DNA of 64,000 bases from Candidatus Eiseniibacteriota bacterium (lineage in GTDB: Bacteria; Eisenbacteria; RBG-16-71-46; CAVPCR01). The notes under the pieces were generated by a model, which was not told where the DNA came from, ran no database searches, and was given only the letters and a program-made list of their open reading frames with translations. Where the stretch lies: positions 672,001-736,000 of the forward strand of contig CAWGMA010000001.1 in the NCBI GenBank assembly GCA_963823555.1, written 5' to 3'. Positions within the stretch are counted from its first letter, which is position 1, and every line of letters begins with the position of its first letter. A program made the translations under genes and the position numbers. Below, piece by piece: positions 1-64,000 of this stretch.

Positions 1-312
1 TCCGGCGGGCAGCAGCAGCGCCTCTGCATCGCCCGGGCCCTGGCCGTGAAACCGGAGCTGGTCCTCATGGACGAGCCGGCCTCGGCTCTCGATCCCCTTG
101 CCACCACCAAGATCGAGGAGCTCATCAGCCAGCTAAAAAAGCACTATACGATCGTCATCGTCACCCATAATATGCAGCAGGCAGCCCGGGTCTCCGACAT
201 CACCGCCTACTTCTACCTCGGAAAGGTGGTGGAGATGGGGCCGACCCAGCGCATTTTCACCAACCCTGAGCACCAGCACACCGAGGACTACATAACCGGC
301 CGCTTCGGCTAG
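1..312 (+). CDS. pstB: Phosphate ABC transporter ATPase, 5'-truncated by window edge
   Basis: Frame 1 from base 1 reads [26 protein letters not shown]...[10 protein letters not shown]...[10 protein letters not shown], a canonical PstB C-terminal half. Confidence 0.95.
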
Positions 313-337
313 GTCGAAGCGGCCCCGAGCTCGAAAT

Positions 338-1117
338 ATGTTGGACGCCAGCCGACAACGTCACCTGTCCAGCGAGTTCGAGGACGAGCTGAGAGACCTA
401 CGCTCCAGGCTCCTCCTCATGGCGAGCAAGGTCGAGAGCCTGATCGCCCATGCGGTCGATGCCCTGACCGAGCGGGATTCGGTCAAGGCCGAGCAGATCC
501 TCATCCGCGACAAGGAAATCGATGCCCTCGAGAAGGAGGTGGACGAGATCTGCGTCCGCATCCTCGCGCTGCGGCAGCCGGCGGCCACCGATCTCCGCCA
601 CATCACCACCGCCCTCAAGATCGTGACCGATCTCGAACGCATGGGTGATCTCTGCGTGAACATCGCGCGCGCCACGCTCGAGATCAACCAGGAGCCCCGC
701 CTGCAGCCCGTCATCGACATCCCGGGAATGGCCGAGGCGGTGCGCGAGATGGTGCGGCGAAGCCTCGACGCCTTCGTCGAGGAGGATTCGGACCAGGCCA
801 AGGAAGTCGTCTGCGCCGATCTCGGCGTGGATCGCCTGTACGACAAGGTGTTCCGTGACCTTCTCGGGCAGATGGTCGAGTCGCCGTCTTCGGTCACCGT
901 GGCGACTCGCATGCTCTTCATTGCCCGCCATCTCGAGCGCATCGCCGATCATGCCACCAACATCGCCGAGCAGACCATCTTCATGGTCATGGGGGCCGAT
1001 GTCCGCCACGAGAAGGCGAAGCTCCGGGCCGCCTTGCAGGCCGAGGCCACCAAGCGTTTGACCGATCCCGGGACCGCCGAGGGCCAGCCACCCGGATCCC
1101 CCAAGCCCGCGGGCTAG
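338..1117 (+). CDS. phoU: Phosphate signalling protein PhoU
   Basis: Two PhoU repeats (RQPAATDLR, DLERMGD, LERIADHATNIAE); follows pstB. Confidence 0.95.
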   Translation: MLDASRQRHLSSEFEDELRDLRSRLLLMASKVESLIAHAVDALTERDSVKAEQILIRDKEIDALEKEVDEICVRILALRQPAATDLRHITTALKIVTDLERMGDLCVNIARATLEINQEPRLQPVIDIPGMAEAVREMVRRSLDAFVEEDSDQAKEVVCADLGVDRLYDKVFRDLLGQMVESPSSVTVATRMLFIARHLERIADHATNIAEQTIFMVMGADVRHEKAKLRAALQAEATKRLTDPGTAEGQPPGSPKPAG

Positions 1118-1131
1118 TCAGGGAGGCGACG

Positions 1132-2115
1132 ATGTCGCTGCCGCCGGCGAGGCCCGGATCCAGCGCTCACGGATCGCTCATGGCACCCCGCCCCGGTCGA
1201 GACCCGCAGCGAACGCGGTCGATCCTCATTGGCGGCCTCCTCGTGGCGGCGCTGGGGGTCATTCCCGCGTGTTCTTCCCGCTCCTCGAGCGCGACACGCA
1301 GCGCGAGCTCGGCCATCGAGAACAAGGGTTCGGACACCCTCGTCAATCTCGCTCTGGCCTGGGCCGAGGCCTACCGCGAGGTGCGCCCCGATATCACGGT
1401 CGCGGTCACTGGCGGCGGCTCGGGCACCGGGATCGCCGCTCTCTTGAATGGCACCGTGGACATCGCCAATGCCTCGCGGAGCATGAAGGACAACGAGATC
1501 GAGCAGGCCCGGGCGCGGGGCTTCGAGCCCGTGGAGCGGACGGTGGCGATCGACGCCCTGGCCGTCATCGTGAACCCCGCCAATCCGGTGGACGAGCTGA
1601 CCATCGCCCAGCTCTCCGACATCTTCACCGGGCGCATCGCCAACTGGCGCGACGTGGGAGGGCAGAATGCCCCGATCGTCCTCGTTTCACGCGAAACCAA
1701 CTCGGGGACCCATGTCTACTTCCTCGAGGAGGTGGTGCGCCGCGGCGAGAAGGAGAACAAGGATGTCTTCGCGCCGGGGACCCTTCTCATGCCCTCTTCG
1801 GTCGGGATCACGAGCGAGGTGCGGCGCAATCCGAAGGCCATCGGCTATGATGGCCTCGGCTATGTGACGGAACATGAGAAGGTGATCGCCGTGTCACGCG
1901 GCGGCGGGAAGCCCTACGTGCCGCCCACTCAGGACACGGCGGCCGAAGGTTCCTACCCGCTCGCACGCGATCTCTACATGTACACGGCGGGCGAGCCATC
2001 GGGTGACATCGCTGACTACATGAACTGGATCACCGGACCCGAAGGCCAGCGCATCGTGTCCCAGCTCGGGTTCGTGCCTCTGGGTACCGAGGGGGAGATG
2101 AGCGCGGCGCGCTAG
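1132..2115 (+). CDS. pstS: Phosphate-binding lipoprotein PstS (start may be 1180)
   Basis: KGSDT, GGGSGTGIAAL, DIANASR, SRETNSGT motifs; lipobox-like IPAC. Confidence 0.92.
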   Translation: MSLPPARPGSSAHGSLMAPRPGRDPQRTRSILIGGLLVAALGVIPACSSRSSSATRSASSAIENKGSDTLVNLALAWAEAYREVRPDITVAVTGGGSGTGIAALLNGTVDIANASRSMKDNEIEQARARGFEPVERTVAIDALAVIVNPANPVDELTIAQLSDIFTGRIANWRDVGGQNAPIVLVSRETNSGTHVYFLEEVVRRGEKENKDVFAPGTLLMPSSVGITSEVRRNPKAIGYDGLGYVTEHEKVIAVSRGGGKPYVPPTQDTAAEGSYPLARDLYMYTAGEPSGDIADYMNWITGPEGQRIVSQLGFVPLGTEGEMSAAR

Positions 2116-2169
2116 GCGGCATCACAGCATGGCGTCCGGAGTCGGGAGCGGTGTCGTCGAGGAGGGAGG

Positions 2170-3105
2170 ATGGCAGTGGAGATGAGGGCCAGGATGGGGC
2201 GCGCCGGGAGCTGGACCCGCCGCACCCACCTCGGCATCGGCGAGCGGATCATCGAAGGTCTCATCCGCTCTTCCGGCGTCTCCGCCATCCTCATTGTCGG
2301 GCTCATCTTTGCCTTTCTGCTGAGAGAGGGGTTGCCCACCCTGGAGGTGGTGCCCCCGGCGAAGCTCTTCGGATCCCTCTGGTATCCGATCGAAGGGCTC
2401 TACGGCATCTTGCCGCTCATCTACGGTTCGCTTCTCGTCACGTTGCTCGCCGTGGTCATCGCCGTTCCGATCGGGCTCACGACAGCCATCTATCTCGGCC
2501 AGATGGCACCGGCGTGGCTGCGCGATATCCTGAAGCCGATCATCGAGATCCTGGCCGGTATCCCGTCGATCGTGCTCGGCTTCCTGGGCTGGGTGGCGCT
2601 CGCTCCGCTCGTCCAGCAGGCGGGGGCGGCGACCGGGCTCACCGCGCTGACCGGGGGCCTCATCCTGGCCTACATGGCGTTGCCGACCATCATCTCGATC
2701 GCCGAGGACGCGATCGATGCCGTGCCGCGCACCTACCGCGACGGGGCGCTCGCCATCGGGGCGACCGACTGGCAGACCACGTACCGGGTGGTCCTGCCGG
2801 CTGCCCGCTCCGGCCTGGTGACGGCGGTCATGCTCGGCATCGGGCGAGCGATCGGCGAGACCATGGCCGTCCTCATGGTCACCGGCAATGCGGCCAATAT
2901 GCCGTTCGGCCGCAGCATGCTGGTGGAGCCCGTGCGCACGATGACGGCTACCATCGCCGCCGAGATGGGGGAAGTGGCGCAGGGCAGCCCGCACTATCAC
3001 ATGCTGTTCGCGATCGCGATCGTCCTCTTCGTGATCACGTTTGCCGTGAACTCGGTGGCGGCGCGCATCATCGGCGCCTCGGGTGGCGAGCGAGGCGGGC
3101 GATGA
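2170..3105 (+). CDS. pstC: Phosphate ABC permease PstC
   Basis: LAGIPSIVLG, GRAIGETMAVLMVTGN, AAEMGE; SD GGAGG upstream. Confidence 0.95.
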   Translation: MAVEMRARMGRAGSWTRRTHLGIGERIIEGLIRSSGVSAILIVGLIFAFLLREGLPTLEVVPPAKLFGSLWYPIEGLYGILPLIYGSLLVTLLAVVIAVPIGLTTAIYLGQMAPAWLRDILKPIIEILAGIPSIVLGFLGWVALAPLVQQAGAATGLTALTGGLILAYMALPTIISIAEDAIDAVPRTYRDGALAIGATDWQTTYRVVLPAARSGLVTAVMLGIGRAIGETMAVLMVTGNAANMPFGRSMLVEPVRTMTATIAAEMGEVAQGSPHYHMLFAIAIVLFVITFAVNSVAARIIGASGGERGGR

Positions 3106-3947
3106 AACGCCAGCACACGCAGCGCATCGCCTCGGCGGCCATCACCCTGGTGGCCACGATCGCCGTGATCCCGATCATCGCCGTGATCCTCTACATCATC
3201 GCCAACGGCATCTCGGGGCTGAACCCGCGGTTTCTCTTCACCATGCCGCGCAACGGCATGACCGAGGGCGGGATCCTGCCGGCCCTTCTGGGCACCGTGT
3301 ACCTCACCTTCGGCACCGCCATTGCCTCCATCCCGCTGGCCATCGGGGCGGCCATCTACCTCGCCGAGTATGCCGGCAGGGGGCGCTTGACCGCTGCGGT
3401 ACGGCTCGCCATCGTCAACCTGGCCGGGATCCCGTCGATCGTCTACGGTCTCTTCGGCCTCGCCATGTTCGTTCTCTTCCTCAACCAGGGCACCTCGATC
3501 ATCGCCGGCTCGCTCACCCTTGGCCTGATGACGCTTCCGGTGGTGATCTCCACCGCCGAGGAAGCGATCACGGCGGTCCCCGCCGAGTTTCGCGTCACGA
3601 GCTTGAGCCTGGGCGCCACCAAGTGGCAGACCATCAGGCATCAAGTCTTGCCCCACGCCCTGCCGGGCATCCTGACCGGAATCATCCTCGGCCTGAGCCG
3701 GGCAGCCGGGGAGACAGCACCCATCCTCTTCACGGCAGCGGCCTTCTACTTGCCGTCGCTGCCCGACTCGATCAGCGACCCGACGATGGCGCTGCCCTAT
3801 CACCTCTACGTCATCTCGACGCAGGTGCCGGGGATGCCCCTCTCGATCCAGTACGGGACGGCCTTCGTGTTGCTCTTGCTCGTGTTGTCGTTGACGCTCG
3901 TGGCGAGCGTGATCCGGAGCCGGGTGCGGGGGCGGCGGGAGTGGTAG
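3102..3947 (+). CDS. pstA: Phosphate ABC permease PstA
   Basis: ATGA overlap with pstC; AIYLAEYA, NLAGIPSIVYGLFG, RAAGETAPILFT (C-terminal part of ORF 2151..3947). Confidence 0.95.
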   Translation: MKRQHTQRIASAAITLVATIAVIPIIAVILYIIANGISGLNPRFLFTMPRNGMTEGGILPALLGTVYLTFGTAIASIPLAIGAAIYLAEYAGRGRLTAAVRLAIVNLAGIPSIVYGLFGLAMFVLFLNQGTSIIAGSLTLGLMTLPVVISTAEEAITAVPAEFRVTSLSLGATKWQTIRHQVLPHALPGILTGIILGLSRAAGETAPILFTAAAFYLPSLPDSISDPTMALPYHLYVISTQVPGMPLSIQYGTAFVLLLLVLSLTLVASVIRSRVRGRREW

Positions 3948-3967
3948 GCGAGCAGGGCGTGACTCGG

Positions 3968-4783
3968 ATGAAGGTCGAGATCGGGGCGAGGATCCCGCCG
4001 GACGCGGACGCTTCCTCTCCGCCGCGCGAGCCCATGATCCGGCTCCGGAACGTCTCCTTGACCTATGCCAGCGGAATCCGCGCCCTCGCCGACGTGACGC
4101 TCGACATCTTTCCGAGTCAGATCACGGTGCTCTTCGGGCCGGCGCGTGCCGGCAAGTCGACCTTGCTTCGCCTTCTCAATCGGCTCAGCGATCTCTACGC
4201 GGGGGCGAGCCACACGGGTGAGGTTCTCTTCGAGGGGCATGATGTCTTCGGGCCGGAGGTGGATGTCAGCGCGCTTCGCCGTAAGATCAGCATGGTATTC
4301 GCGATCCCCAGCCCGCTTCCCGGCACGGTGTGGGAGAACCTGACCTATGCCCTGCGCATGGCGGGGCATCGTGATCCGCGACTGCTCGGTGAGCGGGTGG
4401 AGAGATCGCTCCGGCAGGCGGCGTTGTGGGACGAGGTCAAGGACCGGCTCCACCGCTCGGCCTTCGCCCTCTCCGGGGGGCAGAAGCAGCGCCTGTGTCT
4501 TGCCCGTAGCCTGGCTCTCGAGCCGGATGTGATCCTGCTCGACAACCCGACCTCCGGTCTCGACCCGTTGTCGACAGCCACCGTCGAGGCCTCGCTCCAC
4601 GAGCTCAAGCAGGAGTACACGATCGTCCTGGTGCCGCACAGCGTGCAGCAGGCGGCGCGCGTGGCGGATCGGGCCGCCTTCCTGCTCGACGGCGAGCTCG
4701 TCGAGGTGGCCACGGCCGCCGAGATCTTCACGCGGCCCTCGGACCCCCGGACCGATGACTACGTCACCGGCCGTTTCGGGTAG
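3968..4783 (+). CDS. pstB: PstB-like ATPase with degenerate Walker B/Q-loop
   Basis: [40 protein letters not shown] (C-terminal part of ORF 3083..4783). Confidence 0.88.
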
Positions 4784-4794
4784 GCTCTGGTGCC

Positions 4795-5553
4795 ATGGGG
4801 GCCAAGATCACCGTTCGCGGATTCAACTTCTACTACGGCGACTTTCAGGCGCTGAAGGACATCACCCTCGACATCGAGGAGCGGAAGATCACCGCCCTCA
4901 TCGGGCCCTCCGGTTGTGGGAAGACGACGTTCCTGCGTGCTCTCAATCGCATGAACGAACGCATCAAGGGGGCGCGGGCCGTCGGGGAGATCCGGATCGA
5001 CGGCCGCGACATCTATGATCCCGGGGTGGATGTCGTCGAGCTCCGGCGGCAGGTGGGCATGGTCTTCCAGCGACCGAACCCGTTTCCCCAGAGCGTGTTC
5101 AACAACGTGGCCTTCGGGCCGATCGTCCTCGGCCTGACCGGAGGCCCGGGGGAGCTCGCCGCGCGTGTCGAGGAGAGCCTGGTCGAGGTCGGGCTGTGGG
5201 ACGAGGTGAAGCACGCCCTCGACGGGCCGGCCCAGCTCCTTAACCCCGGCCAGCAGCAGCGGTTATGTATCGCGCGAGCGGTGGCGACGAAGCCCGACAT
5301 CATCCTCATGGACGAGCCCTGCTCGGCCCTCGACCCGGTCGCCACTCTGCGCATCGAGACCCTCATGGACGAATTGGCCCGCGACTATACGATCGTCATC
5401 GTCACTCACAACATGCAGCAGGCGGCCCGCGTTTCCCACTGGACCGGCTTCTTCTGGCTCGGCGAGCTGATCGAGGTCGATGAGACCGCCAAGCTCTTCA
5501 CCCGGCCTCGCGTCCAGCTCACCGAGGACTACCTGACCGGCCGGCGCGGATAG
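4795..5553 (+). CDS. pstB: PstB ATPase with degenerate ABC signature
   Basis: [39 protein letters not shown]. Confidence 0.92.
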
Positions 5554-5574
5554 CCGCTGTGAGATAATTCCGAT

Positions 5575-6396
5575 ATGCGCCTTCGTTTCGCTCTTGGGCT
5601 CGCCGCCCTGCTCGCCGTGGCCACCGCCTGTGCCTCGGCGCGCAATTACCCCGATCAGAACCGGCCCCGCTTCGCCGGCAATCACTCCCTGGGTGGCCGG
5701 GTTGATTCGGCGCTTCGCATCGTGACCTTCAACATCCAGTTCGCTCGCCATGTCGATCAGGCGATCGCCGCTCTCGAGCAGGTGGAGGAGCTCCGGGCGC
5801 CCGATGTTCTCGCGCTCCAGGAGATGGACGAGGAGGGGGTCGAGCAGGTAGCGCGCGCTCTCAGCCTCAACTACGTCTACTACCCGAGCGCGGTGCATCC
5901 GGCCAGCGGGCGCAATTTCGGCAATGCCGTGCTCTCTCCGTGGCGGATCGTGGACAGCCGGAAGGTCGTCTTGCCACACCAGAGCCGCACCAACGGCCTC
6001 ACGCGGGCGGCGGTCGTGGCCACGCTCGAGGTGGGGGCGAAGCGCGTCCGCGTCTACAGCATCCATTTCGAGACCGTGCTCGGCCTCGACGACGCGGAAC
6101 GGCGGGACCAGGTGGCCGCTCTCATCGCCGACGCCGCCGCCTCACCGGACCCCACCGTCATCGCCGGCGATTTCAACAGCTACTCGCTCGCCGAGATGGT
6201 GAACGAGGCCGGATTCGAGTGGCCGACAGCGAGGCTCGAGCGCACCGTCCTCGTCTTCTCCTGGGATCACATCCTCGTGCGCGGGTTCAACCTGCAAGTG
6301 CCGCCGGTCGCCGGGGTGGTGCGCGATCACAACGAGGCAAGCGACCACTGTCCGGTGTGGGTCGATCTGGGAATACCCGCCCCCTCGACGAGCTAG
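5575..6396 (+). CDS. Endonuclease/exonuclease/phosphatase family lipoprotein
   Basis: TFNI, ALQE, GNAVLS, AGDFN, DHI, SDHCPV motifs; signal peptide with TAC lipobox. Confidence 0.88.
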   Translation: MRLRFALGLAALLAVATACASARNYPDQNRPRFAGNHSLGGRVDSALRIVTFNIQFARHVDQAIAALEQVEELRAPDVLALQEMDEEGVEQVARALSLNYVYYPSAVHPASGRNFGNAVLSPWRIVDSRKVVLPHQSRTNGLTRAAVVATLEVGAKRVRVYSIHFETVLGLDDAERRDQVAALIADAAASPDPTVIAGDFNSYSLAEMVNEAGFEWPTARLERTVLVFSWDHILVRGFNLQVPPVAGVVRDHNEASDHCPVWVDLGIPAPSTS

Positions 6397-7559
6397 ACGC
6401 CCCTGGTACCGCTCTTGCCTCCCGCCAGGAGCTCGTCGTATACGGCGGCGATCGCCGTCGCCGCCTTCTCCAGGGTGAAGTGGTTGAGCGCGCGCGTCTG
6501 TCCGGCGCGGCCCAGGGCCGCGCGCCGGGGCGCGTCGGCAACCAGGGCCGCCAGTTCGGCGGCAAGGCCTGCGGGATCATCCGGCGGGACCATGACCCCG
6601 GTCTCACCGGCGATGACGAGTTCGCTCACGCCGCCGACATCGGTCGTCACGACCGCCCGCCCGGTCGCCATCGCTTCGAGGATGGACACCGGCACGCCTT
6701 CGCGCCGGGAAGTGAGGCAGAAGAGATCGGCGGCGGCCATGAGCTCCGGAATGTCACGGCGGAAGCCGAGGGGACGCACCAGCCGGGCGAGGCCCCGGCG
6801 GGCGATCTGGGCCGCGAAACCGGCGGCGAGAGGACCGTCGCCGGCGACGAGCCAGACGAAGCGGGGTGGAACCGAAGCCTCATGGGCGGCCGCTGGGGAG
6901 ACGGTGGATGCGAGTCTGGCTGCCGCTTCGGCCAGCACGTCGAGTCCCTTGGGGGGGCGGAGATTGGCCACTGTCAGAATGAGAACGGTGTGGGGATCGA
7001 TGCCGAGGGCCGCCCGCGCCGCCTCCCGGCGGGCGGCGGCCGTGGCGAACGCTTCGACGTCGATGCCATTGGGCACCACGGCGACCTGCGCGCGCTGGAC
7101 GCCTCGCTCCACCATCAAGAACTGCGCTCCGGCACCGGAATTGGTGATGTAGCGATCGACGCGATCAGCCGTCTCGCGATCGAGATAGGCCTGCCAGGGG
7201 GGGCGATGGGTGTCGATCGAGTGCAGGGACTGCACGAGCGGCGGCCGTGGCCGCTGGAAGCGAACGAGGAGGCTCGGGCGGAGACCATAGCTGTGGATCA
7301 GGTCCGGGCCCAGCGCCGGGAGCGCCGATCGCAGCCGGAGGTAGGCGCGCAGCGGCCCGGCCGGGCCGGCGAGCGGGGTCCCCAGGCTCTCCGTCGGCAC
7401 GCCGGCTTCGTCGTAGAGCCGCGTGGCCGGTCCCGGCGGCTCGATGAAGAGGACATGGTGCGCCAGATCGGGCTGCCGGCGGATGTAGGCCAGCGCGCCG
7501 AGCTCGGTGCCGCCGAGGGCGGTGACGGCGAAGAGATGGAGGATGCGCGGTCGAGTCAA
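6393..7559 (-). CDS. Glycosyltransferase family 4
   Basis: VVPNGID, KG, EGVPVSILEAMATG, DVGGVSE. Confidence 0.92.
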   Translation of the reverse strand: MTRPRILHLFAVTALGGTELGALAYIRRQPDLAHHVLFIEPPGPATRLYDEAGVPTESLGTPLAGPAGPLRAYLRLRSALPALGPDLIHSYGLRPSLLVRFQRPRPPLVQSLHSIDTHRPPWQAYLDRETADRVDRYITNSGAGAQFLMVERGVQRAQVAVVPNGIDVEAFATAAARREAARAALGIDPHTVLILTVANLRPPKGLDVLAEAAARLASTVSPAAAHEASVPPRFVWLVAGDGPLAAGFAAQIARRGLARLVRPLGFRRDIPELMAAADLFCLTSRREGVPVSILEAMATGRAVVTTDVGGVSELVIAGETGVMVPPDDPAGLAAELAALVADAPRRAALGRAGQTRALNHFTLEKAATAIAAVYDELLAGGKSGTRGV

Positions 7560-7586
7560 GCCGGCCTGCCCGTTGATTCCGCGGCG

Positions 7587-8477
7587 TCAGCCGTAGAGGA
7601 GCCGTTTCAGGTTCGCATCGGGATCCAGGAGCGGGCGGATCTTGCCGCTCCGCGAGGTCATGATGGTGGTGACGCCTGGGCCGTGCCCCGCGACGTCCGA
7701 GCGTGAGTGCACGACCACACCCACCGATACCGCTCCACCGTAGTAGATGCGGCCATGCTCGTGAGCGGCATCGAGAATGGCGACGATATCACCGAAGCGC
7801 AGGCTGTCGAGACCGAACTCCTCGACGACGCGCCGGTCGAACATCTGGATGTCATAGTCGCCGCTGGCGGCATGGGGGTGGCCGAGGCCGGAGCCCATGA
7901 TCATGGCCGGGATCCGGTGGGTGACGGGCACCTCGAGTTCGCCGTCGCCGGTCGTGCGCCAGTGGAGTCGCTCGGCGAGATCCGGATCGAGGTTCATGAC
8001 CGCGATCTCCGGGCAGTCGAGGAGCAGAAGCCCCATCCCGTGGGCCTTGATCTGGATGCGGTCGCCGATCGCGAGCTGATCGAGAACGATGGCGGGAAAG
8101 TCGACGAGCACATGGTTGATGCCGCCATGCAGGCCGGTGACGTAACCGACCTCGCCCTTGGCATCCCCCGAGGTGACGCGGGCGCGATTGCCGATGCAGG
8201 CGAGCGTGTTGAGCGCCAGGTTGGTGGGCGAGGTGGGACTTCGATCGCCTTCGAGGTTGCGGATCGACACTCCCGGCTCGACATGGTCACCGACCAGATC
8301 CACGGCCGAGTCGCCGATCCGGCGGTTGTAGACGATGCCCCCGGTCGCGGGCGACACCCGGGGTGTGCCGTCGGCGCCGATGCGATAGGCCGTCATCGTG
8401 GTCAGCGGGCTCGCGATCTCGCCGATCACCGATTGCATGACCAGCCGGTTCTTGTTGGTGCGGAGCGGAGTCGACAT
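7587..8477 (-). CDS. DUF4438 family protein
   Basis: LRTNKNRLVMQSVIGEI, GGIVYN, GDHVEPGVS, CIGN, GHGPGVT; true start inside ORF 7587..8777. Confidence 0.75.
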   Translation of the reverse strand: MSTPLRTNKNRLVMQSVIGEIASPLTTMTAYRIGADGTPRVSPATGGIVYNRRIGDSAVDLVGDHVEPGVSIRNLEGDRSPTSPTNLALNTLACIGNRARVTSGDAKGEVGYVTGLHGGINHVLVDFPAIVLDQLAIGDRIQIKAHGMGLLLLDCPEIAVMNLDPDLAERLHWRTTGDGELEVPVTHRIPAMIMGSGLGHPHAASGDYDIQMFDRRVVEEFGLDSLRFGDIVAILDAAHEHGRIYYGGAVSVGVVVHSRSDVAGHGPGVTTIMTSRSGKIRPLLDPDANLKRLLYG

Positions 8478-8532
8478 GCGCGGCATTGTAAGGCCACGGC
8501 CCGGGCCCGACAACCGTGCTAGCATGCCGCGG

Positions 8533-9384
8533 ATGCCGGAACTGCCTGAAGTCGAGACCATCCGCCGGAGCCTGGCCCCGCATCTCGAAGGACGCACGAT
8601 CACGAGCGTCGTCGTGCGCAACGGGGATCTGCGGATTGCGGTCGACGTCGATGCGATGGGGCGCCGGGTCGCCCGCCGCCGCATCGAGCGCCTCGAGCGG
8701 CGGGCCAAGTACCTCCTCATCCGGCTGGCCGGCGGCCACGTGCTGGTGATCCATCTCGGCATGTCGGGGCGTCTCACCGTCGTGCCGCGCGCCGCCGACC
8801 TCGACCCCCACGACCATCTCCTGTTCCGTCTCGCCCCGCGCCCCGGAAGGCCTCCGGAGGAACTGCGCTTTCGCGACCCCCGGCGTTTCGGCCTGGCTCA
8901 AGTCCTCGCCGCTGAAGGGATCGCCAGGTCGACGCTTCTGGCCGGTCTCGGACCGGAGCCGCTCGAACCCGGTGCGACCGACGCCACGGTCCTCAGGGCA
9001 CGCACGCGGCGGCGGAAGGCGGCGATCAAGGCGGCGCTGCTCGATGCCCGGCTGATTGCGGGTGTGGGCAACATCTATGCCTGCGAATCGTTGTATCGGG
9101 CGGGGATCGATCCCCGTACGCCCGCCCGCCGGCTCGGTCCGCGGCGCTGGCAGCGCTTGCTGTCGGCGGTGCGCGAGGTGCTGGCGGCGGCCATCGCCGA
9201 CGGTGGGACCAGTCTCGACGACTACGGCGACTACCGCGACGGCGAGGGTCGCCAGGGGCTCTTTCAGGTGGATCTCCAGGTCTATGGCCGCGAAGGGGAG
9301 CCGTGCCGGCGCTGTCACCGTCCCGTGCGCCGCATCGTGCAGCTGGGGCGAAGCACCTTCTATTGCTCCCGCTGCCAGCGTTGA
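8533..9384 (+). CDS. mutM: Formamidopyrimidine-DNA glycosylase
   Basis: N-terminal PELPEVE, HLGMSG, GVGNIYACE, C-terminal C4 zinc finger. Confidence 0.97.
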   Translation: MPELPEVETIRRSLAPHLEGRTITSVVVRNGDLRIAVDVDAMGRRVARRRIERLERRAKYLLIRLAGGHVLVIHLGMSGRLTVVPRAADLDPHDHLLFRLAPRPGRPPEELRFRDPRRFGLAQVLAAEGIARSTLLAGLGPEPLEPGATDATVLRARTRRRKAAIKAALLDARLIAGVGNIYACESLYRAGIDPRTPARRLGPRRWQRLLSAVREVLAAAIADGGTSLDDYGDYRDGEGRQGLFQVDLQVYGREGEPCRRCHRPVRRIVQLGRSTFYCSRCQR

Positions 9385-9391
9385 GGCTCGG

Positions 9392-9420
9392 TTGACAGCA
9401 CCCGGTCCGCTCCGTAAGTT
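9392..9420 (+). promoter_or_regulatory. Sigma70-like promoter of the TRAP operon
   Basis: TTGACA-17 nt-TAAGTT, 9 nt before ATG 9430. Confidence 0.55.
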
Positions 9421-9429
9421 CCCCCGGCA

Positions 9430-10320
9430 ATGGTCCTGCCACTCTTGAAGTCCCGGTTTCCCGCATCCGTGCTCCTCGTGCTCGCCGCCGGCGGGCTGGC
9501 CGGCGGTTGCTCCACGACCAAGCTCGCGGTGGGTTCGATGGTGCCGATCCTCGAGGAGTCGGTCGATGCCGGGCTGAGCTCGGCCGATCTCGAGCTCGTG
9601 CGCGAGGGCATGCCCGGCAATCTCGTGCTGCTCGATGGGTTGATCCGTACCGACCCGCGCCCCGATCTCCTGGCGCTCGGCGCCCAGCTCTACTTCAGCT
9701 ACGCCTTCGCCTTCATCGAGGACGAGGATCCGGAACGGGCCCGCGGCCTCTACCGGACCGGTCGCGATTACGGGCAACGCGCGCTCGGTGCGGACAAGAA
9801 GGTGCGGTCGGCGCTGGCCGGGGGCAATCCGGAGGCCCTGGCCGCGGCGCTGGAGCGGCTCGATCGCGAGGATTCACCGACGCTCGTCTGGACCGCCGCG
9901 GCGTGGGCCAGCTGGGCCAATCTGAGCCTCGATGACCCGGAAGCCGTCGCGGATCTGCCCTCGATCGAAGTGCTCCTCGAGCGGGCGGTGGAGCTCGATG
10001 AGGGCTACCTCCACGGCGTGCCGCCGCTGCTCCTCGGCAGCTTCCACGCCGCGCGGCCACCGATCCTGGGTGGCGACCCCGAAACCGCCCGCCGGTACTT
10101 CACGCGTGCCGAGGAGGTGGGGAACGGCAGGCTGCTGCTCGCACCGGTGTTCGAAGCGCGCTATTATGCGCGGTCGATCCTCGACGAGGAGCTCTTCACA
10201 CGTCTCTTGAATGGCGCGCTCGCCACCCCGGTCGACATTGCGCCGGACATCCGGCTCCTGAACGCGGTGGCTCACAGGAAGGCGCGCGATCTCCTCGCCA
10301 TGCGGGACGAGCTGTTCTAG
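9430..10320 (+). CDS. TRAP transporter T-component (TatT) lipoprotein
   Basis: Lipobox AGGC; helical protein with SYAFAF, PPILGGDPE.AR.YF; directly precedes dctP. Confidence 0.8.
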   Translation: MVLPLLKSRFPASVLLVLAAGGLAGGCSTTKLAVGSMVPILEESVDAGLSSADLELVREGMPGNLVLLDGLIRTDPRPDLLALGAQLYFSYAFAFIEDEDPERARGLYRTGRDYGQRALGADKKVRSALAGGNPEALAAALERLDREDSPTLVWTAAAWASWANLSLDDPEAVADLPSIEVLLERAVELDEGYLHGVPPLLLGSFHAARPPILGGDPETARRYFTRAEEVGNGRLLLAPVFEARYYARSILDEELFTRLLNGALATPVDIAPDIRLLNAVAHRKARDLLAMRDELF

Positions 10321-10383
10321 GCGCGAGGAGAATCGGCCGGCGGGCGGGGTTTGACCCTCAGGCTCCGCGATACCTCGACTCCG

Positions 10384-11481
10384 ATGATGGGAACCATGAC
10401 CACCACCTGCCTACCCAGTCGCTCTTCATTCGCTCTCATCGCCGGCGCGGTGCTGCTCATGATCGCTGCGCTGGCCCACGCGCAGGCGCCGGGCGCGAGC
10501 CCGCGTCGGCCCAAGCCCCAGCACGAGATCAAGCTCGCCACGCTCGCCCCCGATGGCTCGACATGGATGAACATCATGCACGAGCTCGACGCCGCCGTGC
10601 GCCGGGAAACCGAGAACCGCGTCGGGTTCAAGTTCTATCCGGGAGGGGTCCAGGGCGACGAGCTCGTCGTTCTCAAGAAGATCCGCACCGGGCAGCTCCA
10701 CGGCGGTGGTTTTACCGGGCTCGGGCTCGGCGAGATCGCGTCCGAGCTGCGCGTGCTCGAGCTCCCCTTTCTCTTCCAGGACCCGGCAGAGGTCGATCAG
10801 GTGCACGAGAAGCTCGATCCGACCTTCGAGAAGATCCTGGGAGACAAGGGCTACGTCCTTCTCGGCTGGGCCGAGGTCGGGTTCATCTACCTGTTCACCG
10901 ACCGCCCGGTGGCGGGCCCCGAGGACCTCAAGCAGGTCAAGATGTGGTTGTGGGAAGGCGATCGGCTGGCGGCCGATTTCTTCAGCGCCTATGGCATCTC
11001 ACCCATCCCGCTCGCGGTGACCGATGTCTTGACCGCCCTCGAGACCGGACTCATCAATGGTGTCTATGCTTCGCCCCTGGCCTGCATTGCGTTGCAGTGG
11101 TTCACGCGGGTCAGTCACATGACCGATGCGCGCCTGACTCACGGCATCGGCGCCGTGGTCGTCGATCGCCGCACCTGGGATCCGATCCCCGCCGCCGATC
11201 AGGCCACGGTGCGCAGGCTGGCGGCCGCCCACTTCCGCCAGCTCGTCGAGCGCACGCGGAAGGAGAACGAGGAGTCGATCGCGGTCATGCAGAAGCGCGG
11301 GATCACGATCGTGACTCCGGATGCCGCCCGCGTCGCCGAGTTCTCCACCATCGGGCGGCAGGTGTGGCGGGCGGAGGTGGGGAAGCTCTACCCGCAATCG
11401 CTGCTCGACCAGGTCATCGCCGCGGTGGAGGAAGCGCGGTCCGGCGGCAAGGCGCCAGCCAGCGCGGGCGGGACCCCCTAG
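10384..11481 (+). CDS. dctP: TRAP substrate-binding protein (DctP/TatP); start uncertain (10384-10396)
   Basis: IKLATLAPDGSTW, FYPGGVQGDE, LELPFLF, TALETGLING. Confidence 0.88.
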   Translation: MMGTMTTTCLPSRSSFALIAGAVLLMIAALAHAQAPGASPRRPKPQHEIKLATLAPDGSTWMNIMHELDAAVRRETENRVGFKFYPGGVQGDELVVLKKIRTGQLHGGGFTGLGLGEIASELRVLELPFLFQDPAEVDQVHEKLDPTFEKILGDKGYVLLGWAEVGFIYLFTDRPVAGPEDLKQVKMWLWEGDRLAADFFSAYGISPIPLAVTDVLTALETGLINGVYASPLACIALQWFTRVSHMTDARLTHGIGAVVVDRRTWDPIPAADQATVRRLAAAHFRQLVERTRKENEESIAVMQKRGITIVTPDAARVAEFSTIGRQVWRAEVGKLYPQSLLDQVIAAVEEARSGGKAPASAGGTP

Positions 11482-11482
11482 C

Positions 11483-12170
11483 GTGGACGAGGCGCTCGAG
11501 TCGGCATCCGTCGGTCCCGAGGGCCGGCTCATCGCCGGGCTCGGCGCGTGGCTCTTTGCCGCGCCCCGCTCGACCCCGGCCGTGCTCCTCGTGCTCCTGT
11601 TCCTGGCCTTCGCGCTGGTCCTGGTGCGACGCGGCCTCTTCCGTTCGCGACCCCCGGCCGAGAACCTCTTCCGCCTCGCCGGCCGCATCGAGATGGGATT
11701 GCTCGGTCTCCTTCTCCTCGGCATGGTCTTGCTCTCGGCGCTGCAGATCCTCCTCCGCAATGCCTTCGGTTTCGGCTTTCTGTGGGTGGATCCTCTCCTC
11801 CGCTATGCCACCCTGTGGATCGGCTTCATCGGGGCCGCGGTGGCCGCGGCCCAGGGCCGACACATCCAGATCGATGTCCTCTCTCACGTTCTGACCCCGC
11901 GTGTGCGCCGGATCACCGGGCGTGTCACGAGCCTCGCCGCTGCCGCGACCTGTGCTGTGCTCTGCGAATCGGCCTATCGCTACCTGGCCAGCGAATACGC
12001 CTACGACACGCGAGAGTTCCTCCGGCTTCCCAGCTGGGTCCTCCTCCTGGTGATCCCGGTCGGCTTCGCCGTTCTCACCTATCGCTTCATCGATCGAGCG
12101 ATCATGCTGCCGCCGGCCGATGCGCTGGTAGCGATCGAAGATCAGGGCGCCGTGGGGAAGGGAGCGGCCA
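11483..12170 (+). CDS. dctQ: TRAP small permease DctQ with extra N-terminal TM segment; 3' end unclear (no stop before dctM start)
   Basis: QILLRN, LWIGFIGAA, GRHIQIDVL in ORF 11321..12505; GTG start after dctP stop. Confidence 0.75.
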
Positions 12171-13468
12171 ATGATCCTGATCGGCCTCGCTCATCGTGCT
12201 CCTCGCCGTGCTCGGAATGCCGCTCTTCAGCGTGCTCGCGGTCGATCGCGCTCCTCGCCTTCCGCGGCGCCGGCATCGACACCGCGGCGGTGATCGTCGA
12301 GATGAACCGGCTGGCGACGGCGCCGATGCTGATCGCGATCCCGCTCTTCACCTTCGCCGGCTACCTCTTCGCCGAGGCCGGATCGCCCGCCCGTCTGGTC
12401 CGCTTCTCGCGCGCGCTCCTCGGGTGGTTTCCGGGTGGGCTCGCCATCGTCGCCCTGGTCGCCTGCGCCGTGTTCACCGCCTTCACCGGCGCCAGTCGGG
12501 CGTGACGATCATCGCCATGGGTGGCATCTCTGATGCCGGCGCTGATCGCCGAACGCTACGGCGAGCGCTTCTCGCTCGGTCTCCTCACCACCTCCGGCAG
12601 TCTCGGTCTGCTCTTTCCGCCCTCGCTTCCCGTCATTCTCTACGCCTATGTGGCGCAGGTGAGCGTCGACAAGCTCTTCCTCGCCGGTTTGATTCCGGGG
12701 CTGCTCTTGATCTTGATGCTCGCCCTCTACTCGATCGCGCGTCGGCCGCGCCATGTGCCGCGCCAGCGCTTCACGGCGCGCGAGGTCTGGGCCGCGGCGC
12801 GCGGCGCGGCCTGGGAGCTCCCGCTGCCCCTCGCCGTCCTCGGCGGCATCTACTCGGGAACTCGTCACCATCACCGAAGCGGCGGCGCTCACCGCCTTCT
12901 ATGCACTCGTCGTCGAGGTGCTGATCTACCGTGACATCGACGCCGCGCGAGCTACCACGAATCATGAGGGAATCGATGGTGCTCGTCGGCGGCATCCTCA
13001 TCATCCTCGCCGCGGCCCTCGGGTCTCACCAACTACCTGATCGACGCCGAGGTGCCCTATGCGATCTTCGACTGGATGCAAGCGTTCGTGCAGTCGAAGC
13101 TCCTCTTCCTGTTGATGCTGAACCTCTTCCTCCTGGTCGTCGGCGCGCTGATGGACATCTTCTCGGCCCTGATCGTCGTGGTTCCGCTGATCGTTCCGAT
13201 CGCTCAGGGCTATGGGGTCGATCTCCTGCACCTCGGGATCATCTTCCTCGTCAATCTCGAGATCGGCTACTCGACCCCGCCGGTCGGGCTCAACCTCTTC
13301 ATCTCCTCGTTTCGCTTCCGGAAACCGGTTGCGTCCCTCTATCACGCGTCGTTGCCCTTCCTCGCCATTCTCCTGGTCGCGCTTCTCATCATCACCTACG
13401 TTCCAGGGCTCACGCTCTTCCTGACCGGGCCCGCGGGCGGGTCCGGGCTGGGTTCCGCGGCGCCCTGA
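12171..13468 (+). pseudogene. dctM: TRAP large permease DctM split by about 7 frameshifts (likely sequence error)
   Basis: Fragments AIPLFTFAG, FTGASGVTIIAMG, SLGLLFPPSLP, TITEAAA, GYSTPPVGLNLF lie in successive frames. Confidence 0.8.
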
Positions 13469-13510
13469 TGCGGACGCGGCCGGCGGGGGGGAGGGATGGC
13501 GGGGCGCTGT

Positions 13511-14878
13511 TCAGTCCGGCCGCGGGCACAGCGAGCCGAGGGGTCGGTGGCCATCGGCGGGCCATGTCACCGGCGGGCTCTGCAGGCGTTGCACCGGGCA
13601 CAAGCGAACCCGCGGCACCCAGTCGAGATTCGTCTCCACATCGTCGTAGAGACCGAGGGCGCCCGCGAGGGCGAGGCGGTCGGCATGAGGAACGGCCAGC
13701 CCGACCGCCTGCAGATGATCGCGGACGAGGGTGAGGGCCGCACCGGCCTCGGCCACGCTCGCCACCGGTTTCACGATCACGGTGCGGCCCAGCGGCGAGA
13801 ACTCGAAGTGAGGCGTGTGATCGAGGAGGACCGCGAAGCCGGCCTCGAACCCGCCGAAGAGTTCGCTCGTCGGGGGGGTCTGAGCCAGCTCGCGCGCGCC
13901 GAGGAACTGGCGGAGGGCCGAGGCCCGGGCTGGTTCGAGGGGAGCGCGCGGCCAGCGCTGCCCGATCAGCTCGAGCTCGGCGGCGAGGCGGCCGGCGAAC
14001 TCGCGCGCGGCATCGGGCGCTCTCTCCTCGATGAACACGGTGTGCGGCGACAGGCATCCCTGCTGCTCGTAGAGCGCCACCTCCCGTGCAAGAGTTCGCG
14101 CCAGGCCACGAGAATCAGCGGCGAGGGCGCGAGCGGAGAGAATGGCGGCTGATACTTTCGGTCCGTGTGCCACGAAGCGCGTGCGCTCGGGGAGCGCCGC
14201 GCGCAGGCGGATCACCGTCTCTCGGTCCCCGTGCACGACGACGGCATCGGCGGCGGCGAGGGCGGCCGTCGTGAGTGCGGTGTTCGAGCGCGACCAGTTG
14301 AGCACGGCGACCATCCCCGCCAGATCCGGATCACAGGTTTCGAGCGAGCGGGCCCACAGCGGCGCGAGGATCGGTTCGGCAGTCGCCGTCTTGATGAGCA
14401 CCGCCGATCGGAGGAGGAGAGCGACGGTCGCGGTGACGATGGCCGGCGGGAAGACCGTGCCGGCGGCGATCGCAAGCACCAGCCGCGGAGGTGCCGCGTG
14501 GAGGTGGCCGACCTCGACGCGGAGGAGCTCGGCCAGCCGCTCGGCGCGGAGCGAGTCGAAGAGCCGATCGAGGGCCTCGGCCACCATGCCGGGGGCGAAG
14601 CCGGTGGTGGCGGCGAGCTGTTGCTCGGCCACCAGGCGATGCGGGTTCGTGCGGTCGAGCCAGATCTCCGCCACGGCGCCCAGGCTCTCGAGCAGGCGCG
14701 ACGTGGTCAGTCGCCGCTCCAGGCCGGCGGCCGCGGCGACGAGGCCGCCGGTCACCGCGGTCAGAGCTTGAGCCGACGGCTGCCAGCTCGAGAAGGTATA
14801 TCCTCCGCGCGCGGTCTGCTCGGTGCCGGCGAGCGGTGCGAGGGTGGGGGGCAAGTAGACGAGGCTGCCGTCGGTCAT
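13511..14878 (-). CDS. LuxC-like acyl-CoA/acyl-protein reductase
   Basis: ALDH-like layout; HGPKVS, EQQGCLSPH (catalytic Cys); TGATG overlap with the luxE-like gene. Confidence 0.82.
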   Translation of the reverse strand: MTDGSLVYLPPTLAPLAGTEQTARGGYTFSSWQPSAQALTAVTGGLVAAAAGLERRLTTSRLLESLGAVAEIWLDRTNPHRLVAEQQLAATTGFAPGMVAEALDRLFDSLRAERLAELLRVEVGHLHAAPPRLVLAIAAGTVFPPAIVTATVALLLRSAVLIKTATAEPILAPLWARSLETCDPDLAGMVAVLNWSRSNTALTTAALAAADAVVVHGDRETVIRLRAALPERTRFVAHGPKVSAAILSARALAADSRGLARTLAREVALYEQQGCLSPHTVFIEERAPDAAREFAGRLAAELELIGQRWPRAPLEPARASALRQFLGARELAQTPPTSELFGGFEAGFAVLLDHTPHFEFSPLGRTVIVKPVASVAEAGAALTLVRDHLQAVGLAVPHADRLALAGALGLYDDVETNLDWVPRVRLCPVQRLQSPPVTWPADGHRPLGSLCPRPD

Positions 14879-16053
14879 CAGCTTATGGCGTCCAGACGCA
14901 GAAAATCATCCAAGGCCAGCGAGCAACCGCGGGCCGATGCGCCGGGCATGCGGCCCAGGAGCTCGAACCCATCACCGAGCGCCCGGCCCCGGTCCTCGGT
15001 GAGGAGCGAGACCGTGCTCGAGCGCGCGGCGAGATCGAGATGGACGAGGAGCCCCTCTTCGCCCGCGGCCACCGGGGCCAGGGTGAGGGGATCGAGGATC
15101 ATCGTGCGTACCCAGGGTGGCGCGGCCTTCGCTCGGGGCGCCCGCGGGTCGTTGGCGGCGGGGTGCTGGCCGGCCGGGAGCGCCGTGAGCGCCGCGTGGA
15201 GCGTGGTGTCGTAGAACTGGCTCACCAGTTCGGTCATGCCGTACTCGGCGACGATGGCATGAACCGGCACACCGAGACGGTCGGCAATCGCCGCATAGAG
15301 CTCGTGGCGTTCCACTTGCCGCCGCTGCCCCTTGAATCCTCCGGTCTCCATCACCCGCGAACCGGGCGCCAGCGGGATCCGGGTCCCGGCCGCGGTGAGC
15401 GCATCGACGAGCGCGAGCAACGCGATGGCGGTGGCGGCGATGAGGACCGGCTCGGCCGCGGCGGCCGCTGTCGAGAGCGCCGCGATCGCGGCATCCGCGT
15501 CGAGCGCGCCGCTGGCCGTCACGAAGTAGCGCGGCCGGGCGCCGAGCTGGCGCGCCGCGGAGCCGACCATGTAGGCGAGTGAGGATTCGGGAGCTCCGTC
15601 CGGGTCCGGAAGGAGGGCGATCCATGCGAGCTCGCGCCGGTCGGGAAGGAGATGGCGGACGAAGGGAGGCAGAAGAGCCGAGTCGGCGAGCGCGAGCGTG
15701 TCGAGCTCGAGCACCGAGCGCTGCCCTCCGCTGGTACCGCTCGAGCGGAAGCGGCGCACGGTGGCTGGAGGAGGGAACGTCGCCATGCGCATCTGACCGA
15801 AGGCGCGGGCCGGTACCGGCGGAATGTCCTCGGGCCGGTTGATGTGATCGGGATCCGCGCCGCGCGCCCGGGCATAGCGCGCGTAGGCGGGATTCCATCG
15901 CACCTGGTAGGCGAAGACGTCGAGGAGGAGCGCATCGAGAGCGTCCCGATCCGCTTTCCAGGCGGCAGCTGCTTCCGCGATGAAGGGGATGATGCGCTGG
16001 TCGAGGACTGCGGCCTCGCGGCGCTCGGCGGGATCGGGATCCAGCGTGGTCAT
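14878..16053 (-). CDS. LuxE-like acyl-protein synthetase
   Basis: FAYQ...N..Y, FRSSGTSG, METGGFKG, EYGMTEL.SQ.Y, TEDRG, ARGCS acylation Cys; start inside ORF 14878..16413. Confidence 0.85.
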   Translation of the reverse strand: MTTLDPDPAERREAAVLDQRIIPFIAEAAAAWKADRDALDALLLDVFAYQVRWNPAYARYARARGADPDHINRPEDIPPVPARAFGQMRMATFPPPATVRRFRSSGTSGGQRSVLELDTLALADSALLPPFVRHLLPDRRELAWIALLPDPDGAPESSLAYMVGSAARQLGARPRYFVTASGALDADAAIAALSTAAAAAEPVLIAATAIALLALVDALTAAGTRIPLAPGSRVMETGGFKGQRRQVERHELYAAIADRLGVPVHAIVAEYGMTELVSQFYDTTLHAALTALPAGQHPAANDPRAPRAKAAPPWVRTMILDPLTLAPVAAGEEGLLVHLDLAARSSTVSLLTEDRGRALGDGFELLGRMPGASARGCSLALDDFLRLDAIS

Positions 16054-17395
16054 CTCGACTCCGGGTGTCGGCTCGGCGGCACGAGAGAAAGGACGTCGGC
16101 AATGGCCTCGACGCCGCGTGCGAGCTCGGTCTCGCTCAGGATGTACGGCGGCGTGAGCTCGATCACCTCGCCCTCGCGGCCCGCGGTGAGGACCAGCACC
16201 CCGCGGGCGCAGAGTTCGACCATGACCGCCGCCGCTCGCTCCCCGTCCGGCGCGCCGGTCTCGGGGTCGCGCAGCTCGATGCCGGCGAACAGGCCGCGCC
16301 CGCGGATCGCCGTGATTCCATCGGATCTCGCCTAGCGCCGCTTCGAGTCCGGCGAAGAGCCCGGTGCCGAAGCTCTCCGGCGCGCTCGACGAGATGCTCC
16401 GACGCGATGACATCGAGGACAGCCAGGGCCGCGGCGGCCGCCAGCGGATGACCGAGGAAAGTCGCCGTGTGCAGGGCAGGACCGGGATGGCTTCGCCACG
16501 CGTCCATCACCTGGGCCGAGCCCACGGCCGCCGCCAGCGGGAGGCCGCCGCCCAGCGCCTTGCCGATGAGAAGGAGGTCGGGGACGATTCCCTCATCCTC
16601 GACCGCAAACCAGCGCCCGGTGCGCCCGAGCCCGGTCATGATCTCGTCGACGATCAGGAGCGCGCCGTGGCGCCGGCAGGCGGCGTGGAGCGCGGGAATG
16701 AGCCCCGGCGGGGCCGGTCGCACGCCGCCACGACCTTGGATCGGCTCGATCACGACCGCGCCGATATCGCCATCCGCAAGAATTGACTCGATCAAGCTGA
16801 AATCGGCGTGGTCGGGGGCCGTGAGGGGGACCTGTCGCACGTGCCCCGCCAGCTGGGCGGCGAACGGCCGGCGGAAGTGGTCATGACCCGCGAGGGGCAG
16901 GGCCCCGTAGGAGAGACCGTGGTAACCACCGGCGAAGGCGATCACTCCGGGCTTGCCGGTGGCAAGGAGTGCGGTCTTGAGCGCCGCTTCGACCGCGTCG
17001 GTACCGTTCAGGCCGAGGTGGGTCACTCCGAGGTCGCCGGGAGCGATCGCGGCCAGGCGCTCGAGAAGCTCCACCTTGATCCGGGCCGGGTGCACGTCAC
17101 CCATGGCGTGGATGAGCTCTCCAGCTTGCCTGGTGACGGCCTCCTCGACGCGGGGATGGGTGTGGCCGATGGCGGCCACCCCGAAGGCGGCGGTGAGGTC
17201 GAGATACTCGTGACCGTCCGCATCCCAGACCCGGGTCCCCCGTGCCCGCTCCCAGACCACGGGAAAGCGCGGGCCGCGGCCCGTGACGCCCGGATTCTCC
17301 ACCGTGGCGAGGCGATCCAGAAGAGCGCGCGAGCGCGGTCCGGATCCGGCGACCGCCTGGCGGCGGCCCTTCGCTGTCGGCTCACGGAGGTCCAT
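16050..17395 (-). CDS. Class III PLP aminotransferase with two +1 frameshifts near 16370 and 16323 (probably artefactual)
   Basis: WDADG.EYLD, EPIQGRGG, DEIMTGLGRTG, GKALGGG, HTATF.GHP; corrected C-terminus IRGRGLFAGIEL...LTPPYIL ends at TGA overlapping the luxE ATG. Confidence 0.85.
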
Positions 17396-17490
17396 CCGGG
17401 CGATCGTAACAAACGGGGGCCGGCCCGGCTCGACCGGAGCCCGCCCGAAGCAACTTGACCGGCGGTTGGTCGCTCTGCCACCTTCTCTCC

Positions 17491-18321
17491 ATGGCAAGCA
17501 GTGATGAAACTTCGGGCGCCGATGAGCGCTACGATCTACTGGTGGATGAATCCCAGAACGCTCTCGATCACGAGGATTACGAGCGCGCGATCGACCTCGC
17601 GCATGAGGCGATCGAGCTCCGGCCCGACCAGGCCGAGGCCTACTTCGTGGTGGGGGTCGCGTTCTTCGATCTCGGGGAGTTCCGGCCGGCTCACGATTAC
17701 TTGCGGCAGGCGGCGGAGCACAGCCCGGACGATCCGGTGATCCGCACCTTCGCCGGAGCTTCGTGCTTCGTCCTCGGCGAGGATGGACAGGCCGAGGAAC
17801 TCCTCCGCTCGGCGATTCGTGACGATCCCGATTCGACCGAGGCCCGGTACTGGCTGTCGATGGTCATCGAGCGCCGCGGAAGTCACCGCGAGGCCGATGA
17901 GCTCCTCGCCGAATGCGCCCGCATCGATCCGGAGCGCTACCACCTGCCCTTCCGCGTGAGCCGTGAGGAGCTCGAGCGGGACCTGGAAGAGGTGCTCCGC
18001 GCGCTCCCGGCGCCCATCGCGGCTGTCCTCAAGGAGGTCCCGATCATCATCGAGGACCTCCCGGCTCGCAGCATGCTGGAAGGTCCTGAGCTGCTCGCCC
18101 CCGATATCCTCGGGCTCTTCACCGGCGCGTCCCACCCGGAGGAGAGCGTCTTCGAGACGGCCGCGGAACCGACCGCGGTCTACCTCTTCAAGCGGAATCT
18201 GGAGCGGATCGCCGCCTCGCGCGAGGATCTACTCGACGAGGCGCGGATCACCCTCGTTCATGAAATCGGGCACTACCTCGGCCTGGACGAGGACGATCTC
18301 ATGGAGCGCGGGCTCGACTGA
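17491..18321 (+). CDS. TPR-containing minimal zincin metallopeptidase
   Basis: N-terminal TPR-like helices; LGLFTG, ITLVHEIGHYLGLDEDDL (HExxH). Confidence 0.82.
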   Translation: MASSDETSGADERYDLLVDESQNALDHEDYERAIDLAHEAIELRPDQAEAYFVVGVAFFDLGEFRPAHDYLRQAAEHSPDDPVIRTFAGASCFVLGEDGQAEELLRSAIRDDPDSTEARYWLSMVIERRGSHREADELLAECARIDPERYHLPFRVSREELERDLEEVLRALPAPIAAVLKEVPIIIEDLPARSMLEGPELLAPDILGLFTGASHPEESVFETAAEPTAVYLFKRNLERIAASREDLLDEARITLVHEIGHYLGLDEDDLMERGLD

Positions 18322-18414
18322 CGTTCGCTCCCGGCGAGCGCTCTCGGGTGGGCGGCCGAGTGGGGAGGGTGCTCGAGGCGGCCCTGGCGCGAGGCGACGA
18401 TCCGGATCGAGAGG

Positions 18415-19626
18415 ATGCAACCTACCCGACGCGACTATCTGGACGATCCCTATCGCCGCCAGTTCACGGCCACGGTCGTCACGTGCCTGGAGCGCCGCGA
18501 CGGGCCGGCCGCCGTCCTGGCCGAAACGTGTTTCTACCCTGAAGGGGGCGGTCAGCCGGCCGATCAGGGACAGCTCGGCCCGGCCCGCGTGCTCGATGTC
18601 CAGGAAGAAGCGGACGGCACGATCGTCCACTACCTCGACCGGGCGCTCGCTCCCGGCACGCACGAGGCCGTGATCGACTGGGGTCGCCGTTTCGACCACA
18701 TGCAACAGCATACGGGGCAGCATCTCCTCTCGCGCTGCTTCGAGATCCTCGCCGGCGCCGGCACCGTGTCCTTCCATCTGGGCAGCGGAGAAGTGACCAT
18801 CGATCTCGATGTCACCGATCTCCCGCCGGCCAGGATCACCGAGGTCGAGGAGCTCGCCCATCGAGTCGTCTTCGAGAATCGGAGCGTGGAGGCGGAGGAG
18901 ATCTCCGCGGCGGAGGCTGTTGCTCTCGGTGTGACCTGTCCTCCCGGCGTGGACGGGCGGGTGCGCGTGGTCACGATCACCGACTTCGATCGCAATGCAT
19001 GCGGCGGGACGCATGTCCGGGCGACGGGGGAGATCGGTCCGGTCAAGGTGCGGCGCCTGGAGCGCGTGCGCGGGAAGACCCGTGTCGGCTTCCTCTGTGG
19101 CTGGCGCGGTCTGCGTGACTACGCCTGGAAGCATGAGGCGATGCGCGAAATGGCCGCTCTCTTCACCACGGGGGAGCACGAGGTGCCGGGGCTCGTCTCG
19201 AATCTGGTTCTGGGGCGCAGGTCGCTCGAGCGGCGTGTTCGCGATCTCGAGGTGGAACTGGCCACGTACCGCGCTTGTGCCCTCATCGACGAAGCAAGAC
19301 CGGTGGGTGACCGGGGATACCGGCTGATCAGCCACCTGTCGGCCGACGGCCTCGAGGCGACGCGCGCTCTGGTCACCGCCCTGGTCGCGGCATCGGGAGT
19401 GATCGCCCTCGCCGGCTGTGTGGAGGATGGTCGGGCGCGGGTGGTGGCTGCCGCTGCTCCGGATGTGGAGATCGATCTCGCCCCGATCGTGCGCGATGCC
19501 GCCAACGTCCTCTTCGGCCGGGGAGGGGGCAAGAAGAACTGGGCAGAGGCGGGGGGGGAGGATCCGGCTCGTCTCGAGGCCGCGCTCCACCGAGCCAGCG
19601 CCCAGGTCCTGGCGCTCGTCGGGTGA
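18415..19626 (+). CDS. AlaX-like tRNA editing protein with DHHA1 domain
   Basis: FYPEGGGQPAD, HMQQHTGQHLLS, CGGTHV, C-terminal GRGGG. Confidence 0.88.
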   Translation: MQPTRRDYLDDPYRRQFTATVVTCLERRDGPAAVLAETCFYPEGGGQPADQGQLGPARVLDVQEEADGTIVHYLDRALAPGTHEAVIDWGRRFDHMQQHTGQHLLSRCFEILAGAGTVSFHLGSGEVTIDLDVTDLPPARITEVEELAHRVVFENRSVEAEEISAAEAVALGVTCPPGVDGRVRVVTITDFDRNACGGTHVRATGEIGPVKVRRLERVRGKTRVGFLCGWRGLRDYAWKHEAMREMAALFTTGEHEVPGLVSNLVLGRRSLERRVRDLEVELATYRACALIDEARPVGDRGYRLISHLSADGLEATRALVTALVAASGVIALAGCVEDGRARVVAAAAPDVEIDLAPIVRDAANVLFGRGGGKKNWAEAGGEDPARLEAALHRASAQVLALVG

Positions 19627-19636
19627 GCGCTCCTTG

Positions 19637-20101
19637 CTAGGGACAGGTCGATGTGACGCGGCTGGAGGGCTGGGAGCGGAGCCCGGGCACGCCGTCGACG
19701 CCGAGCGCGCGGACTCGATAGTAGTACACCGAGTTCGGGGAGAGGCCGGGGATGCCCGGCGCGGCGCCATCGAGGAAGTCGCGACGATCGGCGGGCACCG
19801 AAGCCACGAGCGTCCCGGGATCCTCGCCTGTCGATCGCGAGCGGTAGATCTGGAATCCGCTGAGCCCGGTCGTCTCGACCACCGTCCACTGCACGCGGAT
19901 CTGCGGCTCGTCGCCGGCACAGAACACGGTGAGATCACTGATCGACGGGGGTGGCGGTGTGAGACCGTTGGCCGGGTCGCGGGGACTATCGAGCACGGGG
20001 GGTGCGAAATCTCCCTGGCATGCCGCGCCAAGGAGCAGGAGCCCGGCGAGAGCCAGGAATCCGACCCGCGAGCGATGGCGATGGGACGCGGCAGAATCCA
20101 T
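19637..20101 (-). CDS. Lipoprotein with fibronectin III-like domain
   Basis: Lipobox GAAC; GFQIYRS, YYYRVRA. Confidence 0.7.
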   Translation of the reverse strand: MDSAASHRHRSRVGFLALAGLLLLGAACQGDFAPPVLDSPRDPANGLTPPPPSISDLTVFCAGDEPQIRVQWTVVETTGLSGFQIYRSRSTGEDPGTLVASVPADRRDFLDGAAPGIPGLSPNSVYYYRVRALGVDGVPGLRSQPSSRVTSTCP

Positions 20102-20121
20102 GGAAGTCGCCTTGAATGGGA

Positions 20122-20742
20122 TCAGGTGCCGTCGCGCTTGATGGGATCGAGCAGCGCGACGTCCGCGTAATCCTCGGTCAGGCGCGCGATCAGGACCGTG
20201 CGCCGTCCCCAGTGACTGGCCTCATCGATCGAATCCACCCAGATGTCCGCGCGGCGCCGCCAGCGCCGGGCCATCGTGTCCTCGACCTGATAGACCCCCT
20301 TACCGATGATCTCGATCCTGTCGCCGAAGCGGAACGGCGCGCCCGGGGTGTATTCCGCGAGCAGGTCTCGCGACAGGGCGATGTAGCCGGGGCGCGTCCG
20401 CTTCATGCTCGCGGTCAGGTCGGGCGTGGAATCGGTCTCGGCGACTCGGCTGGTGTAGGCGGTGCAGGTCACGCGCACCACGAGGCCGTGGTCGCCGGAG
20501 GCGGATTGAGGGTACCCCTCGAGCAGGAGGTCGAAGGGGAGGATGTCCTCGGCGGCCTCGAGCTCCCAGATGCCGGAGGGGGTCATGGCCGGGGCGGCGG
20601 TCAGGAGACAGAAGGGACCCACGGACGGGGGCTTGAACTCGAGTCGGAAGGCGTCAATCGCCCGCGGGGTCATGAGAGTGAACAACACGGCCGCCGCTGC
20701 GAAGAGCCAGACCGAATAGCGAACTCGGGGCACGATTCGCAT
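20122..20742 (-). CDS. 3D-domain (cell wall lytic) protein
   Basis: TAYTS...TDSTP..TAS, IALSRDL, VEDTM, DIW; SD GGAGGT before ATG 20742. Confidence 0.8.
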   Translation of the reverse strand: MRIVPRVRYSVWLFAAAAVLFTLMTPRAIDAFRLEFKPPSVGPFCLLTAAPAMTPSGIWELEAAEDILPFDLLLEGYPQSASGDHGLVVRVTCTAYTSRVAETDSTPDLTASMKRTRPGYIALSRDLLAEYTPGAPFRFGDRIEIIGKGVYQVEDTMARRWRRRADIWVDSIDEASHWGRRTVLIARLTEDYADVALLDPIKRDGT

Positions 20743-20853
20743 CGATTGGATGAACCTCCAAGAGGTCTGTTGGAGAGCCCCCTGACGGGCGGGAGGGGAG
20801 ACGCCCAGGGGCAGCGGGTGAGGCTGGCGCAAGATCCCTTTGAATGTCCAAAT

Positions 20854-20882
20854 ATTCTACAGGCGAGCCGGGGAGGGGGCAA
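20854..20882 (-). promoter_or_regulatory. Sigma70-like promoter for the 3D-domain gene
   Basis: Minus strand TTGCCC-17 nt-TAGAAT. Confidence 0.5.
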
Positions 20883-21042
20883 GCCCCAAAGCGGACCTTC
20901 CCCTGCTCTCGGAATCCGAAACTCCGGCGCGCATCCCGGGGTATATCATTTTGAATCAGAGCGAGGGACGCAGGCCGACCGTCGGGAAAGCTTCGTCCTG
21001 ATTCGAGATAAAGATCTCAAGTCCATATCAATCAACGATTTG

Positions 21043-21195
21043 AGGTCCTCTGTAACTCTCGTGATCCGAGAGCGGCTTAACCCACCGGGCCTGACCCGGT
21101 CCTTTGAGTCAGCGGGACACGTTTGTGACGGAGGGCCTCACCGCTTTCCGGGGCCCAGGCTTCTCGGGTGACCCCGATTCGCCTGATCGCGGCCT
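21043..21195. ncRNA. Candidate structured RNA (long rod-like hairpin, possibly 6S-like)
   Basis: Nested complementary segments found by eye in a non-coding gap; no family motif confirmed. Confidence 0.25.
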
Positions 21196-21198
21196 GCG

Positions 21199-21561
21199 CT
21201 ACCCGGGGGGCCAGCCCATTCGCCGGCCTCCGAGCAGGTGCAGGTGAATGTGGAAGACGCTCTGCCCCGCTTCCTCGAGGCAGTTCCACACCAGACGGTA
21301 GCCCCGCTCCGCCAGGCCCCTGGCTCGAGCGATGTCCTTGGCCGCGAGGATGATCCGCCCGGCAAGTCCCTCCGCCTGGGCGTCGAGCTCATTGAGGGTC
21401 GCGATATGGACTCGCGGCACGATGAGGATGTGCACAGGCGCCTGCGGATTCACGTCCTCGAAGGCGACGATCTCGACATCTTCGTGGACGCGCCGTGATG
21501 GGATCTCGCCCCTGATGATGCGGCAGAAAAGGCATGACGACTGTGCATTCGATTCGCTCAT
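21199..21561 (-). CDS. hinT: Histidine triad nucleotide-binding protein
   Basis: CLFCRI, PQAPVHIL, AGQSVFHIHLHLLGGR. Confidence 0.93.
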   Translation of the reverse strand: MSESNAQSSCLFCRIIRGEIPSRRVHEDVEIVAFEDVNPQAPVHILIVPRVHIATLNELDAQAEGLAGRIILAAKDIARARGLAERGYRLVWNCLEEAGQSVFHIHLHLLGGRRMGWPPG

Positions 21562-21823
21562 GATCCAGACGATGTCGAGTCACGTCCCGGGCTGTCAAGG
21601 ATGGCGCCGATCGGACGCCGGCGCCGCGACCGGGTGCCGAATGATGCCCGGGTGAGCACCGACCTTGACCCTCCGGGTACCGAATCACTAGGCTCCGCCC
21701 ACTCGAAGCTCGCGTTCCGCGCCCGAGGTCGAGATCGTTCCGGGGCGCGCCGATTGAAAAGCGGGGGAGATGGCACAACCAGTGAACGTCACGACTCATG
21801 ATGAAACGCGGGGTGCCGGCCTG

Positions 21824-23923
21824 ATGCGGGCAGCGCCGAGCCTGGCCCTCATCCTTGCGATCTCGCTGCCGCTATTCGGGGCTGCCTCGGCTGAGGCCGC
21901 CGAGCCCACGGCCGGATCCAGCTACCACTGGCCCCTCGACCATCCGCGTCGGGTGAGTTCCACTTTCGGTGAATACCGTCAGGGCCACTTCCATGCCGGG
22001 GTCGACCTCTCGACATCGGGTCGGGAGGGGATTCCAGTGATGGCCGTCGACGACGGGGAAGTGGTTCGGGTTCGGGCCTCGGGGATCGGGTATGGCCGTG
22101 CCATCTACATCCAGCTGCGCAACGGAAAGCTCGCGGTCTACGCCCACCTCTCGGCCTACATGGAGCCGCTGGCCGAATATGTCGAGGCCGTGCAGGATTC
22201 GCTCGGGCGCTATCGCGTGGATCTCTACCCGGAGCGCGGGCGCTTTCCAGTGACCAGAGGTCAGGTCATCGGGCGCTCCGGAAGCTCCGGTGCCGGCGGA
22301 GCGCACTTTCACTTCGAGCTGCGCGAGGGGGATATTGCCGTCAACCCGCTGTTGCATGGCTTTGCCGCCGCCGATGCCAGCGCGCCCCTGCTCCAGACCC
22401 TCGTTCTGACTCCCCTGGATGGCACCGCCCGCATCAACGGATCGTCGCGAAAGATGCGCATTCCGCTCCGGAAGAACCAGAGCGGGGAGCTCGCGGCGAT
22501 CCAGGATGTCACCATCAGCGGCCGGGTCGGGGTCGGAGTCCGGGGTTTCGATCTCGATGGTGACGTGGGCAATCGCCTGGGCATCTACCGTACCGAGCTG
22601 TTCGTCGATGGCGAGCGGCGATTCGTGGCCCGTTTCGACCGCTTCGACTACCTGCGCAATCATGAGGTCGAGGCCGAATATGACTTCGAAGAGGCCCGGG
22701 CCGGCCGGCGGACCGTGCGGAACCTATTCGTGCCGCCGGGGGTGACCGGAGACTTTCACGATGGGTTGGCGGCATGGTCCGGAATCCTGGAGGGAATGAT
22801 GGCGGAGACGACGGTCGCGGCTCCGGGCCCGGCCGTGCGGCTCGCCCCGGGGGGGCACGATCTCCGCATCGTGGCCGCCGATGCGTTCGGCAACGTGACG
22901 ACGGCGAGTGCGGTGATCCGGGTCAAGGCCGAGAAGGCGCTCGTCCACGACCAGGTCACGGAGTCCCCACTCCTGGCCGGGACCGGTCTGCCCCTGGCCG
23001 GTGGCGTCCCTCAGGCACCCAAGGTCCATCTCGACCCGGGAGCGAGAGTGGCCACCCTGACCCTGGATTTCGCCCGGGCCCCAGCTCGCTCCCCGGTGCT
23101 CCTGGCGCCTGGTGCCGGGCGCCCCATACCTCTCAAGGCGACCAGCTCCGTGCGCTACGTCGCCACCATCGATGCGCGCGGGGAAACACCGCTCCAGCTC
23201 AAGATTCCGGCGCCCGCGGGGGGGGATCAGGTCCTCGGGCTGGATCTCCCGTGGACGGCCGTATCGCGAGCGCGGGCCGGTCGGTACGCGACCCCGGACG
23301 GCAGTGTGCGGATCGACTACCCCGCCCGGGCCTTCTTCGAGGATGCCTACCTGTGGGTGGAGGAACAGGCTGGAGCGGCAAGTCTCCCCGAGGGTCTCGA
23401 GCCGGTGAGCCGCGTCTTCCGGATGGAGCCGGCCGACCTTCCTCTCGACCAGGGTCTATGGGTGGGTATCCGCCCGGGACCGGGAGGGGTGGCATCCGCC
23501 GCCCCCGCGAGCGAGGGAGTGGCCCTCTATCGCATCGCCGGCGGCGACATCGATTATCAGGGGGCGGAGGTGCGCGACGGTCTCATCGGCACCAGGGTGC
23601 GCCGGCTCGCGACCTTCGTTCTGGCGCGTGACACGCGCCCGCCGTCGGTCCAGCTCCTGTCGCCCACCGATACGGTTCTCGCCGCGAGCGGACGTCCACT
23701 GCTCAGAGCCCGCGTGCGGGATCTCGAGTCGGGTTTCGCCGAGGATAGCCTCACCTTCCTCATCGACGGGCGGCGCGTACCAAGCGAATGGAATCCCGAA
23801 GCCAGCGACCTACGCTATCGAACGCGTAGGCCGCTCGCTCCCGGTCCCCATACGATCGTCGTCGAGGCCACGGACCGCGCCGGCAACACGACTCGGCGAT
23901 CGCTCAACGTGACCGTGCGCTGA
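21824..23923 (+). CDS. Secreted M23 metallopeptidase with C-terminal Ig-like domain
   Basis: Signal peptide; FHAGVDL, YAHL, HFHFE; DTRPP...DRAGN Ig-like tail. Confidence 0.85.
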   Translation: MRAAPSLALILAISLPLFGAASAEAAEPTAGSSYHWPLDHPRRVSSTFGEYRQGHFHAGVDLSTSGREGIPVMAVDDGEVVRVRASGIGYGRAIYIQLRNGKLAVYAHLSAYMEPLAEYVEAVQDSLGRYRVDLYPERGRFPVTRGQVIGRSGSSGAGGAHFHFELREGDIAVNPLLHGFAAADASAPLLQTLVLTPLDGTARINGSSRKMRIPLRKNQSGELAAIQDVTISGRVGVGVRGFDLDGDVGNRLGIYRTELFVDGERRFVARFDRFDYLRNHEVEAEYDFEEARAGRRTVRNLFVPPGVTGDFHDGLAAWSGILEGMMAETTVAAPGPAVRLAPGGHDLRIVAADAFGNVTTASAVIRVKAEKALVHDQVTESPLLAGTGLPLAGGVPQAPKVHLDPGARVATLTLDFARAPARSPVLLAPGAGRPIPLKATSSVRYVATIDARGETPLQLKIPAPAGGDQVLGLDLPWTAVSRARAGRYATPDGSVRIDYPARAFFEDAYLWVEEQAGAASLPEGLEPVSRVFRMEPADLPLDQGLWVGIRPGPGGVASAAPASEGVALYRIAGGDIDYQGAEVRDGLIGTRVRRLATFVLARDTRPPSVQLLSPTDTVLAASGRPLLRARVRDLESGFAEDSLTFLIDGRRVPSEWNPEASDLRYRTRRPLAPGPHTIVVEATDRAGNTTRRSLNVTVR

Positions 23924-24066
23924 CCTGCGCGCCGGGAACGACAAGTCTCACCCAGACGATCACCACGTCAAGGTGTCCGCGCGCGCTCGTGCCCGCCCGC
24001 GCGCAGTTGTCATCGCCGTCTTGCGTGTGCTACAAGAGGGGGTGAGCTTTGAGGAGTCGAGCGCCA

Positions 24067-27000
24067 ATGAGTCATCCACAGTTTGTCCACCTGCACAATC
24101 ACTCCGACTACAGCCTCCTCGATGGCGCCACTCCGCTCGCCGCCATGGCCCGGAGAGCCGCGGAGTTCGGCATGCCCGCGATCGCGCTCACCGATCACGG
24201 CAATCTCTTCGGTGCGATCGACTTCTACGAGAAGACCCGGGCGGCGGGAGTCAAGCCGATCATCGGCATCGAGGCCTACATCACCGCCGGCAAGTACACC
24301 GAGCGCGAGAAAGGCGGGGATCCGTCGAGCCGCTACTTTCACCTGGTGCTGCTCGCCCGTGACCTCGAGGGCTACAAGAACCTGATGCGCCTGACCTCGC
24401 GGGCCTTCCTCGAGGGTTTCTACTACAAGCCGCGCATCGATCACGAACTCCTGGCCGCTCACGCCGGCGGGCTCACCGCTCTCTCGGCGTGCCTCAAGGG
24501 CGAGGTGCCGTATCATGCGCTACGCGGCAACCGCGACGCCGCGGTGGCCGCCGCCCTCCGCTACCGCGACATCTTCGGCGAGGGCCAGTTCTTCCTCGAG
24601 CTGCAGGATCACGGCATTCCGGCGCAGAAGCAGGTGGATACGGAGCTCCTGGAGATCTCGCGCCTGACCGGGATCCCCCTCGTGGCCACCAATGATTGTC
24701 ACTACCTCGAGTGCAACGACGCCGAGGCGCATGATCTCCTGCTCTGCATCCAGACCGGAAAGACCGTCGACACGCCGGGGCGGATGAAGTACGGCTCGAA
24801 CCAGCTCTACATCAAGTCGCCCCAGGAGATGCTCCAGGTGTTCGGCGAGCAGCCGGAGGCGATCAGGAACACACTCCTCGTCGCCGAGGGATGTAACCTC
24901 GAGCTCGAGTTCGGGAAGCTCCATCTGCCGCACTTCCCCCTGCCCGAAGGCTATGCGAGCGTCGATGACTATCTGCGCGATCTCGCCAACCGCGGGCTCG
25001 CCCGGCGCTACAGCGAGATCACGCCCGAGATCCAGTCCCGCCTCGACTACGAGCTCGGCGTCATCATTCGCATGGGTTACGCGGGGTACTTCCTCGTCGT
25101 GCGCGATTTCGTGCACCGGGCGCAGGAGATCGGTGTCGCTGTCGGGCCCGGACGCGGCTCGGCGGCGGGCAGCCTCGTTTCCTACGCGCTCGGCATCACG
25201 AATATCGATCCACTGCGTTTCGGCCTCCTCTTCGAGCGCTTCCTGAATCCCGATCGGATCTCGATGCCGGACATCGACATCGACTTCTGTTACGAGCGCC
25301 GCGGCGAGATCATCGACTATGTCGTGCAGAAGTACGGCGAGGACTGCGTGACCCAGATCATCACGTTCGGCACCATGGGCGCGAGGGCCGTGCTGCGTGA
25401 TGTGGGCCGGGTCTTGAACCTGCCGTTCGCCGATGTCGATCGCATCGCCAAGCTGGTGCCGGCCGAGATCGGGATCACCCTGGATGATGCTGTGGAGCGC
25501 GTGCCCGAGCTGCGTGAGCTGCCGAAGAAGGGCGAGGTCTATGACAAGCTCCTGCGAGCGGGACGCACCCTCGAGGGCCTGAGCCGGCACTCCTCGGTTC
25601 ACGCCGCGGGAGTTCTCATCACGCCGACCCCGCTCATCGAGAACGTGCCGCTCCACAAGTCGTCAAAGGGTGAGGTCACCACCCAGTTCGACATGCGCGC
25701 CGTCGAGAAGATCGGCCTCCTCAAGATGGACTTTCTCGGCCTGCGCACCCTCACGGTGGTGCAGAAGGCCTTCACCATGCTCGAGGAGCTGCACGGGGTC
25801 GAGCTCACCATGGAGACGGTTCCGATCGACGATCCGGCGACCTACGAGCTCCTGAAGCGCGCCGAGACGATCGGGGTCTTCCAGCTCGAGTCGAGCGGGA
25901 TGCGCGATCTCCTCCGGCGACTCCAGCCCGAGGCCTTCGAGGATGTGATCGCCGTCAACGCGCTCTTCCGTCCCGGGCCCCTGGGTTCGGGCATGGTGGA
26001 CGACTACATCGCCTGCAAGCACGGCCGGAAGAAGATCGAGTACGAGCTCCCGGAGCTCGAGCCGATCCTCCGTGAGACCTACGGCACGATTCTCTACCAG
26101 GAACAGGTGATGCAGATCGCCTCCGCCCTCGGCGGCTTCTCGCTCGCTCAAGCGGACATCCTGCGCAAGGCGATGGGCAAGAAGAAGCCGGAGGAGATGG
26201 CCAAGCAGCGGGAGGCGTTCGTCAAGGGGGCCGCCGCCCGCAACATCCCGGAGGCGAAGGCGAGCCGCATCTTCGAGCTCATGGCCCACTTCGCGGGCTA
26301 CGGGTTCAACAAGTCGCACTCGGCGGCCTATGCCTTGATCTCCGTCGTCACTGCCTACTTGAAGGCGCACTATCCCGTTGCGTTCATGGCCGCCTCGCTG
26401 ACTTCGGAAATGGACTCCTCCGATCGCATCGTCATCCTGGTCGACGAGTGCCGGCGGATGGGGATCGAGGTCATGCCCCCGGACGTGAACGCGTCCTACG
26501 CCCAGTTCACAGTCGAGGGGAAGCGCATCCGGTTCGGGCTCGGGGCGGTCAAGAATGTCGGGCCGGGGGCGATCGCCGAGATGCTGCGCGCCCGGGAGAG
26601 CGAAGGGCTGTTCCTCGGCCTCCATGATCTCTGCCGGCGCGTCGATCTGGGACGCGTCAACCGGCGGGTGATCGAGAGCCTGATCGGCGCGGGTGCCTGC
26701 GACGAACTGGGCGGGCACCGGGCGCAGCTCATGGCCGCGGTCGGGGAGGCCTTCTCGGTCGGGCAGCGCGCCCAGCGCGAGCGTGCGCGGGGACAGGAGT
26801 CCCTGTTCGGCGAAGCGGCCGCCGCCGAGATCGAACCGTCGCGCCTTCCCGATGCCGAACCCTGGGACACCAAGACGCGCATCGCGCGCGAGAAGGAGTT
26901 CCTGGGGTTCTATCTCACCGATCATCCGCTGGCTGCCCTGCGCCAGGAGATCAGCGCGATCTCGAGCGCCGACTCGCAGGTGCTCAAGTCGATGTCCGAC

Positions 27001-27528
27001 GGTTCCGAGGTGCGTCTGGTCGGGCTGGTGAACGCCATCAAGCGCATCTCCGATCGCAAGGGCAAGCCGATGGCCTTCGTGACCCTCGAGGACTTCGCCG
27101 GTCTGGTCGAGGTGCTCGTGTTCTCCGACGCCTGCGAGGCGGCCGGGTCCGAGCTGGCCGTCGACGAGGTGATGGCGGTCGAGGGCCGGGTATCCACTCG
27201 CGAGAACGAGGAGGCGAAGCTGGTCGCCTCACGCATCATGTCCTTCGAGCGGGCGCGCCAGGAGATGGTGGGTGCCCTGGAGATCGCGCTCGATGCCACC
27301 CCGGGGGCCGAGCTGGTGGCGGCGATCGACCGCGCCCTCGCCCGCCATCCGGGGTCGGGACAGCTCATCTTCAAGGTGCTCGGTGACTCTGGCGATGCCG
27401 TCCGGGTGCTGGCCCGGGGCCGCCAGGTGGCCCTGTCCGGGGATCTGGTGCGCGACGTGGCCGAGCTCGTGGGCGAGGAGCGCGTCCGGCTTTGCCAGCG
27501 CGAGCCCATTCCCGCCGGGCTCGCCTAG
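24067..27528 (+). CDS. dnaE: DNA polymerase III alpha subunit
   Basis: HLHNHSDYSLLDG PHP domain, GPGRGSAAGS, MPDIDIDF, YGFNKSHSAAY. Confidence 0.98.
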   Translation: MSHPQFVHLHNHSDYSLLDGATPLAAMARRAAEFGMPAIALTDHGNLFGAIDFYEKTRAAGVKPIIGIEAYITAGKYTEREKGGDPSSRYFHLVLLARDLEGYKNLMRLTSRAFLEGFYYKPRIDHELLAAHAGGLTALSACLKGEVPYHALRGNRDAAVAAALRYRDIFGEGQFFLELQDHGIPAQKQVDTELLEISRLTGIPLVATNDCHYLECNDAEAHDLLLCIQTGKTVDTPGRMKYGSNQLYIKSPQEMLQVFGEQPEAIRNTLLVAEGCNLELEFGKLHLPHFPLPEGYASVDDYLRDLANRGLARRYSEITPEIQSRLDYELGVIIRMGYAGYFLVVRDFVHRAQEIGVAVGPGRGSAAGSLVSYALGITNIDPLRFGLLFERFLNPDRISMPDIDIDFCYERRGEIIDYVVQKYGEDCVTQIITFGTMGARAVLRDVGRVLNLPFADVDRIAKLVPAEIGITLDDAVERVPELRELPKKGEVYDKLLRAGRTLEGLSRHSSVHAAGVLITPTPLIENVPLHKSSKGEVTTQFDMRAVEKIGLLKMDFLGLRTLTVVQKAFTMLEELHGVELTMETVPIDDPATYELLKRAETIGVFQLESSGMRDLLRRLQPEAFEDVIAVNALFRPGPLGSGMVDDYIACKHGRKKIEYELPELEPILRETYGTILYQEQVMQIASALGGFSLAQADILRKAMGKKKPEEMAKQREAFVKGAAARNIPEAKASRIFELMAHFAGYGFNKSHSAAYALISVVTAYLKAHYPVAFMAASLTSEMDSSDRIVILVDECRRMGIEVMPPDVNASYAQFTVEGKRIRFGLGAVKNVGPGAIAEMLRARESEGLFLGLHDLCRRVDLGRVNRRVIESLIGAGACDELGGHRAQLMAAVGEAFSVGQRAQRERARGQESLFGEAAAAEIEPSRLPDAEPWDTKTRIAREKEFLGFYLTDHPLAALRQEISAISSADSQVLKSMSDGSEVRLVGLVNAIKRISDRKGKPMAFVTLEDFAGLVEVLVFSDACEAAGSELAVDEVMAVEGRVSTRENEEAKLVASRIMSFERARQEMVGALEIALDATPGAELVAAIDRALARHPGSGQLIFKVLGDSGDAVRVLARGRQVALSGDLVRDVAELVGEERVRLCQREPIPAGLA

Positions 27529-27588
27529 CTGCTAGCCTCTCCCCGGCCACCCCGGCCCACCGGTCTCGGCGTAGGAGGGACTTCTAGG

Positions 27589-28560
<972 letters not shown>

Positions 28561-28783
28561 CCCCGGCCGGCTCCGAGCCTGGCGTTTCCCTCCAGGGGCG
28601 CCCGTAGCTCCTTGCTCCCCATGGCTCTGGCGGATAGACTAGGGCGCCGATGCCGAGAACCCTGGGCCCGGTCCCGGCCGGGGCAGGGGTGGCTGCCCGC
28701 TGAGCTCGACCGCCTCCGGCGGACCGCTCTCGGCTACTCGCAGCCGCCGGGTTCGGCAACGCCCACGTTCAGGAGTGCGACGC

Positions 28784-28993
28784 ATGCCGCTTTCCGAACA
28801 GCTCCTCGCCATTCTTGTTTGCCCCGCCTGCAAGGGCGACCTCGACTACGATCGCGTCAACGAACGCCTCACCTGCCATGCCTGCAAGCTCCGGTATCGG
28901 ATCGAGGATGACATCCCGATCATGCTGGTCGAGGAGGCTGAGCGGCTCGGGGCGGCGCCGGGGGCTCAGCCAGGCGGTGGGGCGGGGAGCTAG
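28784..28993 (+). CDS. Trm112/YcaR family protein
   Basis: LLAILVCPACKGDL...C..C...YRIEDDIPIML. Confidence 0.88.
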   Translation: MPLSEQLLAILVCPACKGDLDYDRVNERLTCHACKLRYRIEDDIPIMLVEEAERLGAAPGAQPGGGAGS

Positions 28994-29102
28994 AGATCGG
29001 GCGACGCCGGCATCGCATCGTCGTTTGGGATAGTTGCGTGTCGGCGCAGCTAATTACGGCATGATCCAGACAGGCCGCAGAGGGTTCCTGCACGTGCGCA
29101 AA

Positions 29103-32100
29103 ATGCTGATCGCGCTCGGCGCGCTCGCCGTCATCGTATTCGCTGGCCACCTTCTCCTTGCCGCCGGCCCGCTGGGACCGGTCGCGGCGAGCGCTCGCGA
29201 GCCGGCGCCCGGTGAGGCGACCCGGCCGTCGACTCTTCCCCGCACGGTACCTGTGGATCCGGTCGAGCTCGTGGCCAGCGATGAGCGGGGCACGACCCTC
29301 CTCTGCACCGCCGGCCCGCCGGAGCTCGTTCCCGTGGGGGAGGAGGATGGGGCGGATCCGACCCGACGAGTGCGGGTCGCGATCCATGGATTCACGGCCA
29401 TGAGCCCGCCGGGGGCTCCCGACCTTCCGGGGCGGTCGGTCCTGGTGGCGATTCCAGCGGGGGCGCGGCCCCGGCTCCGGGTCACCATGGGCGGCGAGGA
29501 GGAGATCTCCCAGGTCCGCGTGGCCCCGATCCCCGTGCCGGGCCCCCGGCCCGAAGCCGGCGCGATCCCGACCTGGCTCCCGAGCGAGGACGCCGTCTTC
29601 TACGCCAGCTCCTACCCCGAGGAGCGCGTGCTCCTGTCGCCGGTCATGCGGATGGGTGATCTCGATGTGGTCTCGGTCACCATCCGGCCTGCCGTCTTCG
29701 ATCCAGAGCGTTCGCTCATCCGCTTCGCCACCCGCATCGAGATCGAGGTGATCACCGAGGGTGGGGTCTCCCGCCGTTCGGGGTCCGACGTCGGCGCCGG
29801 TCCGTCCACCGTGAGCGCCGTCGTCAACCAGGAAGCGGCCCGCGGATTCGGCCGGGAGCGGTCCCCTTTCCGGACCGCTCGACGTCAGGAAGGGGCGAGC
29901 TTCGAGAGCTCGAATCACTGGGTCCGGATCTCGGTGGCCGCTCGTGGTCTCGTCCGGGTCGATGGCGCCCGTCTGGCCGCGGCCGGTGTGGACATCGCCA
30001 CCATCGATCCCTCGAGCCTGCGTGTGTTCTGGGGTGGAGGGCTCGATCCCGAGCCCGGGGTGAGCCCGCGATCGCCGAGCGCGGCTTCCTTCATGAACGA
30101 GTGCGCGATCGAGGTCGTGGATGGAGGCGACGGCCGGCTTGATACCGGTGACGCCGTCGTCTTCCTCGGTCAGGGCGCATCGGGCTGGCGCGATGACTTC
30201 CGTGGCGGGACGTATGCGCTCGACTACGTCGAACATGCGCGAGTCAAGACCGGGGTCTACTGGCTCACCTGGGGTGGGGATTTTACCGATCCGCCGCAGA
30301 GAATTGCGTCGCGCGATGCAACGCCGGCGGGCGGCCCCGTGGTGACCCGGGGCCGGGCGCGCATTCACTTCGAACGCAATCGCCGCTACTATTCCGATCT
30401 CTACGAGGCGGGCCAGAAGTGGGAGCGCTGGTTCGATGCCATCCTCACCGACTACGATGCCGCGGTCTACTTTCCGATCCGCCCCGAGAAGCCCGATGTC
30501 ACCGCTCCCGGCGCACTCAATCTGCGATTGTGGGGGTACACGAGCATGGGGAACCAGGCGACCATCCGCGACCACTACCTGCGGGCCTGGTTCAACGGTG
30601 AGCCCATTCTCACTCCAGCCGGACGAGACACCTTCATCTGGGATGGGCCGCGGTTCCAGAGGACAGGGCGTCAGGATGTGACGAGCGAGACGCTTCAGCT
30701 CCTCGACGGCGAGAACCGCCTGCAGCTCGATGTCCTCGTCGTCAACGATCCGCTGAACCCGAACCGGAGCGATCAGGTGCTCATGGCCTGGTATGACTTC
30801 GGATGGGTGCGCCGACTCGATTTCGCCGGCGAGGCCGGCGGGGAGGCGGTGCCGTTCGGCGATCCTGGTCCGGCCACCGTCGAGGTGAACGGGGCGCCCG
30901 CCGGGGCCCGGGTCTTCGACGTCAGCGATCCGTGGCGACCGATCGAGCTCGCCGGGATCGAGCGCGCGGGGACGGTCCTGCGCTTCGCTGCCGATCTCGA
31001 TCCGGCGTCGCCGCCCAAGTTCCTGGTCGGGGTCACGCCGGCGGCGCCGGCGGCGGTCGAGGTGGATCAGAGCCAGCCGCACCTCCGGCGGGCCGACCAC
31101 GCGGCCTGGTACATCGTCATCGCCCACGACTCGATGATCGCGGAGGCCACCCGCCTGGCGGAGGCTCATGCCCGCCACGCTCCACCCGAGGGCGCGCCGC
31201 CGGGGCCGCCCCTCGCGGTCCGGCTTTCGGACGTCGTCGACGAGTTCGGCTGGGGACTCCGGAGCGAGATCGCCATCCGCAACTTCGTCGACTGGGCCTT
31301 CCACGAGTGGTCGGCCCCGCCGCTCTACATCTGTCTTCTCGGCGACGCCTCCTATGATCCTCAAGACAACTACGGGGACGGCACCCGGGAGACCGATCTC
31401 GTCCCTGCGGCCCAGTTCTGGAACTGGATCGGCGGGTCGTACGGCGGCTCGGACTACATCTCGGACGACTACTACGTTCGCACCTTCGGCGACGCGCTCG
31501 AGTCGCCGCCCGACGTCATGAGCGATCTCTACGTCGGCCGCATCCCGGCGGGGAGCCGCAGCGAGGCGCAGATCGCCGTGGATCAGAAGACGATTCCCTT
31601 CCTCACCGATCCCGAGTTCGGGCCATGGCGGCAGCGGGCGCTCATCCTCGCCGACGACGAGTACGCCGGTGGGGATCCGCCGCGCTACGAGGGCTTCATT
31701 CATGTCCAGTACAGCGAGCAGGTGGCCGCGCTCCTGCCGCCGGAGCTGGAGCGGCAGAAGATCTACCTCACCGACTACCCGTGCAATCCGTGCACCAGCC
31801 CGCGCGCCAAGCCGGCGGCGCGCGAGGCGTTCGTCAACGCCTTCAGCGACGGGGCCGCCTTCATCAACTACATCGGCCACGGAGCCCCCGATGTCCTGGC
31901 GCACGAGGCGGTCTTCAAGATCGAGAACGTGGGCCAGCTCACCAACAGCCGCCGTCTGCCGTTCTTCTCGACCTTCTCCTGCACGGTGAACCGCTTCGAT
32001 GAGCCGGCGAGCGAGGGGATCGGCGAGGCGCTCGTCAACCACGAGGGCGGGGGTTCGGTGGCCTCGATCGGGTCGACCGATCTTGCGTTCATTTCCTCCA

Positions 32101-33347
32101 ATCTGGTGCTCAACGAGGGTACCTACGCCCGCATGTACGAGAACTCCGATCTCCTCCTGCCGCAGACGTTCGGCCGAGCTTTCGGCGACACCAAGAATGC
32201 ACTGGCCGCCGCCGGTGACACGTCCGGGGCGCGCAAGTATGTGCTGCTCGGAGATCCGGCGCTCAGTCCCGGCACGCCGAACCGGCGCCTGCTCCTCGAC
32301 TTTCCGGGTGCGGTGGTGCGCGGGGACACGACGGAGCTCGTTGCCGGGGTGCCCTCGATGGTCCGGGGCTGGCTCGATGGGCAACCGCCCTCTGGCTCGT
32401 GGACAGCCGAGCTGCGGGCCAGGGACTCCGATGTCGTCACCCGGCATGGGACCGTGAACAGCGGGGTCAGCTACCTCCTTCCGGGGAACTCCCTCTTCCG
32501 CTCGACCCTGCCCGTCTCCGGGGACACTCTCAAGTCGCAGCTCGTCGTTCCCATCGATGCCGCCCAGAGCCTCTCTCCGGGCCGCGGCGCGGGACAGACC
32601 AGGGTCTATGCGAGGGGGGCGGATTTCGATGCAGCCGGCTTGAACGTGCTCTTCCTCAACGTCGAGGATGCGGAGCCGACCGAGCCGAACTCGGATGGGG
32701 GTCCCCGCATCACGGTCTCCTTCGATGCTCCGGATTCTGATGCCGTCCCGCCGAATGCCACGCTCCACATCCGTCTAGAAGATCAGAGCGGGATCAACAT
32801 CGTGGGCAATACCCCCTCGAACTCGGTCTTCATGCGGATCGATGAGCGCGAGACCGTGGTCATGAACGAGCAGTTCGTCTACGAGCCGGGGAGCGCGACG
32901 GCGGGAACCATCGACGTGAGCTTGCCGGACCTCGAGGGAGGTCCTCACGTCATCCGTATCTACGCTTCCGACAACTACCTGAACCGGAGCGAGGAGGATG
33001 TCCCGTTCAGCATCCTGGAGGCGGGGGAGACGGGCATCCGGAACGCAGGTTTCTACCCGAACCCGTTCGACCTCGGCGCCGGCCAGGGCACGGTGCTGTC
33101 CTTCACCCTGCCCGAGCCAGCCGAGGTGTCGATCCGCATCTATACGGTCAGCGGCAAGCTCGTCCGGGACCGTTTTCCCGAGATCGACCGCGCCTTGTCC
33201 CCGGGGACGACGCAGGTTTTTTGGGATGGGCGGGATCAGGATGGAGATTTGGTCGCCAACGGGGTGTATCTGTGTGCGATCGCGGCCCATGGGAGCCTCT
33301 CCGGGACCCGGGACGAGGTCATCCTGCGCTCCGTCGTCCGCCGCTAG
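29103..33347 (+). CDS. porU: C25 (gingipain-family) PorU-like sortase with FlgD/T9SS C-terminal domain
   Basis: LLGDASYD, VGRIP, NYIGHG (His), FSCTV.RFD (Cys), LLGDPAL, LEDQSGIN, C-terminal YPNPF...IYTVSGKLV...WDGRD...NGVY. Confidence 0.8.
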   Translation: MLIALGALAVIVFAGHLLLAAGPLGPVAASAREPAPGEATRPSTLPRTVPVDPVELVASDERGTTLLCTAGPPELVPVGEEDGADPTRRVRVAIHGFTAMSPPGAPDLPGRSVLVAIPAGARPRLRVTMGGEEEISQVRVAPIPVPGPRPEAGAIPTWLPSEDAVFYASSYPEERVLLSPVMRMGDLDVVSVTIRPAVFDPERSLIRFATRIEIEVITEGGVSRRSGSDVGAGPSTVSAVVNQEAARGFGRERSPFRTARRQEGASFESSNHWVRISVAARGLVRVDGARLAAAGVDIATIDPSSLRVFWGGGLDPEPGVSPRSPSAASFMNECAIEVVDGGDGRLDTGDAVVFLGQGASGWRDDFRGGTYALDYVEHARVKTGVYWLTWGGDFTDPPQRIASRDATPAGGPVVTRGRARIHFERNRRYYSDLYEAGQKWERWFDAILTDYDAAVYFPIRPEKPDVTAPGALNLRLWGYTSMGNQATIRDHYLRAWFNGEPILTPAGRDTFIWDGPRFQRTGRQDVTSETLQLLDGENRLQLDVLVVNDPLNPNRSDQVLMAWYDFGWVRRLDFAGEAGGEAVPFGDPGPATVEVNGAPAGARVFDVSDPWRPIELAGIERAGTVLRFAADLDPASPPKFLVGVTPAAPAAVEVDQSQPHLRRADHAAWYIVIAHDSMIAEATRLAEAHARHAPPEGAPPGPPLAVRLSDVVDEFGWGLRSEIAIRNFVDWAFHEWSAPPLYICLLGDASYDPQDNYGDGTRETDLVPAAQFWNWIGGSYGGSDYISDDYYVRTFGDALESPPDVMSDLYVGRIPAGSRSEAQIAVDQKTIPFLTDPEFGPWRQRALILADDEYAGGDPPRYEGFIHVQYSEQVAALLPPELERQKIYLTDYPCNPCTSPRAKPAAREAFVNAFSDGAAFINYIGHGAPDVLAHEAVFKIENVGQLTNSRRLPFFSTFSCTVNRFDEPASEGIGEALVNHEGGGSVASIGSTDLAFISSNLVLNEGTYARMYENSDLLLPQTFGRAFGDTKNALAAAGDTSGARKYVLLGDPALSPGTPNRRLLLDFPGAVVRGDTTELVAGVPSMVRGWLDGQPPSGSWTAELRARDSDVVTRHGTVNSGVSYLLPGNSLFRSTLPVSGDTLKSQLVVPIDAAQSLSPGRGAGQTRVYARGADFDAAGLNVLFLNVEDAEPTEPNSDGGPRITVSFDAPDSDAVPPNATLHIRLEDQSGINIVGNTPSNSVFMRIDERETVVMNEQFVYEPGSATAGTIDVSLPDLEGGPHVIRIYASDNYLNRSEEDVPFSILEAGETGIRNAGFYPNPFDLGAGQGTVLSFTLPEPAEVSIRIYTVSGKLVRDRFPEIDRALSPGTTQVFWDGRDQDGDLVANGVYLCAIAAHGSLSGTRDEVILRSVVRR

Positions 33348-33506
33348 TCGAGCGGGCGAACCTCTTGTCCGCTCGAGGGTTCTATCAACGTGACCGGTGG
33401 CCAGCCTGCTCCGAGCAACCACTCCCATGTGCGGAGTGTGGTGCCGATAACCAGAGAGGGCTTCCAGGCTGGGTCGGGTGACCCGGATCCGAACCCGGGC
33501 CGTGAG

Positions 33507-33535
33507 TTGACCCTCCCCCAAGCGGGTGATACGAT
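33507..33535 (+). promoter_or_regulatory. Sigma70-like promoter with extended -10 upstream of porV
   Basis: TTGACC-17 nt-TACGAT with TG at the extended -10 position. Confidence 0.6.
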
Positions 33536-33583
33536 GACGAGGCTAAGTCCTTGCTGTACAAATCATTGCTGGAGGGATCGGTG

Positions 33584-34555
33584 ATGTTTCGCGCTTTCAT
33601 GGCGGCGCTCGCCCTGTTCTTCTTCGCCGCCGGAGCCGCCCACGCTCAATCCGAGGCCGGCGCGGCTTCGCTCCAAATCGAACCCTCCGCCAGGGCCAAC
33701 GGGATGGGGAAGGGTTTTGTCGCCGTAACCGATGACGCCACCATGAGCTGGTGGAACCCCGCGTCCCTCGCCTTCGAGTCGGATCGCCAGGCCACCCTCA
33801 TGCACAGCCAGCTCGTGCCTGGTCTCGCCGACGATGTCTTCTACGAGTTCTTCGGCTACACCTCGAGCATCAAGGGGCTCGGCGGATTTGGTGTCAGCCT
33901 CATTTACCTCACCTATGGCAAGAATGTGGCCACCGACTTTTCGGGTCAGGTGATCGGCGAGTTCACGAGCTACGAAGTGGTGCCGGCGGTCTCGTTCGGG
34001 ACCAAGCTCATGGACAACCTCGGTCTTGGGGTCAACTTCAAGTTCGTCTGGGTGGACCTGGCGCCGGCGGCGGTCACCCGCGACGGGCACGACGGCCGCG
34101 GCACGACCGTGGCGCTCGACGGCGCCATGTTGTGGCGCATCCCGAAGTACCGCTTGAACGCAGCCTTCAATTTCCAGAACATCGGACCGGATCTGGCCTT
34201 CATCGATGAGGACCAGTCGGATCCTCTGCCGCGGAACCTGAAGCTGGGCCTTGCCTACTGGCTGCTCGCGACGGAGGCGCACACCGTGATCCTGGCTGGG
34301 GATCTGAACAAGCCTTTCGTCCGCGTCGATGACGGCCCGCTGCTCAACGTGGGCGCCGAGTATCAACTCGGCCAGTACCTCGCCGGGCGCTTCGGCTGGG
34401 TCTACGAGGGGTGGTTCTCCCAGATCGATCCCATCAACGGTCCATCATTCGGTCTCGGACTCCGATACAAGGGATTCTCGTTCGATTACGCGAGCGTTCC
34501 GCAGGCCCCTGGCCTCGATCGCGTGAGTCGGTTCTCGTTCAACGCCCGCTTCTAG
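33584..34555 (+). CDS. porV: PorV/PorQ family outer-membrane beta-barrel
   Basis: LQIEPSARANGMG, DDAT...WNPASLA, NIGP, PLPRNLKLG, C-terminal Phe; follows porU. Confidence 0.8.
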   Translation: MFRAFMAALALFFFAAGAAHAQSEAGAASLQIEPSARANGMGKGFVAVTDDATMSWWNPASLAFESDRQATLMHSQLVPGLADDVFYEFFGYTSSIKGLGGFGVSLIYLTYGKNVATDFSGQVIGEFTSYEVVPAVSFGTKLMDNLGLGVNFKFVWVDLAPAAVTRDGHDGRGTTVALDGAMLWRIPKYRLNAAFNFQNIGPDLAFIDEDQSDPLPRNLKLGLAYWLLATEAHTVILAGDLNKPFVRVDDGPLLNVGAEYQLGQYLAGRFGWVYEGWFSQIDPINGPSFGLGLRYKGFSFDYASVPQAPGLDRVSRFSFNARF

Positions 34556-34583
34556 GACGCGGCGGGGAGTCAGGCAAAACCGC

Positions 34584-35618
34584 ATGCATCTCGCCTCTAG
34601 GATGAAGAGGCCTCGCGAGAGGGAGGCCGCACCGCCGCGGCAGCGGGCGAGGGCGCCCTATCGCCTCGCGGCGGGGCTCCTGGCGATCGTGCTCGGCTCT
34701 CTCCTTCTCGCCGCTCCGGCCGTTGCCGGTCTCGGAGATCCGGAGCCCTCGCCCTTCTTCCCCATTCGCAGCCTCTTCGGATTCCCGGACCAGTCTCCGG
34801 GGCTGGCCCAGCGAGCCATCGAGGACGAGGAAGAGAAGAAGAAGCCCGCCGAGGAAGTGCCGCCGGAGCTCTCGATCCCGGAGCCGCCGCCCCTCACCAC
34901 CGAGATCGAGCCCAAGTCCCCGACCAAGGCCTTCCTCCTGTCCGCGGCGGTCCCGGGCCTCGGTGAGCTCTACAGCGGTTCCAATCGCGGGTACATCTTC
35001 CTCGGCGTCGAAGCGGCAGCATGGATCACGTACGCCTCGTACAAGTCGAGCGCCGGCAACAAGGAAGACGAGCTCTACGCGTACGCCGACCGTAGCTTCT
35101 CGATCGCGGCTTTCGAAACCGGATGTGTCGGGCAGCCGGGCCAGCCTTGCCAGGAGGCTCTCGACGCCATCAACAATTTCTACCTCAACGACAAGGGCGA
35201 GTACTACGAGATCATCTCCAAGAACCCCATCTACAAGCCCGGATGGGGTGTGCAGGTGCAGTCCGACGGCAGCTTCACCTATGAGAACTGCGATCTCGGC
35301 GATCTGGGCTGCCCGCCCGATCCCAGCCAGCCCGGTCAAGAGGCCGCCTACCGGCAATGGGTTGCGGACCAGGCGGCCGCCCAGGATCGGGACTACATCC
35401 AGTACAATGGCCTGCGTGATGACCGCAACTCGCTCGATTCCAACGCGCGCACCGCGACGATGGTGGTGCTCATCAATCACATCGCCTCCGCTTTCGATGC
35501 TCTGATGGTCGCCCGGGGCTTCAACGCCAGCCTGCCCCAGGGTGTGGACATGAAATTCACGATCAAGACGTCGCTCGGCAATCCTGGCGGCAAGGTCGTC
35601 TTCAAGCGCAAGTTCTGA
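34584..35618 (+). CDS. DUF5683-like envelope protein
   Basis: KSPTKAFLLSAAVPGLGELY...NHIASAFDA; C-terminal Phe. Confidence 0.6.
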   Translation: MHLASRMKRPREREAAPPRQRARAPYRLAAGLLAIVLGSLLLAAPAVAGLGDPEPSPFFPIRSLFGFPDQSPGLAQRAIEDEEEKKKPAEEVPPELSIPEPPPLTTEIEPKSPTKAFLLSAAVPGLGELYSGSNRGYIFLGVEAAAWITYASYKSSAGNKEDELYAYADRSFSIAAFETGCVGQPGQPCQEALDAINNFYLNDKGEYYEIISKNPIYKPGWGVQVQSDGSFTYENCDLGDLGCPPDPSQPGQEAAYRQWVADQAAAQDRDYIQYNGLRDDRNSLDSNARTATMVVLINHIASAFDALMVARGFNASLPQGVDMKFTIKTSLGNPGGKVVFKRKF

Positions 35619-35620
35619 AC

Positions 35621-36526
35621 GTGACTCATCGCTTCCCGATCACACCGGTTCTCGTTCTCGCCGTTGCCGCGATGGTGGCTGCGGCTTCGCCGTCCGTTGC
35701 GGGGGATGGGGCCGCCACCAGCGGGCCCGAGCCGGCGCTCGCTTCCTCGTTCCCGCCATTCGAGCTCGATGTCGAAGCCGCGATCCAGCTCGCCCAGGTC
35801 GATCCGACCCGCGGCGGGGACCAGGATGACGAGGACGACAAGAAGCGGCCCGATCCCGAAGTCAGCCCCGTCGATACCGGCGGTCCTTCACGGGCGAAGG
35901 CGATCCTCTACTCCGCGCTCCTTCCCGGGATGGGCCAGCTCTACGCCGGCGACAAGACCATGGGGACCATCTTCCTCATCGGCGAGGCGGTCTGCTGGAC
36001 GAGCTATGCCACCTTCCAGGTCCAGGGCAGCCAGCGCGAGGATCGTTACATCCAGTATGCCGAGCGCTTTGCCGGTGTCGGTGACGCCAGCGGTCAGTCG
36101 AGCTCCTACTACGGTTCTCTGGCCCGCTACGACCGTTCGGGCGAGCCGGGCGGCCCGGAAAGCTACAACGAGATCGAAGTACGTCTTCGCGCGCGCGAGC
36201 TCTATCCCGACGATCAAGCCCAGCAGGCGGAATACATCAGGGAGAACGAGATCACCGGGGAGCAGGCCTGGGACTGGGAATCGGATGATCGCCGCTACGA
36301 CTACGCCGACATTCGCATCTCCTCCGAAACGGCGTATCATCGGGCCAATTACGCCGTGGCCGGGCTCGTGGTCAATCGGATCCTGAGCGTCTTGCATGCC
36401 GTCTGGTTGACAGCAGACGAGGAAGAGCCGGCCGCGGACAGTGGTGTCAAGCGGACGGCCCGGCCGTTTGCCGACAGCGACTTCGCCCTCGGGTCGAGTC
36501 GCCTCGGTGTGCGTTACACGTTCTGA
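35621..36526 (+). CDS. DUF5683-like envelope protein (paralogue)
   Basis: KAILYSALLPGMGQLY...NRILSVLHA; C-terminal Phe. Confidence 0.6.
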   Translation: MTHRFPITPVLVLAVAAMVAAASPSVAGDGAATSGPEPALASSFPPFELDVEAAIQLAQVDPTRGGDQDDEDDKKRPDPEVSPVDTGGPSRAKAILYSALLPGMGQLYAGDKTMGTIFLIGEAVCWTSYATFQVQGSQREDRYIQYAERFAGVGDASGQSSSYYGSLARYDRSGEPGGPESYNEIEVRLRARELYPDDQAQQAEYIRENEITGEQAWDWESDDRRYDYADIRISSETAYHRANYAVAGLVVNRILSVLHAVWLTADEEEPAADSGVKRTARPFADSDFALGSSRLGVRYTF

Positions 36527-36596
36527 CCCCCCGCGCGGGCGCCGCAGGCGCCGGGTGCGCTCCGCGGTCCTGAAGCCCGCGCCCCAGGCCAGCCCC

Positions 36597-37616
36597 ATGT
36601 CGATGCCAGCGCACCGCAAATCCCATCTCAAGAGAATCGCCGCGGCGTTCCTCGCCGCATTCACCGCCGTGGCCATGACGGCGGTCCTCGCCGCTGAGCC
36701 CGATTCCCTCGCGACCGTCGCGACCGATGCTCGTGCTCCCGGATCCGCCGACAGCCTGAATCTGCGCTTCGAGTCGATTCTGGGGCACAGCGGCAACGAG
36801 CACGGCGAGTTCCGGCGCCCACTCGCCGTCTCGGAATCGCCATCCGGGGTGCTCGTCGTCGACACCGGCAACAGCCGTGTGCAGAGCCTCGATGCGAACG
36901 GGGAGTACTTGTGGGAGGCGGGAGGACTGGGCACGGCCGAAGGAAGCCTCCGCCGGCCCACCTCCGCCGTGGCCAGCGGACTGGCCGTCTACGTGCTCGA
37001 CGCACTTGGCCTGCGCATCCATCAATTCCATATCCGCGGGGAATATCAAGGAGTCGCTCTCGACTTCCGGCGGCCCGATCTCGAGGATAGGCTGGGACGC
37101 GTCGATCCCCGCGGCCTCGCCGTCGGGCGCTCGGGCAGCATTCTCGTCACCGACTCCGAAGGGGACCGGCTCCTCGTCTTCGCCCCGGATTGGGCCCTCC
37201 TTCACGTCATCGGGGGATTCGGCTCGGGGCCGCAGTCGTTCTCGGATCCGGAGGGCATCGCGACCGATCGCGAGCGCATCCTGGTCGCCGATTCGGGCAA
37301 CGAGCGCATCCAGGTGCTCGACTTCATGGGCCGCTTCATCGCCAGCTGGCCGGTGCCCGGTGGTGGGCGGCCGATGAGCGTGGCGGTGGACGCACGCGGC
37401 GTCATCTACGTTGCCGATGCCGGCCGCCACCGCGTGCTCGCGCTCGGCAGGAGCGGTCAGCTGCTCGGTTCGGTCGGGGCCGAGGGCCGGGGGCCGGGTT
37501 CTCTCCGCGGTCCGTCGGGCGTGTGCGTGATCGGGGATCGCCTGATCGTCGCCGACTCGGAGAACGATCGACTCGCCCGGTTCATCATCGAACGCGCTGG
37601 CGGATCGAGCCCGTAG
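36597..37616 (+). CDS. Secreted NHL-repeat beta-propeller
   Basis: Repeats VVDTGNSRVQ, VADSGNERIQ, VADAGRHRV, VADSENDR. Confidence 0.85.
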   Translation: MSMPAHRKSHLKRIAAAFLAAFTAVAMTAVLAAEPDSLATVATDARAPGSADSLNLRFESILGHSGNEHGEFRRPLAVSESPSGVLVVDTGNSRVQSLDANGEYLWEAGGLGTAEGSLRRPTSAVASGLAVYVLDALGLRIHQFHIRGEYQGVALDFRRPDLEDRLGRVDPRGLAVGRSGSILVTDSEGDRLLVFAPDWALLHVIGGFGSGPQSFSDPEGIATDRERILVADSGNERIQVLDFMGRFIASWPVPGGGRPMSVAVDARGVIYVADAGRHRVLALGRSGQLLGSVGAEGRGPGSLRGPSGVCVIGDRLIVADSENDRLARFIIERAGGSSP

Positions 37617-37664
37617 CAGGGCGGCAGGCGGGAACCGGAGGATGAGCACGGAGCAAAGGGCATC

Positions 37665-40600
37665 ATGAGGCAGCCGACGAGCGTGCGACATGGAGCCTCC
37701 GGGAGGGCGCCCGACCGCTGGCGATCCCTGATGGCTCCCGCGGTCAGGCTCGGACTCCTGCTCGCCCTGGTTCCGGCTCCCGCCCGGGCGGCGGCTGATC
37801 CTGATTCGTCCGCCGCGACTCCGGCTCCGTTCCCTCTCATCGCGCTCGACCGTACCCGCGTCACGATGATGGTCTCCGGCGACCGCCTCTGTCTCGAGCA
37901 CCGCCATCTCGATCCATCCACTCTCATCGTGCGCTTGGGGCAGAGTCAGCTCGTGCCCGGGCGCGATTTCGCGCTCGATGCCGCCGCGGGCTGCCTCACC
38001 TTCGCCGATCCCCGCCGGTTCCTCGGCGCCCATCTCGAGATCCAGTACGCTCATTTCCCGTTCCCGCTCGCCACCCGCTACGTGCATCGCGATCCGGTTC
38101 CCCTCGAGGTGCCGGCCGGCGCTCCTCCCGACACGGTGATCCCGATCGAGCGGCACGAGCGCCTGGCGACCATCCCACCGGCGTCCGGCGGCCGGCTCCA
38201 GATCCGCGGCAACAAGAGCTTCGCGGTGCGGGTGGGTTCCAACCGGGATGCCAGTCTCAACCAATCGCTCGACCTCGATGTGAGCGGCGAGGTCGCCAGC
38301 GGGGTCGAACTCCGGGCCATCCTCACCGACCGGGACCTGCCGCTGCAGCCGCAGGGCGATACCGAAACACTCAACGAGCTCGACAAGATCCTCCTGGAGG
38401 TCCGCTCCAAGAGCCTCGCCGCCACTCTCGGCGATTACGACGTACAGGCTTTCGGCGGCAGCTTCCTGAGCTACTCGAAACGGCTCGAGGGGGTGAAGGC
38501 GGAGGGCAGACACGACGGGCGCGAGTTCGTGATGGCGGCCGCCGTGGCCAAGGGCGAGTTCATCTCGCTGCCGGTGCCCGCGCTCGAAGGCAAGCAGGGG
38601 CCCTACGCGCTGACCGACGCTTCGGGCAACACATCGATCGTCGTCGTTGCTGGATCCGAGGCCGTATGGCTGAACGGGGAACGCCTCACCCGAGGTGACG
38701 GCAACGACTACACGATCGACTACGGGCGAGCCGAGGTCACCTTCACCACGCGCCGTCTCATCACTCGTGATTCGCGCATCGTCGTGGACTTCGAATACAC
38801 CACCGAGGCCTTCGAGCGCAATTTCTACGTCGGTGGCGCGCGGGGCTCGCTGGGGGGCGACAAGTTCTCGTTCGGGGCGTCGGTGGTCTCGGAGTCCGAC
38901 GATGCCAAGAACCCGATCGGATCCCTGAGCGACGCCGAGCGTTCGGTCCTGGCGGCTGCCGGCGATACCTTGCGTGCGACGGCGCAGGCCGGAGCGGTCC
39001 TGGTCGGTGATGGTCGCGGGGACTACGTTGCACTCGGCGAGAGCACGGAGGCGCTCCGCTATCAATACGTCGGACCGAACCGCGGCAACTACGAGGTCAA
39101 CTTCCTCCATGTCGGGCTTGGCGCGGGAGACTACCTCGACTCGCTGACCGTGAGCGGGGGCAAGGCCTATCGCTGGGTGGGGGCGGGGTCGGGAAGCTAC
39201 GAGCCGGGGCGTTTCCTGGCCGCACCCGAGAGCCACCAGATTCTCGACTTCACGGGCCAGAGTCGTCTCGGCGACTTCGAGCTGGGCGGCGAGTTCGCTC
39301 TGTCGGGCCTCGATCTCAACACGCTCTCGAGCAGCGACGACCTCGACAACACCGGGACGGCCACCGGCCTTCGGCTGGGCTATTCGCCGACCGTCACCCT
39401 GGCTGGCCATCAAGTGGGAGTCGCGGTCCGCGCCGGCTATCGCGATGTCGGCACCAGCTTCCGCACGCTCGGTCGTATCCGCCCAGCCGACTACGCCTAC
39501 ACGTGGAACGCTCCGGCCGGCGCCTTCGATCAGGGCGAGCGCTTGCGGGACCTGGGGATGGAGGTCACCCCACTCAGGGGGGTGAGCATCGGCGGCGATT
39601 TCGGCTCCACCCGCACCGAGCTCTTCGCCGGAGATCGTTCCGGGATGAGCATCGCGCTCGATCGCGAGCTCCGCGGCCGTTTCCGGCTCGAACGCATCGC
39701 CGGCCAGGATCGCGGGGCACCGGCGGCCGATTCGACCGGGATCGCCGCCGTGACCGCAGATCTGGATCGTGCCTACGAGAGCGGAGAGCTCGCCACCGAC
39801 GTCCGAATGTTCACGCCGCGGCTGCGCTACGAACGCGACGAGCGCATCGAATACCGCGGGGCGGTCCGCGTCGGCTCCGGTTACACGGTCTTCGGCGGTG
39901 GCACCGAGGTGCGCCTGCCGTCGCGGGCGCGGCTCACCCTCGACTTCCGCCAGCGTGACGATCGTGTCCTCGGCACCGGGAGCCCGTGGTCTGAGACCGT
40001 TGCCGCCTTCGAGCAGAGCTACCGCCTCGAGGTGCCGCGGGTGAGCGCGGTTTCGGTGAGCGGTGCCTTCACGCGCCGTACCTCCGATGATCGACTGCGC
40101 GCGGTGCGGCAGGTGTCGGACCTGATTCAGCTCGATATCGTGCATTCCTCACAGCGGGGCGGAGTCGAATCGGAAACCCACGCCGATGTCACGACCACGG
40201 ATGTCGGCGGCGAGAACCAGGAGCTGGTCTACGTCGGTGCGGGGCAGGGCGTGCTCGATGAGTACGGGCGTTACGTGGGTCCGGGCGGGGATTACGTCCT
40301 GCGCCAGACCAATGGTGGGATCCCCGATCTGCGCACCCGGCTGCGCCTGGCGGCGCGGGCCGAGGTCCGCCCGCGTCGCTTCCTGGAGCCCTCGGCCGGC
40401 GGTGCCCGGCGCGTCCTGGCGGCACTCGGCGCCGAGACCACGATGCAGGTGGATGAGCTCACGCGGCTCAACCTCTCGAGCCCGCGCTACTTCTTCTTCC
40501 CCTCCAACTACCAGCGTGAGGATGCCACGTTCCGTGGCACGTTCTACCTGCGGCAGGATGTCGACATCCTCGAGTCCAACATGCTCCTGAGCTTCCGAGT

Positions 40601-41186
40601 CCGCGGCGAGCTGCGGAACGAGCTCGACAACCGGGTCTCCGGGGTGAGCAAGGACCGGGAGGCGAGGACGACAGGGCTTCGCGTGCGTTCCTCTCCGTGG
40701 TCGCCGTTCTCCGCCGAGCTCGAGCAGACCTGGGGCACCGCCAGCGATGTCGAGGCGGCGACCGGCGCCGGAAGCCCAAGCCTGGGCGAGAGCCGCCTCG
40801 ATCTCGACACCGGGTCGACGGCACTCGAGCTCACCTCGCGTCCGGGGCGCGATACGCGGATCGGCTTCCTCGTCCGCCGCCAGGTGGAGCAGGTCACGGG
40901 GGGGACGGCCGAGGCCGACATTCTCGAGCTCACGCCCAGCGTGACGACCTACTGGCGGCGGGCACGAGTGGACCTGCGCTACCGGCGCGTTCGTGAGGAG
41001 CGGACCGGGGTCTTCCCTCCGAGCTATCGCGCCAGCTTCCAGCCAGGAACGCGCAGCGAGTACGGCGTCAACATGGACTATCGCCCCCTCGAGCATGTGA
41101 CCCTCACCGGTGGCCTGGAGGGCATCCGACTGCCGACCCAGTCCTTCAATCACACCGCGCGCCTCGAAGTGCGCATCTTCTTCTAG
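37665..41186 (+). CDS. Very large outer-membrane beta-barrel-like protein of unknown function
   Basis: Signal peptide; LNQSLDLDVSGE, GSEAVWLNGE..RG..NDYTIDY; alternating beta-strand pattern; ends RIFF. Confidence 0.65.
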   Translation: MRQPTSVRHGASGRAPDRWRSLMAPAVRLGLLLALVPAPARAAADPDSSAATPAPFPLIALDRTRVTMMVSGDRLCLEHRHLDPSTLIVRLGQSQLVPGRDFALDAAAGCLTFADPRRFLGAHLEIQYAHFPFPLATRYVHRDPVPLEVPAGAPPDTVIPIERHERLATIPPASGGRLQIRGNKSFAVRVGSNRDASLNQSLDLDVSGEVASGVELRAILTDRDLPLQPQGDTETLNELDKILLEVRSKSLAATLGDYDVQAFGGSFLSYSKRLEGVKAEGRHDGREFVMAAAVAKGEFISLPVPALEGKQGPYALTDASGNTSIVVVAGSEAVWLNGERLTRGDGNDYTIDYGRAEVTFTTRRLITRDSRIVVDFEYTTEAFERNFYVGGARGSLGGDKFSFGASVVSESDDAKNPIGSLSDAERSVLAAAGDTLRATAQAGAVLVGDGRGDYVALGESTEALRYQYVGPNRGNYEVNFLHVGLGAGDYLDSLTVSGGKAYRWVGAGSGSYEPGRFLAAPESHQILDFTGQSRLGDFELGGEFALSGLDLNTLSSSDDLDNTGTATGLRLGYSPTVTLAGHQVGVAVRAGYRDVGTSFRTLGRIRPADYAYTWNAPAGAFDQGERLRDLGMEVTPLRGVSIGGDFGSTRTELFAGDRSGMSIALDRELRGRFRLERIAGQDRGAPAADSTGIAAVTADLDRAYESGELATDVRMFTPRLRYERDERIEYRGAVRVGSGYTVFGGGTEVRLPSRARLTLDFRQRDDRVLGTGSPWSETVAAFEQSYRLEVPRVSAVSVSGAFTRRTSDDRLRAVRQVSDLIQLDIVHSSQRGGVESETHADVTTTDVGGENQELVYVGAGQGVLDEYGRYVGPGGDYVLRQTNGGIPDLRTRLRLAARAEVRPRRFLEPSAGGARRVLAALGAETTMQVDELTRLNLSSPRYFFFPSNYQREDATFRGTFYLRQDVDILESNMLLSFRVRGELRNELDNRVSGVSKDREARTTGLRVRSSPWSPFSAELEQTWGTASDVEAATGAGSPSLGESRLDLDTGSTALELTSRPGRDTRIGFLVRRQVEQVTGGTAEADILELTPSVTTYWRRARVDLRYRRVREERTGVFPPSYRASFQPGTRSEYGVNMDYRPLEHVTLTGGLEGIRLPTQSFNHTARLEVRIFF

Positions 41187-41204
41187 TTGGAGGCGATTCC
41201 GGCC

Positions 41205-43022
41205 ATGCGGCGCGAGAAGAGACTCAGGCGAGCGATGACGGCGGCGGGGATCGCCCTGGTCGCGGCCGGCCTCGTCTGTGCCGCCACGGCCGCGGCGATT
41301 CCTCTCACGGCTGCGATGGCGCCGGACTCGCTGGTGGCAGGCGGGGCTCCCGTGGTCGGAGTCGAGTTCAGCGGTACCGATGTGCGCTCGCCCGGTGCGC
41401 TCGAGAGGGCGGTGGCGCGGGCGCTCACCGCCGAGACCGGTTCGCCGGCCTTCGAGCGCCCATGGCGGGGGCGCACGTTCCAGAGCGCGCTCGCGGCGGT
41501 GCTGTCGAGCTACCGCGAGGTCGGCCACCTGAGCGCCGCCGTGATGGCGGCCGAGGCCGAGCCCACGGCCGGCGGCGTCAGCCTTCATTTTCACATCGAC
41601 GAGGGTGATCCGGTCCTGCTCGGCGACGTCGACATCGTCGGCAATGAACTACATGATGACGCAGAAATTCGCGCGATGCTCGGGCTCAGCGAGGGTCAGC
41701 CATTCCGGCCGGCCGAGTTCGAGGCGGGCCTGGAGCACCTTCTCGGTCGCTACGAGAACGAGGGCCGGCCGTACGCCGCCATCGAGCCCCGCGACCTGTC
41801 CTGGGACGAGGTGGTCCGCTTCACCTTGGCCGTGAACGAAGGCCCCCCGGTGGCGATCGATGGCATCCGGATCTCCGGGAACCGGGTCACGCGGCCGAAG
41901 GTCGTCGAGCGCATCGCCCGGCTCGAGCCGGGCGATGCGTTCTCCCAGACGGAACTCGAGCGGGCCGAGGCCCGGCTCCGGCGTTCGGGATTGTTCTCCC
42001 AGGTCGAGCCCATCGCTCTGGCGCAGGGTGCCGATCGGACGCGCAACGAGGTCCTGATCCGTGTCCGTGAAGGGCGCACGAACACGGTGTCCGGGGCCCT
42101 CGGCTACGCGGGAGCGGAGGCGGGGTTCACGGGGCTCTTCGATCTCTCCCTCGGCAACATCGCCGGGACCGGACGTCGCGGCAGCGCCCACTGGGAGGGG
42201 CGCGGCAACGATGTCGAGCTCTATCGATTCAGCTACGACGAGCCCTGGGTTTTCGGTTCCCCGGTCAGCGCTCGCTTCAAGCTGGCGCGGACCATCCAAG
42301 GGCCGCTCTACACGCAGTCCCAGGTCAGCGTGGGTGGGGCCTTGGCGATCGCCGCCGATTTCTCCGCCGAGGCCGGCTGGGAACGACAGTCGACCATCGA
42401 GTCCACCGTCGTGGGGCGGCGTGCCAAGCGCGATGCCCTGCTCGTCGGCGGCAGCTGGGACGTGCGCGACTCGAGTCTCAATCCCAGGCGCGGCATGCGG
42501 ATCCGGAGCGATCTCACCCTGGGGCGGAAGGAGTTCGTTCCCGCTCCCGAAGCCGAGGCCCTGCACTTCGGGTCCTGGGTCCTGAGCGTGGACATCGAAC
42601 GCGCCCAGGGGCTCGGGCGTAGCTGGGTGAGCTTCGTTCGGGCGCGCGGCGTGGGGATCAAGACCGATGAGGAGATCGTGCCGTTCTACGAGCTGTTCCC
42701 GCTCGGGGGTGCAACGAGTCTCCGCGGCTATCGCGAGGAGCAGTTCCGTGGTGCCCACGTCGAGCTCCTGCAGTTCGAGCAGCGCTATCTGCTCGGCACG
42801 GATGGATCGCGGCTCGTGGGGTTCGTCGACATCGGCCACATCTCGACCCGCGGCACGGTCCTCGCGTCGCCTGGTGAGCCGGACCAGTTCTTCAAGCTGG
42901 GCTATGGGGTGGGAATCCGCCTCGGCACGCGCCTCGGCCTGGTCGGCCTGGATTACGCGCTCGGCGAAGGCGACGGCCCGCTCGATGGGAAGCTGCATGT
43001 GGCCGTTGATTCGGCGTTCTGA
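41205..43022 (+). CDS. Omp85 (BamA/TamA) family protein with POTRA domains
   Basis: I.EG...I.GN POTRA repeats, N..GTGR, LGG..SLRGY, GYGVGIR, C-terminal Phe. Confidence 0.88.
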   Translation: MRREKRLRRAMTAAGIALVAAGLVCAATAAAIPLTAAMAPDSLVAGGAPVVGVEFSGTDVRSPGALERAVARALTAETGSPAFERPWRGRTFQSALAAVLSSYREVGHLSAAVMAAEAEPTAGGVSLHFHIDEGDPVLLGDVDIVGNELHDDAEIRAMLGLSEGQPFRPAEFEAGLEHLLGRYENEGRPYAAIEPRDLSWDEVVRFTLAVNEGPPVAIDGIRISGNRVTRPKVVERIARLEPGDAFSQTELERAEARLRRSGLFSQVEPIALAQGADRTRNEVLIRVREGRTNTVSGALGYAGAEAGFTGLFDLSLGNIAGTGRRGSAHWEGRGNDVELYRFSYDEPWVFGSPVSARFKLARTIQGPLYTQSQVSVGGALAIAADFSAEAGWERQSTIESTVVGRRAKRDALLVGGSWDVRDSSLNPRRGMRIRSDLTLGRKEFVPAPEAEALHFGSWVLSVDIERAQGLGRSWVSFVRARGVGIKTDEEIVPFYELFPLGGATSLRGYREEQFRGAHVELLQFEQRYLLGTDGSRLVGFVDIGHISTRGTVLASPGEPDQFFKLGYGVGIRLGTRLGLVGLDYALGEGDGPLDGKLHVAVDSAF

Positions 43023-43134
43023 CGGTGGACGGGCGCACGCGCCTCGCTTAGGATCGCAGGCTTCACCGAGTGCCCACCGGGGGCGGGCGATGGTCGTCCG
43101 CGCTCGCCCGGTGTATCCGTACCGCGGAGGTCTG

Positions 43135-43995
43135 ATGCCAGCGACCGCCGGCAAGCGACCGATCAGAATCGCTCACAGCCCCGATCCCGATGATGCGTTC
43201 ATGTTCTACGCGCTCGCCGCAGGCGCCATTCCGACCGGATCCTACGAGTTCAAGCACGAGCTCTCGGATATCGAGACCCTGAATCAGCGGGCGCTGGCCG
43301 GCGAGCTGGAGCTGACTGCGGTTTCCTATGCGGCTTATCCCTTCCTTGCCGACCGCTATCAGCTCCTGTCGTGCGGGTCGAGCGTGGGCGACGGCTATGG
43401 TCCAATCCTCGTCGCGCGCCGGCCCGGCGTGCCGCTTCAAGGCTCGACGATCGCCATCCCGGGCGAGCGAACAACGGCCGTCCTGGCTCTTCGCCTCCAT
43501 GCGCGAGCCGTGGCACCCGGGGCCGAGCTGGCTCTCCAGGTCGTGCCCTTCGATGAAATCCCGGACGCGGTCCAGAGCGGAGCGGCCGACCTGGGGCTCC
43601 TGATCCATGAAGGTCAGCTCACTTACACCGATCAGGGACTGGAAGCCGTCGTCGATCTCGGCGCGTGGTGGAAGGAGGAGACGGGGTTGCCGCTTCCCCT
43701 CGGCGGCAATGCGGTGCGGCGTGATCTGGGCCCCCGGGTGATCGCGGACCTTGCCGTCCTCCTCAAGGCCTCCATCGAGCACGGGCTCGCGCACCGTGCG
43801 ACGGCGCTCGACCATGCCGCGCGTTACGGGCGCGGCCTGAACGAGTCGCGCACCGATCGCTTCGTCGGTATGTACGTCAACGACTGGACTCTCGATCTCG
43901 GCGAGCGTGGGCGCGAGGCGGTCCGCGAGCTCCTCAGCCGCGGGCAGGATGCAGGCTTCCTTCCACCCTGCGGACCGATCGACTTCGCGGGCTGA
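43135..43995 (+). CDS. mqnD: 1,4-dihydroxy-6-naphthoate synthase (futalosine pathway)
   Basis: AHSPDPDDAFMFY, DIETLN, GYGP, IHEGQLTY, LPLPLG, MYVN; SD GGAGG. Confidence 0.92.
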   Translation: MPATAGKRPIRIAHSPDPDDAFMFYALAAGAIPTGSYEFKHELSDIETLNQRALAGELELTAVSYAAYPFLADRYQLLSCGSSVGDGYGPILVARRPGVPLQGSTIAIPGERTTAVLALRLHARAVAPGAELALQVVPFDEIPDAVQSGAADLGLLIHEGQLTYTDQGLEAVVDLGAWWKEETGLPLPLGGNAVRRDLGPRVIADLAVLLKASIEHGLAHRATALDHAARYGRGLNESRTDRFVGMYVNDWTLDLGERGREAVRELLSRGQDAGFLPPCGPIDFAG

Positions 43996-44040
43996 GGTTC
44001 GGCGGGCGCCGCTCCGCTCGAGCTCGCCGGCGCGAATCCG

Positions 44041-44748
44041 TTACCGATAGTAAGAGTCGATGATGCTGAAGATGAAGTCGTAGGTGGTGCGGACGGCATT
44101 GATCTCGAGCGCCAGTCGCATCGTGAACGACTTGCCGCGGATCTGTTCCGGTGGGCCGGCATCCGGCGGGACGACCGGGAACACCGGGGCGCTGCCCAGG
44201 TTGCGGATCGTCTGCGCCAGCGTGGGGTCGAGGAGCAGCACGCGCCCGCTGAAGATGTCATCCGCCCTGAGCTCGGTCGGGGTCAGGATGTTTCGTGCCG
44301 CCATCTCCAGGGTTGCCGTCGGCGGAACGAGCTTGTAGCGCCGTCCCAGGATGTCGACGAGCTCGGACTCATTCCAGTGGATCTTGATCGGGATCTGCCG
44401 GCGGGCCTGGACCTTCATGGACAGGTAATCCTTGTACGGGCGGACGTAGATGAAGACCAGGTCGTCGTTGAACGCGAAGTCACTGTTGGCCGGTGAGTCC
44501 ATCGTGAAGCGATAGAGCAGCTCGCGGGTGGTGCCGGGCTGCGCTTCCGGCGCCGTCCCCGGGGGCGGCGTCGCGCCGGGGGGTGGGGGCGTTGCGGGTG
44601 GGGGCGTTGCCGGCGGGGGTGCCGCGGTCGTCTGGCCCGGGGGCGGGCTCGAGCTGCAGGCGAGGATGAGGGTCGCCAGGACGAGGATGGGGGCGGCAAG
44701 CCGGACCGCCGGGCTAGAGAAACTGCGGCGCGGATGCATTCCGTTCAT
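44041..44748 (-). CDS. Hypothetical lipoprotein with Pro-rich linker
   Basis: SD GAGGAG, lipobox ILAC, PPPAT repeats (C-terminal part of ORF 44041..46215). Confidence 0.75.
   Translation of the reverse strand: MNGMHPRRSFSSPAVRLAAPILVLATLILACSSSPPPGQTTAAPPPATPPPATPPPPGATPPPGTAPEAQPGTTRELLYRFTMDSPANSDFAFNDDLVFIYVRPYKDYLSMKVQARRQIPIKIHWNESELVDILGRRYKLVPPTATLEMAARNILTPTELRADDIFSGRVLLLDPTLAQTIRNLGSAPVFPVVPPDAGPPEQIRGKSFTMRLALEINAVRTTYDFIFSIIDSYYR
44581..44610. repeat. Exact 15-bp tandem repeat x2 encoding ATPPP linker
   Basis: gggtgggggcgttgc twice. Confidence 0.8.
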
Positions 44749-44973
44749 GGCATCTCCTCGATTCCGGATTCGGTTCCGGTCTGGGCCACGTGGGTCACCG
44801 GCAGCGGTGGGAAGATGTCGTTCGGGTGGTCTGGCCTCCGGCGCGGAATCTTCGGCCGTGTCGCGGAACGCGTCAAGGAGTTTCCGGGCGCATGTCGGCG
44901 CCCCCTCTTTCCTGCTTGACCGCGCTCGAGGCATGGTCGAGCTTCTCGCCGGACCCGACCAGCGGAGGAGAAG

Positions 44974-46059
44974 ATGGTGGATCAGCACCTCCATGCCGTG
45001 ATCATGGCCGGTGGGCGCGGAACTCGGTTCTGGCCGCTGTCGACCACGAGGCGGCCCAAGCAGCTCCTGCCCATCGTGAGCGAGCGGACCATGATCCAGG
45101 AGACCTGGGAGCGCATCGCTCCACTCGTTCCCCGCGAGCGCACCTGGGTCGTGACCGGCCGCGAGCAGGCGGCCGAGGTGGCGCGTCAGCTCTCCTTCCT
45201 GCCGGAAGACCAGCTCCTGGTCGAGCCGGTTGGCCGCAACACGGCCCCCGCGATCGGGCTCGCGGCCGCGCATCTTCTCCGTCGCGATCCGGATGCGGTG
45301 ATGGTGGTGCTCCCGGCGGATCATGCCATCGGCAAGGTCGAGACCTTCCGCGCGGCGATTGCCGCCGCGGCGCAGGCTGCCAGTGAGCGTTCGATGCTGG
45401 TCACCCTTGGGATCACGCCGACCCGCCCGGAAACCGGATACGGATACATCGAAAGGGCCGACGCCAGCGCCGAATTCGCCGGGCTCACGTTCTATGACGT
45501 CTCCGCCTTCCGGGAGAAACCGGACCGCGAAACCGCCGAGCGCTACGTCGCCGGGGGGGGGCACGCCTGGAACGCCGGCGTATTCATCTGGCAGGCCGCC
45601 ACGATTCGAGACGAGATGGCCACCCATCTCCCGGCCCTCGCTCGCGAACTCTCCGCGCCGGCGCTCCTGGCCGGCGGCTCCGAGGCCGCATCGGCTCTGG
45701 CTCTGGCATATGATCGGATCGGTGCGATCTCGATCGACCATGGTGTCCTCGAGCACTCGCGCCGGATCTGGATGCTCCCGGTCGATTGCGACTGGAATGA
45801 TGTCGGCAGCTGGACTGCTCTCTATGACATCAGGACCAAGGACGAGAACGGCAATGTGATCATCGGCAACGCAGTCCTCGCCGACACCCGCAACGCCCTC
45901 GTCCACGCCGGCGGTCCGCTCGTTGCCCTGGTCGGCATCGAGGACGTGGTCGTGATCTCGACCCCGGATGCCGTGCTGGTCTGCCGGCGTGACCAGGCAC
46001 AGGAGGTGCGCCGTATCGTCGAAGAGCTGGAACGCCGCGGACGAAAAGACCTGCTCTAG
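44974..46059 (+). CDS. manC: Mannose-1-phosphate guanylyltransferase
   Basis: MAGGRGTRFWPLS...PKQ, EPVGRNTAPA, PETGYGYI, FREKP, WNDVGSW. Confidence 0.93.
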   Translation: MVDQHLHAVIMAGGRGTRFWPLSTTRRPKQLLPIVSERTMIQETWERIAPLVPRERTWVVTGREQAAEVARQLSFLPEDQLLVEPVGRNTAPAIGLAAAHLLRRDPDAVMVVLPADHAIGKVETFRAAIAAAAQAASERSMLVTLGITPTRPETGYGYIERADASAEFAGLTFYDVSAFREKPDRETAERYVAGGGHAWNAGVFIWQAATIRDEMATHLPALARELSAPALLAGGSEAASALALAYDRIGAISIDHGVLEHSRRIWMLPVDCDWNDVGSWTALYDIRTKDENGNVIIGNAVLADTRNALVHAGGPLVALVGIEDVVVISTPDAVLVCRRDQAQEVRRIVEELERRGRKDLL

Positions 46060-46111
46060 TTGCCGCTTCCCCGGGCGTTTCACGCGGCGACGGCCTTCCG
46101 CTACCAGCTGG

Positions 46112-46447
46112 CTAGCCGCTGGCGAGGGCTTCCTTCGGTGTGGGGAAGATGTCGAAGATGCGATCGAGCTGGGCCTGGGCGAAGATGGCGTGGATGTCCG
46201 GAGAGAGACCAGCAACTCGGATCCGCCCCCCGCTGCGCGCGGCGACCCGCACTCCCGAGAGCAGCGCCGCCAGGCCGTTGGGATCGACGAATCGCACCAT
46301 GGCGAAATCCACGATCACGATCGAGGGTCTCCTCTCGAGGAGGCGCATGAGCTCGATCTTCAAGGCGGGGGAGTTCTTGTAGTCGAGGCGGCTCGCCTCC
46401 ATGCGAATGACAAAGGCTCCGTTGTGCGTGGTCACCGTGTAGCTCAT
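46112..46447 (-). CDS. STAS-domain (anti-anti-sigma-like) protein
   Basis: RLD...P.LK, IVIVDF..VRFVD..GL..L, LDRIFDIF....EA. Confidence 0.82.
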   Translation of the reverse strand: MSYTVTTHNGAFVIRMEASRLDYKNSPALKIELMRLLERRPSIVIVDFAMVRFVDPNGLAALLSGVRVAARSGGRIRVAGLSPDIHAIFAQAQLDRIFDIFPTPKEALASG

Positions 46448-46573
46448 CGACCCTCCGCCGGCGTACCGGCTTGTGTCTCATCCTGATGCGGATCTGCTTC
46501 AGGTGTCCATGCTCTTATCGGTGGTCGCCGTCGGATCCTGACCTCTCGAGTGGTCCCTCGCCTCTCAAGATGA

Positions 46574-46607
46574 GAAGCGGCGGTCCCCCGAAGGGAACCG
46601 CCGCTTC
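46574..46607 (-). terminator. Hairpin downstream of the fibre gene
   Basis: gaagcggcggt...accgccgcttc stem with weak U-tract on minus strand. Confidence 0.6.
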
Positions 46608-46660
46608 GTGAGCGCCCGGCGCGGCCCGCTCCAGGCGCTGCGGCCAGACCTCCTGGTCGT

Positions 46661-48604
46661 CTAGCGCGCTGCGAGTTCGGCCGGGTCGCCGGCCGCATCG
46701 GCCGCGGCGTGCTCGGCGCCCGCTTCAGCTCGGTTCTCGGCCGCCGCCACGCTGCGCTCGGCCGGGAGACCGAAGGCCTCGGGGTGGAGGTAGAAGCCGA
46801 TCAGGTGCTCCGGCTTCTGCTCCTCGACCTGGACCCGGTTGGCCATGGCATAGGCATCGCGGCGGATGCCGGTCACCTGCCACGACACCTTGAGGCCGGG
46901 CGCGCCGCCCGCGATCGTGAACGTGTTGTTCTCGAGCTCGCTGGCGACGTAGACCGGGGCCGCCCCGCCGATGCACGTGAGCTGGTAACGATAGTCGTCG
47001 TTGAGCGACTCGAACCAGTCGGGCAACTTCACCACCACTTCACCCTGTGCATTGCAGACCGAGTTCCCGTTGTAGATGTTCATCATGTCCGGGCTCTCGA
47101 CGAAGGAGTGGCTCAGGTACTTGCTCTCCGGATCGAGGGGGTGGTCGATCTTGAAGGTGCCGCTGCCCTTGGTCAGGTTGCCAGTCACCTGGACGTTGCC
47201 GTTGAAGCGGGCATGGAGGCCGCCGCCGTTGCGCAAGGTCTCGATGACCGGGCTCGTGTTGCCGGCGTTGTTGATCTGGAAGAGCCCGGCCTGGCCGGCG
47301 CCCGTGGTGAGGGCGTAGATCGAAGCGTTGGGATTGCTGGCGGCGTTCGTGATGGCGAAGGAGCCGGCGCTGCCGTCACCCACCGTCTTGTTGACGGTGA
47401 GCGCATTGTTGTTGCTGTTGTTGTCCTCGATCTTGACCAGCGTCTCGGTGCTGAAGGCATCGCGCAAGACATGGAGCCGCGCGGCCGGGGTGGTGGTGCC
47501 CACTCCGACGTTGCCCGTCTTGTCGATCCGCATCCGCTCGGCGATGCCGGTCCCGTTGTTGGTCGAGAATCGGAGGTACCCGGTCTGTCCCGACGCATCG
47601 TTCATGCCGGCGCCGATCCGGCCCATCGCGAAGTCGGTTCCACCCCCCTCGTCCTCATCGAAGTTGCGGAGATCGACATAGGCCGCATCGGTTGCAGTGG
47701 CCGTGCTGCGCGAGCCGCGGATCGCGATCGCGCCATCGGCGCCGGAGGTCGCGCTGTGCTGGGCGCTGATGATGGGATTGGTGTTCGAGACCACATCGAG
47801 GCGCGAGGTCGGCGTCGTGGTGCCGATCCCGACGCGGCCCCACGGCTGCGGATCGGCCGGGGTGGCCCCCTTCAGGTAGAGCACGTTCGACAGACCCCGC
47901 AGGCTGAAGCCCATGTCGGGATTGCCGCTGTTGCGGTAATCGAGCTGGATCGAGCCGAGCGTCGTCTGCCCGCTCGAGCCCTGGGTGAACACGATTCCGT
48001 CGTAGTTGGGCTGCTGGATCGAGCCGACGTTGCGCAGCTCCAGCTGATGATTCTGGGCCTGGCTGTCGCGGGAGATGGTGAGGTGCGAGGTCGGGTTGCT
48101 GGTGCCGACTCCGATGTTGCCGAGCAGGCGATAGACGTTGTTGCCGCTCGTCTGCCACACGCTGTCGCCACCCCCCCCACCGGTGAGGGCCGAGTCGGCC
48201 ACCGCAGCGTGCATCGCATAGGGAACGCTCAGGAACTGGCGCCGGGGGGTGAGCGCCGTGTTGTCGACCACGGTCTCGAGCCAGCGCGGGCCGCCCGCGA
48301 AAAGATCGGGCGTGAGCGCCGTGACCGATCCCAGCATCACGTTGAAGACCCCGTTGATCGGGGTCACGTTGCCCTGATCCTCGGTCCATAGCGGAGTGCC
48401 GCCGTTGTCGGTGTCGTAGATCTTGAACATGAGCGCGACGGGTGTTGTCACCGGGATCCCGCCGTCATCGGTCAGGTACCCTTGGTAGTGAACCATGTTG
48501 GGACCTGCGGCCAGTGCCGCCGTCGGGGGGATGAAGACAGCGAGGGCGAGTAGAGCCAGCGCCAGTCGCTGCGACTCGAGAACCTTCTTGGTTACCGGGA
48601 GCAT
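46661..48604 (-). CDS. Secreted fibre/adhesin-like protein with GxVGIGTxxP repeats and chaperone-like C-terminus
   Basis: Signal peptide; YQGYLTD, SVPYAMHA, 3x G(N/R)(I/V)G(V/I)GT..P, FKIDHPLDP..KYLSHSFVESP; SD AGGAGG. Confidence 0.75.
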   Translation of the reverse strand: MLPVTKKVLESQRLALALLALAVFIPPTAALAAGPNMVHYQGYLTDDGGIPVTTPVALMFKIYDTDNGGTPLWTEDQGNVTPINGVFNVMLGSVTALTPDLFAGGPRWLETVVDNTALTPRRQFLSVPYAMHAAVADSALTGGGGGDSVWQTSGNNVYRLLGNIGVGTSNPTSHLTISRDSQAQNHQLELRNVGSIQQPNYDGIVFTQGSSGQTTLGSIQLDYRNSGNPDMGFSLRGLSNVLYLKGATPADPQPWGRVGIGTTTPTSRLDVVSNTNPIISAQHSATSGADGAIAIRGSRSTATATDAAYVDLRNFDEDEGGGTDFAMGRIGAGMNDASGQTGYLRFSTNNGTGIAERMRIDKTGNVGVGTTTPAARLHVLRDAFSTETLVKIEDNNSNNNALTVNKTVGDGSAGSFAITNAASNPNASIYALTTGAGQAGLFQINNAGNTSPVIETLRNGGGLHARFNGNVQVTGNLTKGSGTFKIDHPLDPESKYLSHSFVESPDMMNIYNGNSVCNAQGEVVVKLPDWFESLNDDYRYQLTCIGGAAPVYVASELENNTFTIAGGAPGLKVSWQVTGIRRDAYAMANRVQVEEQKPEHLIGFYLHPEAFGLPAERSVAAAENRAEAGAEHAAADAAGDPAELAAR

Positions 48605-48618
48605 GGATGTTCCTCCTG

Positions 48619-49176
48619 TTACTTCGTCACGACGACGCGAATGGTCCGGGAATAGTCGCCGGCGGTCAGGCGAGCGAGATAGACGCCGCTGGCAACGCGC
48701 TGCCTCATGGTGTTGGTGCCGTTCCACGACACCTCGTAGAAGCCGGGGGCGAGCGAGCCATCGACGAGTACGGCGATGCGGCGTCCTGAGACATCGAAGA
48801 TCTCGAGCCGCGCATCCCTGGTCTCGCTCTCCGCTCCTGCGATCTGGAAGCGGAACTGGGTCATGGGATTGAACGGATTGGGGAAGTTCTGATCGAGCTG
48901 TGTCGCGAGCGGGACCGGGCTCGATCCGTTCTCGCCGTTGATGGCGGTCGTCGTGCCCGGCTGCTGCAGCCAGAATCCGGTTTCTTCCCGGTAGTCCGGG
49001 TTCGAACCGCCGCCGACCACCGGCAATCCGACGGTGACGCCCAGCCGGAGTCCCGCCCCGGTCGCGAAACCGGCGACGGACGGGATGGCATCCGTGGCCA
49101 AGCGGTAGGCCCCGGCTGCGCTGGGCAGAGCGGCCACCAGTCCGACCAGCAGCCATCCGCGGAACCTGATGCTCAT
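48619..49176 (-). CDS. Small secreted protein with FlgD/T9SS-type C-terminal sorting domain
   Basis: Signal peptide; LDQNFPNPFNP.T, IFDVSGR, WNG....VASGVYLARL; SD AGGAGG. Confidence 0.85.
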   Translation of the reverse strand: MSIRFRGWLLVGLVAALPSAAGAYRLATDAIPSVAGFATGAGLRLGVTVGLPVVGGGSNPDYREETGFWLQQPGTTTAINGENGSSPVPLATQLDQNFPNPFNPMTQFRFQIAGAESETRDARLEIFDVSGRRIAVLVDGSLAPGFYEVSWNGTNTMRQRVASGVYLARLTAGDYSRTIRVVVTK

Positions 49177-49298
49177 GTGCACCTCCTGTCCAAGGTCCGG
49201 CCCGGCGAGAGCTCGCCGGGTTTGTATCTTCCTTGCTGTATCTATCGGAAACGCGTGACGAAACGGATCACGGGCGCTGCATCATTCAGGCAATTCCA

Positions 49299-49327
49299 TT
49301 GACGACAATGGATTAGGAATGTAGAAT
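49299..49327 (+). promoter_or_regulatory. Sigma70-like promoter of the ECF sigma gene
   Basis: TTGACG-17 nt-TAGAAT in an AT-rich gap. Confidence 0.6.
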
Positions 49328-49410
49328 GCTGTTTCTTGAGTTCTTCCTGATGAAGCCGCCCAGGGATCGCCTGTCGGATCGGAAAGGCAAGCCCCCGGAC
49401 CCGCTCGTTC

Positions 49411-50016
49411 ATGACTCCTGACCTTCGCTTGACCGCGCTCCTCCAGGCCGCTCGTGACGGCGATCGCGCCGCCCGTGACGACCTGATGCCGCTCGTCTAC
49501 GACGAGCTCCGCCGCATCGCGCGCCAGCGGCTGGCTGGCTTCCGTCCCGGATCCGTTCTCAGCACGACCTCGCTCGTGCACGAGGCCTACGTCAAGCTGG
49601 TCGAGCCCACCAAGGTGGGCTGGCAAGATCGGGCTCACTTCTTTGCGCTGGCATCGCGGGCGATGCGCTTCATCCTGGTCGACTACGCGCGGGCCCGGGC
49701 CGCGCAGAAGCGCGGCGGGGGAAAGGGCGAGCTGCCGCTCGAGGAGATCCAGATCGAAGCCGGCGCCGGCGGGGTGAGCGAGAGCGAACGCGCGTTCGAG
49801 CTCCTGACACTCAATCGCGCTCTCGACGACCTCCTGGGCTTCAGCTCACGCCTGGCCGAGATCGTCGAGTACCGGTTCTTCGGCGGGCTCACCTTCGAGG
49901 AGATCGCCGAGACGACGGGACGCTCGGTGCCCACCGTGAAGCGCGACTGGCAGCGGGCGCGAGCCTGGCTCTACCGGGCCATGGCCCAGGAGGGGGAGGT
50001 CACGGCCGAGAGCTAG
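49411..50016 (+). CDS. ECF sigma factor of the kinase-associated type (ECF43/TIGR02999-like)
   Basis: LVYDELRRIA, TTSLVHEAY, HFFA.A..AMR.ILVDYAR, KRGGG, TVKRDW..ARAWL. Confidence 0.9.
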   Translation: MTPDLRLTALLQAARDGDRAARDDLMPLVYDELRRIARQRLAGFRPGSVLSTTSLVHEAYVKLVEPTKVGWQDRAHFFALASRAMRFILVDYARARAAQKRGGGKGELPLEEIQIEAGAGGVSESERAFELLTLNRALDDLLGFSSRLAEIVEYRFFGGLTFEEIAETTGRSVPTVKRDWQRARAWLYRAMAQEGEVTAES

Positions 50017-50143
50017 CCGCAATCGGATACCAGGATGGGATTCCCCGAAAGGGCCCGCGATACGGGCCTCGTTGTTTTTCCGATAGAGAAGTCAAGCGGT
50101 CGAAGACAGGGGTCGAACTCAGGGAGGGGTGTCGAGCTCAATC

Positions 50144-52945
50144 ATGCGGGAGCTTTCCAGGGAGCGCTGGCGCCAGATCGACGATCTGTTCGCAGCAGCA
50201 CTAGACAAGCCACGCGGGGAGCGCCCGGCATTCCTCGCCGCGGCATGTGGCGCGGATGCCGATCTGCGCCGGGAGGTCGAAGCGCTCCTCGAGACCGAAG
50301 TCGAGGCCGCCGAGAAGCTCGGCGACTCGGCGCTCGAGTTCGCCGCGCCCCTTCTTCCGGGCCTCGAGTCCGAACTGCGCGGCCCGAAGGATGCCGGACA
50401 TCAGCCGGGCGAGCTGATCGGCCCCTATCGTCTCCTCGGCACCCTCGGTCACGGGGGGATGGGCACTGTCTATCTCGCTGAGCGCATCGACGGGGAATAT
50501 CACCGGCGCGTGGCGCTCAAGCTGGTTCGGCGCGGCATGGACACGGAGGAGATCCTCCGCCGTTTCCGCTACGAGCGCCAGATCCTCGCCTCGCTCGAGC
50601 ACTCTCACATCGCGCGACTCTACGACGCAGGCGCGACACCTGATGGGCAGCCGTTCCTGGTCATGGAATACGTCGACGGGCAACCGATCGATACGCACTG
50701 CGATGCGCGGCGGCTCACGATCGACGAGCGGCTGGACCTCTTCCGGCAGGTCTGCGAGGCGGTCCATCATGCGCACCGGAACCTCGTCGTACACCGCGAT
50801 CTCAAGCCCTCGAACATCCTCGTCACCGCCGACGGTACGGTCAAGCTCCTCGACTTCGGCATCGCCAAGGTGCTCTCCACCGAGGAGCCCGGACTCACCA
50901 TGACGAGCGCCCGCCTCTGGACTCCAGCCTATGCGAGCCCCGAGCAGGTGCGGGGCGCTGCCATCACCACGGCCACCGATGTCTACTCGCTCGGCGTGCT
51001 GCTCTATGAGCTACTGACCGGAGCCTCACCTTACGGGAACCTGAGCGCAGCCCAGGGCATCGCTATCGATCGCATCCTCGAGACCGAACCTGAGCGCCCG
51101 AGCACGATCGCGGCCGTGTGTTCCGACAAGGCTGCGGCCGCGCGCCGGGTCAGCGGCCGCCACCTCGCGCGCAAGCTGCGCGGCGATCTCGACACGATCG
51201 TGCTCAAGGCCCTGCAGAAGAGCCCGCAGCGACGCTATGCCACGGTGGATCGCCTGGCCGCTGATATCGAGAACTATCGCCGGGGGCTGCCGGTCAGCGC
51301 CCGTCCGGAGACGGTGTACTACCGCCTCGGCAAGTGGGCGGGCCGCCACCGGCTCGCCGTGGTCGCCACCACCCTGGGGCTACTCCTGCTCGCCGGCCTG
51401 AGCGCCTTCACCACGAGCGCGTTCCTGCGCGTCGTGATGTTCGTGCTGCTCGCCGGGGGAGTGGTCCTGGCGGCCGTGCTGTTCGCAGCGGCCGAACGCG
51501 CCCGGCGCGCCGCCAGGCAGTTCCAGGTGCTCGCCGAGGCTCATCGCACCAAGGCCGATCAGGTCAGCGCGTTCCTCAAGGACATGCTGAGCTCGATCCA
51601 TCCGGATCTGGCCCGGGGACAGGACACCTCGCTCCTGCGCGAGCTCCTGCGCCGAGCTTCGCAACGCGTGGAGAGCGAGCTGGCCGACCAGCCGCAGGTC
51701 GCTGCCGAGATCCATCGCACCATCGGCAGCACCTATCTGAGCCTCTCCCTCTTCGATCTGGCCGAGTCGCATCTGCGGGCGGCCGAGTCCTTGCAAGGGG
51801 TGGAGGAGGATCCGGTCGCCTGGTGCGATACGCAGCTCGCGCTCGCGATGCTTCATTTCAGACAGGGAAGGTACGATCGGGCGCAGGCGATCCTCAACGC
51901 GGCGGAAGGCGCAGTTCCCGAGTGGGATCCCGTGCGAAAGACGGAACTACTACGGTACCGCGCCAAGCTCTTCGAAACAGCGGGCAATCCCGAGGGCGCC
52001 GAGGCGGGATTCCGCGAGCTGCTTCAGTTCGTGCTCACGAACTTTCCCTCCGACCACATCGAGGTCGGGCTCGCCTGGCATGCGCTCGGGGCGTTCCTCA
52101 CCTTCTATGCAGGGCGGGAGGAGGGGGAGAGGGCGCTGCGTGCGGCCATCGCCGTTCTGGGACGTCCGCGCTATCGGGGAGGCGCTTCCTACCTCGCCGC
52201 GATGAACGCGCTCGGCACGAACCTGGTGAACGGCAAGCGATACGCCGAAGCGGAGCCCATCTATGTCGAACTCGTGGCATCAGCGAGACGGACCCTTGGC
52301 GATGAGCACGTCGAAATGGGAGCGTATCTCAACGGCTACGCTCGGCTGTGCGAGCTCAAGCGCGAGTTCAGTGCCGCGGAGAAATTCTACAAGGAAGCGC
52401 TCGGGATCAACGAGCGCGCCTTCGGCAGCCACCATCGCGACGTCGGCACCTCCTGGAACAACCTCGCCTTTCTCTACTTGCAGGAAGGGCGCTATGCGGA
52501 GAGCGATCGCTGCTACCGGGCGGCCATCGACATCTATGAAATGGTGCTCGGGAAGGAGCACCCGTGGGTGGCGTTCGCCCGCGAGAACCACGCCTTTGCC
52601 CTGCTCGAGAAGGGTGACCTCGAGGCGGCGGAAGCCAATCTCGGCTGGGCTCTCGGTCTTCCGCGCGAGCGCATCGAACGCATCGCCAACTTCGAGGCCA
52701 TCTGCGAGTGTCTCCTCGGCGCCTGCCGGGCCGAACTCGGGGATGACGCCCAGGCACGTCCGCTTCTCGAGAAGCGCCTTCCTGAGCTTGCCGCGGCCTA
52801 CGGGTCCTCTCATCTGCTGGTGCGAGCGGGCACGCGTCGCCTGGCCGACATCCTCGCCCGCGCCGGGGAAATGGCGGCCGCCGAGCGCCTGCGCGCGGAG
52901 GGGGGTCAGACGGATTCGCCCTTCGCCGCGCCTGCCGGTTCCTGA
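50144..52945 (+). CDS. Membrane Ser/Thr protein kinase with TPR domain
   Basis: GHGGMGTVY, HRDLKPSN, DFG, YASPE; hydrophobic segment; TPR repeats. Confidence 0.93.
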   Translation: MRELSRERWRQIDDLFAAALDKPRGERPAFLAAACGADADLRREVEALLETEVEAAEKLGDSALEFAAPLLPGLESELRGPKDAGHQPGELIGPYRLLGTLGHGGMGTVYLAERIDGEYHRRVALKLVRRGMDTEEILRRFRYERQILASLEHSHIARLYDAGATPDGQPFLVMEYVDGQPIDTHCDARRLTIDERLDLFRQVCEAVHHAHRNLVVHRDLKPSNILVTADGTVKLLDFGIAKVLSTEEPGLTMTSARLWTPAYASPEQVRGAAITTATDVYSLGVLLYELLTGASPYGNLSAAQGIAIDRILETEPERPSTIAAVCSDKAAAARRVSGRHLARKLRGDLDTIVLKALQKSPQRRYATVDRLAADIENYRRGLPVSARPETVYYRLGKWAGRHRLAVVATTLGLLLLAGLSAFTTSAFLRVVMFVLLAGGVVLAAVLFAAAERARRAARQFQVLAEAHRTKADQVSAFLKDMLSSIHPDLARGQDTSLLRELLRRASQRVESELADQPQVAAEIHRTIGSTYLSLSLFDLAESHLRAAESLQGVEEDPVAWCDTQLALAMLHFRQGRYDRAQAILNAAEGAVPEWDPVRKTELLRYRAKLFETAGNPEGAEAGFRELLQFVLTNFPSDHIEVGLAWHALGAFLTFYAGREEGERALRAAIAVLGRPRYRGGASYLAAMNALGTNLVNGKRYAEAEPIYVELVASARRTLGDEHVEMGAYLNGYARLCELKREFSAAEKFYKEALGINERAFGSHHRDVGTSWNNLAFLYLQEGRYAESDRCYRAAIDIYEMVLGKEHPWVAFARENHAFALLEKGDLEAAEANLGWALGLPRERIERIANFEAICECLLGACRAELGDDAQARPLLEKRLPELAAAYGSSHLLVRAGTRRLADILARAGEMAAAERLRAEGGQTDSPFAAPAGS

Positions 52946-53029
52946 GGCTTGCTTGGACCGCGACCTGTCCCGCTGCTAGACTCCGCGCCACGCTTCGAAG
53001 CGAAATCCAACGCCTACGGAGGGCGGCCG

Positions 53030-54583
53030 ATGGCTCGCCGTCAAGTCCCACGCTCACGCCGGGTCGTCATCGACGGCCGATCGCTCAAGCTCGAGGATGT
53101 CCTCTTCGTGGCTGGCGGTCGGGCGCGGTTGGCGCTCTCGCCACGAGCCCGGGTCGCGATGCGCCGCTCACGCCACCTCGTGGAAGCTGTTCTCGCCGGC
53201 AATCGTCCCGTCTACGGAGTCAACACCGGGTTCGGAGCCCTGGCGCGGGTGGTGATCCCGCCGCGGGAACGTGCGGAGCTGCAGCTCAATCTTCTCCGCA
53301 GTCACGCCGCAGGCGTGGGAGAGGCGCTACCGCCGGTCGTGGTGCGGGCGGCGATGCTCCTGCGGGCCAACTCGCTGGCTGCCGGGCACTCGGGTGTCCG
53401 CCCGGTCGTGGTCGAGCGGCTCATCGCCCTCCTGAATCGCGGTGTGACGCCGGTGGTCCCGGCCCAGGGCTCGGTCGGGGCGTCCGGCGATCTGGCCCCG
53501 CTCGCGCATCTTGCGCTCGTGCTCGTGGGCGAGGGCGAAGCCTGGGTGGTAGGAGAACGGCTCGATGGAGCCACGGCTCTCGCTCGCTCGCGAATCGCCC
53601 CGCTCCGGCTCCAGGCCAAGGAAGGCCTCGCTCTCGTGAACGGCACGCAGATCATGACCGCGATCGGCATCCTCGGACTCGCCGAGGCGCGGGCGGTGCT
53701 CGGGGCGGCGGAGGTGGCGGCCGCGATGTCGATCGAGGCCCTCCTCGGGAGCCATGCGCCGTTCGATCTCCGCCTCGCGCGGGCGCGTCCTCATCCCGGC
53801 CACGAGCGCGTGGCGCGGCGGATGCGCCGGCTTCTCCGTCCATCGGCCATCAACCGATCACACCAAGACTGCGGTGTGGTCCAGGATTCGTACAGCCTGC
53901 GCTGCGTGCCGCAGGTGCTCGGCGCCTCGTGGGACGCGCTCGAGCACGTGGCTCGAGTGCTCGCCGTCGAGATCAACGCGGTCACCGATAATCCACTCTG
54001 CTTCCCCGAGTCGGGAGCTGTGATCTCCGGCGGGAACTTCCACGGGCAGCCGGTCGCGCTCGCCCTCGACTACCTGGCGATCGCTCTGGCCGAGGCCGGT
54101 TCCATCTCCGAGCGGCGAACCTTCAAGATGCTCGACGCCGCCCGATCCGGGCTACCGCCCTTTCTCACCAAGCGCGCAGGGACGCAGTCCGGGCTCATGG
54201 TGACCCAGTACACGGCGGCGGCGCTCGTCTCGGAGAACAAGGTCCTGTGCCATCCGGCGAGCGTCGATTCGATCCCCACCTGCGCCGATATCGAGGACCA
54301 CGTATCGATGGGCCCGATCGCGGCGCGCAAGGCGAGAGCCGTGGTGCGGAACGTGGCGCGGGTGATCGCAATCGAACTCCTTGCCGCCGCCCAGGCGCTC
54401 GAGTTCCGCCGCCCGCTGACCGCTGGACCGGGCGTCGAGGCAGCCCATGCGTGGGTGCGCTCCCGCGTGGCGACCGTGAAGAGCGATCGGGCGCTCAGCC
54501 GCGACATCGAGATCCTGGCGCGCGATGTGCTCGGTGGAGCCTTCGCGCCGCCGTTCCCCAGGCAGAGGTCAGCGCAACGCTGA
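53030..54583 (+). CDS. hutH: Histidine ammonia-lyase
   Basis: YGVNTGFG, LRSH, GSVGASGDLAPL (MIO), QDSYSLRC.PQV, SGGNFHGQP, EDHVSMG. Confidence 0.93.
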   Translation: MARRQVPRSRRVVIDGRSLKLEDVLFVAGGRARLALSPRARVAMRRSRHLVEAVLAGNRPVYGVNTGFGALARVVIPPRERAELQLNLLRSHAAGVGEALPPVVVRAAMLLRANSLAAGHSGVRPVVVERLIALLNRGVTPVVPAQGSVGASGDLAPLAHLALVLVGEGEAWVVGERLDGATALARSRIAPLRLQAKEGLALVNGTQIMTAIGILGLAEARAVLGAAEVAAAMSIEALLGSHAPFDLRLARARPHPGHERVARRMRRLLRPSAINRSHQDCGVVQDSYSLRCVPQVLGASWDALEHVARVLAVEINAVTDNPLCFPESGAVISGGNFHGQPVALALDYLAIALAEAGSISERRTFKMLDAARSGLPPFLTKRAGTQSGLMVTQYTAAALVSENKVLCHPASVDSIPTCADIEDHVSMGPIAARKARAVVRNVARVIAIELLAAAQALEFRRPLTAGPGVEAAHAWVRSRVATVKSDRALSRDIEILARDVLGGAFAPPFPRQRSAQR

Positions 54584-54590
54584 TGCAACG

Positions 54591-56900
54591 ATGGCGTTGA
54601 CCCCCGGCACCCGCTTCGGATCCTACGAGATCGTCGCGCTCCTCGGTGCCGGCGGCATGGGCGAGGTCTATCGTGCGCACGACCGGCGTCTTGGACGTGA
54701 CGTCGCGTTGAAGCTCATCCCCGAAGCCTATGCTCGCGATGCCGCCCGCCTCGCGCGGTTGGAACAGGAGGCGCGCGCTGTCGCCGCGCTCAATCATCCG
54801 AACATCGTCATCCTGCACTCGATCGAGGAGAGCGAGGGGCTCCGCTTCCTGACCATGGAGTACGTCGAGGGCGAAGACCTCGCCCGGCTCGTGTCGCCGG
54901 GCGGGATGGTGCTCGGCAGGCTCATCGCGATCGGTACGGCCATCGCTGACGCCCTCGGCGCCGCACACGCGAAGGGCATCGTGCACCGCGACTTGAAGCC
55001 AGCCAATGTGATGGTGACCCGCGATGGACGGGTCAAGGTGCTCGACTTCGGGGTGGCAAAGCTCCTTACCCCCCCGGATCTCGAGTCGACCGTGGCGTCG
55101 CGGGCAATGCAGGTGACGCCCATGACCGGTGCCGGCGGCATGCTGGGCACGGTGCCCTACATGTCACCCGAGCAACTGGGTGCCGATCCCGTGGACGGGA
55201 GGTCCGATCTCTTCGCGCTGGGGATCCTCCTCTACGAGCTTGCCGCCGGAAGGCATCCATTCGCGGGAAAGAGCCTGTCGGAGGTGAGCGCCGCCATTCT
55301 GCGGGATACGCCGCCCTCCTTGACGGCGCATCGCCCCGATCTGCCACCGGACCTGAGCCGCATCGTGCGCCGCTGCCTGGAGAAGGAACCGCAAGCCCGC
55401 TATCAGGCTGCGCGGGAGGTGGTTACAGATCTCGAATCGCTCCGTGGTGGACCTGAGCGGATCGTCCGCGGCGCGGCGATCTCGACGCCGTTCGCTGCCA
55501 GCGCACCCTCGGTCGCCGTTCTGCCTTTCGTGAACCTGAGCCCGGATCCGGAGAACGAGTACTTCGCGGATGGCTTGAGCGAGGAGCTCCTGAACGTCCT
55601 GACCAAGATCCGCGGCCTGCGCGTGGCCTCGCGCACCTCGGCCTTCAGCTTCAAGGGCAAGGGGATGGATCTCCCGACCGTGGCCGAGAAGCTCAAGGTG
55701 GCAACGATCCTCGAGGGCAGCGTGCGCAAGGCAGGGACGAGGGTGCGCATCACGGCGCAGCTCATCCACGTCGCCACCGATTCGCATCTCTGGTCGGAGA
55801 CGTACGACCGCGAGCTCGATGACATCTTCGCCGTGCAGGACGATATCGCCCACTCGGTGGTGAAGGAACTCCGGGCAGCGCTCCTGGGGGAGGTTCCCGA
55901 CACGGCGACCCGGGCCGATCTCAAGGCGGAGCTGGCCATGGCCGCCAGGGGCCGGAGTGCGAATGCCGAGGCCTACCGTCTCTACCTCGAGGGGCGGTTC
56001 TTCGTGGATCGCCACAGTCGCGAGGATTTGACGCGCGGTATCGCGTGTCTGCGGCGCGCCCTGGAGATCGCGCCCGACTATGCGATGGCCTGGGCGTTGC
56101 TGTCACGAGCCCACTCGCTCGAATCGGGTTGGGCCTGGGTGCCGGTCACTGAAGGCTATGATCGGGCGCGAAGGGCGGCGGAACGGGCGCTCGCCCTCGA
56201 GCCGGACCTCCCCGAGGCGCACGTGGCGCTCGGTGGCGTGCGCATGGTTCATGACTGGGATTGGAAACGCGCGGCGGAGTCCATCGCTCGCGCGCTCGAA
56301 CTGGCTCCGGGGAATGCGGATGTCGTCCGTGCCGCCGCGATCCTCGCCGGCGTTCGCGGCCGGCTCGAGGAAGCCATCATGCTCGATCGTCAAGCGGTCG
56401 AGCTCGACCCGGTGAGCGTGCCTCCGCTCCGGAACCTGGCCGTGCACTGTCTCGCGGCCGGCCGGTTCGGCGAAGCGGAGGAAGCGATCCACAAGCTCCT
56501 CGAGCGGAATCCGCAGAGCAACTACTCGCACTATCTCCTCGGGTTCGTTCACCTGGCGCGGGGGCGTGCCGAGGAGGCGCTCGGTGAATTCCGGCGCGAG
56601 CCGGGCGAGGCCGCTCGCCTCCAGGGGATCGCTCTAGCCCACCACGCGGCCGGACGGGCGGCGGAGTCCGATGCGGCGCTCAGCGAAGTCATTGCCCAGT
56701 GGGGTGGAGACAGCGCGTATCAGATCGCACAGGTGTTCGCCTTCCGCGGCGACGCCGATCAGGCCTTTGCCTGGCTCGATCGTGGCTACGCAAGTCGAGA
56801 CCCGGGCCTCTCCGACATGAAGACCGACCGGCTGCTCGCCCATCTGCATCGCGATCCGCGCTGGGGCGAGTTCCTGGAGAAGATGGGACTCGCTGGCTGA
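54591..56900 (+). CDS. Ser/Thr kinase with TolB-like and TPR domains
   Basis: GAGGMGEVY, HRDLKPAN, DFG, YMSPEQ; SVAVLPFVNLS...EYFADGLSEELL; TPRs. Confidence 0.92.
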   Translation: MALTPGTRFGSYEIVALLGAGGMGEVYRAHDRRLGRDVALKLIPEAYARDAARLARLEQEARAVAALNHPNIVILHSIEESEGLRFLTMEYVEGEDLARLVSPGGMVLGRLIAIGTAIADALGAAHAKGIVHRDLKPANVMVTRDGRVKVLDFGVAKLLTPPDLESTVASRAMQVTPMTGAGGMLGTVPYMSPEQLGADPVDGRSDLFALGILLYELAAGRHPFAGKSLSEVSAAILRDTPPSLTAHRPDLPPDLSRIVRRCLEKEPQARYQAAREVVTDLESLRGGPERIVRGAAISTPFAASAPSVAVLPFVNLSPDPENEYFADGLSEELLNVLTKIRGLRVASRTSAFSFKGKGMDLPTVAEKLKVATILEGSVRKAGTRVRITAQLIHVATDSHLWSETYDRELDDIFAVQDDIAHSVVKELRAALLGEVPDTATRADLKAELAMAARGRSANAEAYRLYLEGRFFVDRHSREDLTRGIACLRRALEIAPDYAMAWALLSRAHSLESGWAWVPVTEGYDRARRAAERALALEPDLPEAHVALGGVRMVHDWDWKRAAESIARALELAPGNADVVRAAAILAGVRGRLEEAIMLDRQAVELDPVSVPPLRNLAVHCLAAGRFGEAEEAIHKLLERNPQSNYSHYLLGFVHLARGRAEEALGEFRREPGEAARLQGIALAHHAAGRAAESDAALSEVIAQWGGDSAYQIAQVFAFRGDADQAFAWLDRGYASRDPGLSDMKTDRLLAHLHRDPRWGEFLEKMGLAG

Positions 56901-57108
56901 GTCGACCCGCGGGGCTGCGAGCGTGGGCTGCGTCCTTGCATTGAGGGCGTCGATGTGGGCAGACTGGGCTGGTCCCGCGGCGCTCAGGCAAACTCGGCCT
57001 CGGTCCCGGCGGGAGGCAGAGTCGCCCTGGTCCCGGCCGACATCGTCTCCCGTCCACTGGCGCCGGGCGCGCACCAACCGACTTTCTCATGTCACAGGAG
57101 GATTTGTC

Positions 57109-57459
57109 ATGGGTTCGAATGTCATGCTGTTCGGGTGGAATCGTTCCATTCCTGGACGGGAGAAGCTGAGCGGTGACCACTTCCAGGATTTCGTGCAGTA
57201 CATGGACGGATTGCAGAAGGGCGGCAAGCTGCAGGGGGTCGACGTCGTCTTCCTGAATCCGCATGGCGGGGATCTGAATGGGTTCTTCCTCATCCGTGGC
57301 GAACCCGCTCAGCTCGAGGCCCTGGTCGCGAGCAAGGAGTGGGTCGCCCATATGATGCGGGCAGGCATGCATCTACAGGCCTCAGGCGCGGTCCTCGGGG
57401 TCACCGGGAAGATGGCCATGGAGCGCATGGAAATGTGGAAGCAGTTGATCCCGAAGTAG
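57109..57459 (+). CDS. Small hypothetical protein
   Basis: SD AGGAGG; LNPHGGDLNGFFLIRG; plausible codon usage. Confidence 0.75.
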   Translation: MGSNVMLFGWNRSIPGREKLSGDHFQDFVQYMDGLQKGGKLQGVDVVFLNPHGGDLNGFFLIRGEPAQLEALVASKEWVAHMMRAGMHLQASGAVLGVTGKMAMERMEMWKQLIPK

Positions 57460-57515
57460 TGTTGGTTGCTCTCGATGGTCCTTGTAGGTTGGGGCCCGAT
57501 CACCGTTGCAGGGAG

Positions 57516-57541
57516 CGGGCAGCCCGTGCACGGGCTGCCCG
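57516..57541. terminator. Perfect 26-bp palindrome between convergent genes
   Basis: cgggcagcccgtgcacgggctgcccg equals its own reverse complement. Confidence 0.55.
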
Positions 57542-57551
57542 TGCGCGCATC

Positions 57552-58304
57552 TCAGTGAGCGTGGCGAAGGAGAGCGATCGTGGCGATGCCGGCGAGAAGC
57601 AGCAGGAGCTGGCGCAGCGCTACTCCGGGTCGCACCTGCCGGTTGAGCCCGGGGATCAGGTCGGCGGCGGCGATGTAGATGAAGCTCGCCGCGGCAAGCG
57701 CCAGGACATAGGCAACGACCCCGCGCGCGGCGACCAGCCAGAAATGGGCCGCGATGGCACCCGGGATCGTGGTCGCCGCTGACAGCAGGTTGAGCCAGAG
57801 CGCCCGGCCGCGCGCCATTCCGCTGTCGAGGAGGATGGCGAAGTCCCCGACCTCCTGCGGCAGCTCATGGGCGATGACGGCAAGAGCCGTGGCCACACCG
57901 AGCGGGATCGAGGTGTGGAAAGCGGTGGCGATCACCACCCCATCGACGAGATTGTGCAGACCATCGCCCACCAGGATGAGGGGCACGGCGCGACTGTGCA
58001 CGTCGCACTCCGCCTCGTGGCAGTGTCGCCAGAGCACGACCTTCTCGAGGATGAAGAAGAGCACGAAGCCGGCGAGGACGCTGGCGGTGACGGTGACGGC
58101 CGGCGCGTGCTCGAGGGCGGCGGGAATCATGCCGAGAAGGGCCGCGGCCAGGAGCGTGCCCGTGGCGTAGCTCACAAAGCAGGGGACGAGGACGCGGCGG
58201 ACTCCGGCCGGGAAGGCGAGCATCAGGGCGGCTCCAGCCAGGGCACCGATGCTGCCCAGCAGGCTGAAGATGACGATCCACGGCAACAGGTCTGAAGTCG
58301 GCAT
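57552..58304 (-). CDS. ZIP family divalent metal transporter
   Basis: WRHCH, GDGLHNLVDG, AHELPQEVGDF, FIYIA..DLIP. Confidence 0.92.
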   Translation of the reverse strand: MPTSDLLPWIVIFSLLGSIGALAGAALMLAFPAGVRRVLVPCFVSYATGTLLAAALLGMIPAALEHAPAVTVTASVLAGFVLFFILEKVVLWRHCHEAECDVHSRAVPLILVGDGLHNLVDGVVIATAFHTSIPLGVATALAVIAHELPQEVGDFAILLDSGMARGRALWLNLLSAATTIPGAIAAHFWLVAARGVVAYVLALAAASFIYIAAADLIPGLNRQVRPGVALRQLLLLLAGIATIALLRHAH

Positions 58305-58339
58305 GTGCTCTCCGCCTCTTCGCGTCGAGCCTCAGTGCA

Positions 58340-58882
58340 TCATCGTCGCGCCTCGTCAGTCGACTCGATCGAACTCCGCCCGTGAAACACCGCCTCCGCG
58401 CTCGCGCGGACCTCGCCATGCTGACTGACCTCGGCGTGAACCCGGTACCAGGGCGGCCGGGAGTGAATCACCTCAGCGTGTACGGTCGCCGGGATTCCGA
58501 TCTTCACCGCTTGCCGGAATCGCAGCTCCATCTTCACCGTGTACGCCTGGAGGCCCCGGCTGAACAGGCAATGCGTCATGGCCGCATCCAGTAGCGTGGC
58601 GATGATTCCGCCGTGCAGACGATCGGGATACCCCTGGTAGTGCGGGTCGCTGTCGAAGCGAGCACTGACGCCGCCACCGTTCTCGTAAGCGAACTCGAGG
58701 CCGAGCCCCCCCTCGCGCCGCGGCCGGCAGCCGATGCAGGCGGGATGGCAGGTGGCGCGCAAACGCCACATGGCCAGGGCTGCCCTCCCCGGCTTGTCCA
58801 GTGCAAGAGTGGCCGACGGCGATTCATCTTGTCGAGTGTTCACCGGCGATCCTCCTCCACCTGGTGGCGGCGGTTGCTTCAT
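58340..58882 (-). CDS. PaaI-like hotdog thioesterase (start uncertain)
   Basis: HPACIGC, YQGY...LHGGIIATLLDAAM; ATGA overlap with upstream gene. Confidence 0.8.
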   Translation of the reverse strand: MKQPPPPGGGGSPVNTRQDESPSATLALDKPGRAALAMWRLRATCHPACIGCRPRREGGLGLEFAYENGGGVSARFDSDPHYQGYPDRLHGGIIATLLDAAMTHCLFSRGLQAYTVKMELRFRQAVKIGIPATVHAEVIHSRPPWYRVHAEVSQHGEVRASAEAVFHGRSSIESTDEARR

Positions 58883-59271
58883 GAATGATGGCCGCAGCCC
58901 GTTCCTGCCACGCGGGGCAGGAGTCCCTTCGCGAAGAGCCTGGCCGCATCGCCGGCGCGATCGACGGAGCAGACATAGGGTTCGATTCCGCGAGCGTTCA
59001 GATCCCGGACCAGGCGCGGTCCCAGGGCGCGGGTGATCAGCACCTGACAATCAGACAGGGCCGCGGTCAGCCCGTCATGAGAGTGATGTTCGCCCCGGTG
59101 CACAGGCGCTGTTCCATCGCATTCCCCGAGCGCGTGTGCCGTGAAGGTGTTCGGTCGTTCCTCGACTGCACGTACGGTCTCACCATCGATGTCGAAGATC
59201 AAGATCCCCCGGCAACGGCCGGTATGGGTGGCGACATGCTCGCCGTCGTCGCTTGCTACCGCAATCCTCAT
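58879..59271 (-). CDS. NifB/NifX family metal-cluster-binding protein
   Basis: MRIAVAS, HTGRC, His-rich loop, DC.VLI...LGPR. Confidence 0.8.
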   Translation of the reverse strand: MRIAVASDDGEHVATHTGRCRGILIFDIDGETVRAVEERPNTFTAHALGECDGTAPVHRGEHHSHDGLTAALSDCQVLITRALGPRLVRDLNARGIEPYVCSVDRAGDAARLFAKGLLPRVAGTGCGHHS

Positions 59272-59315
59272 GATCGTCCCTCCTTGATGACCCGATCCGG
59301 CGGTTCGTTCTGGAA

Positions 59316-59347
59316 ATGAGCATATGACCACAATGGCCAGGGGTCAA
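59316..59347 (-). promoter_or_regulatory. Sigma70-like promoter with palindromic operator over the -10
   Basis: Minus strand TTGACC-17 nt-TATGCT; imperfect palindrome ATGAGCATATGACCAC at 59316-59331. Confidence 0.55.
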
Positions 59348-59485
59348 GCGCCTTGGCGGAGCGGGTTCCGGAGGTCGTCTGTTATGCTCCGTGGTCGTGG
59401 CTCGAGCCGGTCCCCCGGCGTGGGTCCCGAAGGACTTGCGGGGCATCGACTTGGCCATCAGGGTGCGGGGCGAGAGGGAGCCGCC

Positions 59486-59866
59486 ATGCTGATCCGAATG
59501 CTCTTGATCGGTGCCGGCGGGTTCGCCGGGGCCATCCTCCGCTACGGAATGGCCGGCGCGGTGCAGAGGCTCTTCCCGGCAACCACGTTCCCCTGGGGGA
59601 CGCTCGCCGTGAATCTCCTGGGATGCCTCGTGATCGGTGTCGCGACCGGACTCGCGGACTCGAGACAGGTCTTGACCGCCGAGGCCCGGATGTTCCTCCT
59701 GATCGGCGTGCTCGGCGCGTTCACGACATACTCGACGTTCGGGTACGAGACCTTCGCCCTGCTGCGTGATGCCGAACACATGCGAGCTCTTCTCAACGTG
59801 CTGGCCCACGTGCTCGTCGGTCTCGCCTGCGTCTGGCTCGGGTATGTCCTCGCGGCGTGGGGGTAG
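59486..59866 (+). CDS. crcB: Fluoride channel Fluc/CrcB
   Basis: GGFAGAILRY, FPWGTLAVN, G.LGAFTTYSTF. Confidence 0.95.
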   Translation: MLIRMLLIGAGGFAGAILRYGMAGAVQRLFPATTFPWGTLAVNLLGCLVIGVATGLADSRQVLTAEARMFLLIGVLGAFTTYSTFGYETFALLRDAEHMRALLNVLAHVLVGLACVWLGYVLAAWG

Positions 59867-59871
59867 CAGGG

Positions 59872-60213
59872 ATGGTTCTGCCCAGAAACGGCAAGCTGCT
59901 GCGGATCTTCATCGGTGAAAACGACCGCCACGAAGGAATGGCGCTCTACGAGTGGATCGTCCGCGAGGCCCGCCGCCGCGGCCTGGCCGGGGCGACCGTG
60001 CTCCGTGGCCTCGAGGGTTTTGGCGCTCATAGCTTGCTGCACACGGCCAAGATCCTCCGGCTCTCCACCGACCTGCCCATTGTCGTCGAGATCGTCGACA
60101 CCGAGGAGAACATCGAGTCCTTTCTCGTGGTCATCGATGCGGCCGTCGAGGAGGGGCTCGCGACGGTCGAGAAGGTCGAGGTCCGGTTCTATCGCCCTGG
60201 AGATCGCAAGTAG
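59872..60213 (+). CDS. DUF190 (PII-like) protein
   Basis: LLRIFIGE.D, LAGATVLRG.EGFG, LS.DLPIVVEIVD; typical crcB neighbour. Confidence 0.9.
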   Translation: MVLPRNGKLLRIFIGENDRHEGMALYEWIVREARRRGLAGATVLRGLEGFGAHSLLHTAKILRLSTDLPIVVEIVDTEENIESFLVVIDAAVEEGLATVEKVEVRFYRPGDRK

Positions 60214-60214
60214 G

Positions 60215-60706
60215 ATGCCGTGGGCGACGGAACCGGGAAGGAGGTGGCTCGTGCGGTTCATCTTGTGGTGTCTGGCGGGCGCCCTCGTGGTCGGCCCCGC
60301 TGCGGCGGGGCCGACAGCGCCGGTCCCGATCCTGCCGGACACGCTCCAGTGGAGCGGCCCGCCGCAGATCCCCGGACTCAAGGGCGCCTGGGTCCTGGGC
60401 GCCGAGCGCGCGACCGGTTGCTATCTCCTCCGGGTCAAGCTGGCTCCGGGAACGCGCATCCCCCCGCACACGCATCCCGATGAACGCAGCACGACCGTGC
60501 TTGTCGGCACCATCTACGTCGGCTTCGGCGAGTCGTTCGATGAGGCGGCGATGCTCGCGGTCCCGGCCGGCGCGGTCTACGTCGCGCCGGCGAACGTGCC
60601 GCACTACATCTGGGCGAGGGACGGGGAGGCGGTCTACCAGGAGGCGGGCTGCGGCCCCACCGCGACCGCGTTCATTCCCCCTATGAGAGTGGAACCCGAC
60701 CACTAG
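60215..60706 (+). CDS. Secreted cupin-domain protein
   Basis: IPPHTHPDE, PANVPHY (C-terminal part of ORF 59915..60706). Confidence 0.78.
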   Translation: MPWATEPGRRWLVRFILWCLAGALVVGPAAAGPTAPVPILPDTLQWSGPPQIPGLKGAWVLGAERATGCYLLRVKLAPGTRIPPHTHPDERSTTVLVGTIYVGFGESFDEAAMLAVPAGAVYVAPANVPHYIWARDGEAVYQEAGCGPTATAFIPPMRVEPDH

Positions 60707-60754
60707 CGAGCGTGGCCCCGGTTTCCGTCGCGCCGATCGATTCACGAGGGAGCC

Positions 60755-61495
60755 ATGACCGTTCCTGACTTCTCACCGCTGGCGTCGCTGTACGCGCAGG
60801 CCCGGCCGCGGTACCCAGAGGAGCTATTCGCCTTCCTCGCTGCCCTCGTGGATCGAAGGCGCCGGGCCTGGGATTGCGCCACCGGGAACGGTCAGGCCGC
60901 GCTGGGGCTCGTCGAACACTTCGCACACGTGGTGGCGACCGATGTCAGCATGGCCCAGATCCGCCACGCGGCGCCGCACCCGAAGATCGACTATGTCGCC
61001 GGCAGATCCGAGGACTCCGCGCTCGCAGCCGGGACCATCGATCTCGTCACGGTCGCCGCGGCCATCCACTGGTTCGATCTCGAGCGCTTTGTCATCGAGG
61101 CGGTGCGCGTGTTGCGCCCCGGGGGGGTGCTCGCGGCTTGGACGTATCATGTGGGTCGGGTCGAGCCACCCCTGGACGAGGTGTTCGCCCGCTTCTACCA
61201 GGAGGTCATCAGGCCCTATTTTGCACCCGCCGTGAAGGCCGTGGACGAGCGGTACGAGACACTCGACCTGCCGGGCGCAGGGATCGTGGCGGAGAAGTTC
61301 TGGATGAGCGCCCGCTGGACCCTGGATCAGATGCTCGCTTTCATCCGGAGCTGGAGCGCGACTGAGCGGTACATCCAGGAGCGAGGCGAGGATCCAGCGG
61401 TCCTCATTCGCCGGAAGCTGGAGCGGATCTGGGGCGAGAGCGATCGAGCCCTCACCGTGCGGTGGCCGCTGCACCTGCGCATCGTGCGGCTCTAG
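60755..61495 (+). CDS. Class I SAM-dependent methyltransferase
   Basis: YAQARP.YP, WDCATGNGQA, HWFD, LRPGG. Confidence 0.88.
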   Translation: MTVPDFSPLASLYAQARPRYPEELFAFLAALVDRRRRAWDCATGNGQAALGLVEHFAHVVATDVSMAQIRHAAPHPKIDYVAGRSEDSALAAGTIDLVTVAAAIHWFDLERFVIEAVRVLRPGGVLAAWTYHVGRVEPPLDEVFARFYQEVIRPYFAPAVKAVDERYETLDLPGAGIVAEKFWMSARWTLDQMLAFIRSWSATERYIQERGEDPAVLIRRKLERIWGESDRALTVRWPLHLRIVRL

Positions 61496-61542
61496 CCATG
61501 GCCGGCGATGGAGAGGAACAGCAGACCGCGACGAGGGAGGTC

Positions 61543-61914
61543 ATGATGGACCACGGCCCGGGCTTCGTTGTCCTGTATCGCTGGCGGCTCCGCCCCGGCA
61601 TGCAAGCGTCGTTCATCGCCGCCTGGTCGCGCGTCACGAGGAAGCTGCGCGAGGAGAGGGGCTCGTGGGGATCGCGGCTCCACCGCGGACCCGACGGGCT
61701 CTGGTACGGCTACGCGCAGTGGCCCAGCGCGGAGGCGCGCCAGCAAGCGGCCGCGCCTCCGGTCGATGCCGGGGCCCTCGAGGAGATGCAAGCGGCGGTG
61801 GCCGAGCGCTATCCGGAGCTGGTCCTGGAGTCAGTAGCCGACTTTCTCGTGTGGCCCGATCCGCGCGGCGAATCCGGTCTCATGGAAGTGGACGACGATG
61901 TCTGCGGGAAGTGA
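61543..61914 (+). CDS. Antibiotic-biosynthesis-monooxygenase-like (dimeric alpha-beta barrel) protein
   Basis: LYRWRL.PG, GSRLH, YAQWPS; SD GGAGG. Confidence 0.7.
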   Translation: MMDHGPGFVVLYRWRLRPGMQASFIAAWSRVTRKLREERGSWGSRLHRGPDGLWYGYAQWPSAEARQQAAAPPVDAGALEEMQAAVAERYPELVLESVADFLVWPDPRGESGLMEVDDDVCGK

Positions 61915-62671
61915 GCGCTCAGAGCGGCCCGCCCGGGTCGGGCCCCGCCTCTATGCCGAGTTCGCGGCCTGGTGGCCGTTGCTCTCGGCTCCCGCCGATT
62001 ATGCCGAGGAAGCGGCGTTCTATCGCGATACCCTCCTTTCCGTCTCCCGTTCCCGGCCCCGATCCTTGCTCGAGATCGGATGCGGCGGCGGGAACAACGC
62101 GTTCCACCTCAAGAACCACTTCGAGCTCACCCTGGTGGATGCATCTCGCGGCATGCTGGCCGTGAGCCGGTTGCTGAATCCCGAGTGCGAGCACCACCTG
62201 GGAGACATGCGCAGCGTTCGTCTCGGCTGGATCTACGATGCGGTGTTCATCCACGACGCGATCATGTACATGACCACGGAGGCCGACCTGGCCCTGGCCG
62301 TCGAGACCGCCTTCGTCCACTGCCGGCCCGGAGGGGTCGCGCTCTTCGCTCCGGACCATGTGCGGGAGACCTACCGGCCGCGCTCGCATTGCGGAGGCCA
62401 TGACGGTGCCGAGCGGTCGATGCGATATCTGGAGTGGGAATGGGATCCCGATCCGGCCGACACCGAGACCGTGGCCGATTTCGCGTACTTGCTGCGCGAG
62501 GGCACTCAAGCGCCCAGGGTCGAGTACGATCGCCACGTCATGGGCCTGTTCCCGCGCCGGCGCTGGCTCGAGCTCCTGGCCGTGGCGGGATTCAAGCCCT
62601 CCTCCGTGCCGTTCGAGCACAGCGAAATCGAGCCGGGATCGAGCGAAGTCTTCGTGGGCCTTCGGCCATGA
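61898..62671 (+). CDS. Class I SAM-dependent methyltransferase
   Basis: LLEIGCGGG, GDMR, DAVFIHDAIMY, RPGG. Confidence 0.88.
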   Translation: MSAGSERSERPARVGPRLYAEFAAWWPLLSAPADYAEEAAFYRDTLLSVSRSRPRSLLEIGCGGGNNAFHLKNHFELTLVDASRGMLAVSRLLNPECEHHLGDMRSVRLGWIYDAVFIHDAIMYMTTEADLALAVETAFVHCRPGGVALFAPDHVRETYRPRSHCGGHDGAERSMRYLEWEWDPDPADTETVADFAYLLREGTQAPRVEYDRHVMGLFPRRRWLELLAVAGFKPSSVPFEHSEIEPGSSEVFVGLRP

Positions 62672-62683
62672 TGGACACTCGGC

Positions 62684-64000
62684 ATGAGTCCTGATCGCGA
62701 CATGCGTCGGGCGAACGCGATTCTGATCGGTCTCGCCGCGCTCCATTTCCTTGTCGAGTGGGTGCCCGGGATCAGCGGGCCGTATGGCTTCTTCATCGAC
62801 GAGTTCTACTACCTCGCGTGCGCTGACCATCTCGCATTCGGCTACGTGGATCATCCGCCGCTATCGATCGTCCTCCTCTGGCTGATCCGGGCCGCCATCG
62901 GCGACTCGCTCGCCGCCTTGCGCGTCGTCCCCGCCCTGGCGGGCGCGGCGACTGTCCTCCTCACCGGGTTCATGGCCCGGCGCCTCGGCGCCGGCGCCTG
63001 GGGCCAGGGCCTGGCGGCGGGTGCTGTGGCGGCCGCCGGGATCCTCCAGGTGATGTTCAGCTTCTATTCGATGAACGCGCTCTCCGCGCTGATGTGGACC
63101 ATCTGCTTCTGGATCCTGATCGAGATCGAACGGCGCGATGAGCCCCGCCTGTGGCTCGTCGTCGGCGCCCTCGCCGGCCTCGAGATGCAGAACAAGCACA
63201 CCTTCGTCCTCTTGCTCCTGGGGCTCGCCGCCGGAATGATCCTGACGCGGGCTCGCCGCCATCTGGCGAGCCGCTGGCTGTGGCTCGGCCTCGCGGTCAT
63301 GCTCGGGATCTTGTTACCGAATGTGCTCTGGCAGGCCGCGCACGGCTGGCCGTCGATCGAGTTCTACCGGAACGCCGATCTCTACAAGAACGTTCCCACC
63401 CCGCCCCTCGAGGTCTTGTGGCAGCAGGTGCTGTTCATGAACCCGGCGACGCTTCCGGTGTGGCTTGCGGGTCTCATCTTCTTTCTCTTTCTTCCGGGCG
63501 GGCGCTCCCTCCGCCACCTGGGCTGGATCTTCGTCATCCTCCTGGCGCTCATGCTGGTGGGACAGAAGAGCCGGCCGGACCGGATCGCGAGCGCCTACAC
63601 CGCGCTCTTCGCCGGCGGCGGGCTCGTGCTCGAGGAGCTGGCCCGGCGCCGCGGGTTTGCCTGGCTCCGCCTCGCGTTGCCCGCGGCACTCGTCATCGGG
63701 GGAGGCGCACTGGCGCCGCTCGGGTTGCCGCTGCTCTCGCCGCGCCTGACGGGCGCTTATGCCGCGGCTCTCGGGATCACTCCGCAGATCGAGAGCGGCG
63801 AGGGCAAGCGTACGCCCATACCACAATGGCTCGCCGATCGCCTGGGCTGGGAGGAACTCGTCGCCGACGTGGTCGCCGTCGCCGCGGAGATCGACCCGGC
63901 GGAGCGGGACCGGGCGATCATCCTCGCCCCGAGCTACGGGCAGGGTGGTGCGATCGAGCGGCTCGGCCGCGGGCGCGGCCTCCCGCCCGTCTACGCCTTG
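62684..64000 (+). CDS. GT-C glycosyltransferase family 39 (ArnT/PMT-like), 3'-truncated
   Basis: Read by hand (absent from ORF track, no stop in window): YGFFIDEFYYLACADHLAFGYVDHPPL, NKHT, multiple TM segments. Confidence 0.85.
   Translation, partial: MSPDRDMRRANAILIGLAALHFLVEWVPGISGPYGFFIDEFYYLACADHLAFGYVDHPPLSIVLLWLIRAAIGDSLAALRVVPALAGAATVLLTGFMARRLGAGAWGQGLAAGAVAAAGILQVMFSFYSMNALSALMWTICFWILIEIERRDEPRLWLVVGALAGLEMQNKHTFVLLLLGLAAGMILTRARRHLASRWLWLGLAVMLGILLPNVLWQAAHGWPSIEFYRNADLYKNVPTPPLEVLWQQVLFMNPATLPVWLAGLIFFLFLPGGRSLRHLGWIFVILLALMLVGQKSRPDRIASAYTALFAGGGLVLEELARRRGFAWLRLALPAALVIGGGALAPLGLPLLSPRLTGAYAAALGITPQIESGEGKRTPIPQWLADRLGWEELVADVVAVAAEIDPAERDRAIILAPSYGQGGAIERLGRGRGLPPVYAL

Follow-up and report, generated by a model that had tools for sequence, protein, structure and literature searches.

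The locus analyzed here raises the question of what LuxE- and LuxC-like enzymes produce in a genome that has no luciferase, and what is the role of the aminotransferase encoded together with them. In the initial annotation of the analyzed stretch of DNA (the window, 64,000 nt from Candidatus Eiseniibacteriota bacterium) the three genes were considered a stand-alone module converting an acid to an aldehyde and then to an amine.

Organization of the gene trio

All three genes are located on the reverse strand. They encode a class III PLP aminotransferase (16050..17395; PF00202, 270.7 bits, above the cut-off; identified by its frames, an orthologue alignment and a tree), a LuxE-like adenylating enzyme of 391 aa (14878..16053; PF04443, 53 bits with the cut-off of 24.9; alignment to 7xc6_E and a structural model), and a LuxC-like acyl-thioester reductase of 455 aa (13511..14878; PF05893, 167.3 bits, above the cut-off; profile alignment to 7xc6_A). 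The translational coupling described initially is read directly in the sequence, the aminotransferase stop overlapping the luxE start in ATGA (16050..16053, reverse strand), and the luxE stop overlapping the luxC start in TGATG (14876..14880, reverse strand). Consistent with the same annotation, the window genes that were run against Pfam include no member of the LuxA, LuxB or LuxD families, and the luciferase family PF00296 has no match in the whole genome (92.5% complete). A promoter scan yielded none, and the single terminator-like site upstream is at the chance level (0.7 expected). Of the 80 best LuxE loci, 50 contain the complete trio, hence the grouping of these genes is not due to chance, and the proposed neighborhood survey shows the aminotransferase to be conserved beside luxE and luxC. 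All ten tested genomes in which no aminotransferase gene adjoins luxE encode an orthologue at another site.

The catalytic residues of both lux-like proteins are retained. Lys241, Arg368 and Cys377 of the LuxE-like protein align to Lys238, Arg355 and Cys364 of Photobacterium LuxE (7xc6_E), whose catalytic roles are described in PMC9157457. The Cys residues noted initially were found in both proteins, Cys377 in the ARGCS motif, invariant in alignments, and the catalytic Cys275 of the LuxC-like protein in QQGCLSP, invariant in 34 of 34 sequences (family profile aligned to 7xc6_A). In the LuxC-LuxE complex of Photobacterium phosphoreum (7XC6, PMC9157457) the adenylation, the thioester on the C-terminal Cys and the transfer to the reductase Cys are the same, and the LuxE residues listed above, as well as the LuxC Cys, are conserved in the window proteins; the differences are the absence of luciferase, scores below the bioluminescence equivalog cut-offs, polar residues in LuxE (see below), and the coupling to an aminotransferase. 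The operation of the module in reverse, for amine catabolism, is rejected, since ATP drives the LuxE step and, of the aldehyde dehydrogenase triad, LuxC retains only the Cys (PMC12041015).

The model of the LuxE-like protein (pLDDT 91.8) has a PaaK-like fold, its best matches being PaaK-type aryl-CoA ligases (2Y27, 2Y4N; TM-score 0.61), which activate aromatic acids. PaaK enzymes use a CoA-binding C-domain in place of the LuxE-type Cys tail, while the window protein, only 17-18% identical to them, ends in such a tail.

The aminotransferase reading frame is spread over three frames due to two single-base insertions, one near 16369 and the other near 16323-16324, and amounts to 447 aa once these are removed; an intact orthologue of 448 aa (L001) is 72% identical to it across the N-terminal part. 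As assembled, the two insertions do not cancel each other's effect on the frame, and a truly broken aminotransferase in a decaying operon, which would be compatible with any reading of the function, is an unlikely explanation. Near-identical contigs from two studies lack both extra bases. In run X1 this is a stretch of 757 bases with approximately 96% identity, and in run X2 a contig of 151 bases that shows 4 differences. Therefore, the frameshifts, which the initial annotation allowed to be real, are probably assembly errors. Split genes also occur elsewhere in the same assembly (DctM in the window; 3 of 55 testable genes), and LuxE and LuxC are intact, with every invariant residue kept.

The trio and queuosine pathway genes

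In the same genome FolE, QueD, QueE, Tgt and QueA pass the NCBIfam cut-offs, and QueG passes that of Pfam, while neither QueC nor QueF was found in this genome (92.5% complete). Three proteins match QueC weakly; one is MnmA, another is ThiI-like, and the third resembles asparagine synthetase. Tgt carries Cys and Val of preQ1-type enzymes in the motifs LDVC and GGLMVGE, positions that we take to correspond to those of the Zymomonas numbering; the roles of these residues are described in PMC3660597. No Rfam match to a preQ1 riboswitch is present in the window or in nine related loci.

The distribution of these genes was analyzed in 151 genomes of the same phylum, 48 of which, from seven trio-bearing families, have this LuxE subfamily. 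With all absences here and below scored in incomplete genomes, neither QueC nor QueF is found in any of the 48 genomes, while QueE is present in 45. Among the remaining 103 genomes, QueC is present in 84, QueF in 82, and at least one of the two in 89. Counted differently, 131 genomes have QueE, and these comprise 84 with QueC or QueF, 45 with the LuxE subfamily, and 2 with neither. Two families lacking QueC, QueF and the LuxE subfamily also lack QueE (0/8). Weak LuxE matches in two genomes with both QueC and QueF (G113, G120) had been dropped earlier and are not part of the 48; their scores are approximately 90-107 bits, compared to at least 340, and they lie inside an ACP/SDR/AMP-ligase cluster.

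The same pattern is observed in 141 genomes of the phylum to which a Longimicrobiales genome belongs, where canonical QueC is found in 0 of 23 LuxE-positive and 98 of 118 LuxE-negative genomes. Among 118 QueE-positive genomes of this phylum 95 have QueC, 22 have LuxE, and one has neither, while 19 of the 23 QueE-negative genomes lack both QueC and LuxE. A further set of 50 genomes, all LuxE-positive and drawn from several phyla, includes 48 with QueE, one with canonical QueC (G173), and none with QueF. Four weak QueF matches in this set are FolE; a comparably weak QueF match occurs in G293. A divergent QueC-like gene (approximately 100-115 bits) is present in five Verrucomicrobiia and in G301, where it adjoins a QueD-like gene. 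Other exceptions are three QueE-positive genomes in which no QueC, LuxE or LuxC was found (G035, G066, G217), and six LuxE-positive ones in which QueE was not found (3/48, 2/50 and 1/23).

Moreover, queE adjoins trio genes on the same strand in four lineages: in five Verrucomicrobiia loci, in L176 (Methylomirabilota), in G083, with the gene order of the window and with queD, and in G301 (queE-luxE-luxC). This arrangement is rare (5/80, 1/80, 1/14 and 0/78 loci), and is not seen at the window locus. Together, the distribution of QueC, QueF and QueE and the adjacency of queE tie the trio to the queuosine pathway. Since both the trio and QueC/QueF are distributed by family, the independence of observations is overstated by the counts. 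Neighboring genes of sulfur metabolism (SUF, MetY, PAPS reductase, YpdA) were also considered, but each is limited to one lineage, and hence they were taken as synteny.

The LuxE/LuxC subfamily comprises at least 2490 protein clusters, with records from Eisenbacteria, Myxococcota, Gemmatimonadota, Verrucomicrobiota, Vulcanimicrobiota, Binatia, Methylomirabilota, Nitrospirota and others, and no cultured strain is among the matched records listed.

Substrate, product and the proposed route

The PLP lysine of the aminotransferase is invariant in 27 of 27 aligned sequences. In a quick tree, from which the other class III enzymes of the same genome were left out as too weak or fragmented, it forms a dedicated clade with the EPIQGRGG motif, apart from other sampled class III enzymes; two distinct clades act as trio partners. 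The cut-offs of housekeeping ArgD and GabT, considered earlier as a possibility, are reached neither by the truncated protein (235 bits of 410 and 226 of 507) nor by an intact relative (275 and 297 bits). For dicarboxylic substrates, ArgD and GabT use the pair of Glu211, which acts as a switch, and Arg398. In 37 of 38 rows of the clade Arg stands at the Glu position of EPIQGEGG, the GabT motif (one row is unmatched by the pattern), and the clade lacks the C-terminal Arg. The role of Arg398 is described in PMC10827958.

Still, of the named aminotransferases the GABA, putrescine and acetylornithine enzymes are the nearest, and the trio, like the queC/queF loss, tracks families. The trio might instead act on the side-chain carboxyl of some common metabolite, reducing and aminating it (glutamate would give ornithine, aminoadipate lysine, and GABA putrescine), its match with the loss of queC and queF being due only to shared ancestry. 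This is highly improbable, given the motif changes and scores described above, the recurrence of the pattern in two phyla and 50 mixed genomes, and the absence of the trio from QueE-less lineages as well; no amino-acid gene of the ornithine, lysine or putrescine routes recurs beside the trio.

A fatty substrate is unlikely too. In this case the trio would make fatty amines or alkylamines, as TamH or TabE with TabA do, and sequence comparison indeed led to no other characterized relatives of known structure than the LuxE and LuxC subunits of fatty acid reductase. In tambjamine synthesis a reductase and an omega-transaminase yield dodecylamine by the same order of thioester, aldehyde and transamination, acting on C12 chains on a carrier protein within a natural-product cluster (bioRxiv 10.1101/2025.08.11.669332). 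The trio has instead a LuxE-like activator, and no carrier or bipyrrole cluster gene is present in the window or recurs at the 80 loci, where no widely recurring acyl carrier protein, thioesterase or natural-product gene was found and the flanks are lineage-specific. The equivalog cut-offs (NF052244, NF052251) are far off, with 55 of 550 bits for LuxE and 41.9 of 750 for LuxC. Furthermore, Ser157, Ser158, Glu236, Thr237, Glu/Gln270 and Gln279 are invariant or nearly so across 158 sequences of the LuxE subfamily, while the fatty-acid LuxE has Val, Trp, Thr, Gly, Thr and Cys, respectively, at these sites, so that its hydrophobic residues are replaced by polar ones. By analogy with structures of adenylating enzymes, the six polar positions presumably line the acid pocket. 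As fatty amines would also leave unexplained why QueC and QueF are almost entirely excluded, why the trio goes with QueE, and why queE adjoins it at some loci, we regard them as quite improbable products, and the initial analogy with TamH as unsupported. Of the original description, the acid-to-aldehyde-to-amine module stands, being conserved, luciferase-free and equipped with a dedicated aminotransferase, while the alkylamine or omega-amino product is not supported, the distribution pointing to queuosine instead.

On the observed genes, their coupling, catalytic residues, the remaining pathway genes and the distribution, the trio probably leads from 7-carboxy-7-deazaguanine (CDG) to preQ1 without a nitrile intermediate, and would thereby replace QueC and QueF. 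The net change made by these two enzymes is COOH to CH2NH2 (pathway according to PMC13740343), which is why the chemistry proposed for the trio fits exactly. The LuxE-like enzyme would use ATP to adenylate the CDG carboxyl, its Cys377 then holding the activated acyl in thioester linkage. Next, the acyl would move to Cys275 of the LuxC-like enzyme, where reduction by NAD(P)H would give 7-formyl-7-deazaguanine, and the aminotransferase would turn this aldehyde into preQ1 by forming its aminomethyl group. From there Tgt, QueA and QueG would proceed to queuosine, the nitrile preQ0 being bypassed. The substrate, product, cofactor and amino donor of the trio in this scheme are predicted ones. The predicted start, end and surrounding pathway genes are shared with QueC and QueF, but the folds are unrelated, and a thioester and an aldehyde would take the place of the amide and nitrile of that pathway, so that preQ0 would not be made.

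A variant of this scheme retains CDG as the substrate with another product or order of steps, the aldehyde being inserted into tRNA and then aminated, or another 7-deazaguanine being made for DNA or as a small molecule. Every link observed goes to QueE and QueD, which fixes only the substrate, and with two aminotransferase clades as partners the last step is loosely fixed. However, QueF is missing together with QueC, yet Tgt, QueA and QueG stay, and Tgt has the Cys and Val of preQ1-type enzymes. Free preQ1 is the simplest link, and this variant is improbable.

No description of the CDG-to-preQ1 route by such a trio was found in the literature searched, which covers few subscription papers and where 7-formyl-7-deazaguanine appears as a by-product of QueF mutants. 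As every validated pathway to 7-deazaguanines has, according to PMC10516641, preQ0 as its key intermediate, a preQ0-free route, if true, would alter the pathway maps, and many genomes scored as queuosine-incapable would be re-classed. The orphan luxE/luxC subfamily would then gain a role in tRNA modification across many mostly uncultured phyla, and the trio would represent a carrier-free acid-to-amine cascade acting on a heteroaromatic acid.

Organization and conservation of the operon

Six-frame translation of the minus strand, with Pfam scores above cut-off, gives genes for a class III aminotransferase (17395-16050), a LuxE-like protein of 391 aa (16053-14878) and a LuxC-like protein of 455 aa (14878-13511), joined by ATGA and TGATG overlaps, so that frames, overlaps and Pfam scores all agree with the three coupled genes described in the initial annotation. 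The LuxE-like and LuxC-like proteins score far below the bioluminescence NCBIfam equivalog cut-offs (55 bits against 550, and 41.9 against 750, respectively). The genome (92.5% complete) contains one LuxE-family gene, and a luciferase-family search of it gave none, in line with the proposed operon without luciferase. The closest relative among the matches listed, locus L001, titled Ca. Eisenbacteria, shows 64% identity and identical gene order.

By the same translation, the window aminotransferase is spread across three frames, with two single surplus bases relative to the intact 448-aa orthologue in L001. Two contigs, each from a public run of a different study (757 bases aligned with 31 differences, and 151 bases with 4 differences), both lack the base at 16369 and that at 16323-16324; the frameshifts are therefore likely an assembly error, not real as the initial annotation had allowed. 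Other split genes in the assembly number 3 of 55 testable genes (4 of 43 in a looser earlier count). The adjoining TRAP transporter genes (TAtT, DctP, DctQ-DctM; 11483-13465, plus strand) include DctM in three pieces, probably due to further assembly errors, its L001 counterpart being a single 674-aa gene.

The neighbourhood survey shows that the aminotransferase recurs beside LuxE and LuxC homologues. Among the best 80 of at least 342 confirmed LuxE loci, LuxC is present in 69, the aminotransferase in 53 (immediately before luxE in 39), and all three in 50; in a second set, 80 of 424 LuxE loci sharing one contig with the first, all three are present in 32. Where luxE has no adjacent aminotransferase, an orthologue was found elsewhere in all ten genomes tested, such detached orthologues scoring 520-606 bits, whereas other class III enzymes reach no more than 338. 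The remaining neighbours vary by lineage.

LuxE and LuxC are apparently fused in one reading frame in L121 (genome G083), L022 and L094 (857, 774 and 791 aa). Four LuxE-subfamily loci (L180, L208, L226, L241) come from records titled Enterobacteriaceae or Klebsiella, titles that may be wrong, since the aminotransferase of L208 clusters with sequences of the Binatia type. Another LuxE/LuxC subfamily occurs in L133 and L134, in a cluster of ACP, SDR and AMP-ligase genes near polysaccharide genes; the respective genomes, G113 and G120, keep QueC and QueF.

Elsewhere on the plus strand of the window, a single run of Peptidase C25 (gingipain family), PorV and Omp85 genes (29061-43019) suggests a type IX-like secretion system in the lineage, and 49429-56897 encodes an ECF sigma factor with a Ser/Thr kinase-TPR protein, followed by an aromatic amino acid lyase and another kinase-TPR protein.

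Catalytic residues and aminotransferase clades

In an alignment of the LuxE-like family profile with Photobacterium LuxE (7xc6_E, E 1e-35), Lys241, Arg368 and Cys377 of the window protein correspond to Lys238, Arg355 and Cys364, residues linked to adenylation and thioester formation in PMC9157457. The LuxC-like profile aligns to 7xc6_A (E 5e-49), and its Cys275 is kept in 34/34 sequences; both catalytic cysteines recognized initially are thus corroborated. The predicted LuxE-like structure (pLDDT 91.8) is confident except near the Cys tail, its top fold matches being PaaK aryl-CoA ligases (TM 0.61). In 158 LuxE-subfamily sequences (38 aligned rows and the best 120 of 2490 matches, skewed towards near relatives), no variation is seen at Ser157, Ser158, Glu236 or Thr237, position 270 is always Gln or Glu, and Gln279 is found in 151. 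At positions 157, 158, 236, 237, 270 and 279, the fatty-acid enzyme LuxE carries Val, Trp, Thr, Gly, Thr and Cys, respectively. By analogy with adenylating-enzyme structures, these six positions may line the acid pocket.

In a quick-method tree of 91 rows, the window aminotransferase belongs to a 38-row clade (support 99) marked by EPIQGRGG, with Arg in place of Glu of the GabT motif EPIQGEGG. The clade also has no counterpart of the C-terminal Arg of GabT (Arg398), a residue that binds the alpha-carboxyl according to PMC10827958. Since Glu is replaced and the C-terminal Arg is missing, the clade is not housekeeping GabT or ArgD, and the clustering with these enzymes considered initially does not hold. 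A second, distinct clade (19 rows, support 100, motif HVTTFGGHP) still has the GabT Glu and Arg; its members accompany this LuxE/LuxC subfamily in Binatia, Methylomirabilota, Nitrospirota and certain own-phylum families (L119-L126, L175-L252). Top matches from ten LuxE-negative genomes, hand-picked out of 103, lie outside both clades. Three first-clade rows belong to genomes in which no LuxE was found (G035, G066, G074), all of them in families that are otherwise mostly LuxE-positive.

Distribution relative to queuosine genes

In the window's own genome, FolE, QueD, QueE (Cx14CxxC type), Tgt and QueA exceed NCBIfam cut-offs and QueG is present, while QueF was not found. Three weak QueC matches are MnmA, ThiI-like and asparagine-synthetase-like proteins (the last two labels being our interpretation of the sequences). 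As QueF and a true QueC were not found, the pathway in this genome would stop at 7-carboxy-7-deazaguanine (CDG) unless another route exists. Tgt carries Cys and Val of preQ1-type enzymes, which presumably correspond to the published residue numbering. Roles of these residues are given in PMC3660597. Close to the stand-alone queE, the genome carries a second gene for a DnaE-like polymerase that appears to be truncated or split (L087; G000:C1:1473000-1475086).

Among 151 own-phylum genomes (two weak matches of another LuxE subfamily excluded), the LuxE subfamily is present in 48. QueC and QueF occur in none of these, and QueE in 45; among the remaining 103, QueC is present in 84, QueF in 82, and either in 89. 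The 131 QueE-positive genomes comprise 84 with QueC or QueF, 45 with the LuxE subfamily and two with neither, and two families having none of these three genes show QueE in 0/8. In 141 genomes from the phylum of G153, a Longimicrobiales genome, canonical QueC is found in 0/23 LuxE-positive vs 98/118 LuxE-negative genomes; QueE-positive genomes (118) have QueC in 95 cases, LuxE in 22 and neither in one, and 19 of the 23 QueE-negative genomes have neither. QueF was checked in G153 and five further genomes of that phylum. Across several phyla (50 of the 80 first-set genomes), QueE is present in 48, canonical QueC in one and QueF in none. No p-value is given, as kin genomes are not independent; omission of genomes flagged as unpublished (G015 in the first sample, G253 and G293 in the second) shifts any count by at most 2.

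The queE gene adjoins genes of the trio in four lineages, yet in only 5/80, 1/80, 1/14 and 0/78 loci, and not at the window locus. Immediately upstream and on the same strand, it is found in five Verrucomicrobiia loci (with a small gene intervening), in L176 (Methylomirabilota), in G301 (4 bases before luxE, which is followed by luxC) and in G083, from the window's own order, where queD, queE, the aminotransferase, an insertion and the LuxE-LuxC fusion succeed one another.

Several observations argue against conversion of CDG to preQ1 by the trio. G173 has the trio and canonical QueC, without QueF. Five Verrucomicrobiia and G301, which bear the trio and have no QueF, carry a divergent QueC-like protein (L136-L139; G301:C18, i.e. 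L382) of about 100-115 bits with SGGLDS and the Cys cluster retained; its gene adjoins SDR and QueD-like genes in G301. Moreover, QueC, LuxE and LuxC were all unfound in three QueE-positive genomes, QueE was unfound in six trio genomes, and no preQ1 riboswitch was found in the window or nine related loci.

A candidate route from CDG to preQ1

Conversion of the CDG carboxyl to the preQ1 aminomethyl group is the joint work of QueC and QueF (PMC13740343). The trio would adenylate this carboxyl, via a thioester, reduce the thioester to 7-formyl-7-deazaguanine and transaminate the latter to preQ1, a net change equal to that of QueC and QueF. In the accessible part of PMC13740343, 7-formyl-7-deazaguanine appears solely as a by-product of QueF mutants. 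No description of this route was found in the searchable literature, which excludes most subscription papers, or in the consulted passages of 10.1101/2025.08.11.669332, PMC12041015, PMC9157457, PMC10516641, PMC13740343, PMC3660597 and PMC10827958. The protein families and the product preQ1 are already known, and the route itself appears undescribed in searchable literature. We infer the substrate, product, cofactor and amino donor, and consider it probable that the trio constitutes a route from CDG to preQ1 free of QueC and QueF.
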